Positions 1 through 64,000 of a DNA stretch of 64,000 nucleotides are shown here, one piece after another. The notes under the pieces were generated by a model that was not told where the DNA came from, did not search any database, and saw only the letters and a list, made by a program, of their open reading frames with translations. Source of the stretch: Bacilli bacterium (GTDB taxonomy: Bacteria; Bacillota_I; Bacilli_A; RFN20; UBA1709); NCBI GenBank assembly GCA_034115825.1, contig JAXESU010000004.1:205237-269236 (forward strand). Reading direction: 5' to 3'. Numbering within the stretch: the first letter of the stretch is position 1; the number at the start of each line of letters is the position of its first letter. The position numbers and the translations under genes are program-made.

Positions 1-1608
1 TAGAACAGCATCTAAATTAATATCTAAACCGCTTGCAAGTTCACCGACAGCAACGCTTACTCCACCGGCACCAAAGTCATTACAACGAATGATACGTTTA
101 CTAACTTCTTCATTCCTAAATAAACGTTGAATTTTTCTTTCTTCAACCGCATTACCTTTTTGAACTTCGGCACCAGCTGTTAAAGTTGTTTTTAATTCGT
201 GTGATTTAGATGAACCAGTTGCGCCACCAATACCATCGCGACCAGTTCTTCCTCCAATTAATAAAACAATATCACCATCTTTAGGTGTTAAACGTTTAAC
301 TTGTTCTTTTTTAGCAGCAGCAACTACTGCCCCTACTTCCATTCTTTTAGCAACATAGCCATCATCATATATTTCATGAACATAACCGGTAGTTAAGCCA
401 ATTTGATTACCATATGAAGAAAAACCATGAGCTGCTTCTAAACAAATTTTACGTTGTGGAAGTTTACCTTTTATTGTATCCTCCATTTTTTGTAAAGGAT
501 TACCTGCACCAGTAATTCTCATTGATTGATAAACATAACTTCTACCACTTAATGGATCACGGATTGCTCCACCTAAACAAGTAGCAGCACCACCAAATGG
601 TTCAATTTCTGTTGGGTGGTTATGTGTTTCATTTTTAAACATTAATAACCAATCTTCTTCACCTTCATTAGTGTTTACTTTAATTTCAATTGAACAAGCA
701 TTGATTTCTTCACTTACTTCAAGGTCATCTAAATATCCTTGTTTACGTAATTCTTTCATTGAAATTGTTGCTAAATCCATTAAAGTTAATGGTCTAGTAG
801 TATTCATTCCATAAACATAATGACGTGAGGCTTTATATTTTTCAATATCGCTTCGTAAAATGCTAGCAAATTCACCATCATCGACTTTAATATCTTTTAA
901 AATAGTAGAAAAAGTTGTATGACGACAATGATCTGACCAATATGTATCTAAAACTTTAATTTCAGTTTCAGTTGGATCACGTTTTTCTTCATTTTTAAAA
1001 TAATCTTGGGTTAACTTTAAATCATCAAGATTCATTGCTAAACCATAGTGTTTGATTAAATCATTTAATTGTTGTTCATCTAAAGAAATAAAACCTTCTA
1101 AAGTAGGAATTTTTTCGATTGTTGGATGTTCATCTTGTAATGTTTCTACTTTATCTAAACTTGCAAGACGTTGGTCAACAGGATTAATTAAATATTGTTG
1201 AACTTTACTAACTTCTTCGCTTGTTAAGTTTCCTTCTAAAACATAAACTTTAGCACATTTAACTTTTGCTTTATTATCATTAGTTAAAATCATAAAGCAT
1301 TGTTCACAAGCATCGGCTCTTTGATCATATTGACCTGGTAAATATTCAATAGCAAAAACATAACTATTTTCACTATAAATAAAATCTTCTAAGTAAACTT
1401 CATCAACCATTGGTTCACTTAAAATTGTTTGAATACCTTTTAATAAAGTTTCTTTATTAACGTTTTCAACATCATAGCGATTTAATAAACGAACATTGAC
1501 TAAATTAGTCAATTTTAATTGTGATTTTAAGTTTTCTAATACTTCTTTTGCTTCAACAGCAAAATCAAGACGTTTTTCTACGAATACACGATAAACTTTA
1601 CTCATCAT
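1..1608 (-). CDS. purL: Phosphoribosylformylglycinamidine (FGAM) synthase, single-chain clostridial-type PurL; N-terminal part only, gene continues past the window start
   Basis: Manual minus-strand translation from ATG at 1608 (RBS AGGGAGA) gives MMSKVYRVFVEKRLDF..., then ...ETHNHPTEIEPFGGAATCLGGAIRDPLSGR..., the conserved FGAM-synthase PurL motif. No in-frame stop to position 1. It lies in an operon with purD/H/N/M/E. Confidence 0.8.
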   Translation of the reverse strand, partial: MMSKVYRVFVEKRLDFAVEAKEVLENLKSQLKLTNLVNVRLLNRYDVENVNKETLLKGIQTILSEPMVDEVYLEDFIYSENSYVFAIEYLPGQYDQRADACEQCFMILTNDNKAKVKCAKVYVLEGNLTSEEVSKVQQYLINPVDQRLASLDKVETLQDEHPTIEKIPTLEGFISLDEQQLNDLIKHYGLAMNLDDLKLTQDYFKNEEKRDPTETEIKVLDTYWSDHCRHTTFSTILKDIKVDDGEFASILRSDIEKYKASRHYVYGMNTTRPLTLMDLATISMKELRKQGYLDDLEVSEEINACSIEIKVNTNEGEEDWLLMFKNETHNHPTEIEPFGGAATCLGGAIRDPLSGRSYVYQSMRITGAGNPLQKMEDTIKGKLPQRKICLEAAHGFSSYGNQIGLTTGYVHEIYDDGYVAKRMEVGAVVAAAKKEQVKRLTPKDGDIVLLIGGRTGRDGIGGATGSSKSHELKTTLTAGAEVQKGNAVEERKIQRLFRNEEVSKRIIRCNDFGAGGVSVAVGELASGLDINLDAVL

Positions 1609-1618
1609 TATTTTCTCC

Positions 1619-2869
1619 CTAAACTAATCCAATATCTTTTCGACAATATTTTCCTTTAAAATCAATTATATTACTTGCTTGATAAACTTTTTCTCTTATT
1701 TCATTAAGTGAATCACCTAAACAGCAAATATTTAAAACACGTCCACCATTAGTAACAATTTTACCATTTTCTTCTTTTGTACCAGCGTGGAAAATAATAA
1801 TATCATTACTAACATTATCTAACCCCTTAATTTTAAATCCTTTTTGATATGATGAAGGATAGCCTTCACTAGCTAGAACAAGACAGATAGCATGTTTATT
1901 TGACCATTTTAAATCAACTTCATTTAATTTTTTTAATGAAGTTTTCATCATAACATCAAATAAATCATTTTCAAGTCTTAATAAAATTACTTGGGTTTCT
2001 GGATCACCAAAACGAACATTAAATTCTAAAACCTTAGGTTCATCTTTATCAATCATTAAGCCAATAAATAAAACTCCGCGGAAGTCCATTTTACTAACTT
2101 TAAAAGCATTAACAACTGGTTTTAAAATCTTTTCTTCAATAATTTGATCCATATTTTGCATAAATGGATTTGGTGAAACAGTTCCCATACCACCAGTATT
2201 AGGGCCTTTATTTCCATCATAAATTTGTTTATGGTCTTTTGCATAAACCATTGGCTTAATTGTTTCGCCATCTAAAAAACATAATAAAGAACATTCATAT
2301 CCTTGTAAAAACTCTTCAATGACAACAACATCTCCGGCATCACTTAATGTTTTATCAATCATCATTTCTTTTAAAGTTTGTTTAGCTTCAATTTCATTAT
2401 TTACGATGACAACACCTTTACCAGCAGCAAGGCCACTTGCTTTAATAACTAATGGATAACTAAATTCTTTTAATGCTTTTAAAGCTTCATCAATACTATG
2501 ACATTCAACACTTTTTGCCGTTGGAATGTTATATTGTTTCATAAATTTTTTTGAAAATGCTTTACTACCTTCTAAAGTAGCTGCTTCTTTTTTTGGGCCA
2601 AAAACTAAAATACCATGATCTTCTAAAAGATCGGCAAGTCCAAGACATAAAGGTACTTCAGGACCGATGACAACATAATCAATTTTATTTTCTTTACAAC
2701 AAGCTAAAATACCCTCTAAATCAGTAACACTTATATTATGACACTTACCTAATTTTTTCATTCCGGGATTTCCTGGAAGAAAATGTAATTCACTAACTTT
2801 ACTACTTTTACTTAATTTATAGGCGATAGCGTGCTCTCTACCACCACTACCAATAACTAATACTCTCAT
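1619..2869 (-). CDS. purD: Phosphoribosylamine-glycine ligase
   Basis: 416 aa. MRVLVIGSGGREHA N-terminus and ATP-grasp motifs. Position in the pur operon. Confidence 0.9.
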   Translation of the reverse strand: MRVLVIGSGGREHAIAYKLSKSSKVSELHFLPGNPGMKKLGKCHNISVTDLEGILACCKENKIDYVVIGPEVPLCLGLADLLEDHGILVFGPKKEAATLEGSKAFSKKFMKQYNIPTAKSVECHSIDEALKALKEFSYPLVIKASGLAAGKGVVIVNNEIEAKQTLKEMMIDKTLSDAGDVVVIEEFLQGYECSLLCFLDGETIKPMVYAKDHKQIYDGNKGPNTGGMGTVSPNPFMQNMDQIIEEKILKPVVNAFKVSKMDFRGVLFIGLMIDKDEPKVLEFNVRFGDPETQVILLRLENDLFDVMMKTSLKKLNEVDLKWSNKHAICLVLASEGYPSSYQKGFKIKGLDNVSNDIIIFHAGTKEENGKIVTNGGRVLNICCLGDSLNEIREKVYQASNIIDFKGKYCRKDIGLV

Positions 2870-2880
2870 AATTTTACACC

Positions 2881-4404
2881 TTAGTGTCTAAAATGACGAT
2901 ATCCAGTAAAGACCATTGGAATATTATATTCATTGCATAAATCAATTGAATCTTGATCACGAACACTGCCACCTGGTTGCGCAATACAAGTAATACCGGC
3001 ATCAATAGCAACTTTTACACAGTCATTAAATGGGAAGAAAGCATCACTTGCTAAAACAGCTCCTTTAAAATCTTTGTCCTTATTGTTATGAATAGCATTT
3101 TCTAAAGCCCAAACTCGACTTGTTTGACCTCCACCAATTGCTAAAGTAACACCATTTTTAACGATACAAATAGCGTTTGATTTAACATATTTAACAACAC
3201 GCATGCCAAATTCAATATCACTTAATTGTTCTTTTGTTGGTAAAGCGTTTGTTACAACTTTCATTTCATCAATTAATTTAGTATTTAAATCTTGAACTAA
3301 AACACGACCTTCTAAATACTTAATATCGTATTTTGATTCTCTAACATGTAAGTTCTTTAATTTTAAAACACGTAAATTTTTCTTGGTTTTTAAGACTTCT
3401 AAAGCATCATCATCAAAATCAGGAGCAGCAACAATTTCTAAGAAAATTTCATGCATTTTTAAAGCAGTCTTTTTATCGACTTTATAGTTACAAGCTACAA
3501 TACCTCCAAAAATTGATTGAGGGTCTGCCTCATATGCCTTTAAATATGATTCATATCCACTATTTCCAATAGCAACACCACATGGAGTTGAATGCTTAAT
3601 GGCTGCCGTAACGATTTGATCATCAAATTCACGAACACAAGCAATGGCACCATATAAATCATTAACATTGTTAAATGAAATTTCTTTACCATTTAGTTGT
3701 TCATAATCTAATAATGAATTAACAACAAAAGTATCTTCATATTTATTTGCACTTTGTTGAGAGTTTTCACCATATCGTAAATGTTCCGTTTTCTTTAAAG
3801 AAATATTTAAAATATCTGGATGATCATCGCCTACTTGTTTAGCAAAATAACGCGAAATAGTTGCATCATAACTACCTGTAAGAGCAAATGCTTTATACGC
3901 TAAATTCATACGATAATTAAAATCGTCCAAATTATTTTTAATAGCATTTAAAACACTTTCATAGTCTTTAGTGTCAGTAACAATTAAAACATCTTTAAAG
4001 TTTTTAGCAGCACTTCTAATCATTGAAGGACCACCAATATCAATATTTTCAATCATATCTTCTAAAGGTTTATTGTTTCTTAATGCTTTTTCAAATTCAT
4101 AAAGGTTAACACAGACTAAATCAATTGGTTTAATTCCATATTTTTTAACTGTTTCTTGATGTGACTCTAAATCTCTTCTAAATAATAAACCTCCATGAAC
4201 CATCGGATGAAGTGTTTTAACTCGACCATCTAACATTTCAGGAAAGTTAGTTACTTCATCAATTGCGATAACATCAATACCATTTTCTTTTAAAACATTC
4301 ATTGTTCCACCAGTTGAAACAATTTCAAAACCTAATTCGACTAAACCTTGACAAAATTCAACAATACCTTCTTTATTTGTTACACTAACTAATGCTCTTT
4401 TCAT
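2881..4404 (-). CDS. purH: Bifunctional AICAR formyltransferase / IMP cyclohydrolase
   Basis: 507 aa. MGS-like N-terminal domain (SVTNKEGIVEF...STGGT) followed by an AICARFT domain. Confidence 0.9.
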   Translation of the reverse strand: MKRALVSVTNKEGIVEFCQGLVELGFEIVSTGGTMNVLKENGIDVIAIDEVTNFPEMLDGRVKTLHPMVHGGLLFRRDLESHQETVKKYGIKPIDLVCVNLYEFEKALRNNKPLEDMIENIDIGGPSMIRSAAKNFKDVLIVTDTKDYESVLNAIKNNLDDFNYRMNLAYKAFALTGSYDATISRYFAKQVGDDHPDILNISLKKTEHLRYGENSQQSANKYEDTFVVNSLLDYEQLNGKEISFNNVNDLYGAIACVREFDDQIVTAAIKHSTPCGVAIGNSGYESYLKAYEADPQSIFGGIVACNYKVDKKTALKMHEIFLEIVAAPDFDDDALEVLKTKKNLRVLKLKNLHVRESKYDIKYLEGRVLVQDLNTKLIDEMKVVTNALPTKEQLSDIEFGMRVVKYVKSNAICIVKNGVTLAIGGGQTSRVWALENAIHNNKDKDFKGAVLASDAFFPFNDCVKVAIDAGITCIAQPGGSVRDQDSIDLCNEYNIPMVFTGYRHFRH

Positions 4405-4997
4405 AATACTTTAACCCTTTCATTTTCAATAATTAATTTATTTTCACAATATAATTTAACGGCTTTAGGCAAAATTTGATGTTCAATATTTTTTAAAATT
4501 AACTCTTGAATTTCTTCTTTACTATTACAAGAAGAAATATCAATTGCTTCTTGTAAAATTATTGGACCACCATCAACATCTTTATTCACGAAGTGAACAG
4601 TTGCTCCACTTACTTTAACTCCTCTTTTAAAAACAGCCTCATGAACATGTAATCCATAATATCCTGGACCTGAGAATGAAGGAATAAGCGAAGGATGAAT
4701 ATTGATTATCTTATTTGGATATAAATCAATTAAACGAGGAGAAATAATTGATAAATAACCAGCTAAAACAATTAAATCAATTTTTTCATCATGTAATAAA
4801 GAAATAATTTCATCTTCATCTTTGCTAAAAATCGCTTTAATGTTTTCTTTTTTAGCTCTTTCTAAACCATATGCACTTTTTTTCGATGAAATAACTAATT
4901 TAATATTAGCATTACTTATATAGTTAGATTTAATGGCATCGATTAATGATTGTAAGTTTGTTCCGCCACCAGAAATAAAAACTGCAATATTAATCAT
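4401..4997 (-). CDS. purN: Phosphoribosylglycinamide formyltransferase
   Basis: 198 aa. [14 protein letters not shown]-terminus and the HPSLIP motif typical of GAR transformylase. Overlaps purH and purM by 4 and 8 nt. Confidence 0.85.
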
Positions 4998-6021
4998 TTA
5001 AAATAACTTCCTTACTATCTGTTACTTTACCAATAACATAAGCATCTTCATTAATTTCTTTCAATAAATCTAAAACTTTATTAACATCATCTTTTTTAAC
5101 TGCTAACATAAAACCAATTCCCATATTAAAAACGTTATACATTTCTTTAAGAGGAATTTGACCTTTTTCCATAATTAAGTCGAAAATTTTAGGACGTGGG
5201 AAAGAATTAATATTAATTTCAACCCCTTGATTTTCTTTTAACATACGTGGAACATTTTCAAAGAATCCTCCACCAGTAATATGGCACATGCCTTTAATAT
5301 CAACTTCATTTTTTAATAAATGTTTAATTGCTTTAACATAAATTTTTGTTGGAGTTAGTAGCTCTTCTCCTAATGTTTTTCCAAATTGTTCATAATATTC
5401 ATTTAAGTCTAAATTATTATCTTTAATTAAAACTTTTCGGACTAAAGAAAAACCATTTGAGTGACATCCACTTGAAGGAAGACCAATTAAAATATCGTCT
5501 TTTTCAATTTTTTGACCATCTAATAATTTTTCTTTATCAACGGCACCAACACAAAATCCAGCGATGTCATAATGATCTTTATTGTACATGTCTGGCATTT
5601 CAGCCGTTTCACCACCGATAAGAGCACATTCACTTAAAACACAGCCATCAGCGACACCTTTAACTAATTGCTCTATTTTTTTAGGATAGTTTTTACCAAC
5701 AGCTAAGTAATCTAAAAAGAAAATCGGCATAGCTCCTTGAACTAAGACGTCATTGACGCACATTGCGACAGCGTCGATACCAATCGTATCATGCTTATCC
5801 ATTAAAAAGGCAATCATAAGTTTAGTACCTACACCATCAGTTCCCGAAACTAATACCGGTTCTTTCATCTTTAATAGTGATAAATCAAACATTCCTCCGA
5901 ATGCACCTATTGAATCAATCGCACCTAAAACTTTTGTGCGCGCAACATGTGACTTGATTAATCTTACGGATTCATAGCCCGCTTCTAAATCAACACCAGA
6001 TTCACGATATTTATTTGACAT
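4990..6021 (-). CDS. purM: Phosphoribosylformylglycinamidine cyclo-ligase (AIR synthetase)
   Basis: 343 aa. SGVDLEAGY... and [10 protein letters not shown] motifs of PurM. Confidence 0.9.
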
Positions 6022-6036
6022 ATTTAATCCTCCCTT

Positions 6037-6525
6037 TTAATATTTACTAGCTAATTCGATATTAGCTTTTAAAGCTTGTTCATGCATTTTTTGTCTTTCA
6101 TCTAAAAGTAATTGTTTTAAATCATCATGCTTAATAGCCATAATTTCTAAAGCTAACCAAGCAGCATTTTTACTACCATCAATTGCAACTGTGGCAACAG
6201 GAATTCCAGATGGCATTTGCACAATTGATAATAAAGCATCAATACCATCTAAATACTTACTAACAAGTGGAACACCAATAACTGGTAAAATTGTTTTTGA
6301 AGCAACTACGCCTGGTAATGCAGCTGCCATACCAGCACAAGCAATAATAACTTCTGTTCCATCATTATTTAATTCGTTTACATACTCGCTTAATTCTAAA
6401 GCACAACGATGAGCTGATAAACATTTAAAATCAACTGTTACATTAAAATCTTTTAATAATTTAACAGCTGGTTCAACTTTACTTAAATCGCTCATTGATC
6501 CCATAATTACGGCTACTTTTTTCAT
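6037..6525 (-). CDS. purE: N5-CAIR mutase / PurE catalytic subunit
   Basis: Start moved to the internal MKKVAVIMGSMSDL (ATG at 6525), which is preceded by RBS GGAGGTAT. The track's upstream extension to 6579 runs into the riboswitch terminator. PurE fold motifs (AGMAAALPGVVA) are present. Confidence 0.85.
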   Translation of the reverse strand: MKKVAVIMGSMSDLSKVEPAVKLLKDFNVTVDFKCLSAHRCALELSEYVNELNNDGTEVIIACAGMAAALPGVVASKTILPVIGVPLVSKYLDGIDALLSIVQMPSGIPVATVAIDGSKNAAWLALEIMAIKHDDLKQLLLDERQKMHEQALKANIELASKY

Positions 6526-6544
6526 AAAATACCTCCAAAAAATA

Positions 6545-6590
6545 CTTAAAAAACAAAAAAAGAGGGACAAACCGGGCATACATTTAGCCC
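6545..6590 (-). terminator. Intrinsic terminator forming the expression platform of the ZTP riboswitch
   Basis: Minus-strand RNA CUGGGCUAAAUGUAUGCCCGG: a 6-bp stem with a 9-nt loop, followed by a U-rich run (UUUGUCCCUCUUUUUUUGUUUUUU). Its 5' arm overlaps the 3' pseudoknot strand CCGUCUGGGC. Confidence 0.4.
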
Positions 6591-6660
6591 AGACGGTCGA
6601 CTCTACTAATATAGTTATACTCCCATGTGGTAAACCCCACGTTCCGTCAGTTATATAACT
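6586..6660 (-). promoter_or_regulatory. ZTP (ZMP/AICAR-sensing, pfl motif) riboswitch in the leader of purEMNHD-L
   Basis: Minus-strand RNA AGUUAUAUAACUGACGGAACGUGGGGUUUACCACAUGGGAGUAUAACU...CCGUCUGGGCU. P1 is AGUUAUA/UAUAACU. ACUGACGGAAC matches the consensus ACUGGCGnAnC. P2 is GUGG-loop-CCAC. GGGAG follows. A downstream CCGUC could pair with GACGG as the pseudoknot (consensus CCGCCUGGGCA). Confidence 0.6.
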
Positions 6661-6666
6661 AATTTC

Positions 6667-6694
6667 ATTATAACAAAGAAAAAAATTTTTTCAA
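6667..6694 (-). promoter_or_regulatory. Sigma-A type promoter of the pur operon
   Basis: On the minus strand, TTGAAA (-35), a 16-nt spacer and TATAAT (-10). It sits about 7 nt upstream of the riboswitch P1. Confidence 0.4.
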
Positions 6695-6793
6695 TTTAAT
6701 TATTTATAATTACCGAAATATACAATAAATTACTCTATTGTCGTAAAAAAATATTTATGATAGTATTTTATTGGATTTAATGGAGGCCCAAAA

Positions 6794-7477
6794 ATGGAAA
6801 AGATTTATACAGGTAAGACAAAGGATGTTTATAGTTTAGAAAATGGTAATGTTTTATTAAAGTTTAAAGATGACTGTACTGGTAAAGATGGAGTTTTTGA
6901 TCCAGGAGAAAATACCGTTGGTTTAACAATTGAAGGTATTGGTAAAGAAAATTTAAAAACTTCAGTTTACTATTTTGAACTATTAAAAAAACATGGTATT
7001 AAAACTCACTATGTTAGTGCTGATGTTAAAAATGGTACAATGGAAGTTTTAAAAGGTAAAGTTTTTGGTCATGGTCTAGAAGTTATTTGTCGTCTAGTTG
7101 CTACTGGTAGTTTCATTCGTCGATATGGTGAATATATTGAAAATGGTACTCGTATCGAAAATGGATACGTTGAATGCACTTTTAAAAACGATGCTAAAGG
7201 TGACCCATTAGTAACAAGTGAAGCTTTAGAAGTTTTAGGTATCATGGATCAAAAATTGTTTAATGAAATGAAAAAACAAACATTAGCAATTACTAAAATT
7301 ATTGCTGATGATTTAAAATCAATTGGTTTAGATTTATGGGATATTAAATATGAATTCGGTTACAATAATGGCGAAATTGTTTTAATCGATGAGATTGCTT
7401 CCGGTAATATGAGAGTTTATAAAGGTAGCACAATTGTTGAACCAATTGAACTAACAAAATTAATTTTAAATCGTTAA
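6794..7477 (+). CDS. purC: SAICAR synthetase
   Basis: 227 aa. [13 protein letters not shown]... Divergent from the pur operon. Confidence 0.9.
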
Positions 7478-7478
7478 G

Positions 7479-7510
7479 GATTAGTTAAACTAATCCTTTT
7501 ATTTTTTTCA
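7479..7510 (+). terminator. Rho-independent terminator after purC
   Basis: AGGATTAGTT-aaac-TAATCCT hairpin followed by a T-run. Confidence 0.5.
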
Positions 7511-7517
7511 AAATTTA

Positions 7518-7569
7518 ATTGACTAATTAATAAATATTGATATAATATGCTTATTGATAATGATTATCA
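7518..7569 (+). promoter_or_regulatory. Promoter (TTGACT, 16-nt spacer, TATAAT) followed by a perfect 7-1-7 Fur box TGATAATGATTATCA at 7555-7569
   Basis: Read directly from the sequence. The box lies between the -10 element and the RBS of the Fur-family gene. Confidence 0.55.
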
Positions 7570-7583
7570 AGAAGGGATGATTT

Positions 7584-7982
7584 ATGGAAAGAAATACTTT
7601 ACAAAAGCAAATAGTTAAAAATGCTTTAAAATCGATGCACAACCACCCTACAGCAACAGAAGTTTATAACTACATTCATAAAGATTATCCTAGTATCTCA
7701 AAAGCAACAGTTTTTCGTATTTTAAATAACTGTTGTACAAATGGAGAATTTATGAAAGTTGATGTTAATGATAAAGAAGCCCATTATGAACTTAAGAATC
7801 CTCCTCATTATCATATGCACTGTCGAATTTGTAATAAGATTTTTGACGCTCCTATCCCCTTTGATGATTCCTTAATTAAAAAAGGATTTGAAAATAGTGA
7901 TTTTTTTGTCGAAGGTCATAGTATCGAATTCTATGGTGTCTGTAAAGAATGTCAAAAAAAGAAGGAGATTAACAATGAGTAA
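7584..7982 (+). CDS. fur: Fur-family metalloregulator (Fur/PerR)
   Basis: 132 aa. TVFRILN DNA-binding helix. [10 protein letters not shown]...C...C metal site. A perfect Fur box lies in its own leader. Confidence 0.8.
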
Positions 7983-10026
7983 ACATTTACCATTAAGTGT
8001 TCGTGTTGCAATTGAAGAAAATAATCCATCGATTGTGAGGCATGAAGATTTATGCATAAAATGTGGTTTATGCAAGGACATTTGTGAGCAAAAAATTGCT
8101 GTTCACAATTGTTATAATTTAAAAGATACAAATGATGAAGCCATTTGTATTAATTGTGGTCAATGTAGTAATGTCTGCCCAACAAATTCAATTACTGAAC
8201 GATATGAATATCATACAGTAAAAGAATTAATTAACAATCCTGATAAAATTGTTATCGTTTCCACTTCACCATCAGTAAGAGTATCTTTAGCTGAAGCATT
8301 TGATATGGAAATCGGTTCATATTTAGAAGGAAAAATGGTTGCACTTCTTCGTAAATTAGGCTTTAAATATGTTTTAAATACAAACTTTGCTGCCGATTTA
8401 ACAATCATGGAAGAAGCAAGCGAGTTAATCAAACGTATTAAAGAAAACAAAAACTTACCTCAATTTACAAGTTGCTGTCCAGCTTGGGTTAAATATGTTG
8501 AAACATTTTATCCAAATTTAATTGATAATTTGTCAACATCAAAAAGTCCAATCGGTATGCAAGGTCCAACAATTAAAACTTACTTTGCTAAAAAAAGAAA
8601 GATCGATCCAAAAAGAATTGTTAATGTTGCTTTAACACCTTGCACTGCAAAAAAGATGGAAATTCGTCGTGAAGAAATGAATGCAAGCGGCAATTATCTA
8701 GGAATCGATGACTTAAGAGATATGGATTATGTTATCACAACAAGAGAACTTATAAAATGGGCTAAAGAAGAAAACATTGATTTTAAAAACTTAAAAGATG
8801 AGCCTTATGATTCACTTATGAGTGATGCATCAGGAGCTGGAATTTTATTTGGAAATTCTGGTGGGGTTATGGAAGCAGCTTTAAGAACAGCTTATCATAT
8901 GCTTACTAATAAGGATCCTCAAGATCTATTATTAAATTTAACTCCAGTTCGTGGAATTGATGGCGTTAAAGAAGGTAGTGTGACAATCGATGGATTAACT
9001 ATCAAGTTTGCCGCTATTTCAACTACTAAAAACGCTAAAGATTTTATTGAACGTATTAACAAAAACCATGAACATTATGACTTTATTGAAGTAATGACTT
9101 GTCCAAATGGTTGTATCGGAGGCGGTGGTCAACCAAAAGAATTACTTAATACAGATTTAGATGTTTTAAAAAAACGTATGCAAGGATTATATGATAAAGA
9201 TCAACAAATTACTTTAAAATCTTCTTATCAAAATCCTGAAATTATTAAACTTTATAAACAATTTTATAAAGAACCACTAAGTGAACTTAGTGAAAAAATA
9301 TTACACACAAAATATATTGATCGAAGCAATGATTTAATTAAAGGGAGAAAAAAGAATATGAAAAAATTTAAATGTACTGTATGTGGATATATCCACGAAG
9401 CTAATGAATTAGATCCAAATTATGTTTGTCCACTTTGCAAAGTAGGCGCAGATAAATTTGTTGAAATCAAGGAAGAAGTAAAAGCAACGACTTCAAAATA
9501 TGCTGGAACAAAAACTGAAAAGAATTTAATGGAAGCTTTTGCCGGTGAATCTCAAGCAAGAAACAAATATAAATATTTTGCTGAACAAGCTTTAAATGAA
9601 GGTTATGAACAAATCGCTGCTATTTTTATGGAAACTAGTGAACAAGAAAGCCAACACGCTAAAATGTGGTTTAGCGAATTCCATGGAATTGGCAATACTG
9701 GTGAAAATTTAAAAACAGCTGCTGAAGGCGAAAACGGCGAATGGACTGATATGTATAAACGTATGGCTAAAGAAGCTCGTGAAGAAGGTTTTGAAGAATT
9801 AGCAGTTAAATTTGAACGTGTTGCAGCAGTTGAAAAAGCTCACGAAGAAAGATATTTAAAATTATTAGAAAGAATTCAAAATGGCGAAGTCTTCAAAGAA
9901 AATGGTGCTACTTTCTGGATGTGTCGTAAATGTGGTCATCTTCACTTCGGTGTTGATGCTCCTGAAGCTTGTCCAACTTGTGGCTTCCCTAAAGCATTCT
10001 TTGAAAGAAGAGCAACTAACTACTAA
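7975..10026 (+). CDS. [FeFe]-hydrogenase fused to a rubredoxin domain and a rubrerythrin (683 aa)
   Basis: Start reassigned to ATG at 7975 (MSKHLPLS...), which has RBS GAAGGAGA and overlaps the fur stop. Two ferredoxin-like CxxCxxCxxxCP motifs. H-cluster motifs [16 protein letters not shown] and [14 protein letters not shown]. Then a rubredoxin (CTVCGY...CPLC). Then a rubrerythrin ferritin-like diiron domain ([31 protein letters not shown]) with a C-terminal Cys4 (CRKCGH...CPTCG). Confidence 0.8.
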
Positions 10027-10077
10027 AAATGAAAAAGAAGTGATTTTATCGCTTCTTTTTTTATTGTATAATATAAA

Positions 10078-10536
10078 TTGATTAAAGGAGAAATTTATAT
10101 GGAAATTATTTTAGATATCGCTATTATCTTTTTTATGATTATGGAAACTAGTAACATTATCATTATGTATTTTAAACCAGATTTTAAATATGGAAATAGT
10201 ATGATTGCTTTTAAAAAATGGCAAGAAAGTCAAGATGATGAAAAAAGTAAACTTTATAGCAAATATTTGGTTAATTGGGTTGCCAATTGTAAATTAATCT
10301 TTATTATTTTACTTTTAGTAATTTTAATTTTTGCAACACCTACTATTAAAGTATATGCCATTATCGCGATGATTATTTCAATTGCCATTTATTTCGTTAG
10401 CTTATATCCACTAATTAAAAAGATGGATCAATTAAACGAAATAAACCCAAAAGGATATTCAAAGACTTTATCAATAATGATTTTGATGTTTATTTTAATT
10501 TTTGTTACTTCACTTATTTTATATTTTATTTTATAG
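10078..10536 (+). CDS. Small polytopic membrane protein, function unknown
   Basis: 152 aa, about four hydrophobic segments. A terminator hairpin (GTTCACAT-TATA-ATGTGAAC plus T-run) sits at 10537-10565. Confidence 0.3.
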   Translation: MIKGEIYMEIILDIAIIFFMIMETSNIIIMYFKPDFKYGNSMIAFKKWQESQDDEKSKLYSKYLVNWVANCKLIFIILLLVILIFATPTIKVYAIIAMIISIAIYFVSLYPLIKKMDQLNEINPKGYSKTLSIMILMFILIFVTSLILYFIL

Positions 10537-10620
10537 TTCACATTATATGTGAACTTTTTTATTGCATTATCAATATATTGTTTTATAATAAGAGAGGTTT
10601 TAAAGAAAAGAGGTTAAAAT

Positions 10621-11940
10621 ATGGCTCTCTCACTTACCTGTTTATTAATATCAATTATTTCCCTATTTGTGTGTGTTAATAAATTTCCAACAATATCTTT
10701 TAAAATTAAAAAGGTTAATTTTTCTATACAAACTTTTTATATTGTCCCTTTTATTAGTGCTCTTATTTTAATCACATTTAAAGCTGTTTCTAAAACGGAC
10801 CTTCTTTCATTAATTGATTTTTCTTTACCCGTAAATCCAATTAAAATTTTAATGTTATTTATCTCAATTTCTTTTATTTCCATTTGTCTTGATAAGGCTG
10901 GATTTTTTTCAATGTGTGCTTCAAAGGCTTTAAATAAAGCTAAAGGGTCTAATTTATTGTTTTTTATTCTTCTTTACCTTACAGTATCAATTTTAACTAT
11001 ATTTACTTCTAACGATATCGTTGTTTTGACTTTTACACCTTTTATCTGTTACTATACTGCCATTAAAAAAACCAATCCTCTACCATATTTATTTATTGAA
11101 TTTATCGCGGCTAATTCTTGGTCAATGATGCTTGAAATAGGTAATCCGACAAATATCTATCTAGCATTAAGCGCTAATATTTCTTTTATCGAATATTTTA
11201 AAATAATGTTTTTACCAACCTTTATTTCTTGTTTATCATCGTTCTTTCTTGTTATTTTTATCTTTCGAAAATCAATATTTAGTTACAAAAAAGATAATTT
11301 AGAACAAAAAATTTCTAATTTTCAATATAGTATTGATAAAAATATGATTATCGTTAGTTTAATTCACTTAATCATATGTTTATTTGGTTTAATCTTTTTT
11401 AGTGATTATATGTACATTGTTTGTCTAATTTGTGCAATAAGTTTAAGTCTATTCATGATTATTAATGATATTATTCATAAAACTAAAATCTCAATCGAGG
11501 TATATAAGAAACTACCATATGCAATGATTCCGTTTATCTTATCAATGTATATTATTGTTTGTAGTTTAAACAATGCGAATGTGACTGATATTATTGCTAA
11601 TGGATTAAATACGTTAGCGATTAACGATTTAACTACCGCCTTAACTTATGGATATACTTCTATAATTAGTTGTAATATTTTAAATAATATTCCAATGAGC
11701 ATTCTATATTCATCGATATTGGCAAATAACAATAATATCATTGCTATTTATGCAACTATTATCGGTTCAAACTTAGGTGCCCTTCTTACACCAATTGGTG
11801 CTTTAGCCGGTATAATGTGGCTATCAATTTTAAAAAATCAAAATATCAAAATTTCGTTTACTAGTTTTACTAAATATTGTGGTGTAATTTGCTTTTTTAC
11901 GGCTTTGATTGCCTTTATTACTTTAGCTATTGTTATATAA
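10621..11940 (+). CDS. Polytopic membrane transporter (ArsB/NhaD/CitMHS-like ion-transporter superfamily, tentative)
   Basis: 439 aa with 10-12 hydrophobic segments. The family call is a tentative resemblance only, without clear signature motifs. Confidence 0.35.
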   Translation: MALSLTCLLISIISLFVCVNKFPTISFKIKKVNFSIQTFYIVPFISALILITFKAVSKTDLLSLIDFSLPVNPIKILMLFISISFISICLDKAGFFSMCASKALNKAKGSNLLFFILLYLTVSILTIFTSNDIVVLTFTPFICYYTAIKKTNPLPYLFIEFIAANSWSMMLEIGNPTNIYLALSANISFIEYFKIMFLPTFISCLSSFFLVIFIFRKSIFSYKKDNLEQKISNFQYSIDKNMIIVSLIHLIICLFGLIFFSDYMYIVCLICAISLSLFMIINDIIHKTKISIEVYKKLPYAMIPFILSMYIIVCSLNNANVTDIIANGLNTLAINDLTTALTYGYTSIISCNILNNIPMSILYSSILANNNNIIAIYATIIGSNLGALLTPIGALAGIMWLSILKNQNIKISFTSFTKYCGVICFFTALIAFITLAIVI

Positions 11941-11951
11941 AAAAGGTCAAC

Positions 11952-12746
11952 TTAATTGACCTTTTTATTGTTCTTTTTTTCTTGTAATTCTTTAACTACT
12001 TCAATATAATTTTCATCATTACTCTTAGATGCTTCTTCACTAGCATAATCCAAATCTTTAACATTACGAATTAAATAGCCATTTAACCAATTGTTTTTAC
12101 TTTTTAAGGAAATATAACCTAATACTGCTACAAATAAGCTCCCACAAAAACATACAATAATATCGCCCATCGTATCAATTAAACCAACTCTTCCTGGATC
12201 TTTAATGTTTAAGACATCACCAACAATTTGCCAACGTTGCATATTAGCACCTGTTAATGAATCAATGCTAAATTCATAAATTTCCCAGACCGCTGCGATC
12301 ATCATTGAAAAACAAAAAGAAAATAAAGCGACAAAAAATGGGGATAAACTTAAATGAGTGTTCTTAGATTCGTTTAATAAATTAACTAAACTAAAACCTA
12401 AAGCAGCAAATGCTAGTCCACTTGTTGCATGCAATATTTTATCAAAAACAAGTGAATAATCATAAATTCGATATATTTCTCCAAGAATAAAATGCGCATA
12501 GATAAAAACAATGGCTATAATTTGAAGTCGAGATGGAATATAAAGATGCCATTTTTTAGCAATAAAAGCTGGCACATTTAATAAAATTAAACCTAATAAA
12601 GCTAAGAATATATGATTAAAGCCATTACTATTTTCTTTATCAATCACAATTTCAACGATTGACCAAATTATTGTAGCCATAATCAATATTTGTAAAATTA
12701 ATGTTACAATTTTGACTGATTTTTGATCAGTTATATTTTTTTTCAT
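11952..12746 (-). CDS. Membrane protein, unknown function
   Basis: 264 aa, multiple transmembrane segments. Convergent with the previous gene across a bidirectional hairpin AAAAGGTCAA-CTTA-ATTGACCTTTTT (11941-11970). Confidence 0.3.
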   Translation of the reverse strand: MKKNITDQKSVKIVTLILQILIMATIIWSIVEIVIDKENSNGFNHIFLALLGLILLNVPAFIAKKWHLYIPSRLQIIAIVFIYAHFILGEIYRIYDYSLVFDKILHATSGLAFAALGFSLVNLLNESKNTHLSLSPFFVALFSFCFSMMIAAVWEIYEFSIDSLTGANMQRWQIVGDVLNIKDPGRVGLIDTMGDIIVCFCGSLFVAVLGYISLKSKNNWLNGYLIRNVKDLDYASEEASKSNDENYIEVVKELQEKKNNKKVN

Positions 12747-12830
12747 ATTTAATCACTCCTTCAAGTATTATATCATACTATCAAAATTGAGTAAAAAAAA
12801 TTAATGCAATTGCATTAATTTTAAATTGTT

Positions 12831-13679
12831 TTATTTTTTGAAAAAAGCTACTCCAATAGCACCAGGGCCAATATGTGTTCCAATTGTACAACCTAAAATA
12901 TAATTTGGAATATAGTTTGTGCTTTTCTCCCACAGATGACGATTATCCTCAATATATTTTTTAATCATACTATCATCAAATCCTGAATAAACAGTACCAT
13001 AAGGCATTGTAAAATCTACTCCACCGGTTTCTAAAATTAACTTATTAAGTAAATTGTTACCATTTTTAGAGCCTCTTGCCTTACCAGCTAGTTTTACTTC
13101 ACCATCTTTTACAGTAACTACCGGTTTAATCGATAATAACTCCCCGCCAATTGCTTTAAGTGATGAAATACGACCACCTTTTCGTAAATATTTTAAAGTA
13201 TCAAGCATTGCTAAAACAACAACTCGACTTTTATTTTCGTTAACAAGATTAACAATTTCATCTATTGATTTACCTTGTTTAATTAAATCTAAGGTATATA
13301 AAATAATTAATCTTTCACCGATACTAGCATTTAAACTATCAATAACTCTAACGTTGTTGTTAAAATTACTAGCAGCTTGAACAGCGCTATTATAAGTACC
13401 CGATAACTTTGATGAAATAGTAATAGCAATTACTTCATTTCCTTCATTTGTTAACTTTTCAAAAACTTCTTCAAATCGAAATGGATTAATTTGACTTGTT
13501 TTTGGAAGATCACTATTTTCGATTAATTTTTCGTAAAATGCTTTAGGTAATAAATCAACCCCATCATAAAATACTTCATCATTAAATCTAATTTCCATTG
13601 GAATTAAAGTAATTCCAAGTTTATTTGCTTCTTCTAAATTAATATCACATGAAGAATCAATAACTAACTTTATCGCCAT
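12831..13679 (-). CDS. DegV-family fatty-acid-binding protein
   Basis: 282 aa. MAIKLVIDSSCDI N-terminus and conserved DegV motifs (LSGTY, Kxxxxx...). An intrinsic terminator (TTAATGCAATTGCATTAA plus T-run on the minus strand) is at about 12790-12825. Confidence 0.8.
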   Translation of the reverse strand: MAIKLVIDSSCDINLEEANKLGITLIPMEIRFNDEVFYDGVDLLPKAFYEKLIENSDLPKTSQINPFRFEEVFEKLTNEGNEVIAITISSKLSGTYNSAVQAASNFNNNVRVIDSLNASIGERLIILYTLDLIKQGKSIDEIVNLVNENKSRVVVLAMLDTLKYLRKGGRISSLKAIGGELLSIKPVVTVKDGEVKLAGKARGSKNGNNLLNKLILETGGVDFTMPYGTVYSGFDDSMIKKYIEDNRHLWEKSTNYIPNYILGCTIGTHIGPGAIGVAFFKK

Positions 13680-13681
13680 AT

Positions 13682-14134
13682 TTACCTCCTATATTGCTCT
13701 AAACAAAATTTATCTAAATTGTCTGAAATTGTTGTTAAACACTTATACATAATACTAATTTCATTTTCATCCAAACCATTTGTAATAACATTAACAATTT
13801 GGTTAATTTTTTCATTAATTATTTTCGCTATTTCAATACCTTTATCAGTTAGAATTAGTGGACTACGATAGGCTTTTTCAAACTTTTTTTCACATACAAT
13901 ATAATTATTTTTACTTAAATAATCGATTGTTCGCGAAATCGCAGCTTTATCTTCTTCACAAAGTTTTGATAATTCAGTCGCAGTCAATGGTTTATTTTCT
14001 TTATATAAATAATATAAACAAGAAACATGACTGCTTTTTAATCCTTGTGAAGTCATTTCTTCCATTTTAATTTTTAAAACCGATTTTGCTATTCTACTAA
14101 TTAACAATGTAAAAGATTCATAACGTTTATACAT
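13682..14134 (-). CDS. MarR-family transcriptional regulator
   Basis: 150 aa. A winged-HTH core (LTATELSKLCEEDKAAISRTIDYLSKNNYIV) typical of MarR. Confidence 0.75.
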   Translation of the reverse strand: MYKRYESFTLLISRIAKSVLKIKMEEMTSQGLKSSHVSCLYYLYKENKPLTATELSKLCEEDKAAISRTIDYLSKNNYIVCEKKFEKAYRSPLILTDKGIEIAKIINEKINQIVNVITNGLDENEISIMYKCLTTISDNLDKFCLEQYRR

Positions 14135-14170
14135 AATTTTTCTCCTTTACCGATAGCATTTTATCAATAA

Positions 14171-14190
14171 CTTGTTGATTTGTCAACAAG
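14171..14190. promoter_or_regulatory. Perfect 8-4-8 inverted repeat CTTGTTGA-TTTG-TCAACAAG in the marR promoter region; candidate MarR operator
   Basis: Palindrome read directly from the sequence, 35-55 nt upstream of the marR start. Confidence 0.35.
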
Positions 14191-14227
14191 ATTAAAAAAG
14201 ATTAAAAAATAGAAGGAAATAATCCTT

Positions 14228-14431
14228 CTATTCAATATCAATATCAAGTGGTTTATCAATCTCTTTCGAAATATATTGACCATTTTTCTTTCGTTGACGA
14301 ACACACTCACTTAATAAATATTCAATTTGACCATTGATCGAACGAAAATCATCTTCTGCCCAACTTGCTAATGCTTCATATAATTTTGGTGATAATCTTA
14401 ATGGAATTTGCTTTTTTTGATTGTCATTCAT
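14228..14431 (-). CDS. Small Arc/ribbon-helix-helix-type DNA-binding protein
   Basis: 67 aa. [31 protein letters not shown] resembles Arc-like DNA-binding proteins. Followed by a terminator hairpin AGAAGGAAATAATCCTTCT (14211-14229). Confidence 0.5.
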
Positions 14432-15420
14432 TAATATAAACTACCTGAATTAACAATTGGTTGAGCATCTTTATTGCCACATAAGACAACTAATAAGTTA
14501 GAAACCATTGCTGCTTTACGTTCATCATCTAAAACAACAACATTATTTTCACTTAAGCGTTCAAGAGCCATTTCAACCATACCAACTGCACCATCAACAA
14601 TCATCTTACGAGCATCAATAATAGCAGAAGCTTGTTGACGTTGTAACATAACAGCAGCGATTTCTGGAGCATAAGCTAAATAAGTAATACGTGCTTCAAT
14701 AATTTCAATACCAGCTTCTAATACTCGGCTTTGAATTTCATCTTTAATACGAGCTGCTACCACTTCACTTGATCCTCTTAAGCTTCCTTCATCAGCGATT
14801 CCATCACCAGTTGTATCGACATTAGGAGCTACGTCATAAGGATAAATACGAACAATATTTCTTAAAGCACTATCACATTGAAGTGATAAATATTCTTTAT
14901 AGTTATCGACTGTAAAGACAGCTTTAGCAGTATCAACTACTCTCCACATAACCGCAATACCAATTTCAACTGGATTACCTAAACAGTCGTTGATCTTTTG
15001 ACGATTATTATTTAAAGTCATAATTTTTAAAGAAATTTTTCGACCATTACTTTCTAAAGATTTACCTAAACTTTCTTGTAAAGTAGTACCCTTTACATCA
15101 CCACTTTGATTTAATTTTGTATTTGCAGCTGGATTAAAACTTGTACAAAATGGATTAACAAAATAGAAACCAGCATCTTTTAATGTACCAATGTATTTAC
15201 CAAATAAAGTTAAAACTAAACCTTCTTGTGGCTTTAATACTTTTAGACCCATAAAAGGAATCCACCCAAAAGCAACATAAACTCCACCAATTGCTAAAAA
15301 TAAGACATCTTCAATAACTGCACCATAAATTAATAAGCCAGTAGCTGCTAAATAAAGAGCCAAAAATAGAATTAAGAAAAACATACCATTCTTTTTATTT
15401 TTCAAAACAATTTCTTTCAT
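14431..15420 (-). CDS. SPFH/band-7 (stomatin/prohibitin-like) membrane protein
   Basis: 329 aa. N-terminal transmembrane segments then an SPFH core. Stop and start overlap with the downstream Arc-like gene. Confidence 0.7.
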
Positions 15421-15486
15421 ATTATTATATCCCCCTTATGTTTTGATACTATAATGATATCATTTTTATATCATTTGTCAATAGGG

Positions 15487-15987
15487 TTATAATTCTTTTT
15501 GTAAAACATTAACCGTATATAATTCTCGCTTATCTTGAAAACCACTTTCTTTAAAATCATTTTTATACCAGAAGTTTTTACTTTGATTATTACTACTAAC
15601 ATAACCTAAACGTACTTCATTAAATCCTAGTTTTTTTAAATAGTCTAAAATTTCATTAATAATAAATGTACCAATATTTTTCTTTTGATAATCTTTATTC
15701 ATCATGAAAAAACCAATAAACGCAATATTGTCTTTTGGATAACCTAAAATTAAATCTAGAACTGCTACTAATTCATTTTCATTATAAAAACCAACAAAAT
15801 ATTTATCATCATATGTTTTATTAGGTGGTAAAGCTTTTAGATCATCAATAATACTTTGTCTTGTTAAAGGCGTTTTTAAATGCTCATAATAAAAAGGGTT
15901 ATTAAAACATACGTTATACACTTCATCAACATCTTCATTCAATATTCTTTTAACCTTATATTTACTTGATAAATTATTAATATTCAT
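15487..15987 (-). CDS. GNAT-family N-acetyltransferase
   Basis: 166 aa. Acetyl-CoA-binding motif region (IAFIGFFMMNKDYQKKNIGTFIINEILDYLKKLGF). Confidence 0.6.
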   Translation of the reverse strand: MNINNLSSKYKVKRILNEDVDEVYNVCFNNPFYYEHLKTPLTRQSIIDDLKALPPNKTYDDKYFVGFYNENELVAVLDLILGYPKDNIAFIGFFMMNKDYQKKNIGTFIINEILDYLKKLGFNEVRLGYVSSNNQSKNFWYKNDFKESGFQDKRELYTVNVLQKEL

Positions 15988-16316
15988 AAAATCATCTCCC
16001 TTTAAGTAAATTATTTATTTTAATTAAATATATTATAAAGTACCTACTTTTCATCTTTACACGGAAATTTATATATTAAATATAGTAATTCATATTTATT
16101 GTCCTATTGCTTTAAATTTATCCAAATATTATAAAATATACCATCAGTTACCAAATTATTAAAATATTCTCTCATTTCTTCAGTAAAATTGTAATTAAAT
16201 AAACCCCCTTCGGGAATATCAATTATTTTTATATATAATAGTTATTTCTCCTTTAAAATTTGTGTCATTTCTTTTTTTGTGTAAAAATTAATTACTTCAA
16301 AAATATTTTAATAAAT

Positions 16317-16553
16317 TTATAACTTATCAAAATGAACAATTTTATCAACTTTATCATTTACTAACTTAAAATAAGTACTATTAGATAAATTTTTTTGATT
16401 ACCTTTAATATCCTCCTTGTTCTTTGAACCTAGTAAATGTGTTGCATTTAAAATAGTTTCGTCAACAAGAACATTTTCACCATTATATTTTTGTAGCAAA
16501 AAATTATCACCCAAAAATGAATCATAGTAAGATGAAAGTATGTCAACAACCAC
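16317..16553 (-). CDS. Hypothetical protein
   Basis: 78-aa ORF in an AT-rich, gene-poor stretch. Coding status is uncertain. Confidence 0.2.
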   Translation of the reverse strand: MVVDILSSYYDSFLGDNFLLQKYNGENVLVDETILNATHLLGSKNKEDIKGNQKNLSNSTYFKLVNDKVDKIVHFDKL

Positions 16554-16836
16554 ATACGTACAAGATTCTTTTCTATTATTTCCACCCCCCTTATATATTT
16601 TTAAAATAGTATGATGCGAAATAGTCTATAATAAACATATTATTTAATTGGAGTTGGCTATTTGATAAGTTGGAACTAAATCGGAAGGCTTTATTATCAA
16701 ATTATCATTAAATGCCTGGATAGTTTTATTTGTTATACCATCATCATTATAGGATTCATATTCAAGAAACGAAAAATTTATTAGTCCAATAATTGAAATT
16801 AATAAAACAGCTAGTTTTTTCATAAAATATTCTCCT

Positions 16837-17439
16837 TTAAACCAAAATTTTATAATTTTTAATTAAATCATTAATTAAAAGAGTTTTATCAATTTGACTA
16901 TTACTTTGCTTGCTCAATTTTACTTTCATAATCATGCTATCATCATATTTAAAATGAATATCACAAGCTCCATCATAATAATCTAAAATATCATATTTTA
17001 TCTCATTATTTATAACACTACCATCTTCAACATAAAAAGGATAATAATATATTTCAAATCTATCATAAGTCTGAGCGGAAATTTGATCTTCATAATACAT
17101 ATAAAGAATTTCAAAATAATCATATGATGAATTATAAATATCTTCCTTATTTGAACAATTAATATTTATATGTCCAGAAAAAGTTATGCTATGTTCTTCA
17201 AAATTGATTGGTAAATTAAAACTAGAAACCCCAAAATGAAAATCGCCATTTTTATTAGCGTTTTTTAATTGAATAATAAAGTCTGATGCTTCACTAGTAT
17301 TATTAAAACCTTTATCCCACCAAATTCTATCTTTTCCAGGTAAAATTAAATCATTATTGTTTTCATTAACGGTACAACTTACACAAAAACAATTTAATAA
17401 AATGAACAAAAAAACAAAAATTATACTCCTCTTTTTCAT
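16837..17439 (-). CDS. Putative lipoprotein / secreted protein, unknown function
   Basis: 200 aa. Signal peptide with Cys (LLNCFCVSC). Rich in Tyr, Asp and Asn. Confidence 0.3.
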   Translation of the reverse strand: MKKRSIIFVFLFILLNCFCVSCTVNENNNDLILPGKDRIWWDKGFNNTSEASDFIIQLKNANKNGDFHFGVSSFNLPINFEEHSITFSGHININCSNKEDIYNSSYDYFEILYMYYEDQISAQTYDRFEIYYYPFYVEDGSVINNEIKYDILDYYDGACDIHFKYDDSMIMKVKLSKQSNSQIDKTLLINDLIKNYKILV

Positions 17440-17839
17440 ATTCTTATCACCATCTTAAAATTATCATAAATTATTTAATTACTCAATATAATTCATAAAA
17501 ATAGTAAGCCTATTAGCATTACAATTAAACTTATACTTAAATCGAAAAATGCTATAAATAAAATAATGCATCTAACATTCCTTATTCGATAAATTATAGA
17601 ACAAGTTCTAAAAATACAATTCATCAACTATCTAAAAAAATTTATAATATTAAGTCAGAGGATTAAGAATCGTACAATCTTAATTAGATTTTTGTTCGAA
17701 AAACAAAATTTCATAACCATTCACCATACAAGAATAAAATCATCAAATTAATTTTTTTCATCTCACATTAAATTAATTAGAGCAAAATTTATCAACAAAA
17801 AAATAGAGCAAAATGCTCTATTCTTTAATAACGAAAAAT

Positions 17840-18484
17840 TTAAAATTCTTTATCTTGAATAAAATGTAAACTTATTAAAATTGAGATAAATATACCAATA
17901 ATAATTAATGTTGTAATTAAAAACAACAATAATGTTGCATTCAAATTGGTTATCAAATTACTAATATCTATATTATTTAATTCTAAAATCTTCTTAATTC
18001 CAATAAACATAAGCAAAATAATTCCAAAGACTATTATCAAGACTATTCTACTTTTATCACCACTAAAGTTAATTTCAATTGGCAACATTATACTAATAAC
18101 TAGAAAGAGTATTAATAACGAGAATAAACTAATATATGCTAAGTCAATTGTTACTACATTTCCATTTATAAAACTTGATAAAGCAACTATTATAATACCG
18201 ATAACTATACCACTTACTCCACTTATTAATCCTAATAAGAATTTTTCAATAACATATTGTTTTCGGGAGAATGGAAGAGTAAAAAGATATAAATTCCCTT
18301 CATCAAATTCATCATAACTTATGGTAGTAATTGCTATTAAACAAAATACAAAAGATAAAAAATTCAAAATAAATAAATAATTTGCATCTGTAAAAGAAAA
18401 ACAAATACAAATTACTAAAATTAAAGCTAAAAATCTTTTTTGATTTAACATTAATTTTAAGTCTTTTAAAAATAGTCCTTTCAT
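17840..18484 (-). CDS. ABC-2 type transporter permease
   Basis: 214 aa, six hydrophobic segments. Start overlaps the upstream ATPase by 4 nt. Confidence 0.5.
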   Translation of the reverse strand: MKGLFLKDLKLMLNQKRFLALILVICICFSFTDANYLFILNFLSFVFCLIAITTISYDEFDEGNLYLFTLPFSRKQYVIEKFLLGLISGVSGIVIGIIIVALSSFINGNVVTIDLAYISLFSLLILFLVISIMLPIEINFSGDKSRIVLIIVFGIILLMFIGIKKILELNNIDISNLITNLNATLLLFLITTLIIIGIFISILISLHFIQDKEF

Positions 18485-19332
18485 ACATTCTCTCCCTTTA
18501 TCATTAAAGAAATAATTGAATCTAAATTAGTATTTTCAATTATTATTTTTGGATAATTATCTCGGTAATATTGCTTACTATCAGTTAAACACATAATACA
18601 ATAATTATTTTTCTCATATTTTAAAATATGGGACTTATCAATATTTTCAAACATCTCTTTTTCTAATTTTAAAATTCCATAATCATTTAATAAAACATCA
18701 TTATCCTCGTGTAAAATAATTTTACCTTTTTCTATCATGTAAATATCATCACATAAACTTTCTAAATCATTTGAAATATGAGAACTTATCAAAATTGAGC
18801 GTTCTTTATCCTTTTCTAAATAATCTTGAAGCATTGATAATATCTCATTTCTAGAAACAATATCTAATCCCGAAGTTGGTTCATCTAGGATTAATAACTT
18901 CGCATTATGTGATAAAGCAATCAACATCTTTAATTTTGCTTTCATTCCAGTAGAAAAATCTTTAACTTTTTTATTTAAAGGTATCTTAAATTTTTTTAAA
19001 TTTTCAATAAAATCATCCTTATCAAACTCATTATAAAAATTATTAAGAATTTCAATTATATCTTTAACACTTAAATAACCACTAAAAGTTGAGTTTGATA
19101 AAGAAACACCTATTTTTTCTTTATCAGCATTTGTAAAACTTGAAATATCTTTATTCATAATTGTAATTGTACCGCTATCTTTTTTAATCAAATTTAGTAT
19201 CAATTTAAACAAAGTGGTTTTTCCAGAACCATTTTCTCCAATTAGACCAGTAATACGCCCATCTAATACTTCTAAAGAACATGATAATTCAAAATCACTA
19301 TACCTTTTTACTAAGTTATCAATTTTAATCAT
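18481..19332 (-). CDS. ABC transporter ATP-binding protein
   Basis: 283 aa. Walker A GENGSGKTT, signature FSTGMKAKL, Walker B LLILDEPTSGLD. Confidence 0.8.
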   Translation of the reverse strand: MIKIDNLVKRYSDFELSCSLEVLDGRITGLIGENGSGKTTLFKLILNLIKKDSGTITIMNKDISSFTNADKEKIGVSLSNSTFSGYLSVKDIIEILNNFYNEFDKDDFIENLKKFKIPLNKKVKDFSTGMKAKLKMLIALSHNAKLLILDEPTSGLDIVSRNEILSMLQDYLEKDKERSILISSHISNDLESLCDDIYMIEKGKIILHEDNDVLLNDYGILKLEKEMFENIDKSHILKYEKNNYCIMCLTDSKQYYRDNYPKIIIENTNLDSIISLMIKGENV

Positions 19333-19681
19333 CGGTGTTATCCTCCAAAATTAATAAAAATGTGTCTTTAATTTCTTTATTTGATATTCCTACCATTTTT
19401 GCTTTTTTAATTATTATATCAATTGATTCTTCTAAAGATTTAATCTGTTCTTCTCTTATTAACTCCTTATTAACAAAAGATACATAAGTACCTTTACCAT
19501 GAATTGTTTTAACTATCCCTTCACTTTCTAATAAATCATATGCTTTTTTTACTGTTAAAGCACTTATTTTTAAATCTTTAGCCAACATTCTAACCGAAGG
19601 AAGGTTATCATTTGTCTTTAATTCATTTTTTCGTATTAATAATTTAATTTGATCTACTAATTGTTCATAAATAGGTATCAT
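19325..19681 (-). CDS. GntR-family (YtrA-like) transcriptional regulator
   Basis: Start reassigned to MIPIYEQLVDQI (ATG at 19681). GntR HTH (LPSVRMLAKDLKISALTVKKAYDLLESEGIV). It is the first gene of a GntR/ABC/ABC-2 module. Confidence 0.7.
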   Translation of the reverse strand: MIPIYEQLVDQIKLLIRKNELKTNDNLPSVRMLAKDLKISALTVKKAYDLLESEGIVKTIHGKGTYVSFVNKELIREEQIKSLEESIDIIIKKAKMVGISNKEIKDTFLLILEDNTDD

Positions 19682-19790
19682 TGAATTAAAATTTATAATA
19701 ATATTCAAGCTAATCACCTCAATAACAGTATATAACAGTATACAACAGTTGTCAATATTTAAAAATAGAGCCAAATGCTCTATTCTTAAA

Positions 19791-20645
19791 CTATAACTCA
19801 TTTAGAATTCCGTCTTCTAAATCTTTTAAATTATATAAAGTATCTAATACATCAAATGTTTCTTCTAAATTATGTTTAGCAGTTAACCAACCCTTACCAT
19901 CAGTAAACCAAACAAATGAAAAGTTATCAATGTTTATAGACTCAATTGCTAAATTCTTGTAACTTCGAGCAGTTTCGTTTAATTTTGAACCACTACTACC
20001 ATAAAAATTACATTCACAAGCGTAAATACGATTGTCTTTAACTAATACAAAATCAAATCTCTTTTCTGTTTTTCCATCATTACTTATTAATGATAAATCT
20101 AAACCAAATTGCTTTTCGATTGATGATTTAGTCATTTCTTTAAAATATGTCTTATTTTTAATAAAACCATATTTTACTAAGTAAGATTCTACTAAATCTT
20201 CCATTACATCTCCAGTACGATTCTTTCTTCCATTGGTATCCATACCTACTTCTACACCCATTACATAATCTACTAAATTATTAATAATATGATTTTGTAA
20301 TAAATCAAATAAACCAGTCTTTTCCATAAAATTACAATACTCTTCAATTGTATAATTAGGTTTATTAAAATTAAAAATATACTCACCAGTTGCATCTATA
20401 ATTTTAATTTCTTTTTCACGCTTTGCTAATAATATAGGAAGAACTTTTAGTGTTTTTGGATATTCATTTAAAATTGTTTTAAATTCATCTTTAATATTTT
20501 TTGAACCTATTAAAGAATTTAAAATATTTAACTCAATTTTAATATTATCGATATTTCCATAAACTTTTTCAAAATCCGTATAATAATTCCAAGTGGCAAT
20601 ACTATCTTTCATAGTATTTAACCAATCATTAAAATTTCTTTTCAT
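19791..20645 (-). CDS. Type II restriction endonuclease, DpnII/MboI family (GATC)
   Basis: 284 aa. Blocks such as VDYVMGVEVGMDTNGRKNRTGD and SGSKLNETARSYK recalled from memory of R.DpnII (DpnB). Immediately downstream of two methyltransferase genes. Confidence 0.7.
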   Translation of the reverse strand: MKRNFNDWLNTMKDSIATWNYYTDFEKVYGNIDNIKIELNILNSLIGSKNIKDEFKTILNEYPKTLKVLPILLAKREKEIKIIDATGEYIFNFNKPNYTIEEYCNFMEKTGLFDLLQNHIINNLVDYVMGVEVGMDTNGRKNRTGDVMEDLVESYLVKYGFIKNKTYFKEMTKSSIEKQFGLDLSLISNDGKTEKRFDFVLVKDNRIYACECNFYGSSGSKLNETARSYKNLAIESINIDNFSFVWFTDGKGWLTAKHNLEETFDVLDTLYNLKDLEDGILNEL

Positions 20646-20649
20646 TTTA

Positions 20650-21426
20650 TTACTCCTTTATAATATCAATTAATCGTTTTTCTGTGATTTTTATATATTC
20701 TTCTTCTTTTTCAATACCGATATACCTTCTATTTAATTTATAAGCGACAATTCCAGTAGTTCCACTACCATTAAATGGATCTAAGATAATATCATTTTCT
20801 TTAGTTGAAGCTAAAATAATTCTTTCTAATAATGATTCTGGTTTTTGTGTTGGGTGTTTTCCAAACACTTTTTCTTTTTTTAAAGGCAAATTTATTAACC
20901 AAACATCTTTCATTTGTTTATCATTATTTAGTTCTTTCATTAATGAATAATTAAAGTAATGTTTTCCTTTTTTATTTTGCGAAATTTGTTTTCTAGCCCA
21001 TATAATTGTCTCAGTTGAATGAGTGAATGAACGACACGCTAAATTAGGAGCAGGATTAGGTTTTTGCCAAGTAATATTATTGATAATTGAAAATCCCTCC
21101 ATTTCTAAAGCAACTCCAATTGAATAAATATTATGATAAGTACCACTAATCCAAATACTTCCATTATCCTTTAGAGCTTCTCTGCATAATTTTAACCACT
21201 TACGACTATATTTGATTTTCTTTTCAATAGTCATATTAGTTTTATCCCATTCACCTTTATTAACCGATACTTGTTTGCCTCCACTACAAGATATTCCATC
21301 ATTAGATAAAAAATATGGTGGATCAGCAAAAATCATATCAATACTTTTCGGTTCAATCTTCCTTAATTGTTTAAAACAGTCACCTTTTATAATTTTAAAT
21401 TTTTGATCATCATAAACTTTTTCCAT
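20650..21426 (-). CDS. DNA methyltransferase, DpnA (M2.DpnII)-like, beta-class with a DPPY motif
   Basis: 258 aa. FADPPYFLSNDGIS, NITWQKPNPAPNL and HPTQKPE..LERIILASTKE motifs, similar to DpnA. Confidence 0.8.
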   Translation of the reverse strand: MEKVYDDQKFKIIKGDCFKQLRKIEPKSIDMIFADPPYFLSNDGISCSGGKQVSVNKGEWDKTNMTIEKKIKYSRKWLKLCREALKDNGSIWISGTYHNIYSIGVALEMEGFSIINNITWQKPNPAPNLACRSFTHSTETIIWARKQISQNKKGKHYFNYSLMKELNNDKQMKDVWLINLPLKKEKVFGKHPTQKPESLLERIILASTKENDIILDPFNGSGTTGIVAYKLNRRYIGIEKEEEYIKITEKRLIDIIKE

Positions 21427-21434
21427 ATATTCAC

Positions 21435-22475
21435 CTAATAATTTGTGATGATAACTTCAAAAACATTACCACGTCCACTAGACTTAGAATTAATCATTCT
21501 TTTAGCTTCAACAATGTGAATATTGTATCCCGAGTATAGTTCATTTATAAAAGGAGTATTGTGATTTGAAAACATAACATAAACACCTTTTTCATCTAGA
21601 TCTTTAAACACTTTTGCTAGTCTAACTTGCTCTTCTTTACCAAATCCTTCTTTACTGTAATCAACAAATCCATTTTTATCTGGGAAAACATCATATGGTG
21701 GGTCAAAATAAACAAAATCACCTTTTTTGGCATTTTTGACAGCTTCTTCAAAATCTAATTGAGTTACATTAATTGAGCAATCCTTAAAATATCTAATTAA
21801 TTCAATCATATTGTTACGATCAAAAGTCGATACTTTTTCTTTATGTCCAGATGGAACATTAAAATATCCTTTTGCATTAACTCGATATAAACCATTAAAA
21901 CAAGCTTTGTTTAAATAAATTATTCTTGCTGCTCTAATATATTGAGGTAGAGTAATAAAATTGTCATTTCTATCCATCTCACGAATTTGATAATAGTATT
22001 CTTCATTATGATTTTGTTCATGTTTAATTAATTCATCAATCATTCTATTGGCATCTTCTTGATTTTTTAAACACTTATAAACACTAATTAATTCAGAATT
22101 TATATCATTAATATAAGCCATTTTAGGAGTCAAATCAAAAAACAATGCTCCACCACCAACAAATGGCTCATAATATATATTATAGTCTTTTGGCATAAAT
22201 TCCTTTAATTTTGTTAATAACTGTGTTTTACCCCCAGCCCATTTAACAAATGGTTTAACATCGTGTACATATTCAAAAGACATCAACTCAGGTATAGTAA
22301 CATTCAATGCACTACTTAATTTATTGATAGTTTCAAGAGTAACATTTACTTTACCTTGCTCAATTTTTGATATTTGTGCCCTTTCAATTCCGGTTAAATT
22401 AGATAATTCTAATTGAGAAATATCTAATATTGTTCTTAACTCTTTTATTCTATTTCCAAATAAAATTTGTAACAT
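21435..22475 (-). CDS. Dam-type N6-adenine (GATC) methyltransferase with an N-terminal XRE-family helix-turn-helix domain
   Basis: Start set at MLQILFGNRIKELR (ATG at 22475, RBS GGAG). The first 60 aa form an XRE HTH (ISQLELSNLTGIERAQISKIEQGK). The remainder has DpnM/Dam motifs (VKWAGGKTQLL, EPFVGGGALFF, YFDPPYD). Confidence 0.8.
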   Translation of the reverse strand: MLQILFGNRIKELRTILDISQLELSNLTGIERAQISKIEQGKVNVTLETINKLSSALNVTIPELMSFEYVHDVKPFVKWAGGKTQLLTKLKEFMPKDYNIYYEPFVGGGALFFDLTPKMAYINDINSELISVYKCLKNQEDANRMIDELIKHEQNHNEEYYYQIREMDRNDNFITLPQYIRAARIIYLNKACFNGLYRVNAKGYFNVPSGHKEKVSTFDRNNMIELIRYFKDCSINVTQLDFEEAVKNAKKGDFVYFDPPYDVFPDKNGFVDYSKEGFGKEEQVRLAKVFKDLDEKGVYVMFSNHNTPFINELYSGYNIHIVEAKRMINSKSSGRGNVFEVIITNY

Positions 22476-22508
22476 ATTTATCAACTCCAAATAAATTATA
22501 TCATAATT

Positions 22509-22530
22509 AATGTGTGTTATAATACACATT
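22509..22530. promoter_or_regulatory. Inverted repeat AATGTGT-N8-ACACATT; the spacer carries TATAAT
   Basis: Located in the divergent promoter between the HTH-methyltransferase gene (minus) and the second DpnA-like methyltransferase gene (plus). Confidence 0.4.
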
Positions 22531-22589
22531 TTTGTTTTTTAAAAGTTTTTTACTTTTTTTAACTATTAATATATTAAAGGAGTGATTAT

Positions 22590-23321
22590 ATGCTTTATAA
22601 CGATGATTGTATTAATGTTTTTAAAAAAATAACAGATAATAGTATTGATATGATTTTTGCTGATCCACCTTATTTTCTATCTAACAATGGATTAAGTATT
22701 CATAACGGAAAAATAGTCTCAGTAAATAAAGGAGAATGGGATAAAAAAGAAAACTATGAAGATGTAAAATTATTTAATGAAACATGGTTAAAAGAATGTT
22801 ATCGTGTATTAAAAGATGGTTCATCTTTATGGGTAAGTGGTACACAACATAATATCTTTGATATAAGAGAAATCATTTTAAAATTAGGGTTTAAAATTCA
22901 AAACATAATAATTTGGCATAAAATTGACCCTCCACCTCTTATATTTAAAACTAGATTTAAATTTTCTTATGAATTTATTATTTGGGCTACTAAAGGAAAA
23001 AACAATTCTTTTAATTATGAAGAAGTATTTAAAATAAATAATGAAGAAATGCACGATGTTTGGAATATCGGAGCAGTAAAAAAGGATGAAAAGCTTTTTG
23101 GCTATCATCCTACACAAAAACCAGAAAAATTATTAGAAATTATTATTAAATCCACATCAAAAGTCAATGATATTATCTTAGATCCATTTATGGGAAGTGG
23201 AACTACTTGTTATGTGGCAAAAAAATTAAATAGAAGATATATTGGAATTGAAAAAAACGAAGAATATTTTATAATATCTAAATCAAGAATAACAAATATA
23301 AAAATTACTCATATAAATTAA
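22590..23321 (+). CDS. Second DpnA-like DNA methyltransferase (paralog)
   Basis: 243 aa. FADPPYFLSNNG, HPTQKPEKLLEIIIKST, DPFMGSGTT. Divergently transcribed from the other R-M genes. Confidence 0.75.
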   Translation: MLYNDDCINVFKKITDNSIDMIFADPPYFLSNNGLSIHNGKIVSVNKGEWDKKENYEDVKLFNETWLKECYRVLKDGSSLWVSGTQHNIFDIREIILKLGFKIQNIIIWHKIDPPPLIFKTRFKFSYEFIIWATKGKNNSFNYEEVFKINNEEMHDVWNIGAVKKDEKLFGYHPTQKPEKLLEIIIKSTSKVNDIILDPFMGSGTTCYVAKKLNRRYIGIEKNEEYFIISKSRITNIKITHIN

Positions 23322-23489
23322 CAATTGCATATAAATAAAGATTCTCTTCATGCGTAATAAAATTAATAATCTTTATTTAAGGACACATTATATTTACGTA
23401 TAATTGAAATAAATAATTTTAAGTATCATTTAACGAATTATAATAAAAAGCGTTAGAATCACTTCTAACACTTTTTAACTTAATAAACA

Positions 23490-24332
23490 TTATCGATTTA
23501 TTGATATGTTTTTCTTCATTTTGATTACATATTCCAGTTGTAAAGGAGATAAATATCCATCCTTCACTTTTTTACTTGTTAATACTTTATTTTTATATTT
23601 AATATCATAGAATGAGTAACCTTTTATAGCATAAAAATCTAAGCCAAAATATATTAAAGCCAAATCTGTCATCAACTCATTTTTATCTGTAAAATTTAGA
23701 TTATTAATGTGAAAATAATAATGGATACATTCATGAAAACAAATAGTTAAAAGTCGATAAATATTCATTCCATTGTATATTACTATATTTATTTCGCAAC
23801 CTTCATCTGCAATAATATTTATCCAACCAGCATAATTGTTTTTAACAATACCTCGTTTAATCGTATTAACTACTATGTTACCTTCTAAATTTAAGTATTT
23901 AATAATTCGATTTATAATTTGTTTAACGTCGTATTCAGTTGCAATATATTTTTTATTATAATGCCTAATTATCCAATCAAAATTATCTTGAAAAGTATCA
24001 AAACTTATTGATTCGACTATCATAGAATTACTTAATTCGATCCATAAATCTTCTAACATTTTTTCATCATCATAGCTTATAATCTCATAAATATTTTCTT
24101 TTTTATAAAAAATGTCTTCATTAAAACTCTTCATTTTAAATGCTGATTTTGACTCTCTGGCAATAATATACATTAATAGACTTCTTCTATCTAATATCAT
24201 AAGTATCAAATAGTACACAACAAGTATTACATCAAGTATTATTATTTTTGTGGACAAAATAAATAATATTATCAAATAAATCTGCATATAGATAATAGTC
24301 TTGATATATAGCGATAAATATATTCTTTTCAT
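23490..24332 (-). CDS. Membrane-anchored protein with an HExxH motif (putative ImmA/IrrE-like zinc metallopeptidase)
   Basis: 280 aa. N-terminal transmembrane segments. The HECIH motif (in CFHECIHYYFH) is the only signature seen. Confidence 0.3.
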   Translation of the reverse strand: MKRIYLSLYIKTIIYMQIYLIILFILSTKIIILDVILVVYYLILMILDRRSLLMYIIARESKSAFKMKSFNEDIFYKKENIYEIISYDDEKMLEDLWIELSNSMIVESISFDTFQDNFDWIIRHYNKKYIATEYDVKQIINRIIKYLNLEGNIVVNTIKRGIVKNNYAGWINIIADEGCEINIVIYNGMNIYRLLTICFHECIHYYFHINNLNFTDKNELMTDLALIYFGLDFYAIKGYSFYDIKYKNKVLTSKKVKDGYLSPLQLEYVIKMKKNISINR

Positions 24333-24347
24333 TCAATTTAAAAATAA

Positions 24348-24761
24348 TTAATGTCCAAAGGTATTTCTACAATATGCATCAACTTGATATTGTAAATTAT
24401 TGCTATTTTCATTTATTCTAAATTTCTTTTCGAACACTTTTTCAGCACCACAATTAGGACAAATTGCTCTAAATACAACAATAACTTCAATGGATGGATT
24501 ATAACCCTTGCCATATTCACTTTTTCTTTCTTGATAACTATATTCACAACCTTTTAAACTTCCACCGCATTTATCACAAACTTTTCTAGATGATTGTGTG
24601 GCACTTATATACCATAAAAATCCTATAGATGCAACAATTAATCCGGCAATTGTTAAAGCCCCATTGACACTTATTCCAATGGTTACTAAAATGAACCCAA
24701 TAGCAAATAATACTCCAGCTTTTATTCTTTTCGATGTGTGTGGATTTTTCATTAACTTCAC
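24348..24761 (-). CDS. Zinc-ribbon membrane protein
   Basis: 137 aa. N-terminal transmembrane hairpin, then CDKCGG...C and CPNCG Cys pairs. Confidence 0.4.
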   Translation of the reverse strand: MKLMKNPHTSKRIKAGVLFAIGFILVTIGISVNGALTIAGLIVASIGFLWYISATQSSRKVCDKCGGSLKGCEYSYQERKSEYGKGYNPSIEVIVVFRAICPNCGAEKVFEKKFRINENSNNLQYQVDAYCRNTFGH

Positions 24762-24780
24762 CCCCTTTTCTCTATAATAA

Positions 24781-24789
24781 CCCCCCCCC
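24781..24789. repeat. C9 (G9 on the coding strand) homopolymeric tract immediately upstream of the zinc-ribbon membrane protein gene
   Basis: Nine consecutive C residues in a genome of about 28% GC. It sits between a putative -10-like TATTATAG and upstream sequence, about 35 nt from the ATG. Confidence 0.9.
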
Positions 24790-25043
24790 GAAAAATCAAC
24801 TACATTTTATATTTTTTTGTTTTTTATCAAATTTCAACAAACTTTTATCATTTTTTATATATTCCGATATAAATATCATAAGCATATAATTTCAGTTAAT
24901 ATTCGTTGTTATTCTTAATTTTCCAATAAAAAAAGCAAATTTGTTTATTCAATTTCTTACATTTTTAAATAAAGAAATACTTAAACTAAATTTGCTAATT
25001 TGAATTTTGTTTTTTATAACTCTTTTTAAAATATTAATAATTT

Positions 25044-25128
25044 TGGTGCGGCCAATGAGACTTGAACTCACACGAATTTAATCATACGCCCCTCAAACGT
25101 ACGCGTCTACCAATTCCGCCATGACCGC
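25044..25128 (-). tRNA. tRNA-Leu (anticodon GAG)
   Basis: Manual fold: acceptor GCGGTCA/TGGCCGC, D-arm, anticodon stem TACGT/GCGTA with loop TTGAGGG, long variable arm, T-arm GAGTTCAAGTCTC, and 3' CCA encoded. Confidence 0.85.
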
Positions 25129-25202
25129 ATTTACGATATTATTATAACAATTTTATCATTTTTTTCAATAATAAAAGTCCTTCATTTGAAGGACTTAATA
25201 AA

Positions 25203-26198
25203 CTATGCAGTTTGAAGAATCTTATCGATATTAGTTTTAATTTCTTCTTTAACACCTAGGTTATTTAAAACCGTATCTAAAGTCTCTTTTTGTTCACTTG
25301 TAACGGTGATTGTTTGAGTAGCATTACCACTTTCATCAATTAAAGGATCACTTACTTGTGTTAAAATACTTTCAATTGGTTCAACATATTGACCTTTAAT
25401 TGGTTCTGGTAATTTATTAACAATTTCAGAGAAAACAATCATATCATCTACTAATTGATTAGCTTTTTCTTGATTTAAATTACCTTCACTATCAACATAT
25501 TCATTAATAATTGTTCCATCTTGATATGAATCTAATAAATCACCGACACGACTAAACGTTGATGTATAACGATCAATATCTTCTTTACTAGCATCTTCAC
25601 CTGCAAAATAACGAGCTGCTAAACTTTCGACAGAGTAAGGTAAATCATTTTTTTCTAATACTAATTGCACTTTATTAGTTAATTGATAAATTTGTTTTAA
25701 ACCGAATGAATTATTAATTAATTCTTCGCCACCTTTAAAGATCATTGGAGAAGCAAAAATAGCTAGTAAAACCATACAAATAGCTAGATTAATAATCAGT
25801 TGCCAAATAGCTCCTAATGTTCTTCCAATTAATCCTTTTCCTCTAAATAATGTTCTAATTAATAAATTGATGATTAATTTTAAAATTCCATAAACAATTA
25901 ATATACCAATGATAACTAAAACAATATAAGCAGGTCTAGTTAATAATCCTGAAATTAAGGTTGCAAAATCCCCAGTAAAGGTTTTATTAACAAAATTTTG
26001 AATCCATCCAGTATTCTCTAAACTTGTCGCAAGTGGTGGAACCATAAAAATCATTGCAAAAATTAAAACAACAAATAAAAGAAAATCAAATAACTTTTTA
26101 AATATCCCATCTTTTAATCCACTAATTACACCAAGAACCAAAATTAATAAAATTGGAATTTGGATAAAAAGAGGATTTAAGTTACTTACATCGATCAT
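25203..26198 (-). CDS. Membrane protein (N-terminal multi-TM domain, tentative CvpA-like resemblance, plus a soluble C-terminal domain)
   Basis: 331 aa. Four or five transmembrane segments, then an acidic soluble region. Confidence 0.3.
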   Translation of the reverse strand: MIDVSNLNPLFIQIPILLILVLGVISGLKDGIFKKLFDFLLFVVLIFAMIFMVPPLATSLENTGWIQNFVNKTFTGDFATLISGLLTRPAYIVLVIIGILIVYGILKLIINLLIRTLFRGKGLIGRTLGAIWQLIINLAICMVLLAIFASPMIFKGGEELINNSFGLKQIYQLTNKVQLVLEKNDLPYSVESLAARYFAGEDASKEDIDRYTSTFSRVGDLLDSYQDGTIINEYVDSEGNLNQEKANQLVDDMIVFSEIVNKLPEPIKGQYVEPIESILTQVSDPLIDESGNATQTITVTSEQKETLDTVLNNLGVKEEIKTNIDKILQTA

Positions 26199-26313
26199 AT
26201 AAATCTCTCCTTTTTTTAATTATGTTAGCATAATTAATTACACTTTTCAAATCAATAAAAAATAGGGATTTTTAATTTCCCTATTTTTGTAATTATCTTT
26301 AGTTTACAATCAA

Positions 26314-27069
26314 TTATGCAACTTTACTAATTAAATTAATAAATTTTTGAGCGTCAAGCGAAGCACCACCAACTAAAACACCATTGATATCTTCACTTTC
26401 CATATATTCTTTAACGTTTTCTTCTTTAACACTACCACCGTATTGGATTAAAACACTATTACTAGTTTCTTCATCATATAATCCTTTAACAGTTTCACGA
26501 ATGAAATGGCATACATCACTAGCGATTTCTTTTGATGCATTTTTACCTGTACCAATTGACCAAACCGGTTCGTAAGCAATAACCATTTTCTTAACGTCTT
26601 CTTTACTAATATTAGCTAAGCCTTCTTTTAATTGAGCAAAGATAACATCTTTAGTTTGACCACTTTCATATTGATCTAGTGTTTCACCAACACAATAAAT
26701 TGGAGTAAAGTTATTAGCAAATAAAGCAACTAACTTTTTGTTACATGTAGCATTAGTTTCATTAAAGTAAGTTCTTCTTTCACTATGACCTACTAAACTA
26801 TAATTAATGCCAATTTCTTGAAGCATATTAATAGCAACTTCACCTGTAAAAGCACCTTTAGGTTCAAAGTAAACATTTTGAGCACTTACAACGAAAGAAG
26901 TAGCGATATTTTTAACACTTTCTAGACTTAAGAAAGATGGAGCAACACCAATAATAAAGTCTTTATTACTAACTTTTTTAGCATATTCATCAAAGATAGT
27001 CGCAAACTCTTTTGCTTCTTTGATTGTGTGATTCATCTTCCAGTTACCGATAATAATTACTCTTTTCAT
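26314..27069 (-). CDS. tpiA: Triosephosphate isomerase
   Basis: Start at MKRVIIIGNWKMNHT (ATG at 27069), 13 nt after the pgk stop. Motifs AYEPVWSIGTG and GGASL. Confidence 0.9.
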   Translation of the reverse strand: MKRVIIIGNWKMNHTIKEAKEFATIFDEYAKKVSNKDFIIGVAPSFLSLESVKNIATSFVVSAQNVYFEPKGAFTGEVAINMLQEIGINYSLVGHSERRTYFNETNATCNKKLVALFANNFTPIYCVGETLDQYESGQTKDVIFAQLKEGLANISKEDVKKMVIAYEPVWSIGTGKNASKEIASDVCHFIRETVKGLYDEETSNSVLIQYGGSVKEENVKEYMESEDINGVLVGGASLDAQKFINLISKVA

Positions 27070-27082
27070 AAAACTTACCTCA

Positions 27083-28294
27083 TTATTTATCTTGAATAAC
27101 ATCAATGCCTGGTAAGTGACCATCATTTTCAATCATTTCTAATGAAGCACCACCGCCGGTCGAAACATGTGAGAACTTATCTTTATAACCAAGTTTTAAA
27201 GCAGCACTAGCACTATCGCCACCACCAATTACACTAAAGACACCAGTAACTTCAGTGATTGCTTTACAAACACTTGTTGTACCTTTAGCGAATAAATCAT
27301 TTTCAAAAACGCCCATTGGACCATTCCAGAAAACCATTTTAGCGCTATGAATAATATTAGTGAATTCTTTAATTGATTCTTCACCAATATCAACGCCTTC
27401 ATAACCAAAAGGAATAGTTCTACCATTTGATTTTGTAATCTTTGTAGGTTCTTTAAAATTATCTGTACAAACAAAGTCTACTGGTAAAACAATTTTATCT
27501 TTTCCTTCGCTTAAACATTTACTAGCAAAATCTAAAGAAGCTTCTTCAACTAATGAATTACCAACATCATAACCTAAAGATTTTAAGAAAGTATAAGCCA
27601 TAGCTCCACCGATAATAATCTTATCAGCTTTTTTCATTAAACCTTCAATTACTTTAATCTTATCACTAACTTTAACGCCACCTAAAACAGCAACGTAAGG
27701 ATGAACATCACCGATAACACACTTTGTTAATGATTTAACTTCTTTTTCAACTAAGAAACCAATAGCAGTTTCTTTACCTTGTTTATCCATAACACTTGGA
27801 ATACCATATGTTGAAGCGTGAGCTCTATGAGCACTACCAAAAGCATCCATAACATAAGCATCACCTAAAGAAGCCCAATATTCACCTAATTCAGGATCAT
27901 TTTTTTCTTCGCCTTTTAAGTAACGAGTATTTTGCATTAATAAAACTTCACCTGGTTTTAAATCCTTAACCATTTGTTCTAATTTAGAACCTTTATTTTC
28001 GTCACAGTAATGGAATTTATCACCAAAAATTTCTTCTAAACGATAAGTAATAAACTTCATATCGTTTTTCTTCATATCTTTTTTAGCTTGTTCTTCATCT
28101 TTATGTTTAACTTTACCTAAGTGAGATAATAAGACGACTTTAGCACCATTTTCTAATAAATAATTTATTGTTGGTAAAGCTTGGATAATACGGTTATCAT
28201 CACTAATTTTACCATCAATTAAAGGTACGTTAAAATCGACTCTAACGATGACAGTTTTGTTATTAACATTTAAGTCAGTTACAATTTTTTTCAT
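27083..28294 (-). CDS. pgk: Phosphoglycerate kinase
   Basis: 403 aa. VRVDFNVP and GGGA motifs. Confidence 0.9.
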   Translation of the reverse strand: MKKIVTDLNVNNKTVIVRVDFNVPLIDGKISDDNRIIQALPTINYLLENGAKVVLLSHLGKVKHKDEEQAKKDMKKNDMKFITYRLEEIFGDKFHYCDENKGSKLEQMVKDLKPGEVLLMQNTRYLKGEEKNDPELGEYWASLGDAYVMDAFGSAHRAHASTYGIPSVMDKQGKETAIGFLVEKEVKSLTKCVIGDVHPYVAVLGGVKVSDKIKVIEGLMKKADKIIIGGAMAYTFLKSLGYDVGNSLVEEASLDFASKCLSEGKDKIVLPVDFVCTDNFKEPTKITKSNGRTIPFGYEGVDIGEESIKEFTNIIHSAKMVFWNGPMGVFENDLFAKGTTSVCKAITEVTGVFSVIGGGDSASAALKLGYKDKFSHVSTGGGASLEMIENDGHLPGIDVIQDK

Positions 28295-28364
28295 TTTTCT
28301 ATTCTCCTTTTTATCTTAATAAAAAAGTAGCACTTTATATAAAAGCGCTACTTTTCAAAGTAAA

Positions 28365-29396
28365 CTATTTAACGCCTAGAACTTCTGCGTAGGCTTTTGC
28401 TAAACGGATGTATTGGCAAGTATATGAATATTCATTATCATACCAAGAAACAACTTTAACAACTTGTTTACCTTCTGGTAAAGTTAAAACCATTGTTTGA
28501 GTTTCATCAAATAATGAACCTTCAGTAATACCTAAAATATCACTTGAAACGATTGGATCTTCAGTATAACCTAAAACACCTTTTAAGTAAGTTTCTGAAG
28601 CTTCTTTCATTAATTTGTTAATTTCTTCTTTAGTAGTTTCTTTCTTTAATGTTAATGATAAGTCAACTAAAGAACCATCAACTACTGGAACACGAACAGC
28701 ACCACCGTGTAATCTACCTTTTAATGAAGGAATTACTAAGTGGATAGCTTTTGCAGCACCAGTTGAAGAAGGAACGATGTTTGCAGCACAAGCACGGCCT
28801 CTTCTAAAGTCTTTTTCTTTAACTAAGTCTAATGAAGTTTGGTCATTTGTATAAGCGTGAACAGTAGTCATGAAACCACCTTCAACGCCAAAATTATCTT
28901 CTAAAACTTTCATAACTGGGGCTAAGCAGTTTGTTGTACAAGAAGCACCAGAAATAACTTTCATATCTTTTGTTAATTTATCTGAGTTAACACCATAAAC
29001 GAATGTTGGAGTTGTTTGATCAGCTGGAGCACTGATAATAACACCTTTAGCACCACCGACTTCAACGTGAACTTTAGCATCTTCATAGCCTTTGAATCTA
29101 CCTGTACATTCTAAAACGATGTCAACACCATAATCAGACCATTTAATTAAGTTAGGATCTTTTTGACCAATAACTGGAATCTTAACGCCATCGAAAACGA
29201 TGTTATTTTCTTCACTTGTTACTGTGTGACCCTTTAATGTTCTATGAGCTGAGTCATATTTTAATAAATAAGCTAAGTTTTTAGCACTACTTAAATCATT
29301 AATGGCAACGATTTCAAAATTACCGTCTTCAACCATTCTTCTGAATGCTAAACGGCCAATTCTACCAAAACCATTAATAGCTACTTTAATTTTCAT
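28365..29396 (-). CDS. gapA: Glyceraldehyde-3-phosphate dehydrogenase
   Basis: Start at MKIKVAINGFGRIGR (ATG at 29396, RBS AGGAGG). Active-site ASCTTNCLAP. Confidence 0.9.
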   Translation of the reverse strand: MKIKVAINGFGRIGRLAFRRMVEDGNFEIVAINDLSSAKNLAYLLKYDSAHRTLKGHTVTSEENNIVFDGVKIPVIGQKDPNLIKWSDYGVDIVLECTGRFKGYEDAKVHVEVGGAKGVIISAPADQTTPTFVYGVNSDKLTKDMKVISGASCTTNCLAPVMKVLEDNFGVEGGFMTTVHAYTNDQTSLDLVKEKDFRRGRACAANIVPSSTGAAKAIHLVIPSLKGRLHGGAVRVPVVDGSLVDLSLTLKKETTKEEINKLMKEASETYLKGVLGYTEDPIVSSDILGITEGSLFDETQTMVLTLPEGKQVVKVVSWYDNEYSYTCQYIRLAKAYAEVLGVK

Positions 29397-29545
29397 AATA
29401 TTATTTCCTCCTGTATTATTCATACGCTTTTATTATATTACAAATAATAAAAAAAGCAAGAAAAAAACGCTTTCTAAATAACATATTAAAAGATTATTTG
29501 AAAAAAATTGTAAAAGTTGTATAATAAAATAAACGAGGTGTTAAG

Positions 29546-29812
29546 ATGCAAAAACGTAATTATATTTTAAAATCAGTTAATGGATTATCTTCGAGATTAT
29601 CATGTAATTTAGTAAGTTTTGCAAATAGATTTAACTCACTAATTATTCTTCATTATGATGGCGAAGAAGCTAATTTAAAATCAATCATGAACGTTATGGC
29701 TTTAGTTATCCAAAACAATGAACCATTTGCTATTTCTTGCACTGGTGACGACGAAGAAGAGGCTATCAATAGCATTGATAACTATTTAAAAAACTTAGAT
29801 ATCATAGCATAA
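29546..29812 (+). CDS. HPr-like phosphocarrier paralog of Crh type (His15 replaced by Ser, Ser46 retained)
   Basis: 88 aa. GLSSRLS aligns to HPr GIHARPA and Crh GLQARPA. NLKSIMNVMAL aligns to the Ser46 region NLKSIMGVMSL. Confidence 0.65.
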   Translation: MQKRNYILKSVNGLSSRLSCNLVSFANRFNSLIILHYDGEEANLKSIMNVMALVIQNNEPFAISCTGDDEEEAINSIDNYLKNLDIIA

Positions 29813-29956
29813 AATTACACTTATTTTATGCTTTTTTCTTTATAGGGTTTATTTTTTCTCATTAGAGTGTTAATATTATGTTGTATTATTCACAAAATAG
29901 TTCGACTTATATTTTGTGGTAATAAAACTTTTTTCATTTAGGAGGAGAAAATTAAT

Positions 29957-30643
29957 ATGAAAAAAAGATATTTATTAGCCGCTTTATTATGTGGATTAGT
30001 TTTAACTGCTTGTGGTCCAAAAGACACTACTTCATCAAGTAATCCAAATTCAAGTACTCCTGATTCTAGTACTCCAGATTCTAGCACACCTTCAACTAGT
30101 ACTCCAGATTCTAGTACTCCTGAAGTTGATGTTGAATTATTCACAACTATTGACTGGGCAACAAAAAATTCTGAAGGATTCGATTCATACACAGTTCCTG
30201 AAATTAATGTTACTAACACTGATGGTTCTACAGTAGTTGTTAAAAAGAACTCTGCTTGTTATCAAGCTAAATTCAATGCTGATGATTCAATTGGTGCAAC
30301 TATGGCAATGAATTTCTATGCTAAAGCTCCAGAAGCAACATACCTTGAATTTGATATGGGCGAAAATGTTGTTAAACAAATGGACGTAGATTTTAGAGTA
30401 TGGAGTGAAAAAGATTTAGAACAAATGGCTAACAATTTCTTAAGTTTAGCAATCCAACAATGGGTTGATGATGCTTGGGTTGAAGTAGTTAGTGTTACTT
30501 TAGAAGAATTATCTGCTGCTGAATATACAAATAAATCAGTTGAATTAAATTCATCAAAGATTAGATTCTACGGCGAGAAAAAACCTGATGCTAATACAAC
30601 AAACGCACGTTTAGTTGTTGATAATATCAAGTTATATAAATAA
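29957..30643 (+). CDS. Lipoprotein with a Ser/Thr/Pro-rich repeat linker
   Basis: 228 aa. Signal peptide with lipobox LTAC. (S)STPDS repeats. Globular C-terminal domain. Confidence 0.5.
   Translation: MKKRYLLAALLCGLVLTACGPKDTTSSSNPNSSTPDSSTPDSSTPSTSTPDSSTPEVDVELFTTIDWATKNSEGFDSYTVPEINVTNTDGSTVVVKKNSACYQAKFNADDSIGATMAMNFYAKAPEATYLEFDMGENVVKQMDVDFRVWSEKDLEQMANNFLSLAIQQWVDDAWVEVVSVTLEELSAAEYTNKSVELNSSKIRFYGEKKPDANTTNARLVVDNIKLYK
30053..30122 (+). repeat. 15-nt in-frame tandem repeat (AGTACTCCwGATTCT, about 4.5 copies) encoding the TPDSS linker
   Basis: Read directly from the sequence. Copies are near-identical with one degenerate unit. Confidence 0.6.
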
Positions 30644-30682
30644 TTAACCAAAAATAAAAACTCTAGGAAAACCTAGAGTTTT

Positions 30683-31318
30683 TTATTTACTAGCTTCTTT
30701 AAAAATTTCTAATCCTTTAGTTGTTAAAGGATGTTCTAACATTTTTAAAATTACTTTATATGGAATAGTTGCAACATGTGCACCAGCATGTAAGGCTTCG
30801 TGAACATGATCTAAAGATCTAATTGATGCGGCAATAATTTCAGTATCAAAACCGTAAAGATCAAATAAATAACGAACTTCACTAATTAATTCAACGCCTG
30901 TTCCTTTAGTGATGTCATCTAATCTTCCCATAAATGGCGAAACATAAGTTGCACCACATTTAGCAGCTAAAATAGCTTGAGCAGGAGTAAAAATTAAAGT
31001 TACATTTGTTTTAATTCCTTCTTTACTTAGCATTTTAGTTAATTTCATACCTTCTAAAGTCATTGGAACCTTGATAACGATATTTTTATGCATTTTAGCG
31101 TATTCTTTAGCTTCTTTATACATATTAGTAGCGTTATCTTCTTTAACTTCGGCACTAATTGGGCCATCAATTAAAGTCGTAATTTCTTTAATTGTCGAAA
31201 CTAAATCTCTTCCTTCTTTAGCAATTAATGATGGATTAGTAGTTACTCCATCAACAAAAGGAAAACTACTTGCTTCTTTGATTTCATTTAAATTGGCAGT
31301 ATCAATAAAAATCTTCAT
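30683..31318 (-). CDS. Transaldolase / fructose-6-phosphate aldolase (short TalC/Fsa class)
   Basis: 211 aa. [15 protein letters not shown]...GVTTNPSLI. Catalytic Lys region VIKVPMT. Confidence 0.8.
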
Positions 31319-31575
31319 AAACTATTTTTCTCCCTTTCTTTTTTATAAGTTTTATAAAGTTTAGTAGCATGAATAATAATTAAGAAACTATTTAAAACCC
31401 ATGTTGATAACGAATTAATTAAAATTCCATAAACAACAAAGAAACTAGCTCCAATAACATTCACCATTCTAATTTTTCGTTCTCCATTTAATGAGAAAGA
31501 AATTAAAACTAGAAGTGTTGCTACTAATCCTATTATTTCATAAACATTAAAATTTGCAACAAATTGTTCAATCAA
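31315..31575 (-). CDS. Small membrane protein
   Basis: 86 aa with two hydrophobic helices. Overlaps the neighbouring gene by 4 nt. Confidence 0.3.
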
Positions 31576-31585
31576 TTTTCTTTCC

Positions 31586-31930
31586 TCACTTTAAAATTGT
31601 TCGAGTAGCTATAACATCTACTCCTAAGTTTAAAACATTTTTGATTATAACATCGTGCATTTTAATTGGTGCTTTACAAACAACTTTATTTATTTCATCC
31701 ATAACATCAAACATTTTTTCTTTGGGAATATCTCCACTTGTTTTAACAGGTAAACGATTAATACTCGATGAAATAATTTTAACCGTTGAAGTTATATTAC
31801 GCATTGGGTGAGTTACTTCATCTAAAGCATATTTTTCTCCACGTTTACAAGTATTACCACTTACTTTTAAATCATCACTAACTTTTAAACGACATCCTTT
31901 AGGACAAATAATACAAACAAATTCTTTCAT
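31586..31930 (-). CDS. DUF1667-like small Cys-containing protein (third gene of a GlpA-like cluster)
   Basis: 114 aa. CIICPKGC motif at the N-terminus. Conserved position after the two oxidoreductases. Confidence 0.5.
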   Translation of the reverse strand: MKEFVCIICPKGCRLKVSDDLKVSGNTCKRGEKYALDEVTHPMRNITSTVKIISSSINRLPVKTSGDIPKEKMFDVMDEINKVVCKAPIKMHDVIIKNVLNLGVDVIATRTILK

Positions 31931-31934
31931 TTAC

Positions 31935-33191
31935 TTATCCCTCCACTACTTCAAAAGATAATACACCGACATTATCTTTGAATAAATCTTTACTTATGTC
32001 AATGCTTTCCATTTCAGCTGGTAGCATATGTGGTTTAAACACTTTTTTAACTTCCTGATCATTAAATTTAACGACAATACGCGAATTACTAAAAGGTTTA
32101 CGAACTCTAAAATTAAAGGTTACTTTATCTTTAACATTAATTAAACGAATGCGTGATGGAACAGTATAGGCAATACCATTTTTAGCAACACATTCAATAT
32201 AATTATTATCTTTGACTAAATTTCCTTTTAAATATTCACTACATGCTTTACCTGCTCTTCTTCCTTCATTGGTGACAAAATCAACTAAGTCATGAACATG
32301 AAGAACATTACCACAGGCAAAGATTCCTTCAATATCACATTCAAGCGATTCATTAACTAATGCTCCTCTTGTAGTACTATTTTGTCTTACCCCTAAATTA
32401 TCTAATAATTCATTCGAAGGAATAAGGCCAACAGAAAGAAGTAATGTGTCTACATCAAAGACTTTTTCGGTTCCTTTAATCGGTTGAAATTTATCATCAA
32501 CTTGACTAATTTCAATTTGCTCTAAATGACCTTTACCTTTAATATTTGTTACCGTATGTGATAAATATAATGGAATATCAAAATCATTTAAACATTGAGC
32601 AATATTACGACTTAAACCATTTGAATAAGGCATAAGTTCGGCAACACCTAATACTTTAGCTCCTTCTAAAGTCATTCTTCGAGCCATGATTAAACCAATA
32701 TCACCACTACCAAGAATAAAAACTTTTTTACCAACTAAATAACCATCAATATTTAAATATTTTTGAGCAAGTCCAGCAGTCATAACCCCACTTGGACGAT
32801 CTCCAGGAATTGAAATTGCTCCACGATTTCGTTCACGACAACCAGTTGCTAAAATAATGCTTTTAGCTTTAACAACTTGATAGCCTTCTAAACTATTAGC
32901 GTAATAAACTTCTTTATTTTGACTAATCGATAAAACAACTGTATTAAGTTTATATTCAATTCCCAATTCATTTATCTTATTAGCAAAGCGTTCGGCATAT
33001 TCTGGGCCACTTAATTGTTCTTTAAATTCTTGAAGGCCAAAACCGGTATGAATACATTGAAGTAAAATACCTCCAAGTGCTTCATCACGTTCTAAAATTA
33101 AAATATTTTTAATACCGTTTTGATAAGCTTCAATAGCACTAGCCATACCACCACTTCCACCACCAATGACGACTAAATCATATTCTTTCAT
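31935..33191 (-). CDS. NAD(P)/FAD-dependent pyridine nucleotide-disulfide oxidoreductase
   Basis: 418 aa. GGGSGG dinucleotide motif at the N-terminus and a second GSGDIG motif. Confidence 0.7.
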   Translation of the reverse strand: MKEYDLVVIGGGSGGMASAIEAYQNGIKNILILERDEALGGILLQCIHTGFGLQEFKEQLSGPEYAERFANKINELGIEYKLNTVVLSISQNKEVYYANSLEGYQVVKAKSIILATGCRERNRGAISIPGDRPSGVMTAGLAQKYLNIDGYLVGKKVFILGSGDIGLIMARRMTLEGAKVLGVAELMPYSNGLSRNIAQCLNDFDIPLYLSHTVTNIKGKGHLEQIEISQVDDKFQPIKGTEKVFDVDTLLLSVGLIPSNELLDNLGVRQNSTTRGALVNESLECDIEGIFACGNVLHVHDLVDFVTNEGRRAGKACSEYLKGNLVKDNNYIECVAKNGIAYTVPSRIRLINVKDKVTFNFRVRKPFSNSRIVVKFNDQEVKKVFKPHMLPAEMESIDISKDLFKDNVGVLSFEVVEG

Positions 33192-33193
33192 TG

Positions 33194-34627
33194 TTATTGT
33201 CCCTCCTTGGTAGTGAATCGTAAAATATTCGAATCTTTACGACCTAATAAAATTTCTTTTTCATCTTTATGAAGTTCTCTTGCTAAAATTTTAACAACTA
33301 AACTCTCACAAAATCCACCTTGGCATTTACCAAATCCCGGACGAACACGTTTTTTAACCCCGCGAACAGTTGTTGCTCCGCAAGGTCGATGAATTGCATC
33401 TAAAATTTCGCCTTCACTAATTTTTTCACAACGGCAAATTAAATGAGCAAAACGATGATCTAATTGATAATATTTATTTTTTTCTTCTTCACTTAAATTA
33501 CCAAGTTTAACAAACGGTCTTCTTGTTGGATTAAAATTCTTTTTCTTTTGAAGGTCATTGTTTCTTTTAATTAAATCAACAACATATAATGCTATTGCAT
33601 AAGATGAAGCAAGACCCGGAGATTGAATACCGGTTACGTGATAAAAATTAGCATTATTTTGATCTTCTTCAATAATAAAATCATTTGTTTGTGATACTGC
33701 ACGATTACCAGCAAACGAACGAATTATTTGATTAAAAGGAATATTTTTAACAACTTTATTAACTCCTAAACGAACATTATCTAAAGTATCTTTATCAGTT
33801 GAATAATCATCAATATTATCAACAAATTCACTTGATGGACCTAACAAATAGTTTCCATGAGTTGTTGGCGTAACTAATATCCCTTTTCCTTTACTTGTTG
33901 GAAGTGGGAAAATCGTATGAGTAACAAAAGGAGTTTTAAAGTGATCTAAAACAAAATATTCACCTTTACGAGGTTTAATTTTAATTTCAGTATTACCAAT
34001 CATTTTAGCGATTTTCTCACCATTCAAACCCGAAGCATTAATTACCATCTTTGTTTGATAACAATCTTTTGTTGTTTTAACAACATAAAAACCATTATCA
34101 TTTTGAATATCAATTACTTCTTCATCCAAATGAAGTTTAACCCCATTTTCAATCGCATTTTCCATTAAGGCAACACAATATTCAAATGGATTAACAATTC
34201 CACATGTTGGGGCTAATAAACCATATTTAATATCATCTTGAATAAATGGCTCAATTTTTAAAAGTTCTTCGCGATTTAAAATCGTTGTTTGAACTCCATT
34301 AAGTTCACCATTACGTCGCATTTCTTTAAGTGTTTCTAAATCACTTTCATTACTAGCAACAGTAATACTTCCAATTCGTTTAAAATCAAACCCTAATTCT
34401 AAACTTAACTTATCAAATAAACTATTCCCTAACACATTTAATTTAGCTTTTAAGGTATTAGGGTGTGGATCATAACCACTATGAACAATCGCGCTATTAG
34501 CCATTGAAGTAACTTCACAAACATCTTCTTCTTTTTCAATAACTAAAGTATTTAATTGATAAGACGATAATTCACGAGCAATACTACTTCCAATAACCCC
34601 TGCTCCAATAATTATTACATCTAACAT
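33194..34627 (-). CDS. FAD-dependent glycerol-3-phosphate dehydrogenase/oxidase-like enzyme with a C-terminal BFD-like [2Fe-2S] domain
   Basis: 477 aa. IIGAGVIGSSIA FAD motif. C-terminal CRCEKISEGEI...GKCQGGFC. Confidence 0.7.
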   Translation of the reverse strand: MLDVIIIGAGVIGSSIARELSSYQLNTLVIEKEEDVCEVTSMANSAIVHSGYDPHPNTLKAKLNVLGNSLFDKLSLELGFDFKRIGSITVASNESDLETLKEMRRNGELNGVQTTILNREELLKIEPFIQDDIKYGLLAPTCGIVNPFEYCVALMENAIENGVKLHLDEEVIDIQNDNGFYVVKTTKDCYQTKMVINASGLNGEKIAKMIGNTEIKIKPRKGEYFVLDHFKTPFVTHTIFPLPTSKGKGILVTPTTHGNYLLGPSSEFVDNIDDYSTDKDTLDNVRLGVNKVVKNIPFNQIIRSFAGNRAVSQTNDFIIEEDQNNANFYHVTGIQSPGLASSYAIALYVVDLIKRNNDLQKKKNFNPTRRPFVKLGNLSEEEKNKYYQLDHRFAHLICRCEKISEGEILDAIHRPCGATTVRGVKKRVRPGFGKCQGGFCESLVVKILARELHKDEKEILLGRKDSNILRFTTKEGQ

Positions 34628-34638
34628 TTTTATCCCCC

Positions 34639-36135
34639 CTACTTAAATGTTTGGGTTGCTTTAACTGCCTTTTTCCAACCATCGTATAATTTGTTTATTT
34701 CAGCTTCTGGCATTGTTGGATAATAATCTTTACCTATTCGATGACATTTTTTAATATCATTGATGTCTTTATAAAAACCAATTGCGAGTCCTGCTAAATA
34801 TGCTGCGCCTAACGCTGTTGTTTCACTTACACATGGTAACTTTACTTCAACATTTAAGATGTCACTTTGAAATTGCATTAAGAAATTATTACTAGTAGCT
34901 CCTCCATCAACGTATAAACATTTTAAAGGAATTTTAGCTTCTTCTAGCATAACATTCATTACATCTTTACTTTGATAGGCAATCGACTCTAAAACGGCAC
35001 GAATTAAATGCTCTTTACTAGTTCCTCTTGTAAGACCAAAAATAGCACCACGAGCATCATTATCCCAATAAGGTGTTCCTAAACCAACAAAAGCTGGAAC
35101 AATATAAACGCCATTACTATCTTTAACTCTAATAGCATATTGTTCACTATCTTTTGCGTCTTTAATCATTCGTAAACCATCTCTAATCCATTGAACAACA
35201 CTACCACCAATAAAAACCGATCCTTCTAACGCATAAGTAACTTTACCATTAAGTCCCCAAGCAATTGTTGTTAATAAACCATTATTTGAATAAACTGGTT
35301 TATCTCCGGTATTCATAAGCATAAAACAGCCTGTTCCATAGGTGTTTTTGGCTTCTCCAACTTCATAACAACATTGACCGAAAAGGGCCGCTTGTTGGTC
35401 ACCAGCAATTCCGGTAATTGGAATATGATATGGTGTTTTAAATGGTGAAAATTGTTCAGCATAACCATAGATTTCACTTGATGATTTAACATCTGGTAAC
35501 ATACTTCGCTTAATCCCAAAGATTTGTAATAACTCATCATCCCAATCAAGCGTATTAATGTTAAATAACATTGTTCTTGAAGCATTAGTATAATCAGTAA
35601 CATGGACTTTACCATTAGTTAATTTATAAATTAACCATGTATCAATCGTTCCAAATAATAAACGATCTTCATCTAATAACTGTTTAGCTTTAGGGACATT
35701 ATCTAAAATCCATTTAATTTTAGTCGCACTAAAATATGGATTAATGATTAATCCTGTTTTTTGGTGAACTATATCACTATAGCCTTTTTTAATTAGATTA
35801 TCAGCGATTTCTTGACTTTGACGTGATTGCCACACAATCGCATTATAAACGGGTTCTTTAGTTACTTTATCAAATAAAACAGTTGTTTCACGTTGATTAG
35901 TTATCCCAATGGCAGCAATTTGTTTAATATCTATTCCTGTTTTGATTAATAAAGATGAAATAACATCAACAATTGACGACCATATTTCAAGCGGATCATG
36001 TTCGACCCATCCAGGATGTTGAAAAATCTGAGGAAATTCTTTTTGGGCCATACCAACATTATTACCTTCTTTATCAAAAAGAATAGCACGAGAGCTAGTT
36101 GTCCCTTGATCTAAAGCTAAAATATATTTTTTCAT
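34639..36135 (-). CDS. glpK: Glycerol kinase
   Basis: 498 aa. [15 protein letters not shown] and FGGS sugar-kinase motifs. Confidence 0.9.
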
Positions 36136-36221
36136 TTTGTTTCACCTACTTAATAAAAGTATAGCACAAAAAAACCTTAGTATAAACTAAGGTTTAAAAA
36201 TATTTACATTCCAACTGACAT

Positions 36222-37142
36222 TTATAAATAATTATTGAAAAATTCTTTGATTTTTTGGTTATAAAAAGACTCACTTTTTTCTTGATATTCACTATAGGAT
36301 GTAAAAGTTTTGTTTAAATATGGATAATCTTGATAATATGAACCGACTACTTTTACACTATCATCATCATTAAAAACAAATTGGTCATTAAAATAAATGG
36401 CAAAGTCTTTACATTCACCTTGTTCATAGTAAACAATCGCCGGAATCCTTCCACCATTATAACTATAAAAACCATATTTCTTACAGAAAGCTTCCCAAAT
36501 TTCTGGATGTTCTTCTTTATCTTTTCGTACTTCATCAGTTTCTACATAATAAAACTTCTTTTTATTCTCTTTTAGAAAATCACTTAAAAAAGCATCATTC
36601 ATGTAACTACAATCACCACATGATTTCCAACCGAAATAAACAACCATTGATTCTTTATTATTTAAATGAGTATCTAATTGATCAAAAGTTAAATTATACA
36701 TTGTCGGTTTAATAAAATATTTATCCATAAAGCTATTAAATTCCTCACTTTTATTAAAAATATCTTTATATTTTGAGTATGTAAAAACTTTATCCAATTC
36801 ACCATTACGATAAATAACCATAATTGGCGCACGATTAGGTACACTACTTTCAACTACCATTAAATCTGATAAAAAAGTTTTATATAAAACAACTTGATTT
36901 TCACTAATATAACTATTGTAGATTTTTTCAAAACTTTTACAGTATTGACATGTTGGTAAATAACCAAAAAGCAAGAATGAATCTCCACTATTCTTTTTAG
37001 CCTTTATTTCATCAGGATATAAATCAATTGCTTCATTTATCCCTTCTTGACCTTCTAATAGAATTTTTTCTTTATTTTGATTACAGCTAGTAAAACCAAA
37101 CAAAGAAAAAATCATTATAAACATAAGAAAAAACTTTTTCAT
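36222..37142 (-). CDS. Lipoprotein with two thioredoxin-like CxxC motifs (putative thiol-disulfide oxidoreductase)
   Basis: 306 aa. Lipobox FTSC. CQYC and CGDC motifs in two repeated halves. Confidence 0.45.
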   Translation of the reverse strand: MKKFFLMFIMIFSLFGFTSCNQNKEKILLEGQEGINEAIDLYPDEIKAKKNSGDSFLLFGYLPTCQYCKSFEKIYNSYISENQVVLYKTFLSDLMVVESSVPNRAPIMVIYRNGELDKVFTYSKYKDIFNKSEEFNSFMDKYFIKPTMYNLTFDQLDTHLNNKESMVVYFGWKSCGDCSYMNDAFLSDFLKENKKKFYYVETDEVRKDKEEHPEIWEAFCKKYGFYSYNGGRIPAIVYYEQGECKDFAIYFNDQFVFNDDDSVKVVGSYYQDYPYLNKTFTSYSEYQEKSESFYNQKIKEFFNNYL

Positions 37143-38738
37143 CTATAAAACCTCCTTGTATTTTTCACATATTTTTCGAGCTACTCTTATTCCATCTAAA
37201 GCGCTAGTTGTTATTCCGCCACTATAACCAGCGCCTTCACCAATTGGATAAATATTTTGATGCGAAATAGATTGATATGAAGAGTCACGAACAATTCGGA
37301 TTGGTGATGATGAACGTGATTCAATTCCATAAAGAAGCGCATTATTAATAAAGCCATTAACTTTACGATCAATTTTCATAATTCCTTCTTTTAATGAGTT
37401 AGTAATAAAATAAGGTAAACATTCATTTAAATTAACCATTTTTAAAGGCATTTGACAATTGGATTTATAAGGTAAAGCTGTTGATGTTTTATCACTTAAA
37501 AAATCAACTACTGTTTGTACTCCTAAATGATAAGACTTTGTTAATGAATATGCAAGACGTTCATACTTTTGTTGAAAATAAATTCCGGCAAGAGGATGAC
37601 TACTTTCAAAATCACTTGTCTCAACATTTACTAATAAAGCGCTATTAGCAAACTTCGAATCTCGCTTATAATAGGACATCCCATTAGTAACATTTCCTAA
37701 AAATTCACTCGATGAAGCCATTATTTCACCACCAGGACACATACAAAAGCTATAAACATGACGATTATTGTCAAGATGTTCAACAAATTTATATTCAGCA
37801 GCTGGTAAATCTTCTTTAAATTTTCCATATTGAAATTCATTAACAAATGATTGAAGGTGCTCAATTCTAACACCCATGGCAAATGATTTTTGTTCAATAT
37901 GAACATTATGTTGATAAAGCATTTCAAATGTATCACGGGCACTATGACCTAAAGCTAAGATTAAATCATTTGTCACAAATGACTTCATATTACCGTTATT
38001 TTCAATGCTAATAGTGATACTATTAGCATCATTATAATTAAAGTCAACTAATTTATGTTCAAAATAAATCTCCCCACCCAAGTTCATAATTTTAAAACGC
38101 ATATTTTTAACAACTTTACGTAAATTATCACTACCAACATGTGGATGGTTTAACGTTAAGATTTCTTTTGGAGCACCAAAATCAACAAATTCATTTAAAA
38201 GGACCCTTATTTGTTTATCATTTGATGAAGTCATTAATTTTCCATCACTAAAGGTACCTGCTCCACCTTCACCAAATTGAACATTTGATTCTAAATTTAA
38301 TTCTTGCTTTTTAAAAAACTGTTCAATGTCTTGAATACGATGGTCAACATCTTTCCCCCGTTCAAAAAGAAGGGGTTTAAGTCCTTGTTTAGCAAGATAA
38401 TAAGCGGCAAATAAACCACTTGGACCACTTCCAATAACGATTGGTCGATATTGTGAAGTTAAATTAGCAAATGGTAAACGTTCTTCAATTTCTTCTTCAC
38501 TAATTTCTTTTAAATTTTTACGTAATTTATGATTGTTTAAAATAACTTTTTCATTACCTTTAATATAAAAACTCTCAACATAAAAAATATCATTTTTATC
38601 ACGGGCATCGATTGATTTTTTAGCTAATTCAAAGGAATAAATGTCTTTTTCTTTTAAATTATACTTTTTTAAAAATTTTCGTTTGCTTTCTTCAATCGTC
38701 TCTTTAAGTTCAACGCGAAAATTATTGACTAAAAACAT
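37143..38738 (-). CDS. FAD-dependent protein (COG2509-like uncharacterised dehydrogenase)
   Basis: 531 aa. GSGPSGLFAAYYLA dinucleotide-binding motif. Confidence 0.55.
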   Translation of the reverse strand: MFLVNNFRVELKETIEESKRKFLKKYNLKEKDIYSFELAKKSIDARDKNDIFYVESFYIKGNEKVILNNHKLRKNLKEISEEEIEERLPFANLTSQYRPIVIGSGPSGLFAAYYLAKQGLKPLLFERGKDVDHRIQDIEQFFKKQELNLESNVQFGEGGAGTFSDGKLMTSSNDKQIRVLLNEFVDFGAPKEILTLNHPHVGSDNLRKVVKNMRFKIMNLGGEIYFEHKLVDFNYNDANSITISIENNGNMKSFVTNDLILALGHSARDTFEMLYQHNVHIEQKSFAMGVRIEHLQSFVNEFQYGKFKEDLPAAEYKFVEHLDNNRHVYSFCMCPGGEIMASSSEFLGNVTNGMSYYKRDSKFANSALLVNVETSDFESSHPLAGIYFQQKYERLAYSLTKSYHLGVQTVVDFLSDKTSTALPYKSNCQMPLKMVNLNECLPYFITNSLKEGIMKIDRKVNGFINNALLYGIESRSSSPIRIVRDSSYQSISHQNIYPIGEGAGYSGGITTSALDGIRVARKICEKYKEVL

Positions 38739-39883
38739 TATTTCATCCCTTTCAATTTTAAATATACTTTATACGCTGAAGAAAAAGCAAAATGAAGATT
38801 ATATCCTCCACATCGACCATCAACATCAAGCATTTCTCCCATGATAAATAAATTTTTATGAATTTTCGATTCTAAATCAATTGTTACTTCATTCAAATTA
38901 ATACCACCACTAACAACTTGATAAATATCACTATTCTTATTTAAATCAATTTTAAAAGTTAAATTCTTTAATAATTCAACCGTTTGATTTATATTAGTAA
39001 GATTACATCGACTCTTTAAATATTGTACAACTTCATCTTCAAGCAACCCCTTAAAAGGATATTTGCTACTTTTATACCGTTTTAACAACATTTTAAATAA
39101 ATCTTCTTTACTTAAATTATTAAATAAATCAACACTTAAAAGAGCTTTACTTATTTTTTCATTTAACACTTTTTTACGAGCATAAATTGACGATAACTCA
39201 AAAACTGCTATACCACTAAGAGAGTCATTTTTAAATAGTATTTCACCACTAGAAGTATATTTGTGATCATTAATCATTAAACTAACTGAACCTTTAACTT
39301 TACGACCATTTAATAATGGTATTCTTTCTTCAAGATAAAGTGGTGAAAGTGATGGATATAATTTTGTTAAATGATGATCTAAATTATTGACTAAGTTAAT
39401 ATTATTTAAACTTATATAATTATTTTTGCTTAGTCCTGCTTCACTACCTAGAGCTAAAACACACACATCAAAATATTCGTTATTAATAACATATTGTTGA
39501 TTAACAATCGTTATTTCTTTAACTTCACTATTATAATTTATTTGACAATTTAAATTATTGGTTAAGCCATCATAAATAATTTGCGTTTTTTCAAAATATG
39601 GATATAGACGTCCTTCTTCATCTTCTTTTATATTTACCCCTAGAACTTCTTCTAACTTTTTTGTATCTAATAAAGAAATAATATTTTTAACAAAAGAAGG
39701 ATTATTATACATCTTAGCATCCATATTAATATTAGAAACATTCCCACGACCATTACCTGACATTTTAACTTTTTTTAATAAACTATTAAAACGCTCATAA
39801 ATCGTAACGGTATGATTTGTATTAGTTAACATCTTTGCAAGGGCTACACCACTTGCACCACCACCAATAATTGCTATTTTCAT
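38738..39883 (-). CDS. HI0933/BaiN-like (aminoacetone-oxidase family) flavoprotein
   Basis: 381 aa. MKIAIIGGGASGVALAK. The stop overlaps the start of the upstream flavoprotein gene. Confidence 0.6.
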   Translation of the reverse strand: MKIAIIGGGASGVALAKMLTNTNHTVTIYERFNSLLKKVKMSGNGRGNVSNINMDAKMYNNPSFVKNIISLLDTKKLEEVLGVNIKEDEEGRLYPYFEKTQIIYDGLTNNLNCQINYNSEVKEITIVNQQYVINNEYFDVCVLALGSEAGLSKNNYISLNNINLVNNLDHHLTKLYPSLSPLYLEERIPLLNGRKVKGSVSLMINDHKYTSSGEILFKNDSLSGIAVFELSSIYARKKVLNEKISKALLSVDLFNNLSKEDLFKMLLKRYKSSKYPFKGLLEDEVVQYLKSRCNLTNINQTVELLKNLTFKIDLNKNSDIYQVVSGGINLNEVTIDLESKIHKNLFIMGEMLDVDGRCGGYNLHFAFSSAYKVYLKLKGMK

Positions 39884-39967
39884 TCATATCACCTTTTATA
39901 TTATATCTTTTTTATTTATTATTCGCAATTTTTGTGTTATAATTTTTAAACAAAGGGAGGTTTTTAT

Positions 39968-40816
39968 ATGGCTAAAATTGTAATCACCACAGATTCTACA
40001 TGTGCGATTTCACAAGAAGAAGCTAAATCACTAGGCATTTTTGTTTTACCACTTAACGTTATCGTTGATGGACAAGAATATCATGATGGTATTGATATAA
40101 ATAATGAACAACTTGCTAAATATATGCGTGGAGGAAGTGACATTAAAACTTCTACACCAACATTATTTGAAATGGAAAACTTTTTTGACAATGTTTTAAG
40201 TCAAGGTTATGATAAAGTAATTCACTTTACAATTTCTTCAAAATTAACATCTATTTTTAGTATGTTCACTGTTAATTGTAAAGAAAAATATGGTGATAAA
40301 GTTGTCATCATCGACACTTTAAGTGTTTGTTCATTTATGGGGAATATTGTCTTACACGCTAAAATGTTAGTTGATGAAGGTAAAGATGCTGATTATATTA
40401 TCAATGATGTTAAATCACATATCGGTGTTGAAGATATTTTCTTTGTTCCTGAAAGTTTAACTTTCTTAAAACGCGGAGGAAGAGTTTCTCCGACAGTTGC
40501 GGCTATTGGTAATATGTTAGGTATTAAACCTGTTTTACGTTTTGTTGATGGTGCCATTGATAAAGACGGAACAACTCGTGCTCTAAAAAAATATATTCCA
40601 ACAATTGTTGATTACTATAAATCAAAGAATTATAGTAGTGATGAATACGAAATTCATATCGTTGAATTCGATTGTGGTATTAACACTAAGTTATTATTAG
40701 AATATATCGAAAAAGAATTTAGTGGTTATACAATTAAAGTTACACCAATATCAATTAATGTTTGTGCCCATTGCGGTCCTGGTACTATTGGTATCGGTTT
40801 TACTAAAAAAGCTTAA
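39968..40816 (+). CDS. DegV-family protein (paralog 2)
   Basis: 282 aa. Same architecture as the gene at 12831-13679. Confidence 0.8.
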   Translation: MAKIVITTDSTCAISQEEAKSLGIFVLPLNVIVDGQEYHDGIDINNEQLAKYMRGGSDIKTSTPTLFEMENFFDNVLSQGYDKVIHFTISSKLTSIFSMFTVNCKEKYGDKVVIIDTLSVCSFMGNIVLHAKMLVDEGKDADYIINDVKSHIGVEDIFFVPESLTFLKRGGRVSPTVAAIGNMLGIKPVLRFVDGAIDKDGTTRALKKYIPTIVDYYKSKNYSSDEYEIHIVEFDCGINTKLLLEYIEKEFSGYTIKVTPISINVCAHCGPGTIGIGFTKKA

Positions 40817-40909
40817 TTTACTAAAACTCTAACTTTTCAGTTAGAGTTTTTTATTTTATCTTGCTTTATATTTAGAATAAATATAAAATCTAACTAAGGT
40901 GATAATTTT

Positions 40910-43900
40910 ATGAATTTAATTTACAAAAAACAACTTCGTGATGCCCTTCATAAAAAGAAATTATATATTACATTATTTATCATTACCCTTCTAGGAATGA
41001 TTTTTTATGCCGGGTTTACAAGTGTTCGCAATAACTTAAAATATTCGATTAACCAATACTATTTAGAACAAAATTTATGTGATTATACTATTAAATCTTC
41101 GACTTATTTTAATAGTGATGAAGCTAATAATTTTGCCAAAGAATTTTCTTTGATTGATTTATATCATCATAGTGTTGTCGTTAATGAAGGAGATATCTAT
41201 TATAAGAATGATATTAGCGTTAATATTCCTCTTATTATCGAGGGCGAATATTTTAATGATCAACCAAATTATATTTTAGATTATGATTACGCATTAAAAC
41301 ATCATTATCATGTTGGTGATACTTTTTTTATTGAAAATGATCGTTATACTATAACTGCTTTAGCAAAGTTCGTTGATTATATTTTTAAAGGAAACTATAT
41401 GCCTGTCAGTAACGAAAGCTATGTTTTCTTAATAAGTAATACTTCATTTAATAATTATAATGAAATTAGTTTTAAGTCATCACTTTCTTTAAAAGAAATA
41501 AAGGGTATCGCTAACAATTACTTTAGTAATGATTTTGTCGTTATTAAAACTAGCGATCAATATAGTTATACTCGTGTTAATAACGATTTAGATTTAATTA
41601 ATTCGATTTTATTCATTTTTCCTATTGCGTGTTTTATTTCAATTATTATTATTTTATACATCAATTACAATCGCCTAATTCAAGATCAAAAAAAATATTT
41701 AGGAATTTTAAAAGCTAATGGTTTTAAAGTTCGTCATCTATTTTTTAGTTTAACAATTATTCCACTTACAATTGTTTTACTTGCTTCTCTTTGTGGTTCA
41801 TTAATTGGAATAAAAGTAATTCCTTTAGTTTATGTTAACTTACTTAAAAGTTATTATTGTTTACCTCCTTTAAGAACTGCTAGTTTATTTTATAGTGTTG
41901 GTCTTCCAATTTTAATTTTATTTTTCACTTCATTCATTACTATTTGTGTTCCTCTACTTTTAACAGTTTTCAAAACTCCAATGGAGCTAATGAAAAATGA
42001 AGACAGTAATAATAAAACAAGGATGATTTTTAAAAATACTAATCTTCCATATCATTTAAAGCTTGTCGCTCGTAATATCTTAACTTATACCAAAAAAAAT
42101 ATTTGTATGATCCTTTCTTCGACAATTATTTTAGGTATTGTTCTAGCTATTTTCTTTGTTGAAGATTCAATTAATTATACTGATGAAACATTAGCCAAAA
42201 AATCTTTCAATGCTGATTATTATTTAGCAATAAATAATTATTACTATGACGATGCTAAAACAATTTTAGAACAAGATGATAGTCCAATTAGTGATTTTTA
42301 TTATATAAATAGTATCAATATTAAGACAGAATATGAAAATATTCGAGAGGACTTATATCTATATGATGAAACAAAACCTTCACTGAAAGTTGACGATATT
42401 AATAATAATCCTCTCGATTTAACAAAAAGAGGAATATATTTACCTTCTAGTTATCAAAAATATGGTCTTAATATAAATGATGAAATTACTATTTATTTCA
42501 GTGTCGATAATTATGTTAGACCATTTAAATTTCCTGTTGCCGGCTTTATTAAAGAATTTGGTTTAACTAAATTTGCGATGTCATTACAAACTATTGAAGA
42601 TTTAAATAAACAAATTGCTGACTACTTAAAAGAAATCCCTACGCCATTTTTTGTTAAACTTAAAGATAGTTATACAAATAATGATTTAGCCGAATTTGTT
42701 GAAGATAATTTTAAATATTATCCATTAATCACTTCCTTAAACAACAATTTAAACTATCAATATAAGACTGAAACAAAAATTACTAATAGTGATACGATAA
42801 GTGATGTTACTACTTTTGCTAATTTAGAAACATATATCCCTTACAATAGTAACAAGTTAGATCTATATTTATTTGATTATAAAACGACTACTTTAGTTTT
42901 AAATGATCAAAATAATCAACCGATTACCTTTAAAAACGATGGCTTATATATCAATGAAAAAACAGCTTATAACCTCCAATTACATATTGGTGATACTGTA
43001 ATTATCAATTATTTAGATACGATTATTCCTCTTACTCTCAGTGGGATTACTAATTCTTTTATTGATAGTTATTGTGACTTTAATTATTTTAATTTAATGT
43101 ATAAATTTAGTGGTGGAAAAGAAACTATTAAAAAAGAATATTTATTTAATTCTACCCTAACAATGACTGAGCTAAAAGAACAAGGATTAAAAGATTTTAG
43201 TTATTTCCGTTTCAATTATCTAAATGATTTATATTGTTTTAATAATAGTGGAATAAAAATAGATGATTTTGAATCATTAATTGATGGTAATACTATCTAT
43301 AGCCGTTATCAAACATATCAAAGCATCATAAATAATAATGATAAAGATAGCAAACTATCCTTAACTGTTTTAGAAGATGGTATGATTACTAACATTAACG
43401 ATAATGGAATATATTTACCTATTCAATACGATAAGAATTATGATATAAACGATTCAATAAATATTCGTCTTAATAATAAAAATTACACGATGAAAATTGA
43501 AGGTTTTATTAAAGCAACCTCATTTGGAGCATTTGCAAGTTCGACTTACTTAAAAACTATTAGTAACGATTTTACTTTTAATAAAGATTATTCTTCATAC
43601 TTAATTAAAACAAATAATATTAGTCAACTTAAAGATAATATTTTTACTAATCAAGAATATCATCATTTTTCAATCAATAACTTAAGTTCATTTAAACGCA
43701 ACATGAAATTAATTTATGATATTATTACTTTAACAAAAGTTATCACTACTGTTTTAGCAGGTTCAATCTTTATTTTGTTAAGTTATAATATTGGCGTTAT
43801 TTGTTTAAATGCTCGCTTAAACGATATTAAATGCTTTAAAGCAATGGGTTATAAAGAAAGTAAACTAAATCATATGTTAACATTAGAAAATGTCATCATC

Positions 43901-44125
43901 GTCATTATTGGTGCGATTTTAGCTGTTCCAATCGGAAGAGTAATGTGTGACTACATTTTAAAACAAGTTTTTATTATTACAATGGTAAGAATGTTCATAT
44001 CCACATCATTTTTAACTATTTTAACTGTTATCATTATTGCAATAACATTAATATTAATTGCTTCAAATTTTATCAATCGTAAAGTAAGTCGTCTGGACTT
44101 ATTAACTCTATTAAAGGAGAAATAA
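40910..44125 (+). CDS. ABC exporter permease with two FtsX/MacB-type modules
   Basis: 1071 aa. Transmembrane helix, large extracytoplasmic domain, four transmembrane segments, second large domain, and a C-terminal four-TM FtsX module. Confidence 0.65.
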   Translation: MNLIYKKQLRDALHKKKLYITLFIITLLGMIFYAGFTSVRNNLKYSINQYYLEQNLCDYTIKSSTYFNSDEANNFAKEFSLIDLYHHSVVVNEGDIYYKNDISVNIPLIIEGEYFNDQPNYILDYDYALKHHYHVGDTFFIENDRYTITALAKFVDYIFKGNYMPVSNESYVFLISNTSFNNYNEISFKSSLSLKEIKGIANNYFSNDFVVIKTSDQYSYTRVNNDLDLINSILFIFPIACFISIIIILYINYNRLIQDQKKYLGILKANGFKVRHLFFSLTIIPLTIVLLASLCGSLIGIKVIPLVYVNLLKSYYCLPPLRTASLFYSVGLPILILFFTSFITICVPLLLTVFKTPMELMKNEDSNNKTRMIFKNTNLPYHLKLVARNILTYTKKNICMILSSTIILGIVLAIFFVEDSINYTDETLAKKSFNADYYLAINNYYYDDAKTILEQDDSPISDFYYINSINIKTEYENIREDLYLYDETKPSLKVDDINNNPLDLTKRGIYLPSSYQKYGLNINDEITIYFSVDNYVRPFKFPVAGFIKEFGLTKFAMSLQTIEDLNKQIADYLKEIPTPFFVKLKDSYTNNDLAEFVEDNFKYYPLITSLNNNLNYQYKTETKITNSDTISDVTTFANLETYIPYNSNKLDLYLFDYKTTTLVLNDQNNQPITFKNDGLYINEKTAYNLQLHIGDTVIINYLDTIIPLTLSGITNSFIDSYCDFNYFNLMYKFSGGKETIKKEYLFNSTLTMTELKEQGLKDFSYFRFNYLNDLYCFNNSGIKIDDFESLIDGNTIYSRYQTYQSIINNNDKDSKLSLTVLEDGMITNINDNGIYLPIQYDKNYDINDSINIRLNNKNYTMKIEGFIKATSFGAFASSTYLKTISNDFTFNKDYSSYLIKTNNISQLKDNIFTNQEYHHFSINNLSSFKRNMKLIYDIITLTKVITTVLAGSIFILLSYNIGVICLNARLNDIKCFKAMGYKESKLNHMLTLENVIIVIIGAILAVPIGRVMCDYILKQVFIITMVRMFISTSFLTILTVIIIAITLILIASNFINRKVSRLDLLTLLKEK

Positions 44126-44131
44126 TCAATT

Positions 44132-44836
44132 ATGGAAAAAATTATCGAATTCAAAAATGTTACCCGTTATTACAAAACGATGAGTGTTATTACTAAAGCC
44201 TTAGATGACGTTTCATTTACTATCAATGAAGGTGAATTTGTCATTATTTTAGGAGATAGTGGTAGCGGTAAATCAACGGCTTTAAACTTAATCGGTGGGA
44301 TTGATCGATTAACTGGTGGCGAAATCTATTTTAAAGATAAAAATATTTCAACACTAAAACGACAAGAACTAAATGAGTATCGTGCTCTTAATGTTGGTAT
44401 TGTTTTTCAAAACTATAATTTAATTAATAATTTAAGTGTATTAGAAAACGTTAAAATTGTTAATGATATTAAAGACAATAATCTTGACGCTAAAGAAATG
44501 TTAACTCGCGTTGGACTAGCTAATAAACTTGATCGCTTCCCTATTGAATTATCTGGTGGTGAACAGCAACGTGTAGCAATTGCTCGAGCCCTTGTTAAAA
44601 AACCTGATATTTTATTATGTGATGAACCAACCGGAGCTTTAGACTATGAAAATAGTAAAAATATTTTAAAATTATTAAAAGATTTAAATATTAACTATAA
44701 TATTACAACAATTATCGTTACCCATAACCAAGCTTTTAAAAAAGTCGCTGATAAGATTATTACTTTAAAAAGTGGTAAGGTAATAAACATTATTAATAAC
44801 GATAATCCATTACCTGTCGAAAAGTTAGAATGGTAA
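44132..44836 (+). CDS. ABC transporter ATP-binding protein (MacB/LolD-like)
   Basis: 234 aa. [35 protein letters not shown]. Confidence 0.85.
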
Positions 44837-44866
44837 AAAGAAAAGTTCACTTTGAAGTGAACTTTT

Positions 44867-45715
44867 TTATTTTTCTTTATAAATAATACCAATTGTTCCT
44901 TTACCACAGTGTGTTGAAATAACACATCCTGCAGTTTGTTCTAAAATATTTTCTTTTTTAAAGCCTAAATTAATTAATTCTTCAATCATTTCTTGAGCTT
45001 CATCACTAGCAAAACAATGAGTAACAAAGATTAAATCTTTATCAATGTTATAAATACCATTCATAACATCTTCAAGTTGACCTTTTACACCTTGTTTCAT
45101 TCCTCTAAATTTACGGGCAACAACCATTTGACCATCAACTACTTTAATGTTTGGTTTAATTCTTAAAATAGTACCAACAACACGAGCCATTCCACTGCAT
45201 CTTCCGCCCTTATGTAAATATTCTAAAGTATCAATAACAAATTGAGTACGAATCTTTTCACGATCGATAATTAAAATATCATATATCTCTTTAGCACTCT
45301 TACCTTCATCACGTAATTTACAAGCTTCTAATACTAAATAACCAATCCCACTAGAAAGATTTTTAGAATCCATAACATAAATGCGTTCTTCACCTAATTC
45401 TTCTTTTACTTGGTTAAAAATATTAAATGTACCACTAAATCCTGCACCAATACCAGTATAGAAAATATCATAACCTTCATCTATATAAGGTTTAAATGCA
45501 TCATAAACATCTTTAAAAGTTGGACAAGATGACTTTGGAAGCATTTTACGTTTCTTTACTTCATCGAATAATAAACTTGGGGTAATATCACTTCCATCTT
45601 TATAAACATCTTGTTCAAAAGTTACATATAATCGAACAACTTTAATATCATACTTTTGACAAATTTCATTACTTAAATCACATGTTGAATCACTAAAAAT
45701 AACGACTTTGTTCAT
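44867..45715 (-). CDS. DegV-family protein (paralog 3)
   Basis: 282 aa. MNKVVIFSDSTCDL. Confidence 0.8.
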   Translation of the reverse strand: MNKVVIFSDSTCDLSNEICQKYDIKVVRLYVTFEQDVYKDGSDITPSLLFDEVKKRKMLPKSSCPTFKDVYDAFKPYIDEGYDIFYTGIGAGFSGTFNIFNQVKEELGEERIYVMDSKNLSSGIGYLVLEACKLRDEGKSAKEIYDILIIDREKIRTQFVIDTLEYLHKGGRCSGMARVVGTILRIKPNIKVVDGQMVVARKFRGMKQGVKGQLEDVMNGIYNIDKDLIFVTHCFASDEAQEMIEELINLGFKKENILEQTAGCVISTHCGKGTIGIIYKEK

Positions 45716-45829
45716 AATTTTCTACCTCACTAACTTTAAATATATTTTAATATAAAAAAGATAAAATAGCAATGTGAAATAAGTCTTTTTAATTAATTAA
45801 AAAGACAACCATGAATGGCTGTCTTTGTT

Positions 45830-47320
45830 CTAAATTAATGGCAATAATTCATTGACCATACTTTCTAATTTATTTACATAGAATGTACGATCTTTGCCCA
45901 ATGTTGTGTCAATTTCTGTAGTTTCAACTCCAGGATCTTTGACAATTTTACTAACATTCGTACTTAGAATATTACTTCCTTTTGTAATATTTAAAGAGTT
46001 TTTAATAATATTAAAATAATTATTAATTTGATCTTCGGTAAATCCCTTGCCTATTACTAAGCCATCATGCAAAGTTAAAAAAGCTTTTGCTTCGATTATA
46101 TTGTTATTATTAATAGACAACTTACCAGAATTTTCACTCGTTCCATAAGCATTACGTGCAATTTGAATTGCATTATTTTTGTCTTCATCTTTAATTGTTT
46201 TAATAGCATTTAAATTGAATGTATTATTTTCGATACGAGAAACAATACCATCTTTATTATAAGGTAATTGGATATTAATTGAACGAACACAATCACTAAT
46301 TGTATTTCCTACAATTTCATAACTTGTTTTTGTGTTTTGAGCAAAAATAGTAAGTGGATATCTACTTTTTCCAACGTTATAAAAAGTACAATTTTTAATT
46401 ACAAAATGAGCATCTCCACTTAAACTAATACCTACATTAGAAAAAATACAATCTTCAAATACAATCGTTTGATTACTTAATTTATTATCATTAGTTAATC
46501 CAGAACTCGAATTATTTGAAACAGAAATACTTGGAGAATCTCCTTTTTCACTCATATGTGTTGATCCAAAATACTTTCCTTTTACAGTAACTGTATTATC
46601 TACTACTGATATAGTATTGGCAAAAATATTTGTAGGTACTTTATCACTTATAATACTTCCCCAACTACCATTAGCATTATTCTCCTTGTTAATAATTTTA
46701 ACATCTTCACTACTAGTAACATTGTCAAAACTTTCTTTTAAAATTAAAGTTCCATTTTCAGCATTTACATTTACTGTAGGTTTAACATTCATTTCAATAG
46801 CGTTATTATTTAAATCAAAATTATAATTTGTAATTGTATCATTTGAGACAAAATTCAATCCACTATTTACAACAACAGAAGATAATAATGCATAATTTGA
46901 GACTCCTTTTTGTAAACGAAGTGAAGAGTCTAAAGTTGACCAAAGTTTGTCACTAGTGACTTCTTTTTTATCTTCAGGATACAAAATATTACCAGTCTCT
47001 TTATCAAGTAATAAACATTCTTTACCTTCACGATAATAAGCAAAAACATAATTTTTAGAAATTGTTTTGAAATGATTAGAATTAATTCCATTTTTTTCAA
47101 TTAAAGTTATTAATTCTGGTAATGTAATATCATCATCTAAAGCTGATTCTGCTTTTAATAATGTGTTATATTGCGTACACATTTGCTCATCTACAGACTG
47201 ATTAGCTTTTTCCGTAAAGCCTAAATAACCAACAGCTGAAACTGTTGCTAAAACAGCTAGAATAGCAATAACAACTAATAATTCAACAAGCGTAAATGCT
47301 CTCTTTTTAGTCTTTTGCAT
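45830..47320 (-). CDS. Type IV prepilin-like protein with a C-terminal parallel beta-helix-like domain (496 aa, Ala at -1)
   Basis: Class III signal KKRA|FTLVELLVVIAILAVLA and a conserved GYLGFT block shared with the other pilins. C-terminal PbH1-like repeats (NCTFYNVG, GNTISDC, ENNTFNLN). Last gene of the pilus locus; a terminator hairpin at about 45803-45824 follows on the minus strand. Confidence 0.6.
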   Translation of the reverse strand: MQKTKKRAFTLVELLVVIAILAVLATVSAVGYLGFTEKANQSVDEQMCTQYNTLLKAESALDDDITLPELITLIEKNGINSNHFKTISKNYVFAYYREGKECLLLDKETGNILYPEDKKEVTSDKLWSTLDSSLRLQKGVSNYALLSSVVVNSGLNFVSNDTITNYNFDLNNNAIEMNVKPTVNVNAENGTLILKESFDNVTSSEDVKIINKENNANGSWGSIISDKVPTNIFANTISVVDNTVTVKGKYFGSTHMSEKGDSPSISVSNNSSSGLTNDNKLSNQTIVFEDCIFSNVGISLSGDAHFVIKNCTFYNVGKSRYPLTIFAQNTKTSYEIVGNTISDCVRSINIQLPYNKDGIVSRIENNTFNLNAIKTIKDEDKNNAIQIARNAYGTSENSGKLSINNNNIIEAKAFLTLHDGLVIGKGFTEDQINNYFNIIKNSLNITKGSNILSTNVSKIVKDPGVETTEIDTTLGKDRTFYVNKLESMVNELLPLI

Positions 47321-47324
47321 AAAA

Positions 47325-49016
47325 CTACTCCCCTTTTCTTAATTTTTCACTTACGCGAACAACATCACTTAATTGTTCAAATTCTTCAAAAGAAGTTTCC
47401 CCATTTAAAACTCTTTCTTTAGCATTATCTAAGATTGATTGCATTTTTTGATTTAAAATTTCATTTAATCTTTCAGTATTAAAATCATCTGACATAATTA
47501 ATTCACGCATTCTTTCATCAAGAACCATGATTTCAAAAACACCAATACGACCACTATAACCAGTATTGTTACATTTACGGCATCCTTTAGCATGATAGAT
47601 TTCAACTGGATGATCTAAACCTAACATATGCATTTCAGCTAAAGTTGTTAGACGTTTTTCTTTACATTCTGGACATAACTTTCTAACTAAACGTTGTGAA
47701 ATAGCGCCTAGCAAAGCATCAGCTACTAAGTAACGTGGAATACCCATATTAATTAAACGAGTGATAACACCTGCAACATCATTAGTGTGGATAGTTGATA
47801 AAACTAAGTGACCTGTAATAGCTGCACGTGTAGCGATATTAGCTGTTTCTTCATCACGAATTTCACCGATCATAATAACGTTAGGGTCTTGACGTAAAAT
47901 TGAACGAAGAGCGTTAGCAAAAGTCATATTAGCTTTAACGTTAACTTGAACTTGGTTAATACCAACAATTTGGTTTTCAACAGGATCTTCAACCGTAATA
48001 ATATTCGTATCTTCTTTATTTAAATAACGTAAGAAAGCATACATTGATGTTGATTTACCACTACCAGTAGGACCAGTTAGAAGGATAATTCCATGTGGAC
48101 GAGTAATCATTTGTAATACTAATTCTTGTTGACGTTTAGAAAAACCTAAAGCATCTAAATTATCACTGCTAAAGGAAACGTTATAAATACGAATAACAAT
48201 TTTTTCACCATTAATAGTTGGAATTGTTGAAACACGGAAATCATATGGAACGCCTTTAACATCTAAACTAATCTTACCATCTTGAGGTACACGACGTTCA
48301 GCAATATTCATTTCAGCCATAATCTTATAACGAGCTAAAACTGCTTGATATAATGTTACGGGAATTGAATCAACACTTAATAATTTACCGTCAATTCTTA
48401 AACGAACGCGAACTTCAGTTTCAAATGGTTCAATATGAATATCACTTGCGCCACGAGAAATAGCATCTTTTAAGATTGAGTCACAAAGTTTAATAATTGG
48501 TGCATCAATACCAATATTTTCTTTTAATTGTTCACTACTATTTTTGTTTTCATCATTATATTCAGTTAAAACTGATGTTTGTTGTGCCTTATTATCAATG
48601 TATTCTAGTAATTTAGTAATTTGACTTGGGACAACTAAAAATAGTTTAATTTCTTTATTAACATTAAAGCGTAATTCATTAATTTCATCTTTTCTAAATG
48701 GATTAGCAAAACCCATATAAATATATTTATCATCTTCACTATATGGAACTACTTGAAATTCGATTAACTTTTCTCTTGGAAAGCGATTAGCAAGTTTAAT
48801 ATCAATTTCATTTAATTGATATGCTCTTAATTCAATATGTAAAAATGAAGATAATGATTCATAGACTTTTTGTTCATCTAATACATTATTTTTGATTAAT
48901 ACTGATGATAAAGGTTCAGCATTAACATTACTACTTTGTAAATACGGTTCAACATCATTTTGATTAATTACATTATGACTTACTAAAAAGGATGCAAATA
49001 AATCATTAAAAAGCAT
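47325..49016 (-). CDS. pilB: Type IV pilus assembly ATPase (GspE/PilB family)
   Basis: 563 aa. Walker A LLTGPTGSGKST and a tetracysteine CPEC...CRKC motif. Confidence 0.85.
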   Translation of the reverse strand: MLFNDLFASFLVSHNVINQNDVEPYLQSSNVNAEPLSSVLIKNNVLDEQKVYESLSSFLHIELRAYQLNEIDIKLANRFPREKLIEFQVVPYSEDDKYIYMGFANPFRKDEINELRFNVNKEIKLFLVVPSQITKLLEYIDNKAQQTSVLTEYNDENKNSSEQLKENIGIDAPIIKLCDSILKDAISRGASDIHIEPFETEVRVRLRIDGKLLSVDSIPVTLYQAVLARYKIMAEMNIAERRVPQDGKISLDVKGVPYDFRVSTIPTINGEKIVIRIYNVSFSSDNLDALGFSKRQQELVLQMITRPHGIILLTGPTGSGKSTSMYAFLRYLNKEDTNIITVEDPVENQIVGINQVQVNVKANMTFANALRSILRQDPNVIMIGEIRDEETANIATRAAITGHLVLSTIHTNDVAGVITRLINMGIPRYLVADALLGAISQRLVRKLCPECKEKRLTTLAEMHMLGLDHPVEIYHAKGCRKCNNTGYSGRIGVFEIMVLDERMRELIMSDDFNTERLNEILNQKMQSILDNAKERVLNGETSFEEFEQLSDVVRVSEKLRKGE

Positions 49017-49031
49017 TTCTTTCTTCCTCCT

Positions 49032-50240
49032 TTAACCAATATTTTGCATAAGTGAGATAATTGGTAAGAAAATAGCTAAAATTACTACACCAACAATGAC
49101 CCCTAATGTGATTATCATTAATGGTTCTAAAGCCGCTGTTGCTTTAGTAATAGATGATTCAACCATATCTTCAAAATATCTACTAGTTGATTTTAAAACA
49201 CCTTCTAAATCACCACTTTTTTCACCAACATTGATCATTTCCGTTAACATAAGTGGGAAGATTTTGGTGTTTTCAATTGATTTAGCAATACGTTTACCAC
49301 GCTTTACTTCTTCAATTGAGTATCTAAACTTTTCTTCAAACAACTTGTTATCTAACATTTTAGAGACGTTTTCCATCGCATCAGTAATATTCATACCACT
49401 TTCTAGAAGAATAATAAATGCTTTAGTAAAACGTGAGGTAATTAAGTTTTTTTGAACGGTTCCAAGAATTGGTAAATGTAATTTTAAATAGTCTTTACTA
49501 TATTTACCACTTTCAGTTTTAAAATATAAGATTATAATTAGCACAACTGCTAAGATGGCTGGAATGATAATAAAGATATTATTAACAAAGAACTCGGAAA
49601 TGTTCATAATAACTCTTGTTAAGGTTGGGATATCTCCACCTAATTCATTAATTGTCGACTCGAATTGAGGCAAGACAAATAAAGTCATAAATAATATAAC
49701 AACAATAATTAAGACCGAAACAATAATTGGATAAACCATTGCCCCTTTAACCTTTCTTTTAATACGACGATCATTTTCATAATAATCAGCCATACTTGAA
49801 AGAACAGTATCCAAAGAGCCAGATTCTTCACCGATTGCTACCATGTTAATAAAGAAATTTGGGAATACTTTTGGATGTTTTCGAAAAGCTTCAGATAAAA
49901 TAACCCCTGACATAACATCATTATAAATTTCACTTAAAACTTTTTGGAAAATCTTACTAAATTTTTGTTTGCGTAAAACATTAAGCGAATCGGCAATACT
50001 AATTGAAGCTTTTACCATTATTGAAAATTCTCGTAAAAATGAAACTACTTCATTAAATGGTACTTTACTTCTAACCGCCAAAAAAGTATTTGGTTTTTTC
50101 TCTTTAATAACTGTCGCACTTAATAAAATATAGTTATCTCTTTTTAAAAGAGCACGTAAACTTACTTCATCATTTGCTTCTTTAACAATAATTTTATTTT
50201 GTCCTAATTCATCAAGGACTTTACAATTGTATAGTAACAA
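49032..50240 (-). CDS. pilC: Type IV pilus platform protein (GspF/PilC family)
   Basis: 402 aa. Two T2SSF repeats each followed by transmembrane segments. Confidence 0.8.
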   Translation of the reverse strand: MLLYNCKVLDELGQNKIIVKEANDEVSLRALLKRDNYILLSATVIKEKKPNTFLAVRSKVPFNEVVSFLREFSIMVKASISIADSLNVLRKQKFSKIFQKVLSEIYNDVMSGVILSEAFRKHPKVFPNFFINMVAIGEESGSLDTVLSSMADYYENDRRIKRKVKGAMVYPIIVSVLIIVVILFMTLFVLPQFESTINELGGDIPTLTRVIMNISEFFVNNIFIIIPAILAVVLIIILYFKTESGKYSKDYLKLHLPILGTVQKNLITSRFTKAFIILLESGMNITDAMENVSKMLDNKLFEEKFRYSIEEVKRGKRIAKSIENTKIFPLMLTEMINVGEKSGDLEGVLKSTSRYFEDMVESSITKATAALEPLMIITLGVIVGVVILAIFLPIISLMQNIG

Positions 50241-50241
50241 A

Positions 50242-51021
50242 TTAAATCACCAGCCTTATATAAAAATCAATTAATAAGTTGCCATATAATAGAGCAAAAT
50301 ATGTTCCGATTAATAAATATGGTCCAAAAGCAATTTCACTATCGCGACTTTTCTTCTTTAAAGAAATTAATGTAACTTCAATAATCGATCCTAGAAGCGA
50401 ACCAACTAAAATTGCTATTATTAAACATTGATAACCTAAAAGAAGTCCGGAAATAGTCATTAAAATAACATCGCCCATTCCTAAACATTCTTGTTTCATC
50501 ACTAGTTTACCAATAACTTTAATTAAGAAAAAGAATAGAAATCCAACTAACGCCCCAATTAAATAAGGCATATAATCCATTTTTAAATAAAAAACTAAAT
50601 AACTAACATAACCTAAAGTTAAGATAAAATAAATAACTTGCGTTAAATCATAAATGTAATGAGTTTGATAATCAATGCCACCAATCACTAAAAACAAGCA
50701 GACTAATAACAAGACGAATATCAAATCATAACTTAAACGGAATTGTAAAAAAGCCAATAAAAAGCTTACTCCTCCTAAAATTTCTAAAATGAAGGAAAAA
50801 TATCCAATTGGACTATGACAATAACGACATTTACCTTTTAAAATGATAAAGCTTAAAATCGGAATATTGTCATACCATTTAATTTTTTGTTTACAATGAG
50901 GACAAAATGAATCTGGTTTAACAATGCTCATTTTATTTGGAACACGATAAATAATAACCCCAATAAAGCTAGCTAAAACTGTTCCTAAAATAAAGATAAA
51001 CACACTTACTAAATAAATCAT
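50242..51021 (-). CDS. pilD: Prepilin peptidase (A24 family, PilD/ComC)
   Basis: 259 aa. CPHC...CRYC zinc site. Catalytic Asp in GGIDYQ and LGMGDV. Confidence 0.8.
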   Translation of the reverse strand: MIYLVSVFIFILGTVLASFIGVIIYRVPNKMSIVKPDSFCPHCKQKIKWYDNIPILSFIILKGKCRYCHSPIGYFSFILEILGGVSFLLAFLQFRLSYDLIFVLLLVCLFLVIGGIDYQTHYIYDLTQVIYFILTLGYVSYLVFYLKMDYMPYLIGALVGFLFFFLIKVIGKLVMKQECLGMGDVILMTISGLLLGYQCLIIAILVGSLLGSIIEVTLISLKKKSRDSEIAFGPYLLIGTYFALLYGNLLIDFYIRLVI

Positions 51022-51212
51022 TTGCTCACCTCATCGCCAACAGTTTCTTGTAATTGATTAAATCGACTATTTATAATGGCACTATAACGATAAACGGAAA
51101 TAAAAGCAGCTAAAGAAATCGTTGAGATAAAGAAAGTTAAAACAATTGTAATGATTAAGGCATAGCCTTTATTCTTTTTACGCATGATTATATCTTCCTC
51201 CTTTATCACCAT
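51018..51212 (-). CDS. Small pseudopilin-like protein lacking Glu5
   Basis: 64 aa. KKNKGYALIITIVL resembles a class III signal sequence but has no Glu at +5. Confidence 0.3.
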   Translation of the reverse strand: MVIKEEDIIMRKKNKGYALIITIVLTFFISTISLAAFISVYRYSAIINSRFNQLQETVGDEVSK

Positions 51213-51624
51213 AAACTAATTCTTTAATGATGTATCTTTCACTATTTACTTCCTTAACAAATAATTTCATTTCGGTATAGTCATCGTCATCAAAATTATC
51301 GTAAATCGCAGTCAAGATATATTTAGCATTATCACTATTAGAAGAAGGCTCATAATTACTACTATAATAAACCATAAGAGTTTTATCAACTTCATTAAAT
51401 AAATATTCACCTGACTCATAATAGCTTTCATACCATTTTTGATAATATTTGCTACTAAATGAATCTATTTCATAACAAATAGTTTCAAAATGCATATATT
51501 CACGTTGTCTTTCTTCGCCTTTAACTGATAATAAATACGTTGTTAAGACGACACCAAAAGTTATAAGAAAGATAACTGATGCAACGATAACTTCAATTAA
51601 AGTCATCCCTCTTTTTTTCATCAT
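51178..51624 (-). CDS. Minor (pseudo)pilin
   Basis: 148 aa. KKRG|MTLIEVIVASVIF class III signal with Glu5. Confidence 0.55.
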   Translation of the reverse strand: MMKKRGMTLIEVIVASVIFLITFGVVLTTYLLSVKGEERQREYMHFETICYEIDSFSSKYYQKWYESYYESGEYLFNEVDKTLMVYYSSNYEPSSNSDNAKYILTAIYDNFDDDDYTEMKLFVKEVNSERYIIKELVYGDKGGRYNHA

Positions 51625-52769
51625 AATTTAATACCTTTCAAACGATAATGACTAAAATCAATATTATAATCAAGTCTTGTTAAACCATTAGTAATTGATG
51701 ATAAATCATATTCTTTGTCACTAGCATAAATGTAATTAGTAATTTTACGTTTTTCTAATTCAAATTCATGCTTAGCAATAATTGATAAATATTGACTAAT
51801 GATATCAGTTTCATCATTACATTCAAAACTATAGAAAGTTACTAATTTACCATTAAATGAATTCATTAATGTACATAGATTGTTTTGTACATAAATTAAT
51901 GCAAAATCTTCTTTAATATCATTTTTAATGTTATCAAATAAATAATTGCCCCATAAATTATAACTATTAATACTAACACCTAAAATTTTAGCAACTTTTT
52001 TAAAATAATTAATAATTGCTAAAGGAACAAAGTAAGTATAATAAACACTACCTAATTTATGTTCATACAAATGTTCAAAAGTTACATATTTGTCTTTAAA
52101 ATCAGGGAAATCATTTTTAATTTCTTTTTGATAAAGTTTAATTGCTTTACTTTTACTCATCTTTGGTAATGAAATAACACTTCTAAAACATTCATCAACA
52201 CTTAATAAGATATCAAGAGTTCCTAATTTAGAAACGTTCGCTTTAATTAAATCAGTAACAGCATCAATATTAGCAAAAACACCATTAACAATTGAAAAAG
52301 TTGAAACATTTAAATTAACTTCTTCTTTTAATAATCCTTTTTCATAACGAGATAACTTTAAACTAGGTGTTCCAATGTTATTGAAAAATAAGACTAAACG
52401 ATCTTTTTTATCATAAACAACTTTTTTATTAGGTTTGATTTCTTTAACATCGTTTTTTACTTCTTCTTTAATTTCTTTTGTTTCTTCTTTGACTTCAGTA
52501 ACTTCTTCTTTACTTTCTTCTTTTATCTCTTCACTACTTGCAACTTCAACAGCTTGCTTAACAACTTCTTCTTGATGCTCTTCAATTATTTCTTCTTTTT
52601 TACTCTCTTGATGAGCATCAATTTCTCTTTGTAATTCTTTATTGATTTTTATTTCTTTTTGCTTATCCTTTTTCCTAAAGTAGTTAATTGTCGCAACATA
52701 ACTAACTGGAATAAAAACTAATAAAATAACCGCAACAATAAAAATAATTAAATACAAATCTTTATTCAT
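51621..52769 (-). CDS. Putative pilus assembly protein (PilM-like actin-fold region behind an N-terminal TM helix and a Glu/Lys-rich coiled coil)
   Basis: 382 aa. N-terminal hydrophobic helix, then a KEE-repeat region, then a roughly 250-aa domain in the position a PilM/N/O component would occupy. Assignment by context and weak similarity only. Confidence 0.35.
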   Translation of the reverse strand: MNKDLYLIIFIVAVILLVFIPVSYVATINYFRKKDKQKEIKINKELQREIDAHQESKKEEIIEEHQEEVVKQAVEVASSEEIKEESKEEVTEVKEETKEIKEEVKNDVKEIKPNKKVVYDKKDRLVLFFNNIGTPSLKLSRYEKGLLKEEVNLNVSTFSIVNGVFANIDAVTDLIKANVSKLGTLDILLSVDECFRSVISLPKMSKSKAIKLYQKEIKNDFPDFKDKYVTFEHLYEHKLGSVYYTYFVPLAIINYFKKVAKILGVSINSYNLWGNYLFDNIKNDIKEDFALIYVQNNLCTLMNSFNGKLVTFYSFECNDETDIISQYLSIIAKHEFELEKRKITNYIYASDKEYDLSSITNGLTRLDYNIDFSHYRLKGIKL

Positions 52770-52909
52770 AATTTACATTCTCCTATTTCTTATTTATACT
52801 TTTTCTAACTAGTCTATTGACAATTAAATAACTAATTGGTAACAAAATAATCAACGTAACACAAAAAACAAATATGAATAAATAAAAATCTTTTAGCATA
52901 AAAGTCCCC

Positions 52910-53353
52910 CTATTCACAACAAGTAAAAACTAAACTATCTTCACCATATGAACCATTAAATTTAATTGTATATGTAAATTCATGAACAATACTTCCATTA
53001 TTGTCTACATTACGACAAATGATTTCGATAACTGTAATTCGATCACACTTAATCAAATTTTCTCCATTGTACATAACTGAATCATCATTAATTTTATAAC
53101 TATACAATTGAAGTTCATCAATAACATCAATAATATCTTTATTCTCTTCGTATATTTCATGTGTGTGATTAATCATATGATCTTTAATAGCCAAAATTTT
53201 TAAATTAGTACTAGCATCAGTAGTTACCTCATTAGAAACTTTTGATATAAAAAAAACCGAGGATACAAGTGTTAAAATCATAATAGACGCACTAGATATT
53301 GTTACAATTAATTCTATTAACGTCATACCTTTTTTCTTTTTCACTCTTATCAC
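52910..53353 (-). CDS. Minor (pseudo)pilin
   Basis: 147 aa. KKKG|MTLIELIVTI class III signal with Glu5. Confidence 0.55.
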   Translation of the reverse strand: MIRVKKKKGMTLIELIVTISSASIMILTLVSSVFFISKVSNEVTTDASTNLKILAIKDHMINHTHEIYEENKDIIDVIDELQLYSYKINDDSVMYNGENLIKCDRITVIEIICRNVDNNGSIVHEFTYTIKFNGSYGEDSLVFTCCE

Positions 53354-53434
53354 CTCGCTATTATCTATTATAATGTTACCCCTTATTAACCCTATATGTC
53401 AACAAATATATTTTTATATAAAAATATAAATAAA

Positions 53435-53465
53435 AAAATCACCCTCATAAAGAGAGTGATTTGAG
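53435..53465 (-). terminator. Intrinsic terminator immediately after the 149-aa pilin gene
   Basis: Minus-strand ATCACTCTCTTT-ATGAGGGTGAT hairpin followed by UUUUUUU. Confidence 0.4.
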
Positions 53466-53478
53466 ATAATAAAACTAA

Positions 53479-53928
53479 TTATTTTGAGCCAACGATTTCG
53501 TCAGTAGCTAAAGTCCAAGTTGCTTTTGCTGATTCAATTTTATAGACAATTGAAGTTAAAGTACCATCTGAAGCAATCTCAGCATCAATAACAGAACCAT
53601 CTTGTTTTGATAATTCAAAATATTTTTCAAGTGCTTTATCTAGTTCTTCAGAAGTAGTAGCATTTTCAGCACCTTTTTTTACAACAACTTTATTTGGTTC
53701 AGTCATTGTGAATGTATAACCTTCAATAACTTCTTCACCATCTGCTAAACCTGCAACTAACATCGTTTTGTATTGAGTTAATTCCGTAACTGCCTTAGAT
53801 TCTCTAGCATTTTGAGTAAAACCTAAATAACCAACAACTGAAACTGATGCTAAAATAGCTAAAATAGCAATAACAACTAATAATTCAACTAATGTAAAAC
53901 CTTTTTTCTTATTTTTTCTGTTAATCAT
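53479..53928 (-). CDS. pilA: Type IV pilin (candidate major pilin, 149 aa)
   Basis: KKKG|FTLVELLVVIAILAILASVSVVGYLGFTQNARESKAVTELTQYKT. Small size and its own terminator suggest the major subunit. Confidence 0.65.
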   Translation of the reverse strand: MINRKNKKKGFTLVELLVVIAILAILASVSVVGYLGFTQNARESKAVTELTQYKTMLVAGLADGEEVIEGYTFTMTEPNKVVVKKGAENATTSEELDKALEKYFELSKQDGSVIDAEIASDGTLTSIVYKIESAKATWTLATDEIVGSK

Positions 53929-54062
53929 TTTAATTTTCTCCTCCTGTTAACATAAAAAACGTAGACTATTCATATTTGTCGCATTATTTATAAAAGTCCG
54001 CTTTTTTATTATAGTAATTTTTTATAAATATGTCAAATATGTTTTTTCTTATTAGGATTACA

Positions 54063-54527
54063 CTATTTTTCAACAGCAGTTATTTCATCATTGATTATAT
54101 CCCATGTTGCAATAGCTTTGTCAGTAATATACTTCAATTCAACAAGTCTACCATTTACCTCAGAGTTATCAATTTTAGTATTTAAAACATGAGCATTTTT
54201 ATTAGAAATATCTATATCAAAATAATCTACTAATGCCAAATATAAATCGTCTATTGGTTCCCCTAGTGTTGATATCTTTTTAGTTATAATAATTTTATTA
54301 GTTTCAGGCATTGTAAATGTAAATGAACCAATTTGTTCTTTTCCATCAGCCAAATCCGCTATCAATTTTGTCTTATATTGTGTAAGCTCGCTAATAGCTT
54401 TTGATTCATTTGCTTTTTTTGTAAAAGCTAAATAACCTAGAATAGATGCTGATGCTAATATAGTTAATATAACTATTACAACTAATAACTCAACTAATGT
54501 AAATCCTTTGTTTCTTTTTTTACTCAT
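54063..54527 (-). CDS. Type IV pilin paralog (154 aa)
   Basis: NKG|FTLVELLVVIVILTILASASILGYLAFTKKANESKAISELTQYKT. The C-terminal ATWDIINDEITAVEK parallels ATWTLATDEIVGSK of the 149-aa pilin. Confidence 0.65.
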   Translation of the reverse strand: MSKKRNKGFTLVELLVVIVILTILASASILGYLAFTKKANESKAISELTQYKTKLIADLADGKEQIGSFTFTMPETNKIIITKKISTLGEPIDDLYLALVDYFDIDISNKNAHVLNTKIDNSEVNGRLVELKYITDKAIATWDIINDEITAVEK

Positions 54528-54676
54528 CTTCTATTGCCTCCAATCAAAAAATATGTTTGTTTTTTCAATACTTTTTCGATTTTTTATTCTATATGAATTA
54601 AATAGTAAAGTCAAGCAATGTGATAATAATTAATCAAATAAAAAATAGAGGTTAGTTACCTCTATTCTTTATAAAA

Positions 54677-55639
54677 TTATTTTTCATCATTGTAATTAAC
54701 GTTGATTACACCAGTTAATTTATAGTAGGCTGTTTCAATTTGTTTTTTAACGTTTTCTAAATCCTCGTCATTTCTAACAGTAATCTTAATTGGTTTCAAT
54801 TTTAATGGTTCTAAACCATTACCAACTTTCAATTTACCCATTTTAAATTTAACGACTAATGTATTTTGTTTAATGCTAATTAAAGCCAAAGTTTTTCTTT
54901 GACCAACTCTAATTCTTTGATCATAATCATAATTATTAATATTAGTATTTTCAAAATCTAAAGCATAATTTACGATCTCATCATAATATTTTCTTTGAGC
55001 AACATTTAATCTTTCAAAAGAAACAGCAAATTTTTCTTTTTCGGCTACACCAATCTTTTTAACATTACCTTCTTCTTCTAATTCTTCATCATCGAATTCA
55101 TTCTTTACGACAACCTTTTCAACTGTTTGAACAGTTGTAGGTGTTGGCTCTTTAACTGCATATATTGCAGAATAGAATAGTGCTACTAACATATAAATAG
55201 CTACACCTACTATCATTGATACTAAAAACCATATTGATAAAGAAACAGCAAATACTTGACCAACATAAGTTAATGCTTTGGCAAAAGGAAGCTTACTAGC
55301 AAATGATCCAGTTCCAACTAAACCAATAACAAGACCAACAATAATTGCAGCAACTAATCTAGAAATCTTTAATCCTTGATTTTTAACATAACTAACTTCA
55401 ACCATAATAAATGCAACAATTAATCCTATACCAAAACTCATTACTGCTAAATAGTTAGCAACAGTTGGATGTAAAACAGGCATTCTTAAAATTGCACGTG
55501 AAATTGCTTGAAATACATTTGATTCACCTAATAAATGTAAATCATAATCTAATGCAAATGCAGTAAATGCAAATAAAAATGTGTAAAATAAACTAAGAGT
55601 AACGTATAAAATATTTCTTCTACATACTTTTTTATTCAT
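54677..55639 (-). CDS. Membrane protein of unknown function inside the pilus locus
   Basis: 320 aa. Five transmembrane segments, then an acidic linker and a soluble C-terminal domain of about 140 aa. Confidence 0.3.
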   Translation of the reverse strand: MNKKVCRRNILYVTLSLFYTFLFAFTAFALDYDLHLLGESNVFQAISRAILRMPVLHPTVANYLAVMSFGIGLIVAFIMVEVSYVKNQGLKISRLVAAIIVGLVIGLVGTGSFASKLPFAKALTYVGQVFAVSLSIWFLVSMIVGVAIYMLVALFYSAIYAVKEPTPTTVQTVEKVVVKNEFDDEELEEEGNVKKIGVAEKEKFAVSFERLNVAQRKYYDEIVNYALDFENTNINNYDYDQRIRVGQRKTLALISIKQNTLVVKFKMGKLKVGNGLEPLKLKPIKITVRNDEDLENVKKQIETAYYKLTGVINVNYNDEK

Positions 55640-55837
55640 ATATATTCCCCTTTCATTAGTAAGTAAAAAAATTATTAAGTAACGTATTTAAATAAAATTA
55701 TTTTTGTCGATATATAATTATTAAAAATACATTAACTATCTAGGTATATATTAAAGTATAATCAAAATAGTGTCAATAAATTATAATAAAAAGCACGAGA
55801 AATCAGATTAAAAAATCTTTTTTTCTCGTGCATAATA

Positions 55838-57004
55838 TTACTTAATATTTAAATTAGAAAAAACAATACCTCTATTAACATCTTCAATTGAGTTATATGT
55901 GTTCCATAAGTATCTGAATCCACCAATATTAGCGATTTTATTAACATGATCTCCAGATTTTTCGTAATTTGCTACCTTAATATCATAATGTATTGTATCG
56001 CCAATAACTTCCAATTTCATAGATACAGTAACTTTTGAATTATTTATTTCTTCACCATCACGCAAAATAACAGCTAAATTTCCTTTTCCCCAATTTCCAG
56101 CATCATCAGAAAAACAGTTTGTCATAGGAGCTAAAGCATAATATTTATCATTACTTTTTGCTAATCCAACCATTATTTCTGTATTTTGTGATCCATTAGT
56201 GCCATTAAAACCTAATGAAAATTGTACATTATCATTATTCTCCATACTTGATAAATCTAAATCAAATGAAACAGTTGTAGCACTGCCATCCCAATCTAAA
56301 TTTTTATCAGTTTCGGTAAAATAAGTGGTTGGACCTGAACCATCATTATCTTTTGCAATTTTAATGCCATTATCAACAGCTAATACTTTTCCGTATTCTA
56401 AAGGAGTTTTAAAAACATCTTCTAGAGTATCGTTATTAATTTTCTTAGCTTCAATTTCATGATAAGAATTGCCACATGCATCACATTTATATTCAACATC
56501 GCCATTTACAAATGGTTGAACTGAAACATTTTTTACTTCTTTTAATTTGTGTTGATGTTCTGAAGATACTTCATCGCTAATAACATTCCATGTTGCATAT
56601 ACATTATCATCAATGCTATAAACTATTTCATCAATAATAAATTTTTCATCTTCGTTTGTAACCTTGAAGAAGAAATCAGCATCATCATCAGCTTCAACAA
56701 AAGAAATAAATGCATCTTCTAAACTACCTTTATATAGCATCATTTCAATTCCTTTATCACTTTTAGAAACTAATGCTACTTTTCCTTCTTCATTTGAAAT
56801 TACCTTATTTCCAGTAACTAAATTTGCTGTAGCTACTGTTTTATATTGTGTAAGTTCAGTTAATGCTTTAGATTCTTTCGCACGACTAGTAAAACCTAAA
56901 TATCCAACTACTGAAACACTTGCTAATACCGCTAATATTGCGATAACTACTAATAATTCAACTAATGTAAAAGCTTTACGTTTAATTTTTTTCATTTTTT
57001 TCAC
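55838..57004 (-). CDS. Type IV prepilin with an extra C-terminal domain of about 240 aa (388 aa, Ala at -1)
   Basis: RKA|FTLVELLVVIAILAVLASVSVVGYLGFTSRAKESKALTELTQYKT. The pilin core ends near ...YATWNVISDEVSSEH. An additional Cys-containing domain follows. Confidence 0.6.
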   Translation of the reverse strand: MKKMKKIKRKAFTLVELLVVIAILAVLASVSVVGYLGFTSRAKESKALTELTQYKTVATANLVTGNKVISNEEGKVALVSKSDKGIEMMLYKGSLEDAFISFVEADDDADFFFKVTNEDEKFIIDEIVYSIDDNVYATWNVISDEVSSEHQHKLKEVKNVSVQPFVNGDVEYKCDACGNSYHEIEAKKINNDTLEDVFKTPLEYGKVLAVDNGIKIAKDNDGSGPTTYFTETDKNLDWDGSATTVSFDLDLSSMENNDNVQFSLGFNGTNGSQNTEIMVGLAKSNDKYYALAPMTNCFSDDAGNWGKGNLAVILRDGEEINNSKVTVSMKLEVIGDTIHYDIKVANYEKSGDHVNKIANIGGFRYLWNTYNSIEDVNRGIVFSNLNIK

Positions 57005-57067
57005 CTCTAAAATAATTGTATAACTCTTATGTCAACAATGTCAACCTTAAAAAGTTATATAGTATAT

Positions 57068-57100
57068 AAAAATGGACTAAATCAATTAGTCCATTTTTAA
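57068..57100 (-). terminator. Hairpin TGGACTAA-ATCAA-TTAGTCCA with flanking T-runs on both strands, overlapping the stop of the Lgt-like gene
   Basis: Perfect 8-bp stem read from the sequence. It separates the giant-pilin/Lgt-like pair from the 388-aa pilin gene. Confidence 0.4.
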
Positions 57101-57748
57101 TCTTTTTTCGCGAACTTTTTTCACAATAATAATTATAATTCCTAATATAATAGAAACTATAGACCAAAGTTGGCCTATGCTAATTAAATCAAATAGCAAG
57201 TTCCAGTGGAATCTAAAAAATTCAATTACAAATCTACAAGTCCCATAAACTATCAATAAATATGGGTAAGAATATCCATTAATAAATCTATTAAAGACGA
57301 GAATAGTGACAAAAATTATCAATGCTATTCCAGCTTCAATTAATTGTATAGGTACTTGATATCCATTAATTTCAATACCATAACAACATCCTTCGATATA
57401 ACAACCTATTTTCATAAAAACTAGCATTAGCATATGCAAAGGAGTTATCAAATCCAATGTTTCTATAAAGTCTAGTCTTCTAATCTTTGAATAAATAAAT
57501 GGGATTAAAGATAATGAAAATATTGTACCGTAGAATGAAACACCAGTATACGCGAATGATAAAGCTTCAATAGAAGCAAATATCGCTGCAAATATATAAG
57601 CAAAAATAATTTGCAAAATTGTAAGAATCAAACCATCAATAATGGAATATCCATTTTTTTTAAATATTATTGTGAATGTTATTATGGATATTACTGCTCC
57701 TATAAAATACATTCCTAGTGAGGAAATAAAATTAAACATTAAAAACAT
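57086..57748 (-). CDS. Divergent prolipoprotein diacylglyceryl transferase (Lgt)-family membrane protein
   Basis: 220 aa, about seven transmembrane segments. YGTCRFVIEFFRFHWN matches the Lgt block GYGAFRIIVEFFRQPD. ISIGQLWSIVSI matches ISMGQILSIPMI. The canonical Lgt signature GRxGNFxNGE is replaced by GCYIEGCCYGIE, and the His of GMSFHGG appears as Tyr (TGVSFYGT). Comparison was made against the E. coli Lgt sequence recalled from memory. Confidence 0.5.
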   Translation of the reverse strand: MFLMFNFISSLGMYFIGAVISIITFTIIFKKNGYSIIDGLILTILQIIFAYIFAAIFASIEALSFAYTGVSFYGTIFSLSLIPFIYSKIRRLDFIETLDLITPLHMLMLVFMKIGCYIEGCCYGIEINGYQVPIQLIEAGIALIIFVTILVFNRFINGYSYPYLLIVYGTCRFVIEFFRFHWNLLFDLISIGQLWSIVSIILGIIIIIVKKVREKRLKMD

Positions 57749-57759
57749 AAACTATTCCT

Positions 57760-60405
57760 TTAATTTAAGATAGTTTCATTAAAATATGAATTACCATCTC
57801 TTGTAGCATATACCTCAAAGTATCCTACATTATAAACAGATTCTTTTGTTGTCTTCTTCCAATTAACTTCACCATCAACAAAGATTACTTCGCTCATTTG
57901 CTTTGAACTTAATATCTTACCATTAAAACCACACTTACCAGATATAACTAACTTACCATCAATTTTAATTAGTGCATCTTGTTGATATTTATTAAATGTT
58001 AATGAGTTTCCTTGACTATCAAAATATTGATTATATCCATAAATTGTATCATTTTTAGATGGCTTTTGTGTATTATTCTCAGCCCATTGATAAGCAACAA
58101 GTCCAGAATTATCCAATTTTAATATACCACCATCTTCGACAGTTAAAGATGATCCAGGCATCATCTTTACACCTGTAGGATCGCCTTCATCATTAGTGGT
58201 TATATCTAATTGAGCTCCATTTTTAACAACAACATCATATAGTCCACTTATTGGCATTTCAACCTTACTTGTATTAGCCGCAATTTCTGTAGGAGGACAA
58301 CTAATATTAATACCCATATATAATTTATCTACTATAGAAGTTCCTTTTGTAATTTCTAACAATGTTCTATTAGTTGACTTATTATGATAATAAGTTATTT
58401 CATTTCCAGAATTCATTTTGAATATTGCTTCATATTGATTTGAATCATTATTTGGAGCAATAACATTTGCAATCATTGCTGCTTTAATCTTAGCACTATT
58501 AACGTGAATTAATAATTGTGCTTTAAATATAGAATTATATTTAAATAAAGTTTTAACAAAAAGACCATCCATGTAATAAGTTCCAAATTGAAATACGTTA
58601 TTAGTCAATTCCTTTGAATAAGTTCCTCCATTAAAGGAATCTGTAACCATCATGCCATACAAAGTGGCACCAGAACCAATAATTAATCTTTGAACATCAT
58701 CATTGCTAGAAATAACGCCATAATTCACAAGTTTACTACCACTTCTAATAGTTAATAATCCTTTTGAATTTAATGTTAGTTGGCCATAATTTCCAACCAA
58801 TTGAGACGACTTTTCTGTTGAGTTACCTGCATAGTGATATCCACCAACAAACACATTACCATCAACATATAATTTTGCATCAATATTTAAATTTGAATAC
58901 ATATTTAAAGGATTGTTGTCACGTGTATACCATGCTGCATCTTGAGTAAATGGCTCTTTGACATTATCATACTTGATTGTGTCATTATCAATCATAGGTA
59001 CTCTTAAAATATCTTTACTTTCTAAAACAACATCTCTATTTATTACTCCATCTTTACCCAAGACATATAATTCTTCTTCAATGCCATTATTTGCATATTC
59101 AATGGCATCATTAATATCAAAATACTTGTCACCGATTTTTACATTTGGTGTTACATTTTCAAACATTACATAAATTTTTAATCTACCATTTTCGTCAGTT
59201 AAAAATTCATCACCAGCATCTATTGTGTGATAATAAATACTTGTTGGTAGCCCATCAAGAGTTACCTTCTTCTCAATAGAAATATAGTCATCTGATGGAT
59301 TATATTTCCAACCAACAAATTTGTTTGCAATCTTTGTATCACTGCTAGGGACAAACATATCATATGCTGAAATTTCAACACTTTCTTTTGTATATTCAAC
59401 GACAGTTGTTTTTGCTTCACTTCCGTTAACATATGACACAAATACTACTTCTTTTACAGCATTTTTTCTATCTGTATTAACAACAATATTAGATGAAATT
59501 TCTTTCCAACCTTTTGCATTTAGCATATCAATAAATTCTTGTGAAGAAATTACTGTTGAATTATCAACTAATTTTTTCAAAGAATCATATGCATTATCAT
59601 CAATTGTTTTAACATTTGATGGAATATCAACAATTCTAATTTTACGACTAGAAATTTTATCAACAGTTGTTTTATTTAAATTAACTACATTTTGACTAAA
59701 AATAGCGTATCTTTTAGGTTGAGTGTTTTCATCAATAAATTCACTATTACCTTCATTATTAGCACCAACAAACGAAGCATTGTTAACAAGTGTGCTTAAT
59801 GTACTATATACGCTAACACCTGTATCATTCATATCGTTAGCTTTACTAAAACCATTAATTGTTTCTAATGCTTTTGTAATATCACTGTAAGACTTTGGAT
59901 TTCTAATTGTATTTATTGCATCAGCAAATCCATCTCTAGATGATTTACCTATTAATAAATAACCATCAATAAAACTTTCAGGTGCATAGATTAAATCATC
60001 AATTGTTCCAAAAGTTTCTACTCCATATGTACTTGATTTAGAATCATCTTCAGGATAAACCTTTTTATAACCATTTTTATCAAAATCACCTAATTCTACT
60101 CTATTTGTGTTTGTGTTATAGAATAAATAGGCATTTTTTGATTCTGTTTTAAGTTCAAATCCTTTTTCTTCTAAATTTTCAACTATTTCAACTGCTGCAA
60201 CAGGACTATCTGTATAAGCTTGTTCTGCTGCAAGAACATGGTTAATGTTACTAACTAATTGAATATCTTTTGATCTTCTTGCATTTTCAATAAAGCCAAG
60301 ATAACCAACAGTAGAAACAGTTGCAAGAATAGCTAAAATAGCAATTACAACTAATAATTCAACAAGAGTAAATGCTTTTTTGCCATTTTTCTTCTTATTA
60401 AACAT
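57760..60405 (-). CDS. Giant type IV prepilin-like protein (881 aa, Ala at -1) with a large beta-rich C-terminal domain
   Basis: GKKA|FTLVELLVVIAILAILATVSTVGYLGF N-terminus. About 830 further residues with Gly/Asn/Thr/Ser-rich repeats suggestive of parallel beta-helix/adhesin folds. First gene of the locus. Confidence 0.6.
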   Translation of the reverse strand: MFNKKKNGKKAFTLVELLVVIAILAILATVSTVGYLGFIENARRSKDIQLVSNINHVLAAEQAYTDSPVAAVEIVENLEEKGFELKTESKNAYLFYNTNTNRVELGDFDKNGYKKVYPEDDSKSSTYGVETFGTIDDLIYAPESFIDGYLLIGKSSRDGFADAINTIRNPKSYSDITKALETINGFSKANDMNDTGVSVYSTLSTLVNNASFVGANNEGNSEFIDENTQPKRYAIFSQNVVNLNKTTVDKISSRKIRIVDIPSNVKTIDDNAYDSLKKLVDNSTVISSQEFIDMLNAKGWKEISSNIVVNTDRKNAVKEVVFVSYVNGSEAKTTVVEYTKESVEISAYDMFVPSSDTKIANKFVGWKYNPSDDYISIEKKVTLDGLPTSIYYHTIDAGDEFLTDENGRLKIYVMFENVTPNVKIGDKYFDINDAIEYANNGIEEELYVLGKDGVINRDVVLESKDILRVPMIDNDTIKYDNVKEPFTQDAAWYTRDNNPLNMYSNLNIDAKLYVDGNVFVGGYHYAGNSTEKSSQLVGNYGQLTLNSKGLLTIRSGSKLVNYGVISSNDDVQRLIIGSGATLYGMMVTDSFNGGTYSKELTNNVFQFGTYYMDGLFVKTLFKYNSIFKAQLLIHVNSAKIKAAMIANVIAPNNDSNQYEAIFKMNSGNEITYYHNKSTNRTLLEITKGTSIVDKLYMGINISCPPTEIAANTSKVEMPISGLYDVVVKNGAQLDITTNDEGDPTGVKMMPGSSLTVEDGGILKLDNSGLVAYQWAENNTQKPSKNDTIYGYNQYFDSQGNSLTFNKYQQDALIKIDGKLVISGKCGFNGKILSSKQMSEVIFVDGEVNWKKTTKESVYNVGYFEVYATRDGNSYFNETILN

Positions 60406-60603
60406 TTTATCTTTCTCCTCCTATAAAATATTATAAATAAGCTAATAGTATAATGTTGGCGTTTACAATGTATGCTATTAGTACGATAATTTTACTACAT
60501 TTATAGTGTGTAGTCAAATGGTTGAAAATGAAAAATCGTTTTTTCTTTACATAATATATTATTCTTTATATAATTATCAATTATATAGGAGTGTGATTAT
60601 TTC

Positions 60604-61176
60604 ATGAAAATACTTAAGGATCGCATTATTAAAGATGGTATTATTATTGATAATCGTGTTATAAAAGTAGATTCTTTTGTCAACCATCAAGTTGATACTG
60701 CTCTTATGAATAAAATGGCTAATGAAATTATTAACCGATTTAAGGATAATAAAATCGATAAAGTTTTAACAATTGAAGCTAGTGGTATCGCTTTTGCTTA
60801 TGCTATTGCTTCTCTTCTTAATGTTAATTTAGTATTTGCCAAAAAAGAAAAAACTTCCAACATTGGAAATGATGATGTATACTCTGCTAAAGTATTTTCT
60901 TTTACTCATAATAACGAAAACACTATTGTTGTTAATAAAAAATACTTAAAAAATAATGAAAATATCTTAATCGTTGATGATTTTTTAGCAAATGGCGAAG
61001 CTCTTAAAGGTCTTATAAGTCTAGTTGAACAAGCTAATGCTAATGTCATTGGATGTGGTATTATTATCGAAAAAGGATTCCAAGACGGCGGTCGTTTTTT
61101 AAGGAATAAAGGCTATCATATTGAGTCTTTAGCTATTATTAAAAATATAAAGGATAACCAAATAACTTTTGAATAG
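60604..61176 (+). CDS. xpt: Xanthine phosphoribosyltransferase
   Basis: 190 aa. MKILKDRIIKDGIII...VDSFVNHQVD N-terminus, and PRPP-binding ILIVDDFLANG. Confidence 0.85.
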   Translation: MKILKDRIIKDGIIIDNRVIKVDSFVNHQVDTALMNKMANEIINRFKDNKIDKVLTIEASGIAFAYAIASLLNVNLVFAKKEKTSNIGNDDVYSAKVFSFTHNNENTIVVNKKYLKNNENILIVDDFLANGEALKGLISLVEQANANVIGCGIIIEKGFQDGGRFLRNKGYHIESLAIIKNIKDNQITFE

Positions 61177-61298
61177 TTAAGGTTATCCTTTTTATTAACT
61201 TACTGCATTAAATAAAAATAATTATTATTTGACTATCACAATCCATTTGGTGTATAATATAAATGCCCTACAAAATAGGGTATTAAGAAGGTGGATTG

Positions 61299-61706
61299 AT
61301 GGCAGTTTCTTATATTGTTATTCCAAAGCAAATTGATGAGATATTTAAAAATTTTAAAAATAAAAATCCATTCAACTTAAAATCTAGACTTAAAATAATT
61401 AAAAAAAAGTATAAAAATATTGATGATGATTCTTTTTATGAAAAATTAATTTTAGAAATTAATACATGTTGTAAAAACGGTAAAAGTATTGTTATTTATA
61501 GTAGCCCGATTAATAACAAAATCAATATAATTAAGTTTAGAATGAAAGATTCTTCTATTCCTTTTGGAAAAAGTTACGGATGGAGACTAATCGCCTTGCT
61601 TGATGAGGTAAATGATCTATTTTACTTACTTGATATTTACTCTCATTCGGAAGGAAAAGATAATATTGACGCGAACGAAAAAAAAAGTATTAAAAAAAAT
61701 TTGTGA
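61299..61706 (+). CDS. Putative RelE/ParE/HigB-superfamily toxin
   Basis: About 135 aa. The C-terminal GWRLIALLDEVNDLFYLLDIYSHSE resembles the RelE-fold consensus yRiiY...v.il.i.hR. Immediately upstream of an XRE antitoxin-like gene. Assignment is tentative. Confidence 0.35.
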   Translation: MAVSYIVIPKQIDEIFKNFKNKNPFNLKSRLKIIKKKYKNIDDDSFYEKLILEINTCCKNGKSIVIYSSPINNKINIIKFRMKDSSIPFGKSYGWRLIALLDEVNDLFYLLDIYSHSEGKDNIDANEKKSIKKNL

Positions 61707-61745
61707 TGAATATGTAGATTGTTTATAGAGTGGAGGTATATAAAC

Positions 61746-62153
61746 ATGACTAAATTAAATATTAATGCAATCAAAAAGAATTCTTTTCAAGTTATTGAAA
61801 ATGACTATTCTTATATTGATAATGCATATTTGAGAAATTTTAGAATGAAATTAAAAATGAGCCAATCACTATTTGCTAATTATTTAGGAGTATCAAAAAA
61901 AGCTATCGAAAAGTGGGAAAAAGAAGGTAATAATATCAATCCTCTTGTCAAACGCATGGTCTTTTTAATCGAAAAAGATCCTAAGATTCTTTCACTCTTA
62001 ATGGAAGTTAAAATGCCTAAACCAATTTATGAAACTCATTCATATAAGACATTTGAATTTAACGAAATTGAGAACGAAAATAGAATAAATATCAGTAAAC
62101 CTAAACATAGTTTAGAATGTAGACAATATACTACATCTTTTGGGAGGATATAG
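61746..62153 (+). CDS. XRE-family helix-turn-helix protein (HigA-like antitoxin candidate) with a C-terminal extension of about 55 aa
   Basis: Start at MTKLNINAIKK (ATG at 61746, RBS GGAGG). HTH MSQSLFANYLGVSKKAIEKWEKEGN. An extra C-terminal tail follows the HTH core. Confidence 0.5.
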   Translation: MTKLNINAIKKNSFQVIENDYSYIDNAYLRNFRMKLKMSQSLFANYLGVSKKAIEKWEKEGNNINPLVKRMVFLIEKDPKILSLLMEVKMPKPIYETHSYKTFEFNEIENENRINISKPKHSLECRQYTTSFGRI

Positions 62154-62155
62154 TT

Positions 62156-62551
62156 ATGAGCACAAACCTATATCATTTTTTAGGATATAAAATACTAGAA
62201 ATAAGATATAAGAATAAAAATAATGATAGTTCTTATATTACTATTAGCGTACCACAAGATAACTATAACAAGAAAAAAAGTATATATTCTTTTTTAATAA
62301 AAATAACTACTGATTTTGGAAATGATGATAATTATTTTTTATTTCAAGCTGATTTTGAAATTTATAACATAGATGAATTTAATAATTTTGAAAGCAATGA
62401 AAAAAAAGCATATTTCCTAAGAATTGTATTCCCATTTATTCGAGAAAAAATATTTTCAATCACATCAGATACAGATCAGGGATTATTGCTGCCAACAATC
62501 GATATAAGAAACTTTAATTTTGACTGTGAATTAAAATTAATTAAGGCATAA
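62156..62551 (+). CDS. Hypothetical protein (third gene of the putative TA module)
   Basis: 131 aa, no recognisable motif. Translationally coupled to the preceding gene (2-nt gap). Confidence 0.25.
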   Translation: MSTNLYHFLGYKILEIRYKNKNNDSSYITISVPQDNYNKKKSIYSFLIKITTDFGNDDNYFLFQADFEIYNIDEFNNFESNEKKAYFLRIVFPFIREKIFSITSDTDQGLLLPTIDIRNFNFDCELKLIKA

Positions 62552-62603
62552 AAAATAAAACTATCTATTCGAACAAATAGATAGTTTTTTTTGCAAAAAA
62601 AAA

Positions 62604-62677
62604 TGGAGCAGATGACGGGAATCGAACCCGCATAGCAACCTTGGCAAGGTTGTGTTCTACCACTGAACTACATCTGC
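62604..62677 (-). tRNA. tRNA-Gly (anticodon GCC)
   Basis: Manual fold: GCAGATG acceptor, D-loop AGTTCAGTGGTAGAAC, anticodon loop TTGCCAA, T-loop GGTTCGATTCC, CCA encoded. Confidence 0.85.
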
Positions 62678-62787
62678 ATCACTAACTTTCGGCTTTTTTA
62701 TTATAAACAATTTAAAACCATATTGCAAGTACTTTTTTAAAAATTTTTTTATTTTTTTTATAAAAAAAATAAAGTAGGGATCCTTCC

Positions 62788-63096
62788 CTACTTTAAAGCA
62801 TCTAATTTAGAAATTAAAACATTTTTAGAAGTAAAACCAACATTACGATTAACTTCTTTACCATCTTTAAAGAAAACAATTGTTGGAATTGAATAGATTC
62901 CTAATGCACTTGCAACATCACCTACATTATCGACATTTAATTTATAGATAGCTGCATCTTTATAACTATTTGCAACATCTTCAATGATTGGAGATAACAT
63001 TTTGCATGGACCACACCAATCAGCATAGAAATCAATCATAACTAATCCTTCTTTGATAGCTTCTTTAAATTCAGCAACACTTTTAATATAATTCAT
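62788..63096 (-). CDS. trxA: Thioredoxin
   Basis: 102 aa. WCGPCK active site. Confidence 0.85.
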   Translation of the reverse strand: MNYIKSVAEFKEAIKEGLVMIDFYADWCGPCKMLSPIIEDVANSYKDAAIYKLNVDNVGDVASALGIYSIPTIVFFKDGKEVNRNVGFTSKNVLISKLDALK

Positions 63097-63145
63097 AATT
63101 TAATCCTCCTTATTTCTAACTACACTTGTATATTATCATAGATGA

Positions 63146-63904
63146 TTATTTTTGCAAAATCATTTGCTCATTAAATATTTCTCTTGGATCAAATCCTTCA
63201 AAAATTACATTATCATAAATTTGTAAATAATATTGATAATCTTCTCTATTCTTAGCAGTGAAACTAATTACCGGTTTATCTTTCTTTAAATATCTTTTTA
63301 TTACTTTATTTGAAAAATGAATATCAGTATTTAAATAATTTGGTTTAGATAAAATATTAGTCCACATTTTAGTTAGAGCCAGTTTAACTAATTTGGGCAT
63401 TTTTTTATCTTTAAAATCATATACTAATTGTCCACGAATAATTTTAGGATCTTTTTTTCTAACCTTATACATAAGTAATGGATCAAATGATTGAATAACA
63501 TATTGTCCTTGATAATTTTTTAATAGTTCTAATACTTTATTAACTAATATTTGATTATGTTTTTTATCAATTGATTTAAGTTCAATAATTAAATTAACTT
63601 GACCATTTACTAATTTTAAAACGTCTTTAAAAAGCGGAATATGCGTTTCATTGTTCATTAATTTAATCTTTTTTAAATCTATATAGTTCAAATCAATTAT
63701 TTTTTGATCAATATGAGCGATTCTTTTAAGATGTAAATCATGAGCGACAACTACTTCTAAATCTTTGCTTAACTGTACATCTAATTCAATATCAAATTTA
63801 TTCTTAATTGCTTCATTAAATGCTTCTAAAGTGTTTTCAATTATCGTTATATTATTAAAATATCCCCGATGAGCAATCGGGGAAGATTTTAACCAATTAA
63901 GCAT
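63146..63904 (-). CDS. Glycerophosphodiester phosphodiesterase
   Basis: 252 aa. IAHRGY, ELDVQL and VVAHD GDPD motifs. Confidence 0.8.
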   Translation of the reverse strand: MLNWLKSSPIAHRGYFNNITIIENTLEAFNEAIKNKFDIELDVQLSKDLEVVVAHDLHLKRIAHIDQKIIDLNYIDLKKIKLMNNETHIPLFKDVLKLVNGQVNLIIELKSIDKKHNQILVNKVLELLKNYQGQYVIQSFDPLLMYKVRKKDPKIIRGQLVYDFKDKKMPKLVKLALTKMWTNILSKPNYLNTDIHFSNKVIKRYLKKDKPVISFTAKNREDYQYYLQIYDNVIFEGFDPREIFNEQMILQK

Positions 63905-64000
63905 TTAAAAATAGTCTCCGTTGTTGACGAAATTTCTCCACTATTAGAAGCAATAAAGAACATAATCGTAGCAAAAACGTTATTTGATAAATGAGCAATA

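Follow-up and report, generated by a model that had tools for sequence, protein, structure and literature searches.

The gene considered here lies on the minus strand of the window, by which we mean the whole 64-kb stretch of Bacilli DNA that was analysed, part of a 274,736-nt contig. It encodes a short relative of Lgt, the prolipoprotein diacylglyceryl transferase, and is located directly downstream of a gene for a giant modular type IV pilin; the remaining type IV pilus cluster follows on the same strand (Table 1). A sequence-only reading of this DNA had proposed that the two genes form one unit ahead of a strong hairpin, and the short spacer and closing hairpin bear this out, supporting a co-transcribed pair in which the Lgt-like gene is probably also translationally coupled to the giant pilin gene. 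The immediate proximity of the genes stands, with a spacer of 11 nt where 12 nt had been given. None of 200 shuffled sequences folded as well as the hairpin, which is 100% conserved in the related strain L004 and is followed on the minus strand by UUUUUAUAUA. A 147-aa minor pilin was seen to carry a conserved C-terminal ...FTCCE.

Table 1. Positions of the genes and other features discussed in the text, numbered from the first letter of the window.
Feature	Position	Strand	Description
Lgt-like gene	57086..57748	minus	ATG-started ORF, 220 aa; GenBank MDY4788922.1; short, head-less, Cys-signature Lgt-family membrane protein
Spacer	57749..57759	minus	11 nt; Shine-Dalgarno-like AGGA (57759-57756), 7 nt before the Lgt-like ATG; minus strand reads TAA-AGGAATAGTTT-ATG
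Terminator-like hairpin	57067..57099	minus	14-bp stem, dG -16.1 kcal/mol, z=-5.06; overlaps the Lgt-like stop codon (57086-57088)
Candidate sigma-70-like promoter	57044-57015	minus	TTGACA-18-TACAAT, 11/12 match, a consensus match alone in an AT-rich region where promoter-like sites are no commoner than in shuffles (69 observed vs 66.5 expected); precedes the next pilin gene, 57004-55838
Giant modular type IV pilin	57760..60405	minus	881 aa; N-terminal prepilin signal and pilin module (N_methyl / TIGR02532)
Remaining type IV pilus cluster	45830..57004	minus	388-aa pilin, 320-aa membrane protein, three ~150-aa pilins, 382-aa protein, minor pilins, prepilin peptidase, PilC-like T2SSF, PilB-like T2SSE ATPase, 496-aa modular pilin
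Hypervariable cassette	57175..59850	minus	C-terminal part of the giant pilin and Lgt-like residues 1-191; from sliding DNA identity between near-identical strains
Lipobox protein candidates	29957-30643 and 36222-37142		

The gene product is confirmed as a divergent member of the Lgt family with an Lgt fold, as had been claimed. Pfam LGT (PF01790) matched residues 13-209 with 76.4 bits, over the gathering threshold (cutoff 24.9, E=2.8e-21), and the sole sequence relative in the PDB was E. coli Lgt (5azb/5azc, E=6e-6). The AF2 model (pLDDT 92.5, pTM 0.87) has seven long TM helices, the 7-TM fold common to E. coli Lgt, and a Foldseek search of the PDB with this model returned 5azb as the only match with E<=0.001 (E=1.4e-5, probability 1.00, TMq 0.70). 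The HMMER alignment reproduced the sequence blocks quoted earlier, placing YGTCRFVIEFFR opposite YGAFRIIVEFFR, ISIGQLWSIVSI opposite ISMGQILSIPMI, FMKIGCYIEGCCYG opposite GAGRLGNFINGELWG, and TGVSFYGT opposite GGMSFHGG. GenBank gives the product name as Lgt; the scores against the NCBIfam Lgt equivalogs lie below their cutoffs, at 34.7 vs 118.9 for TIGR00544 and 57.4 vs 334 for NF000778. A tblastn search of plasmids and phages found only a distant full-length Lgt on an E. eligens chromid and unannotated faecal phage contigs, and viral contigs scanned with a degenerate Cys-signature pattern gave 0 matches.

The protein differs from E. coli Lgt in size and in several active-site residues. It has 220 aa where E. 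coli Lgt has 291, and in the model its TM4-TM5 loop is predicted to span 14 residues (120-133), the head being reduced to a hairpin (121-133), vs ~45 residues in E. coli Lgt; no counterpart was found of the extracytoplasmic head and arm with which Lgt positions its lipobox substrate. The gene does not adjoin lspA and is coupled to a giant pilin gene instead. In place of the Lgt signature G-R-x-G-N-[FY]-x-N-x-E-x2-G it reads M-K-I-G-C-Y-I-E-G-C-C-Y-G, so that alignment with E. coli Lgt gives the substitutions R143->K113, N146->C116, E151->C and L152->C, and the H103 position is Y. Counterparts of G99, G104, D129, G145, G150, G154, P197, Q199, E202, Y235, R239, E243 and R246 are present, and the phosphatidylglycerol-pocket residues D99, K113 (for R143), E138, Y168, R172, E176 and R179 are retained. 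The residues essential in E. coli Lgt are Y26, H103 (Y/W/F tolerated in nature), R143, N146, G154 and R239 (PMC13251419, PMC4728403). At these positions the Lgt-like protein has Y14, Y73, G124 and R172, with K113 for R143 and C116 for N146. The counterpart of Y26 is presumably kept.

The active site had been described as altered. The Cys-rich signature, the Tyr at the H103 position and the R143->K change are indeed present, but as a peculiarity of this gene the alteration was overstated, since 147 of the 149 nearest representative homologues have the C-x3-GCC motif (the GNFxNxE type occurs in 0 of 149) and short Lgts located between lspA and rluD in other organisms share it. Tyr at the H103 position is the usual Firmicutes state, N146C/E151C is a described natural variant, N146C being found in distant Lgts, and characterised Firmicutes Lgts carry the GNFxNxE-type signature (PMC13251419). 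The head domain affects substrate specificity, and small heads are present in the Lgts of S. aureus, E. faecalis and H. pylori (PMC13251419). The R143->K change is notable because E. coli Lgt R143K is inactive (PMC4728403).

The giant pilin resembles the modular type IV pilins of monoderms, such as S. sanguinis PilB/PilC, in joining a pilin module to a large extra module, and its 881 aa compare with an extreme of 860 aa in a survey of such proteins (PMC8179133); by analogy it would presumably serve as an adhesin exposed at the tip of the pilus. No Pfam signature was found in the extra module. A large all-beta region at residues ~423-771 ("domain X") is common to other giants linked to Lgt-like genes, with similarity to proteins of loci L009, L118 and L140; full-length homologues of the giant pilin occur in L001, L004 and L010, and its N-terminal module is homologous to the giant of L102. 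Searches for a toxin or defence domain with Pfam, NCBIfam and PADLOC found N_methyl only, and PADLOC matched neither the giant pilin nor the Lgt-like protein. A profile search of the PDB for the giant-pilin C-terminus gave no match, and the single-sequence AF2 model of the C-terminus (pLDDT 31) was unusable. Acylation of a pilin Cys had been suggested, with a check for such residues near the N-terminus. When this was run, the giant pilins were found to share no invariant Cys and to have none close to the N-terminus; Cys lipidation of the giant pilin was rejected for this reason, and a classical thioether reaction is unlikely because the protein has no conserved Cys. We identified no acceptor residue or motif in the giant pilin.

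Comparison of near-identical strains placed the C-terminal part of the giant pilin and most of the Lgt-like gene in one hypervariable cassette. In sliding windows against L001 and L004, DNA identity is 44-77% inside the cassette vs 95-100% in the flanks. The left breakpoint lies at ~59850 against L001 and ~59050 against L004, and the right one at ~57175, in the 3'-terminal part of the Lgt-like gene; over its C-terminal 29 residues the protein does not differ between the window, L001 and L002. Identity of the Lgt-like protein is no more than 57-66% in strains with flanking DNA that is 95-100% identical. The Lgt-like alleles are under purifying selection, with dN/dS of 0.20-0.43 at dS of 0.7-1.5. 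A degenerate or pseudo-enzyme, one of the earlier suggestions, was rejected, being contradicted by these dN/dS values of 0.2-0.4 and by the invariant polar residues described below. The co-variation of the pilin C-terminus with the Lgt-like protein could be simple linkage in a recombination cassette.

To place the protein among its relatives, we defined a short clade by a length of ~205-250 aa, the motif [K/R]-x2-C-x3-G-C-C-x-G, a short TM4-TM5 loop and a same-strand adjacent gene for a large secreted protein; the Lgt-like gene has all of these features. A search of representative sequences at E<=1e-10 returned 321 clusters (50% identity), most of which come from gut metagenomes. Across 41 clade members, in which column identity averages 32%, C116, C121, C122, E138, Y168, R179 and G74 never vary, and conservation reaches 90% or more at R172, G120, G124 and P133; half of the short-clade members have K at the R143 position. 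A neighbour-joining tree set the giant-linked genes apart from lspA-linked and full-length Cys-type Lgts. The lspA-linked short Cys-type Lgts all have R at the R143 position, and they are probably ordinary housekeeping Lgts.

The genomic context of the clade members was recurrent. A gene for a large secreted protein (419 to 1794 aa, or cut by the contig end) is adjacent, or one small ORF away, in 9 of 9 independent lineages with informative context, a small sample picked partly by length of contig. Homologous giant pilins lie by the Lgt-like gene in the window clade (L001-L004), and L010 has a homologous pilin of 896 aa, with full-length identity of 28-31%, followed by asnS and not by pilus genes. 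In L102 the order is a 1228-aa pilin (first 130 aa homologous to the window pilin), a protein of 202 aa, the Lgt-like gene and finally a TMEM164-like protein, and in L140 a 419-aa pilin and the Lgt-like gene precede a protein of at least 543 aa with domain X. L009 and L118 encode giants of 1040 aa and 843 aa with domain X and a non-pilin N-terminus; the giants of L006-L008 measure 1471-1794 aa, and L008 carries the Lgt-like gene twice in tandem. The partner is a 1007-aa LRR protein in L137, a 617-aa lipobox protein located upstream in L074, and an upstream ORF of at least 357 aa, cut by the contig end, in L108. "Giant neighbour" is a loose common denominator, because the Clostridia giants have no detectable homology to the window pilin; hhalign found no similarity between Bacilli giant pilins and Clostridia giants. 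The link to the giant pilin is nevertheless more than local: homologous giant pilins are paired with Lgt-like genes outside any pilus operon, the pair is kept at ~30% identity in other lineages with different flanks, and it co-varies as a cassette between strains. This recurrent pairing with giant surface proteins in distant gut bacteria suggests an unstudied partnership.

The best explanation, to which we give an even chance, is that the Lgt-like protein is an accessory Lgt-family enzyme, functionally coupled to the giant modular pilin that is encoded directly upstream, and genetically dedicated to it. It would act in the outer leaflet of the membrane, either upon the giant pilin or jointly with it, while the pilin emerges from Sec and waits in the membrane. 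Its action would most likely be a covalent modification that depends on phosphatidylglycerol, or else a step in maturation or retention that depends on lipid; the acceptor on the pilin would be something other than a conserved Cys, and the protein would not be the general lipoprotein diacylglyceryl transferase of the cell.

Rather less probable, though to be taken seriously, is that the protein is a functional and possibly the only Lgt of the organism, a small-head variant with the Cys signature that hitch-hikes in the variable cassette of the giant pilin. The PF01790 score, the GenBank name, the conservation of every pocket residue outside the signature and the same-motif short Lgts between lspA and rluD elsewhere all fit such a role, as does the occurrence of N146C/E151C and small heads in real Lgts (PMC13251419). 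Good lipoboxes occur in at least two proteins encoded in the window, so some Lgt activity is needed, and the Lgt-like gene could supply it. Neither a second lgt nor lspA lies within the 64 kb searched. However, the adjacency to giant proteins recurs across lineages of ~30% identity, which is hard to explain for a housekeeping gene. The tandem duplicates in L008, the low protein identity between strains with near-identical flanks, scores far under the equivalog cutoffs and nearest relatives that are not Bacilli-type GNF Lgts also argue against it, as does K in place of R143, a change that inactivates the E. coli enzyme (PMC4728403) and is seen in none of the lspA-linked examples. If the gene did prove to be the only Lgt of the organism, the finding would shrink to the odd gene position of a known Cys-variant enzyme.

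It is improbable that the protein is instead a non-catalytic, lipid-binding partner whose lateral clefts accommodate the hydrophobic helix at the N-terminus of the giant protein, serving in chaperoning, retention or hand-over for pilus or fibre assembly with no transfer. The lack of an acceptor Cys in the giant pilins, the K at R143, the missing head domain and the varied N-terminal hydrophobic signals of the partners (prepilin, G[FY][AS][AS]W and SFAWL types) would suit this role, but the buried E138, Y168, R172 and R179 and the three invariant Cys are typical of an active site or specific ligand pocket and not of a helix-binding groove. In near-identical strains the giant pilin keeps its N-terminal part but diverges strongly at the C-terminus, and a small gene downstream varies along with it; this architecture also recalls a polymorphic cassette, of the toxin/immunity or receptor-variation kind, in which the variable pilin C-terminus would be an effector or diversifying adhesin and the Lgt-like protein its cognate protective or specificity factor. 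Immunity genes switch family along with the toxin, whereas the downstream gene here never leaves one enzyme-like family, whose pocket is invariant; with no toxin domain found by Pfam, NCBIfam or PADLOC and a variable region of ~400-700 aa that is beta-rich and adhesin-like, we consider this very improbable.

Systems already described that come close include Lgt homologues with N146->C and E151->C/D, changes also seen here, including the N146C Lgts of Leptospira interrogans and M. smegmatis (MSMEG_5408), and extra lgt copies located beside presumed dedicated-substrate genes, as the Lgt-like gene is, with plasmid-borne copies adjoining conjugation lipoproteins (PMC13251419). The partners in those cases are lipobox lipoproteins, whereas the partner here has a prepilin signal and no conserved Cys, and the short clade is distinguished from those homologues by its shorter length and by K at R143 in half of its members. 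The literature on Lgt homologues that we found makes no mention of links to pilins or giant adhesins.

Membrane enzymes that decorate pilins at the outer membrane face are familiar from Neisseria, in the PptA/PptB phospho-form transferases and PglL/TfpO O-glycosylation, and some pilin-modifying enzymes add phosphoglycerol, probably derived from phospholipid. Their likeness to the Lgt-like protein would lie in the concept of a pilin-dedicated membrane enzyme; being of the alkaline-phosphatase or O-antigen-ligase type, they have no relation to it in sequence or fold. We know of no dedicated membrane enzyme described for modular pilins, and the Lgt-like protein, if the preferred reading is true, would be the first dedicated accessory enzyme for the modular type IV pilins of monoderms.

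A broader and more doubtful proposal is that the short, head-less, Cys-signature Lgt-like proteins form a new protein-modifying class, which would place a phosphatidylglycerol-derived lipid or glycerol group onto giant pilins and other giant fibres or adhesins at a non-lipobox, non-Cys site. Gut Firmicutes would then have a dedicated pathway to lipidate or anchor the adhesins at the tips of type IV pili and of related filaments. In gut Bacilli, the cassette that unites the pilin C-terminus with the Lgt-like gene and varies between strains suggests that a pilus-tip adhesin is under diversifying selection. Lgt is generally seen as a housekeeping enzyme with a single purpose and as a target for antibiotics; if a widespread sub-family went with giant pilins and adhesins, and not with lspA, this would mean that the Lgt fold has been recruited to another job.

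The Lgt-like ORF (220 aa, ATG start) lies on a contig of 274,736 nt from a MAG labelled 'Bacilli bacterium', and its GenBank entry (MDY4788922.1) is named prolipoprotein diacylglyceryl transferase; the G+C content of the window is 27.5%. The sequence-only reading had placed it in the Lgt family, and this assignment was borne out. The protein scores 76.4 bits against the Pfam LGT model (cutoff 24.9), and E. coli Lgt (5azb/5azc) is the only solved structure related to it by sequence. An AlphaFold2 model built with 41 clade members as input (pLDDT 92.5, pTM 0.87, seven long helices) likewise found 5azb as its sole Foldseek match in the PDB (E=1.4e-5, probability 1.00, TMq 0.70). The NCBIfam Lgt equivalogs were far from reached (34.7 vs 118.9 and 57.4 vs 334). 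Whereas the TM4-TM5 connection forms a periplasmic head in E. coli Lgt, it is a 14-residue hairpin in the model of the query.

Active-site residues were mapped by HMMER alignment to 5azb and an hmmalign table. E. coli D129, G145, G150, G154, P197, Q199, E202, Y235, R239, E243 and R246 align with identical residues of the query (D99, G115, G120, G124, P133, Q135, E138, Y168, R172, E176 and R179, respectively), and H103, R143, N146, E151 and L152 align with Y73, K113, C116, C121 and C122. Y26 presumably corresponds to Y14, on an E. coli sequence that is consistent with the fragments in the 5azb alignment. The altered signature remarked on previously is therefore real but not special: it is mostly a known variant, since Firmicutes Lgts carry Y in place of H103 and distant Lgts (L. 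interrogans Lgt, M. smegmatis MSMEG_5408) have C or C/D in place of N146 and E151 (PMC13251419, mBio 2026). The notable features are the lysine at the R143 position and the absent head; in E. coli Lgt, R143A, R143E and R143K are each inactive (PMC4728403).

When 1.84 billion representatives were searched exhaustively with HMMER, 2,458 proteins matched at E<=1e-3, 321 at E<=1e-10 and only one below 1e-30. Among the 149 best representatives (median length 229 aa; close relative P0004 left out), C-x3-x-C-C was present in 147 and GNFxNxE in none, and the R143 position was K in 71 and R in 76. In a 41-member alignment that averages 32% identity per column, G74, C116, C121, C122, E138, Y168 and R179 were invariant, and G120, G124, P133, Y161, G169, R172 and F173 were at least 90% conserved. 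Such invariance at this level of divergence indicates that the clade has kept its pocket, and contradicts the idea of a decaying, degenerate enzyme.

Metagenomes were also scanned with a degenerate DNA pattern for C-x3-GCC-x-G-x8-P-x-Q-x2-E, which found 25 true family members. In four of these (L083, L103, L122 and L101) the Cys-type gene directly follows a signal peptidase II gene, confirmed by Pfam in all three tested (L083, L122 and L101); an RluD-type pseudouridine synthase gene comes next in L083, L103 and L122 (Pfam-confirmed in L122), and position 113 is R in all four. Because these lspA-linked short Lgts carry it, the Cys signature is compatible with ordinary Lgt function, and a new activity cannot be argued from it alone. 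Neither they nor L005, a full-length 289-aa Cys-type Lgt, has a giant neighbour, and in a neighbour-joining tree without support values the giant-linked genes lie apart from both.

Coordinates of features in the window and in loci on other contigs
Feature	Sequence	Position	Strand	Remarks
Lgt-like ORF	window	57086-57748	-	
Giant pilin, 881 aa	window	57760-60405	-	prepilin N-terminal methylation motif
Giant pilin C-terminal 482 aa	window	57763-59208		
Variable stretch	window	57175-59850		
Hairpin	window	57067-57099		14-bp stem, -16.1 kcal/mol, z -5.06
Promoter-like site	window	57015-57044	-	TTGACA-18-TACAAT
Sigma-70-like site	window	54036-54008	-	TTGACA-17-TATAAT (12/12)
Pilin-gene stretch	window	53373-54036	-	
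Terminator-like hairpin	window	53462-53436		within pilin-gene stretch
Minor pilin, 147 aa	window	52910-53353	-	
Modular pilin, 496 aa	window	45830-47320	-	N_methyl motif
Predicted lipoprotein, thioredoxin family	window	36222-37142	-	FTSC; classical lipobox MKKFFLMFIMIFSLFGFTSC, then N
Predicted lipoprotein, hypothetical protein	window	29957-30643	+	LTAC; classical lipobox MKKRYLLAALLCGLVLTAC, then G
Tripartite toxin-like module	window	61296-62551	+	three small ORFs
Giant prepilin	L102	14248-10565	-	
Big_3 membrane protein, 202 aa	L102	10565-9960	-	
Lgt-like gene	L102	9960-9262	-	
TMEM164-family membrane protein	L102	9262-8516	-	
Tandem Lgt-like genes	L008	6278-6937, 7001-7666		
Motif-bearing protein genes	L009	3208-7016		
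Motif-bearing protein genes	L118	1813-5065		

The proposed two-gene unit of giant pilin and Lgt-like gene holds, since the genes are separated by an 11-nt spacer (coding strand TAA-AGGAATAGTTT-ATG) with a Shine-Dalgarno sequence 7 nt ahead of the ATG, the hairpin overlaps the Lgt-like stop codon and runs into U-rich sequence, and beyond it the promoter-like site precedes the next pilin gene. The rest of the type IV pilus cluster lies downstream: several ~150-aa pilins, modular pilins of 388 and 496 aa, a prepilin peptidase, a T2SSF protein and a T2SSE ATPase. The 496-aa pilin gene, located after a PilB-like ATPase gene, has no adjoining Lgt-like gene, so not all large pilins of the cluster have such a partner. 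Near-consensus sigma-70-like sites precede single pilin genes, which together with the terminator-like hairpin suggests that these genes may be transcribed separately and not as one long operon. The 147-aa minor pilin, with homologues in L001 and L002, has four conserved cysteines and a conserved end ...FTCCE; the Lgt-like protein of L006 ends ...DDCCE, which may be coincidence. The toxin-like module resembles a tripartite toxin-antitoxin-chaperone system, with ORFs of 136 aa (no Pfam match), 144 aa (HTH_3/MqsA-like antitoxin) and 131 aa (SecB-like, also matching PADLOC PD-T4-9_C); L001, otherwise 98% identical, lacks this ~1.4-kb segment and has a different 194-aa ORF in its place.

In every lineage of the query sub-clade with readable context (nine), the Lgt-like gene has a large secreted protein beside it; both genes lie on one strand, and in most cases they overlap or are a few nt apart. 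Three close relatives (L001-L004, Lgt-like identity 57-66%) have homologous giant pilins upstream. In L010/L011 (GC 0.28, Lgt-like protein 33% identical) the neighbour is an 896-aa prepilin protein with 28-31% identity to the full-length window pilin (E=3e-75), and what comes after the two genes is not a set of pilus genes but asnS and permease genes. L102 (GC 0.50) encodes a prepilin protein of 1228 aa, which over its first ~130 aa shows homology to residues 6-124 of the window pilin. In L140 (GC 0.45) the Lgt-like gene comes after the gene for a 419-aa prepilin protein and before that for a Sec-signal protein (at least 543 aa) that resembles window pilin residues 423-635. The 1040-aa and 843-aa giants of the L009 and L118 group (GC 0.26-0.28) are mutually homologous (E=4e-41) and weakly match residues 514-771 of the window pilin (E from 3e-5 to 3e-8); they have an N-terminus ...G[FY][AS][AS]W[IL]... 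and no prepilin signal, and a ~230-aa protein with the same motif precedes each. In the Oscillospiraceae/Clostridia MAGs L006, L007 and L008, giants of 1471, 1794 and 1575 aa (N-terminus ...SFAWLTIS...) are followed by the Lgt-like gene, in two tandem copies in L008, and by LRR_5 adhesin-like proteins. L137 has a 1007-aa LRR_5-like protein after the Lgt-like gene, L074 a lipobox protein on each side (one of 617 aa), and L108 an ORF upstream, at least 357 aa long, that runs off the contig end. Since no homology could be detected between the Clostridia giants and the Bacilli pilins, what is common to all cases is the kind of neighbour: a very large protein that is exported and has a hydrophobic anchor at its N-terminus; the low-GC lineages have in common the pilin module and domain X as well (an all-beta region, ~residues 423-771 of the window pilin). 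As only about 5% of the window's ORFs reach 600 aa, a rough estimate makes a giant neighbour in all nine lineages very unlikely by chance.

Several of these loci have further features. On L102, a human-gut contig, the four genes form an overlapping string; TMEM164 in eukaryotes is a phospholipid acyltransferase, so two lipid-enzyme-like membrane proteins lie behind this giant pilin. The tandem short genes on L008, a Clostridia metagenome contig, show that the sub-family duplicates locally. On the low-GC gut contigs L009, L118 and L131 (same genes), the ~230-aa and 840-1040-aa proteins have in common an unusual N-terminal motif, ...G-[FY]-[AS]-[AS]-W-[ILV]-[IFV]-x-[NG]..., where a signal-like hydrophobic segment ends, and a comparable set occurs in L006-L008 (small proteins ...AFARY or ...AYGRY; giants ...SFAWLTIS..TTIAANGNLEIALA). 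No NCBIfam model matches these motifs, which are reminiscent of SipW/TasA-type signals and may represent a specialised signal class for an undescribed fibre/adhesin system.

Between strains (window, L001, L002/L003 and L004), the flanks, including the downstream pilin genes, have 95-100% DNA identity, as do the first 180-450 codons of the giant pilin gene (97-100% over its 5' 550-1350 nt). Identity then falls to 44-68% in the remainder of this mosaic gene and 61-77% in the Lgt-like gene, and is back at about 100% near 57175, some 90 nt short of the end of the Lgt-like gene; the last 29 residues of its product are identical in three alleles. Because the left breakpoint varies (about 59850 vs L001, about 59050 vs L004) and the right does not, the C-terminal region of the pilin and the Lgt-like gene always move together. 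This fits a cognate pairing, although plain linkage could also explain it. With dS of 0.7-1.5 and dN/dS of 0.20-0.43, the Lgt-like alleles are old and have been kept functional, and the pilin mosaic resembles the outcome of allelic replacement, or of diversifying selection acting on a putative pilus-tip adhesin. A homologue search with the C-terminal 482 aa gave no match, though the collection does contain the full protein, which probably reflects a word pre-filter limit, not uniqueness.

The main rival reading is that the query is simply the housekeeping Lgt. At least two good lipobox proteins are encoded in the window, so the organism evidently produces lipoproteins and requires Lgt activity, and no other Lgt and no LspA are found within the 64 kb. 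Set beside this are the giant neighbour in all nine lineages and the place of the giant-linked genes apart from the lspA-linked Lgts. The classical reaction on the giant pilin itself is unlikely, because its four alleles have no invariant cysteine and none near the N-terminus, and the cysteine positions of the L010 pilin do not correspond to theirs. The interpretation given by the sequence-only reading is thus supported in part: the family and the two-gene unit stand, the altered signature was overstated, the degenerate enzyme is contradicted, and acylation of a pilin cysteine is not supported.

Modular pilins are already known; the largest mentioned in one survey has 860 residues, and a membrane enzyme dedicated to such pilins is not described there (PMC8179133); our literature search for Lgt homologues tied to pilins or giant adhesins found no such link. 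The Lgt pocket is at the outer-leaflet side, with lateral clefts that admit phosphatidylglycerol and a signal-peptide-like helix (PMC4728403). An N-terminal hydrophobic helix holds the giant pilin and the other giants in the membrane with their bulk outside, a geometry that an Lgt-fold enzyme could reach. For this reason we favour the view that the Lgt-like protein would carry out, on or with the giant protein, a modification or maturation step that depends on phosphatidylglycerol. The query is a member of an Lgt sub-family that is distinct and widespread and whose genomic partnership is conserved.
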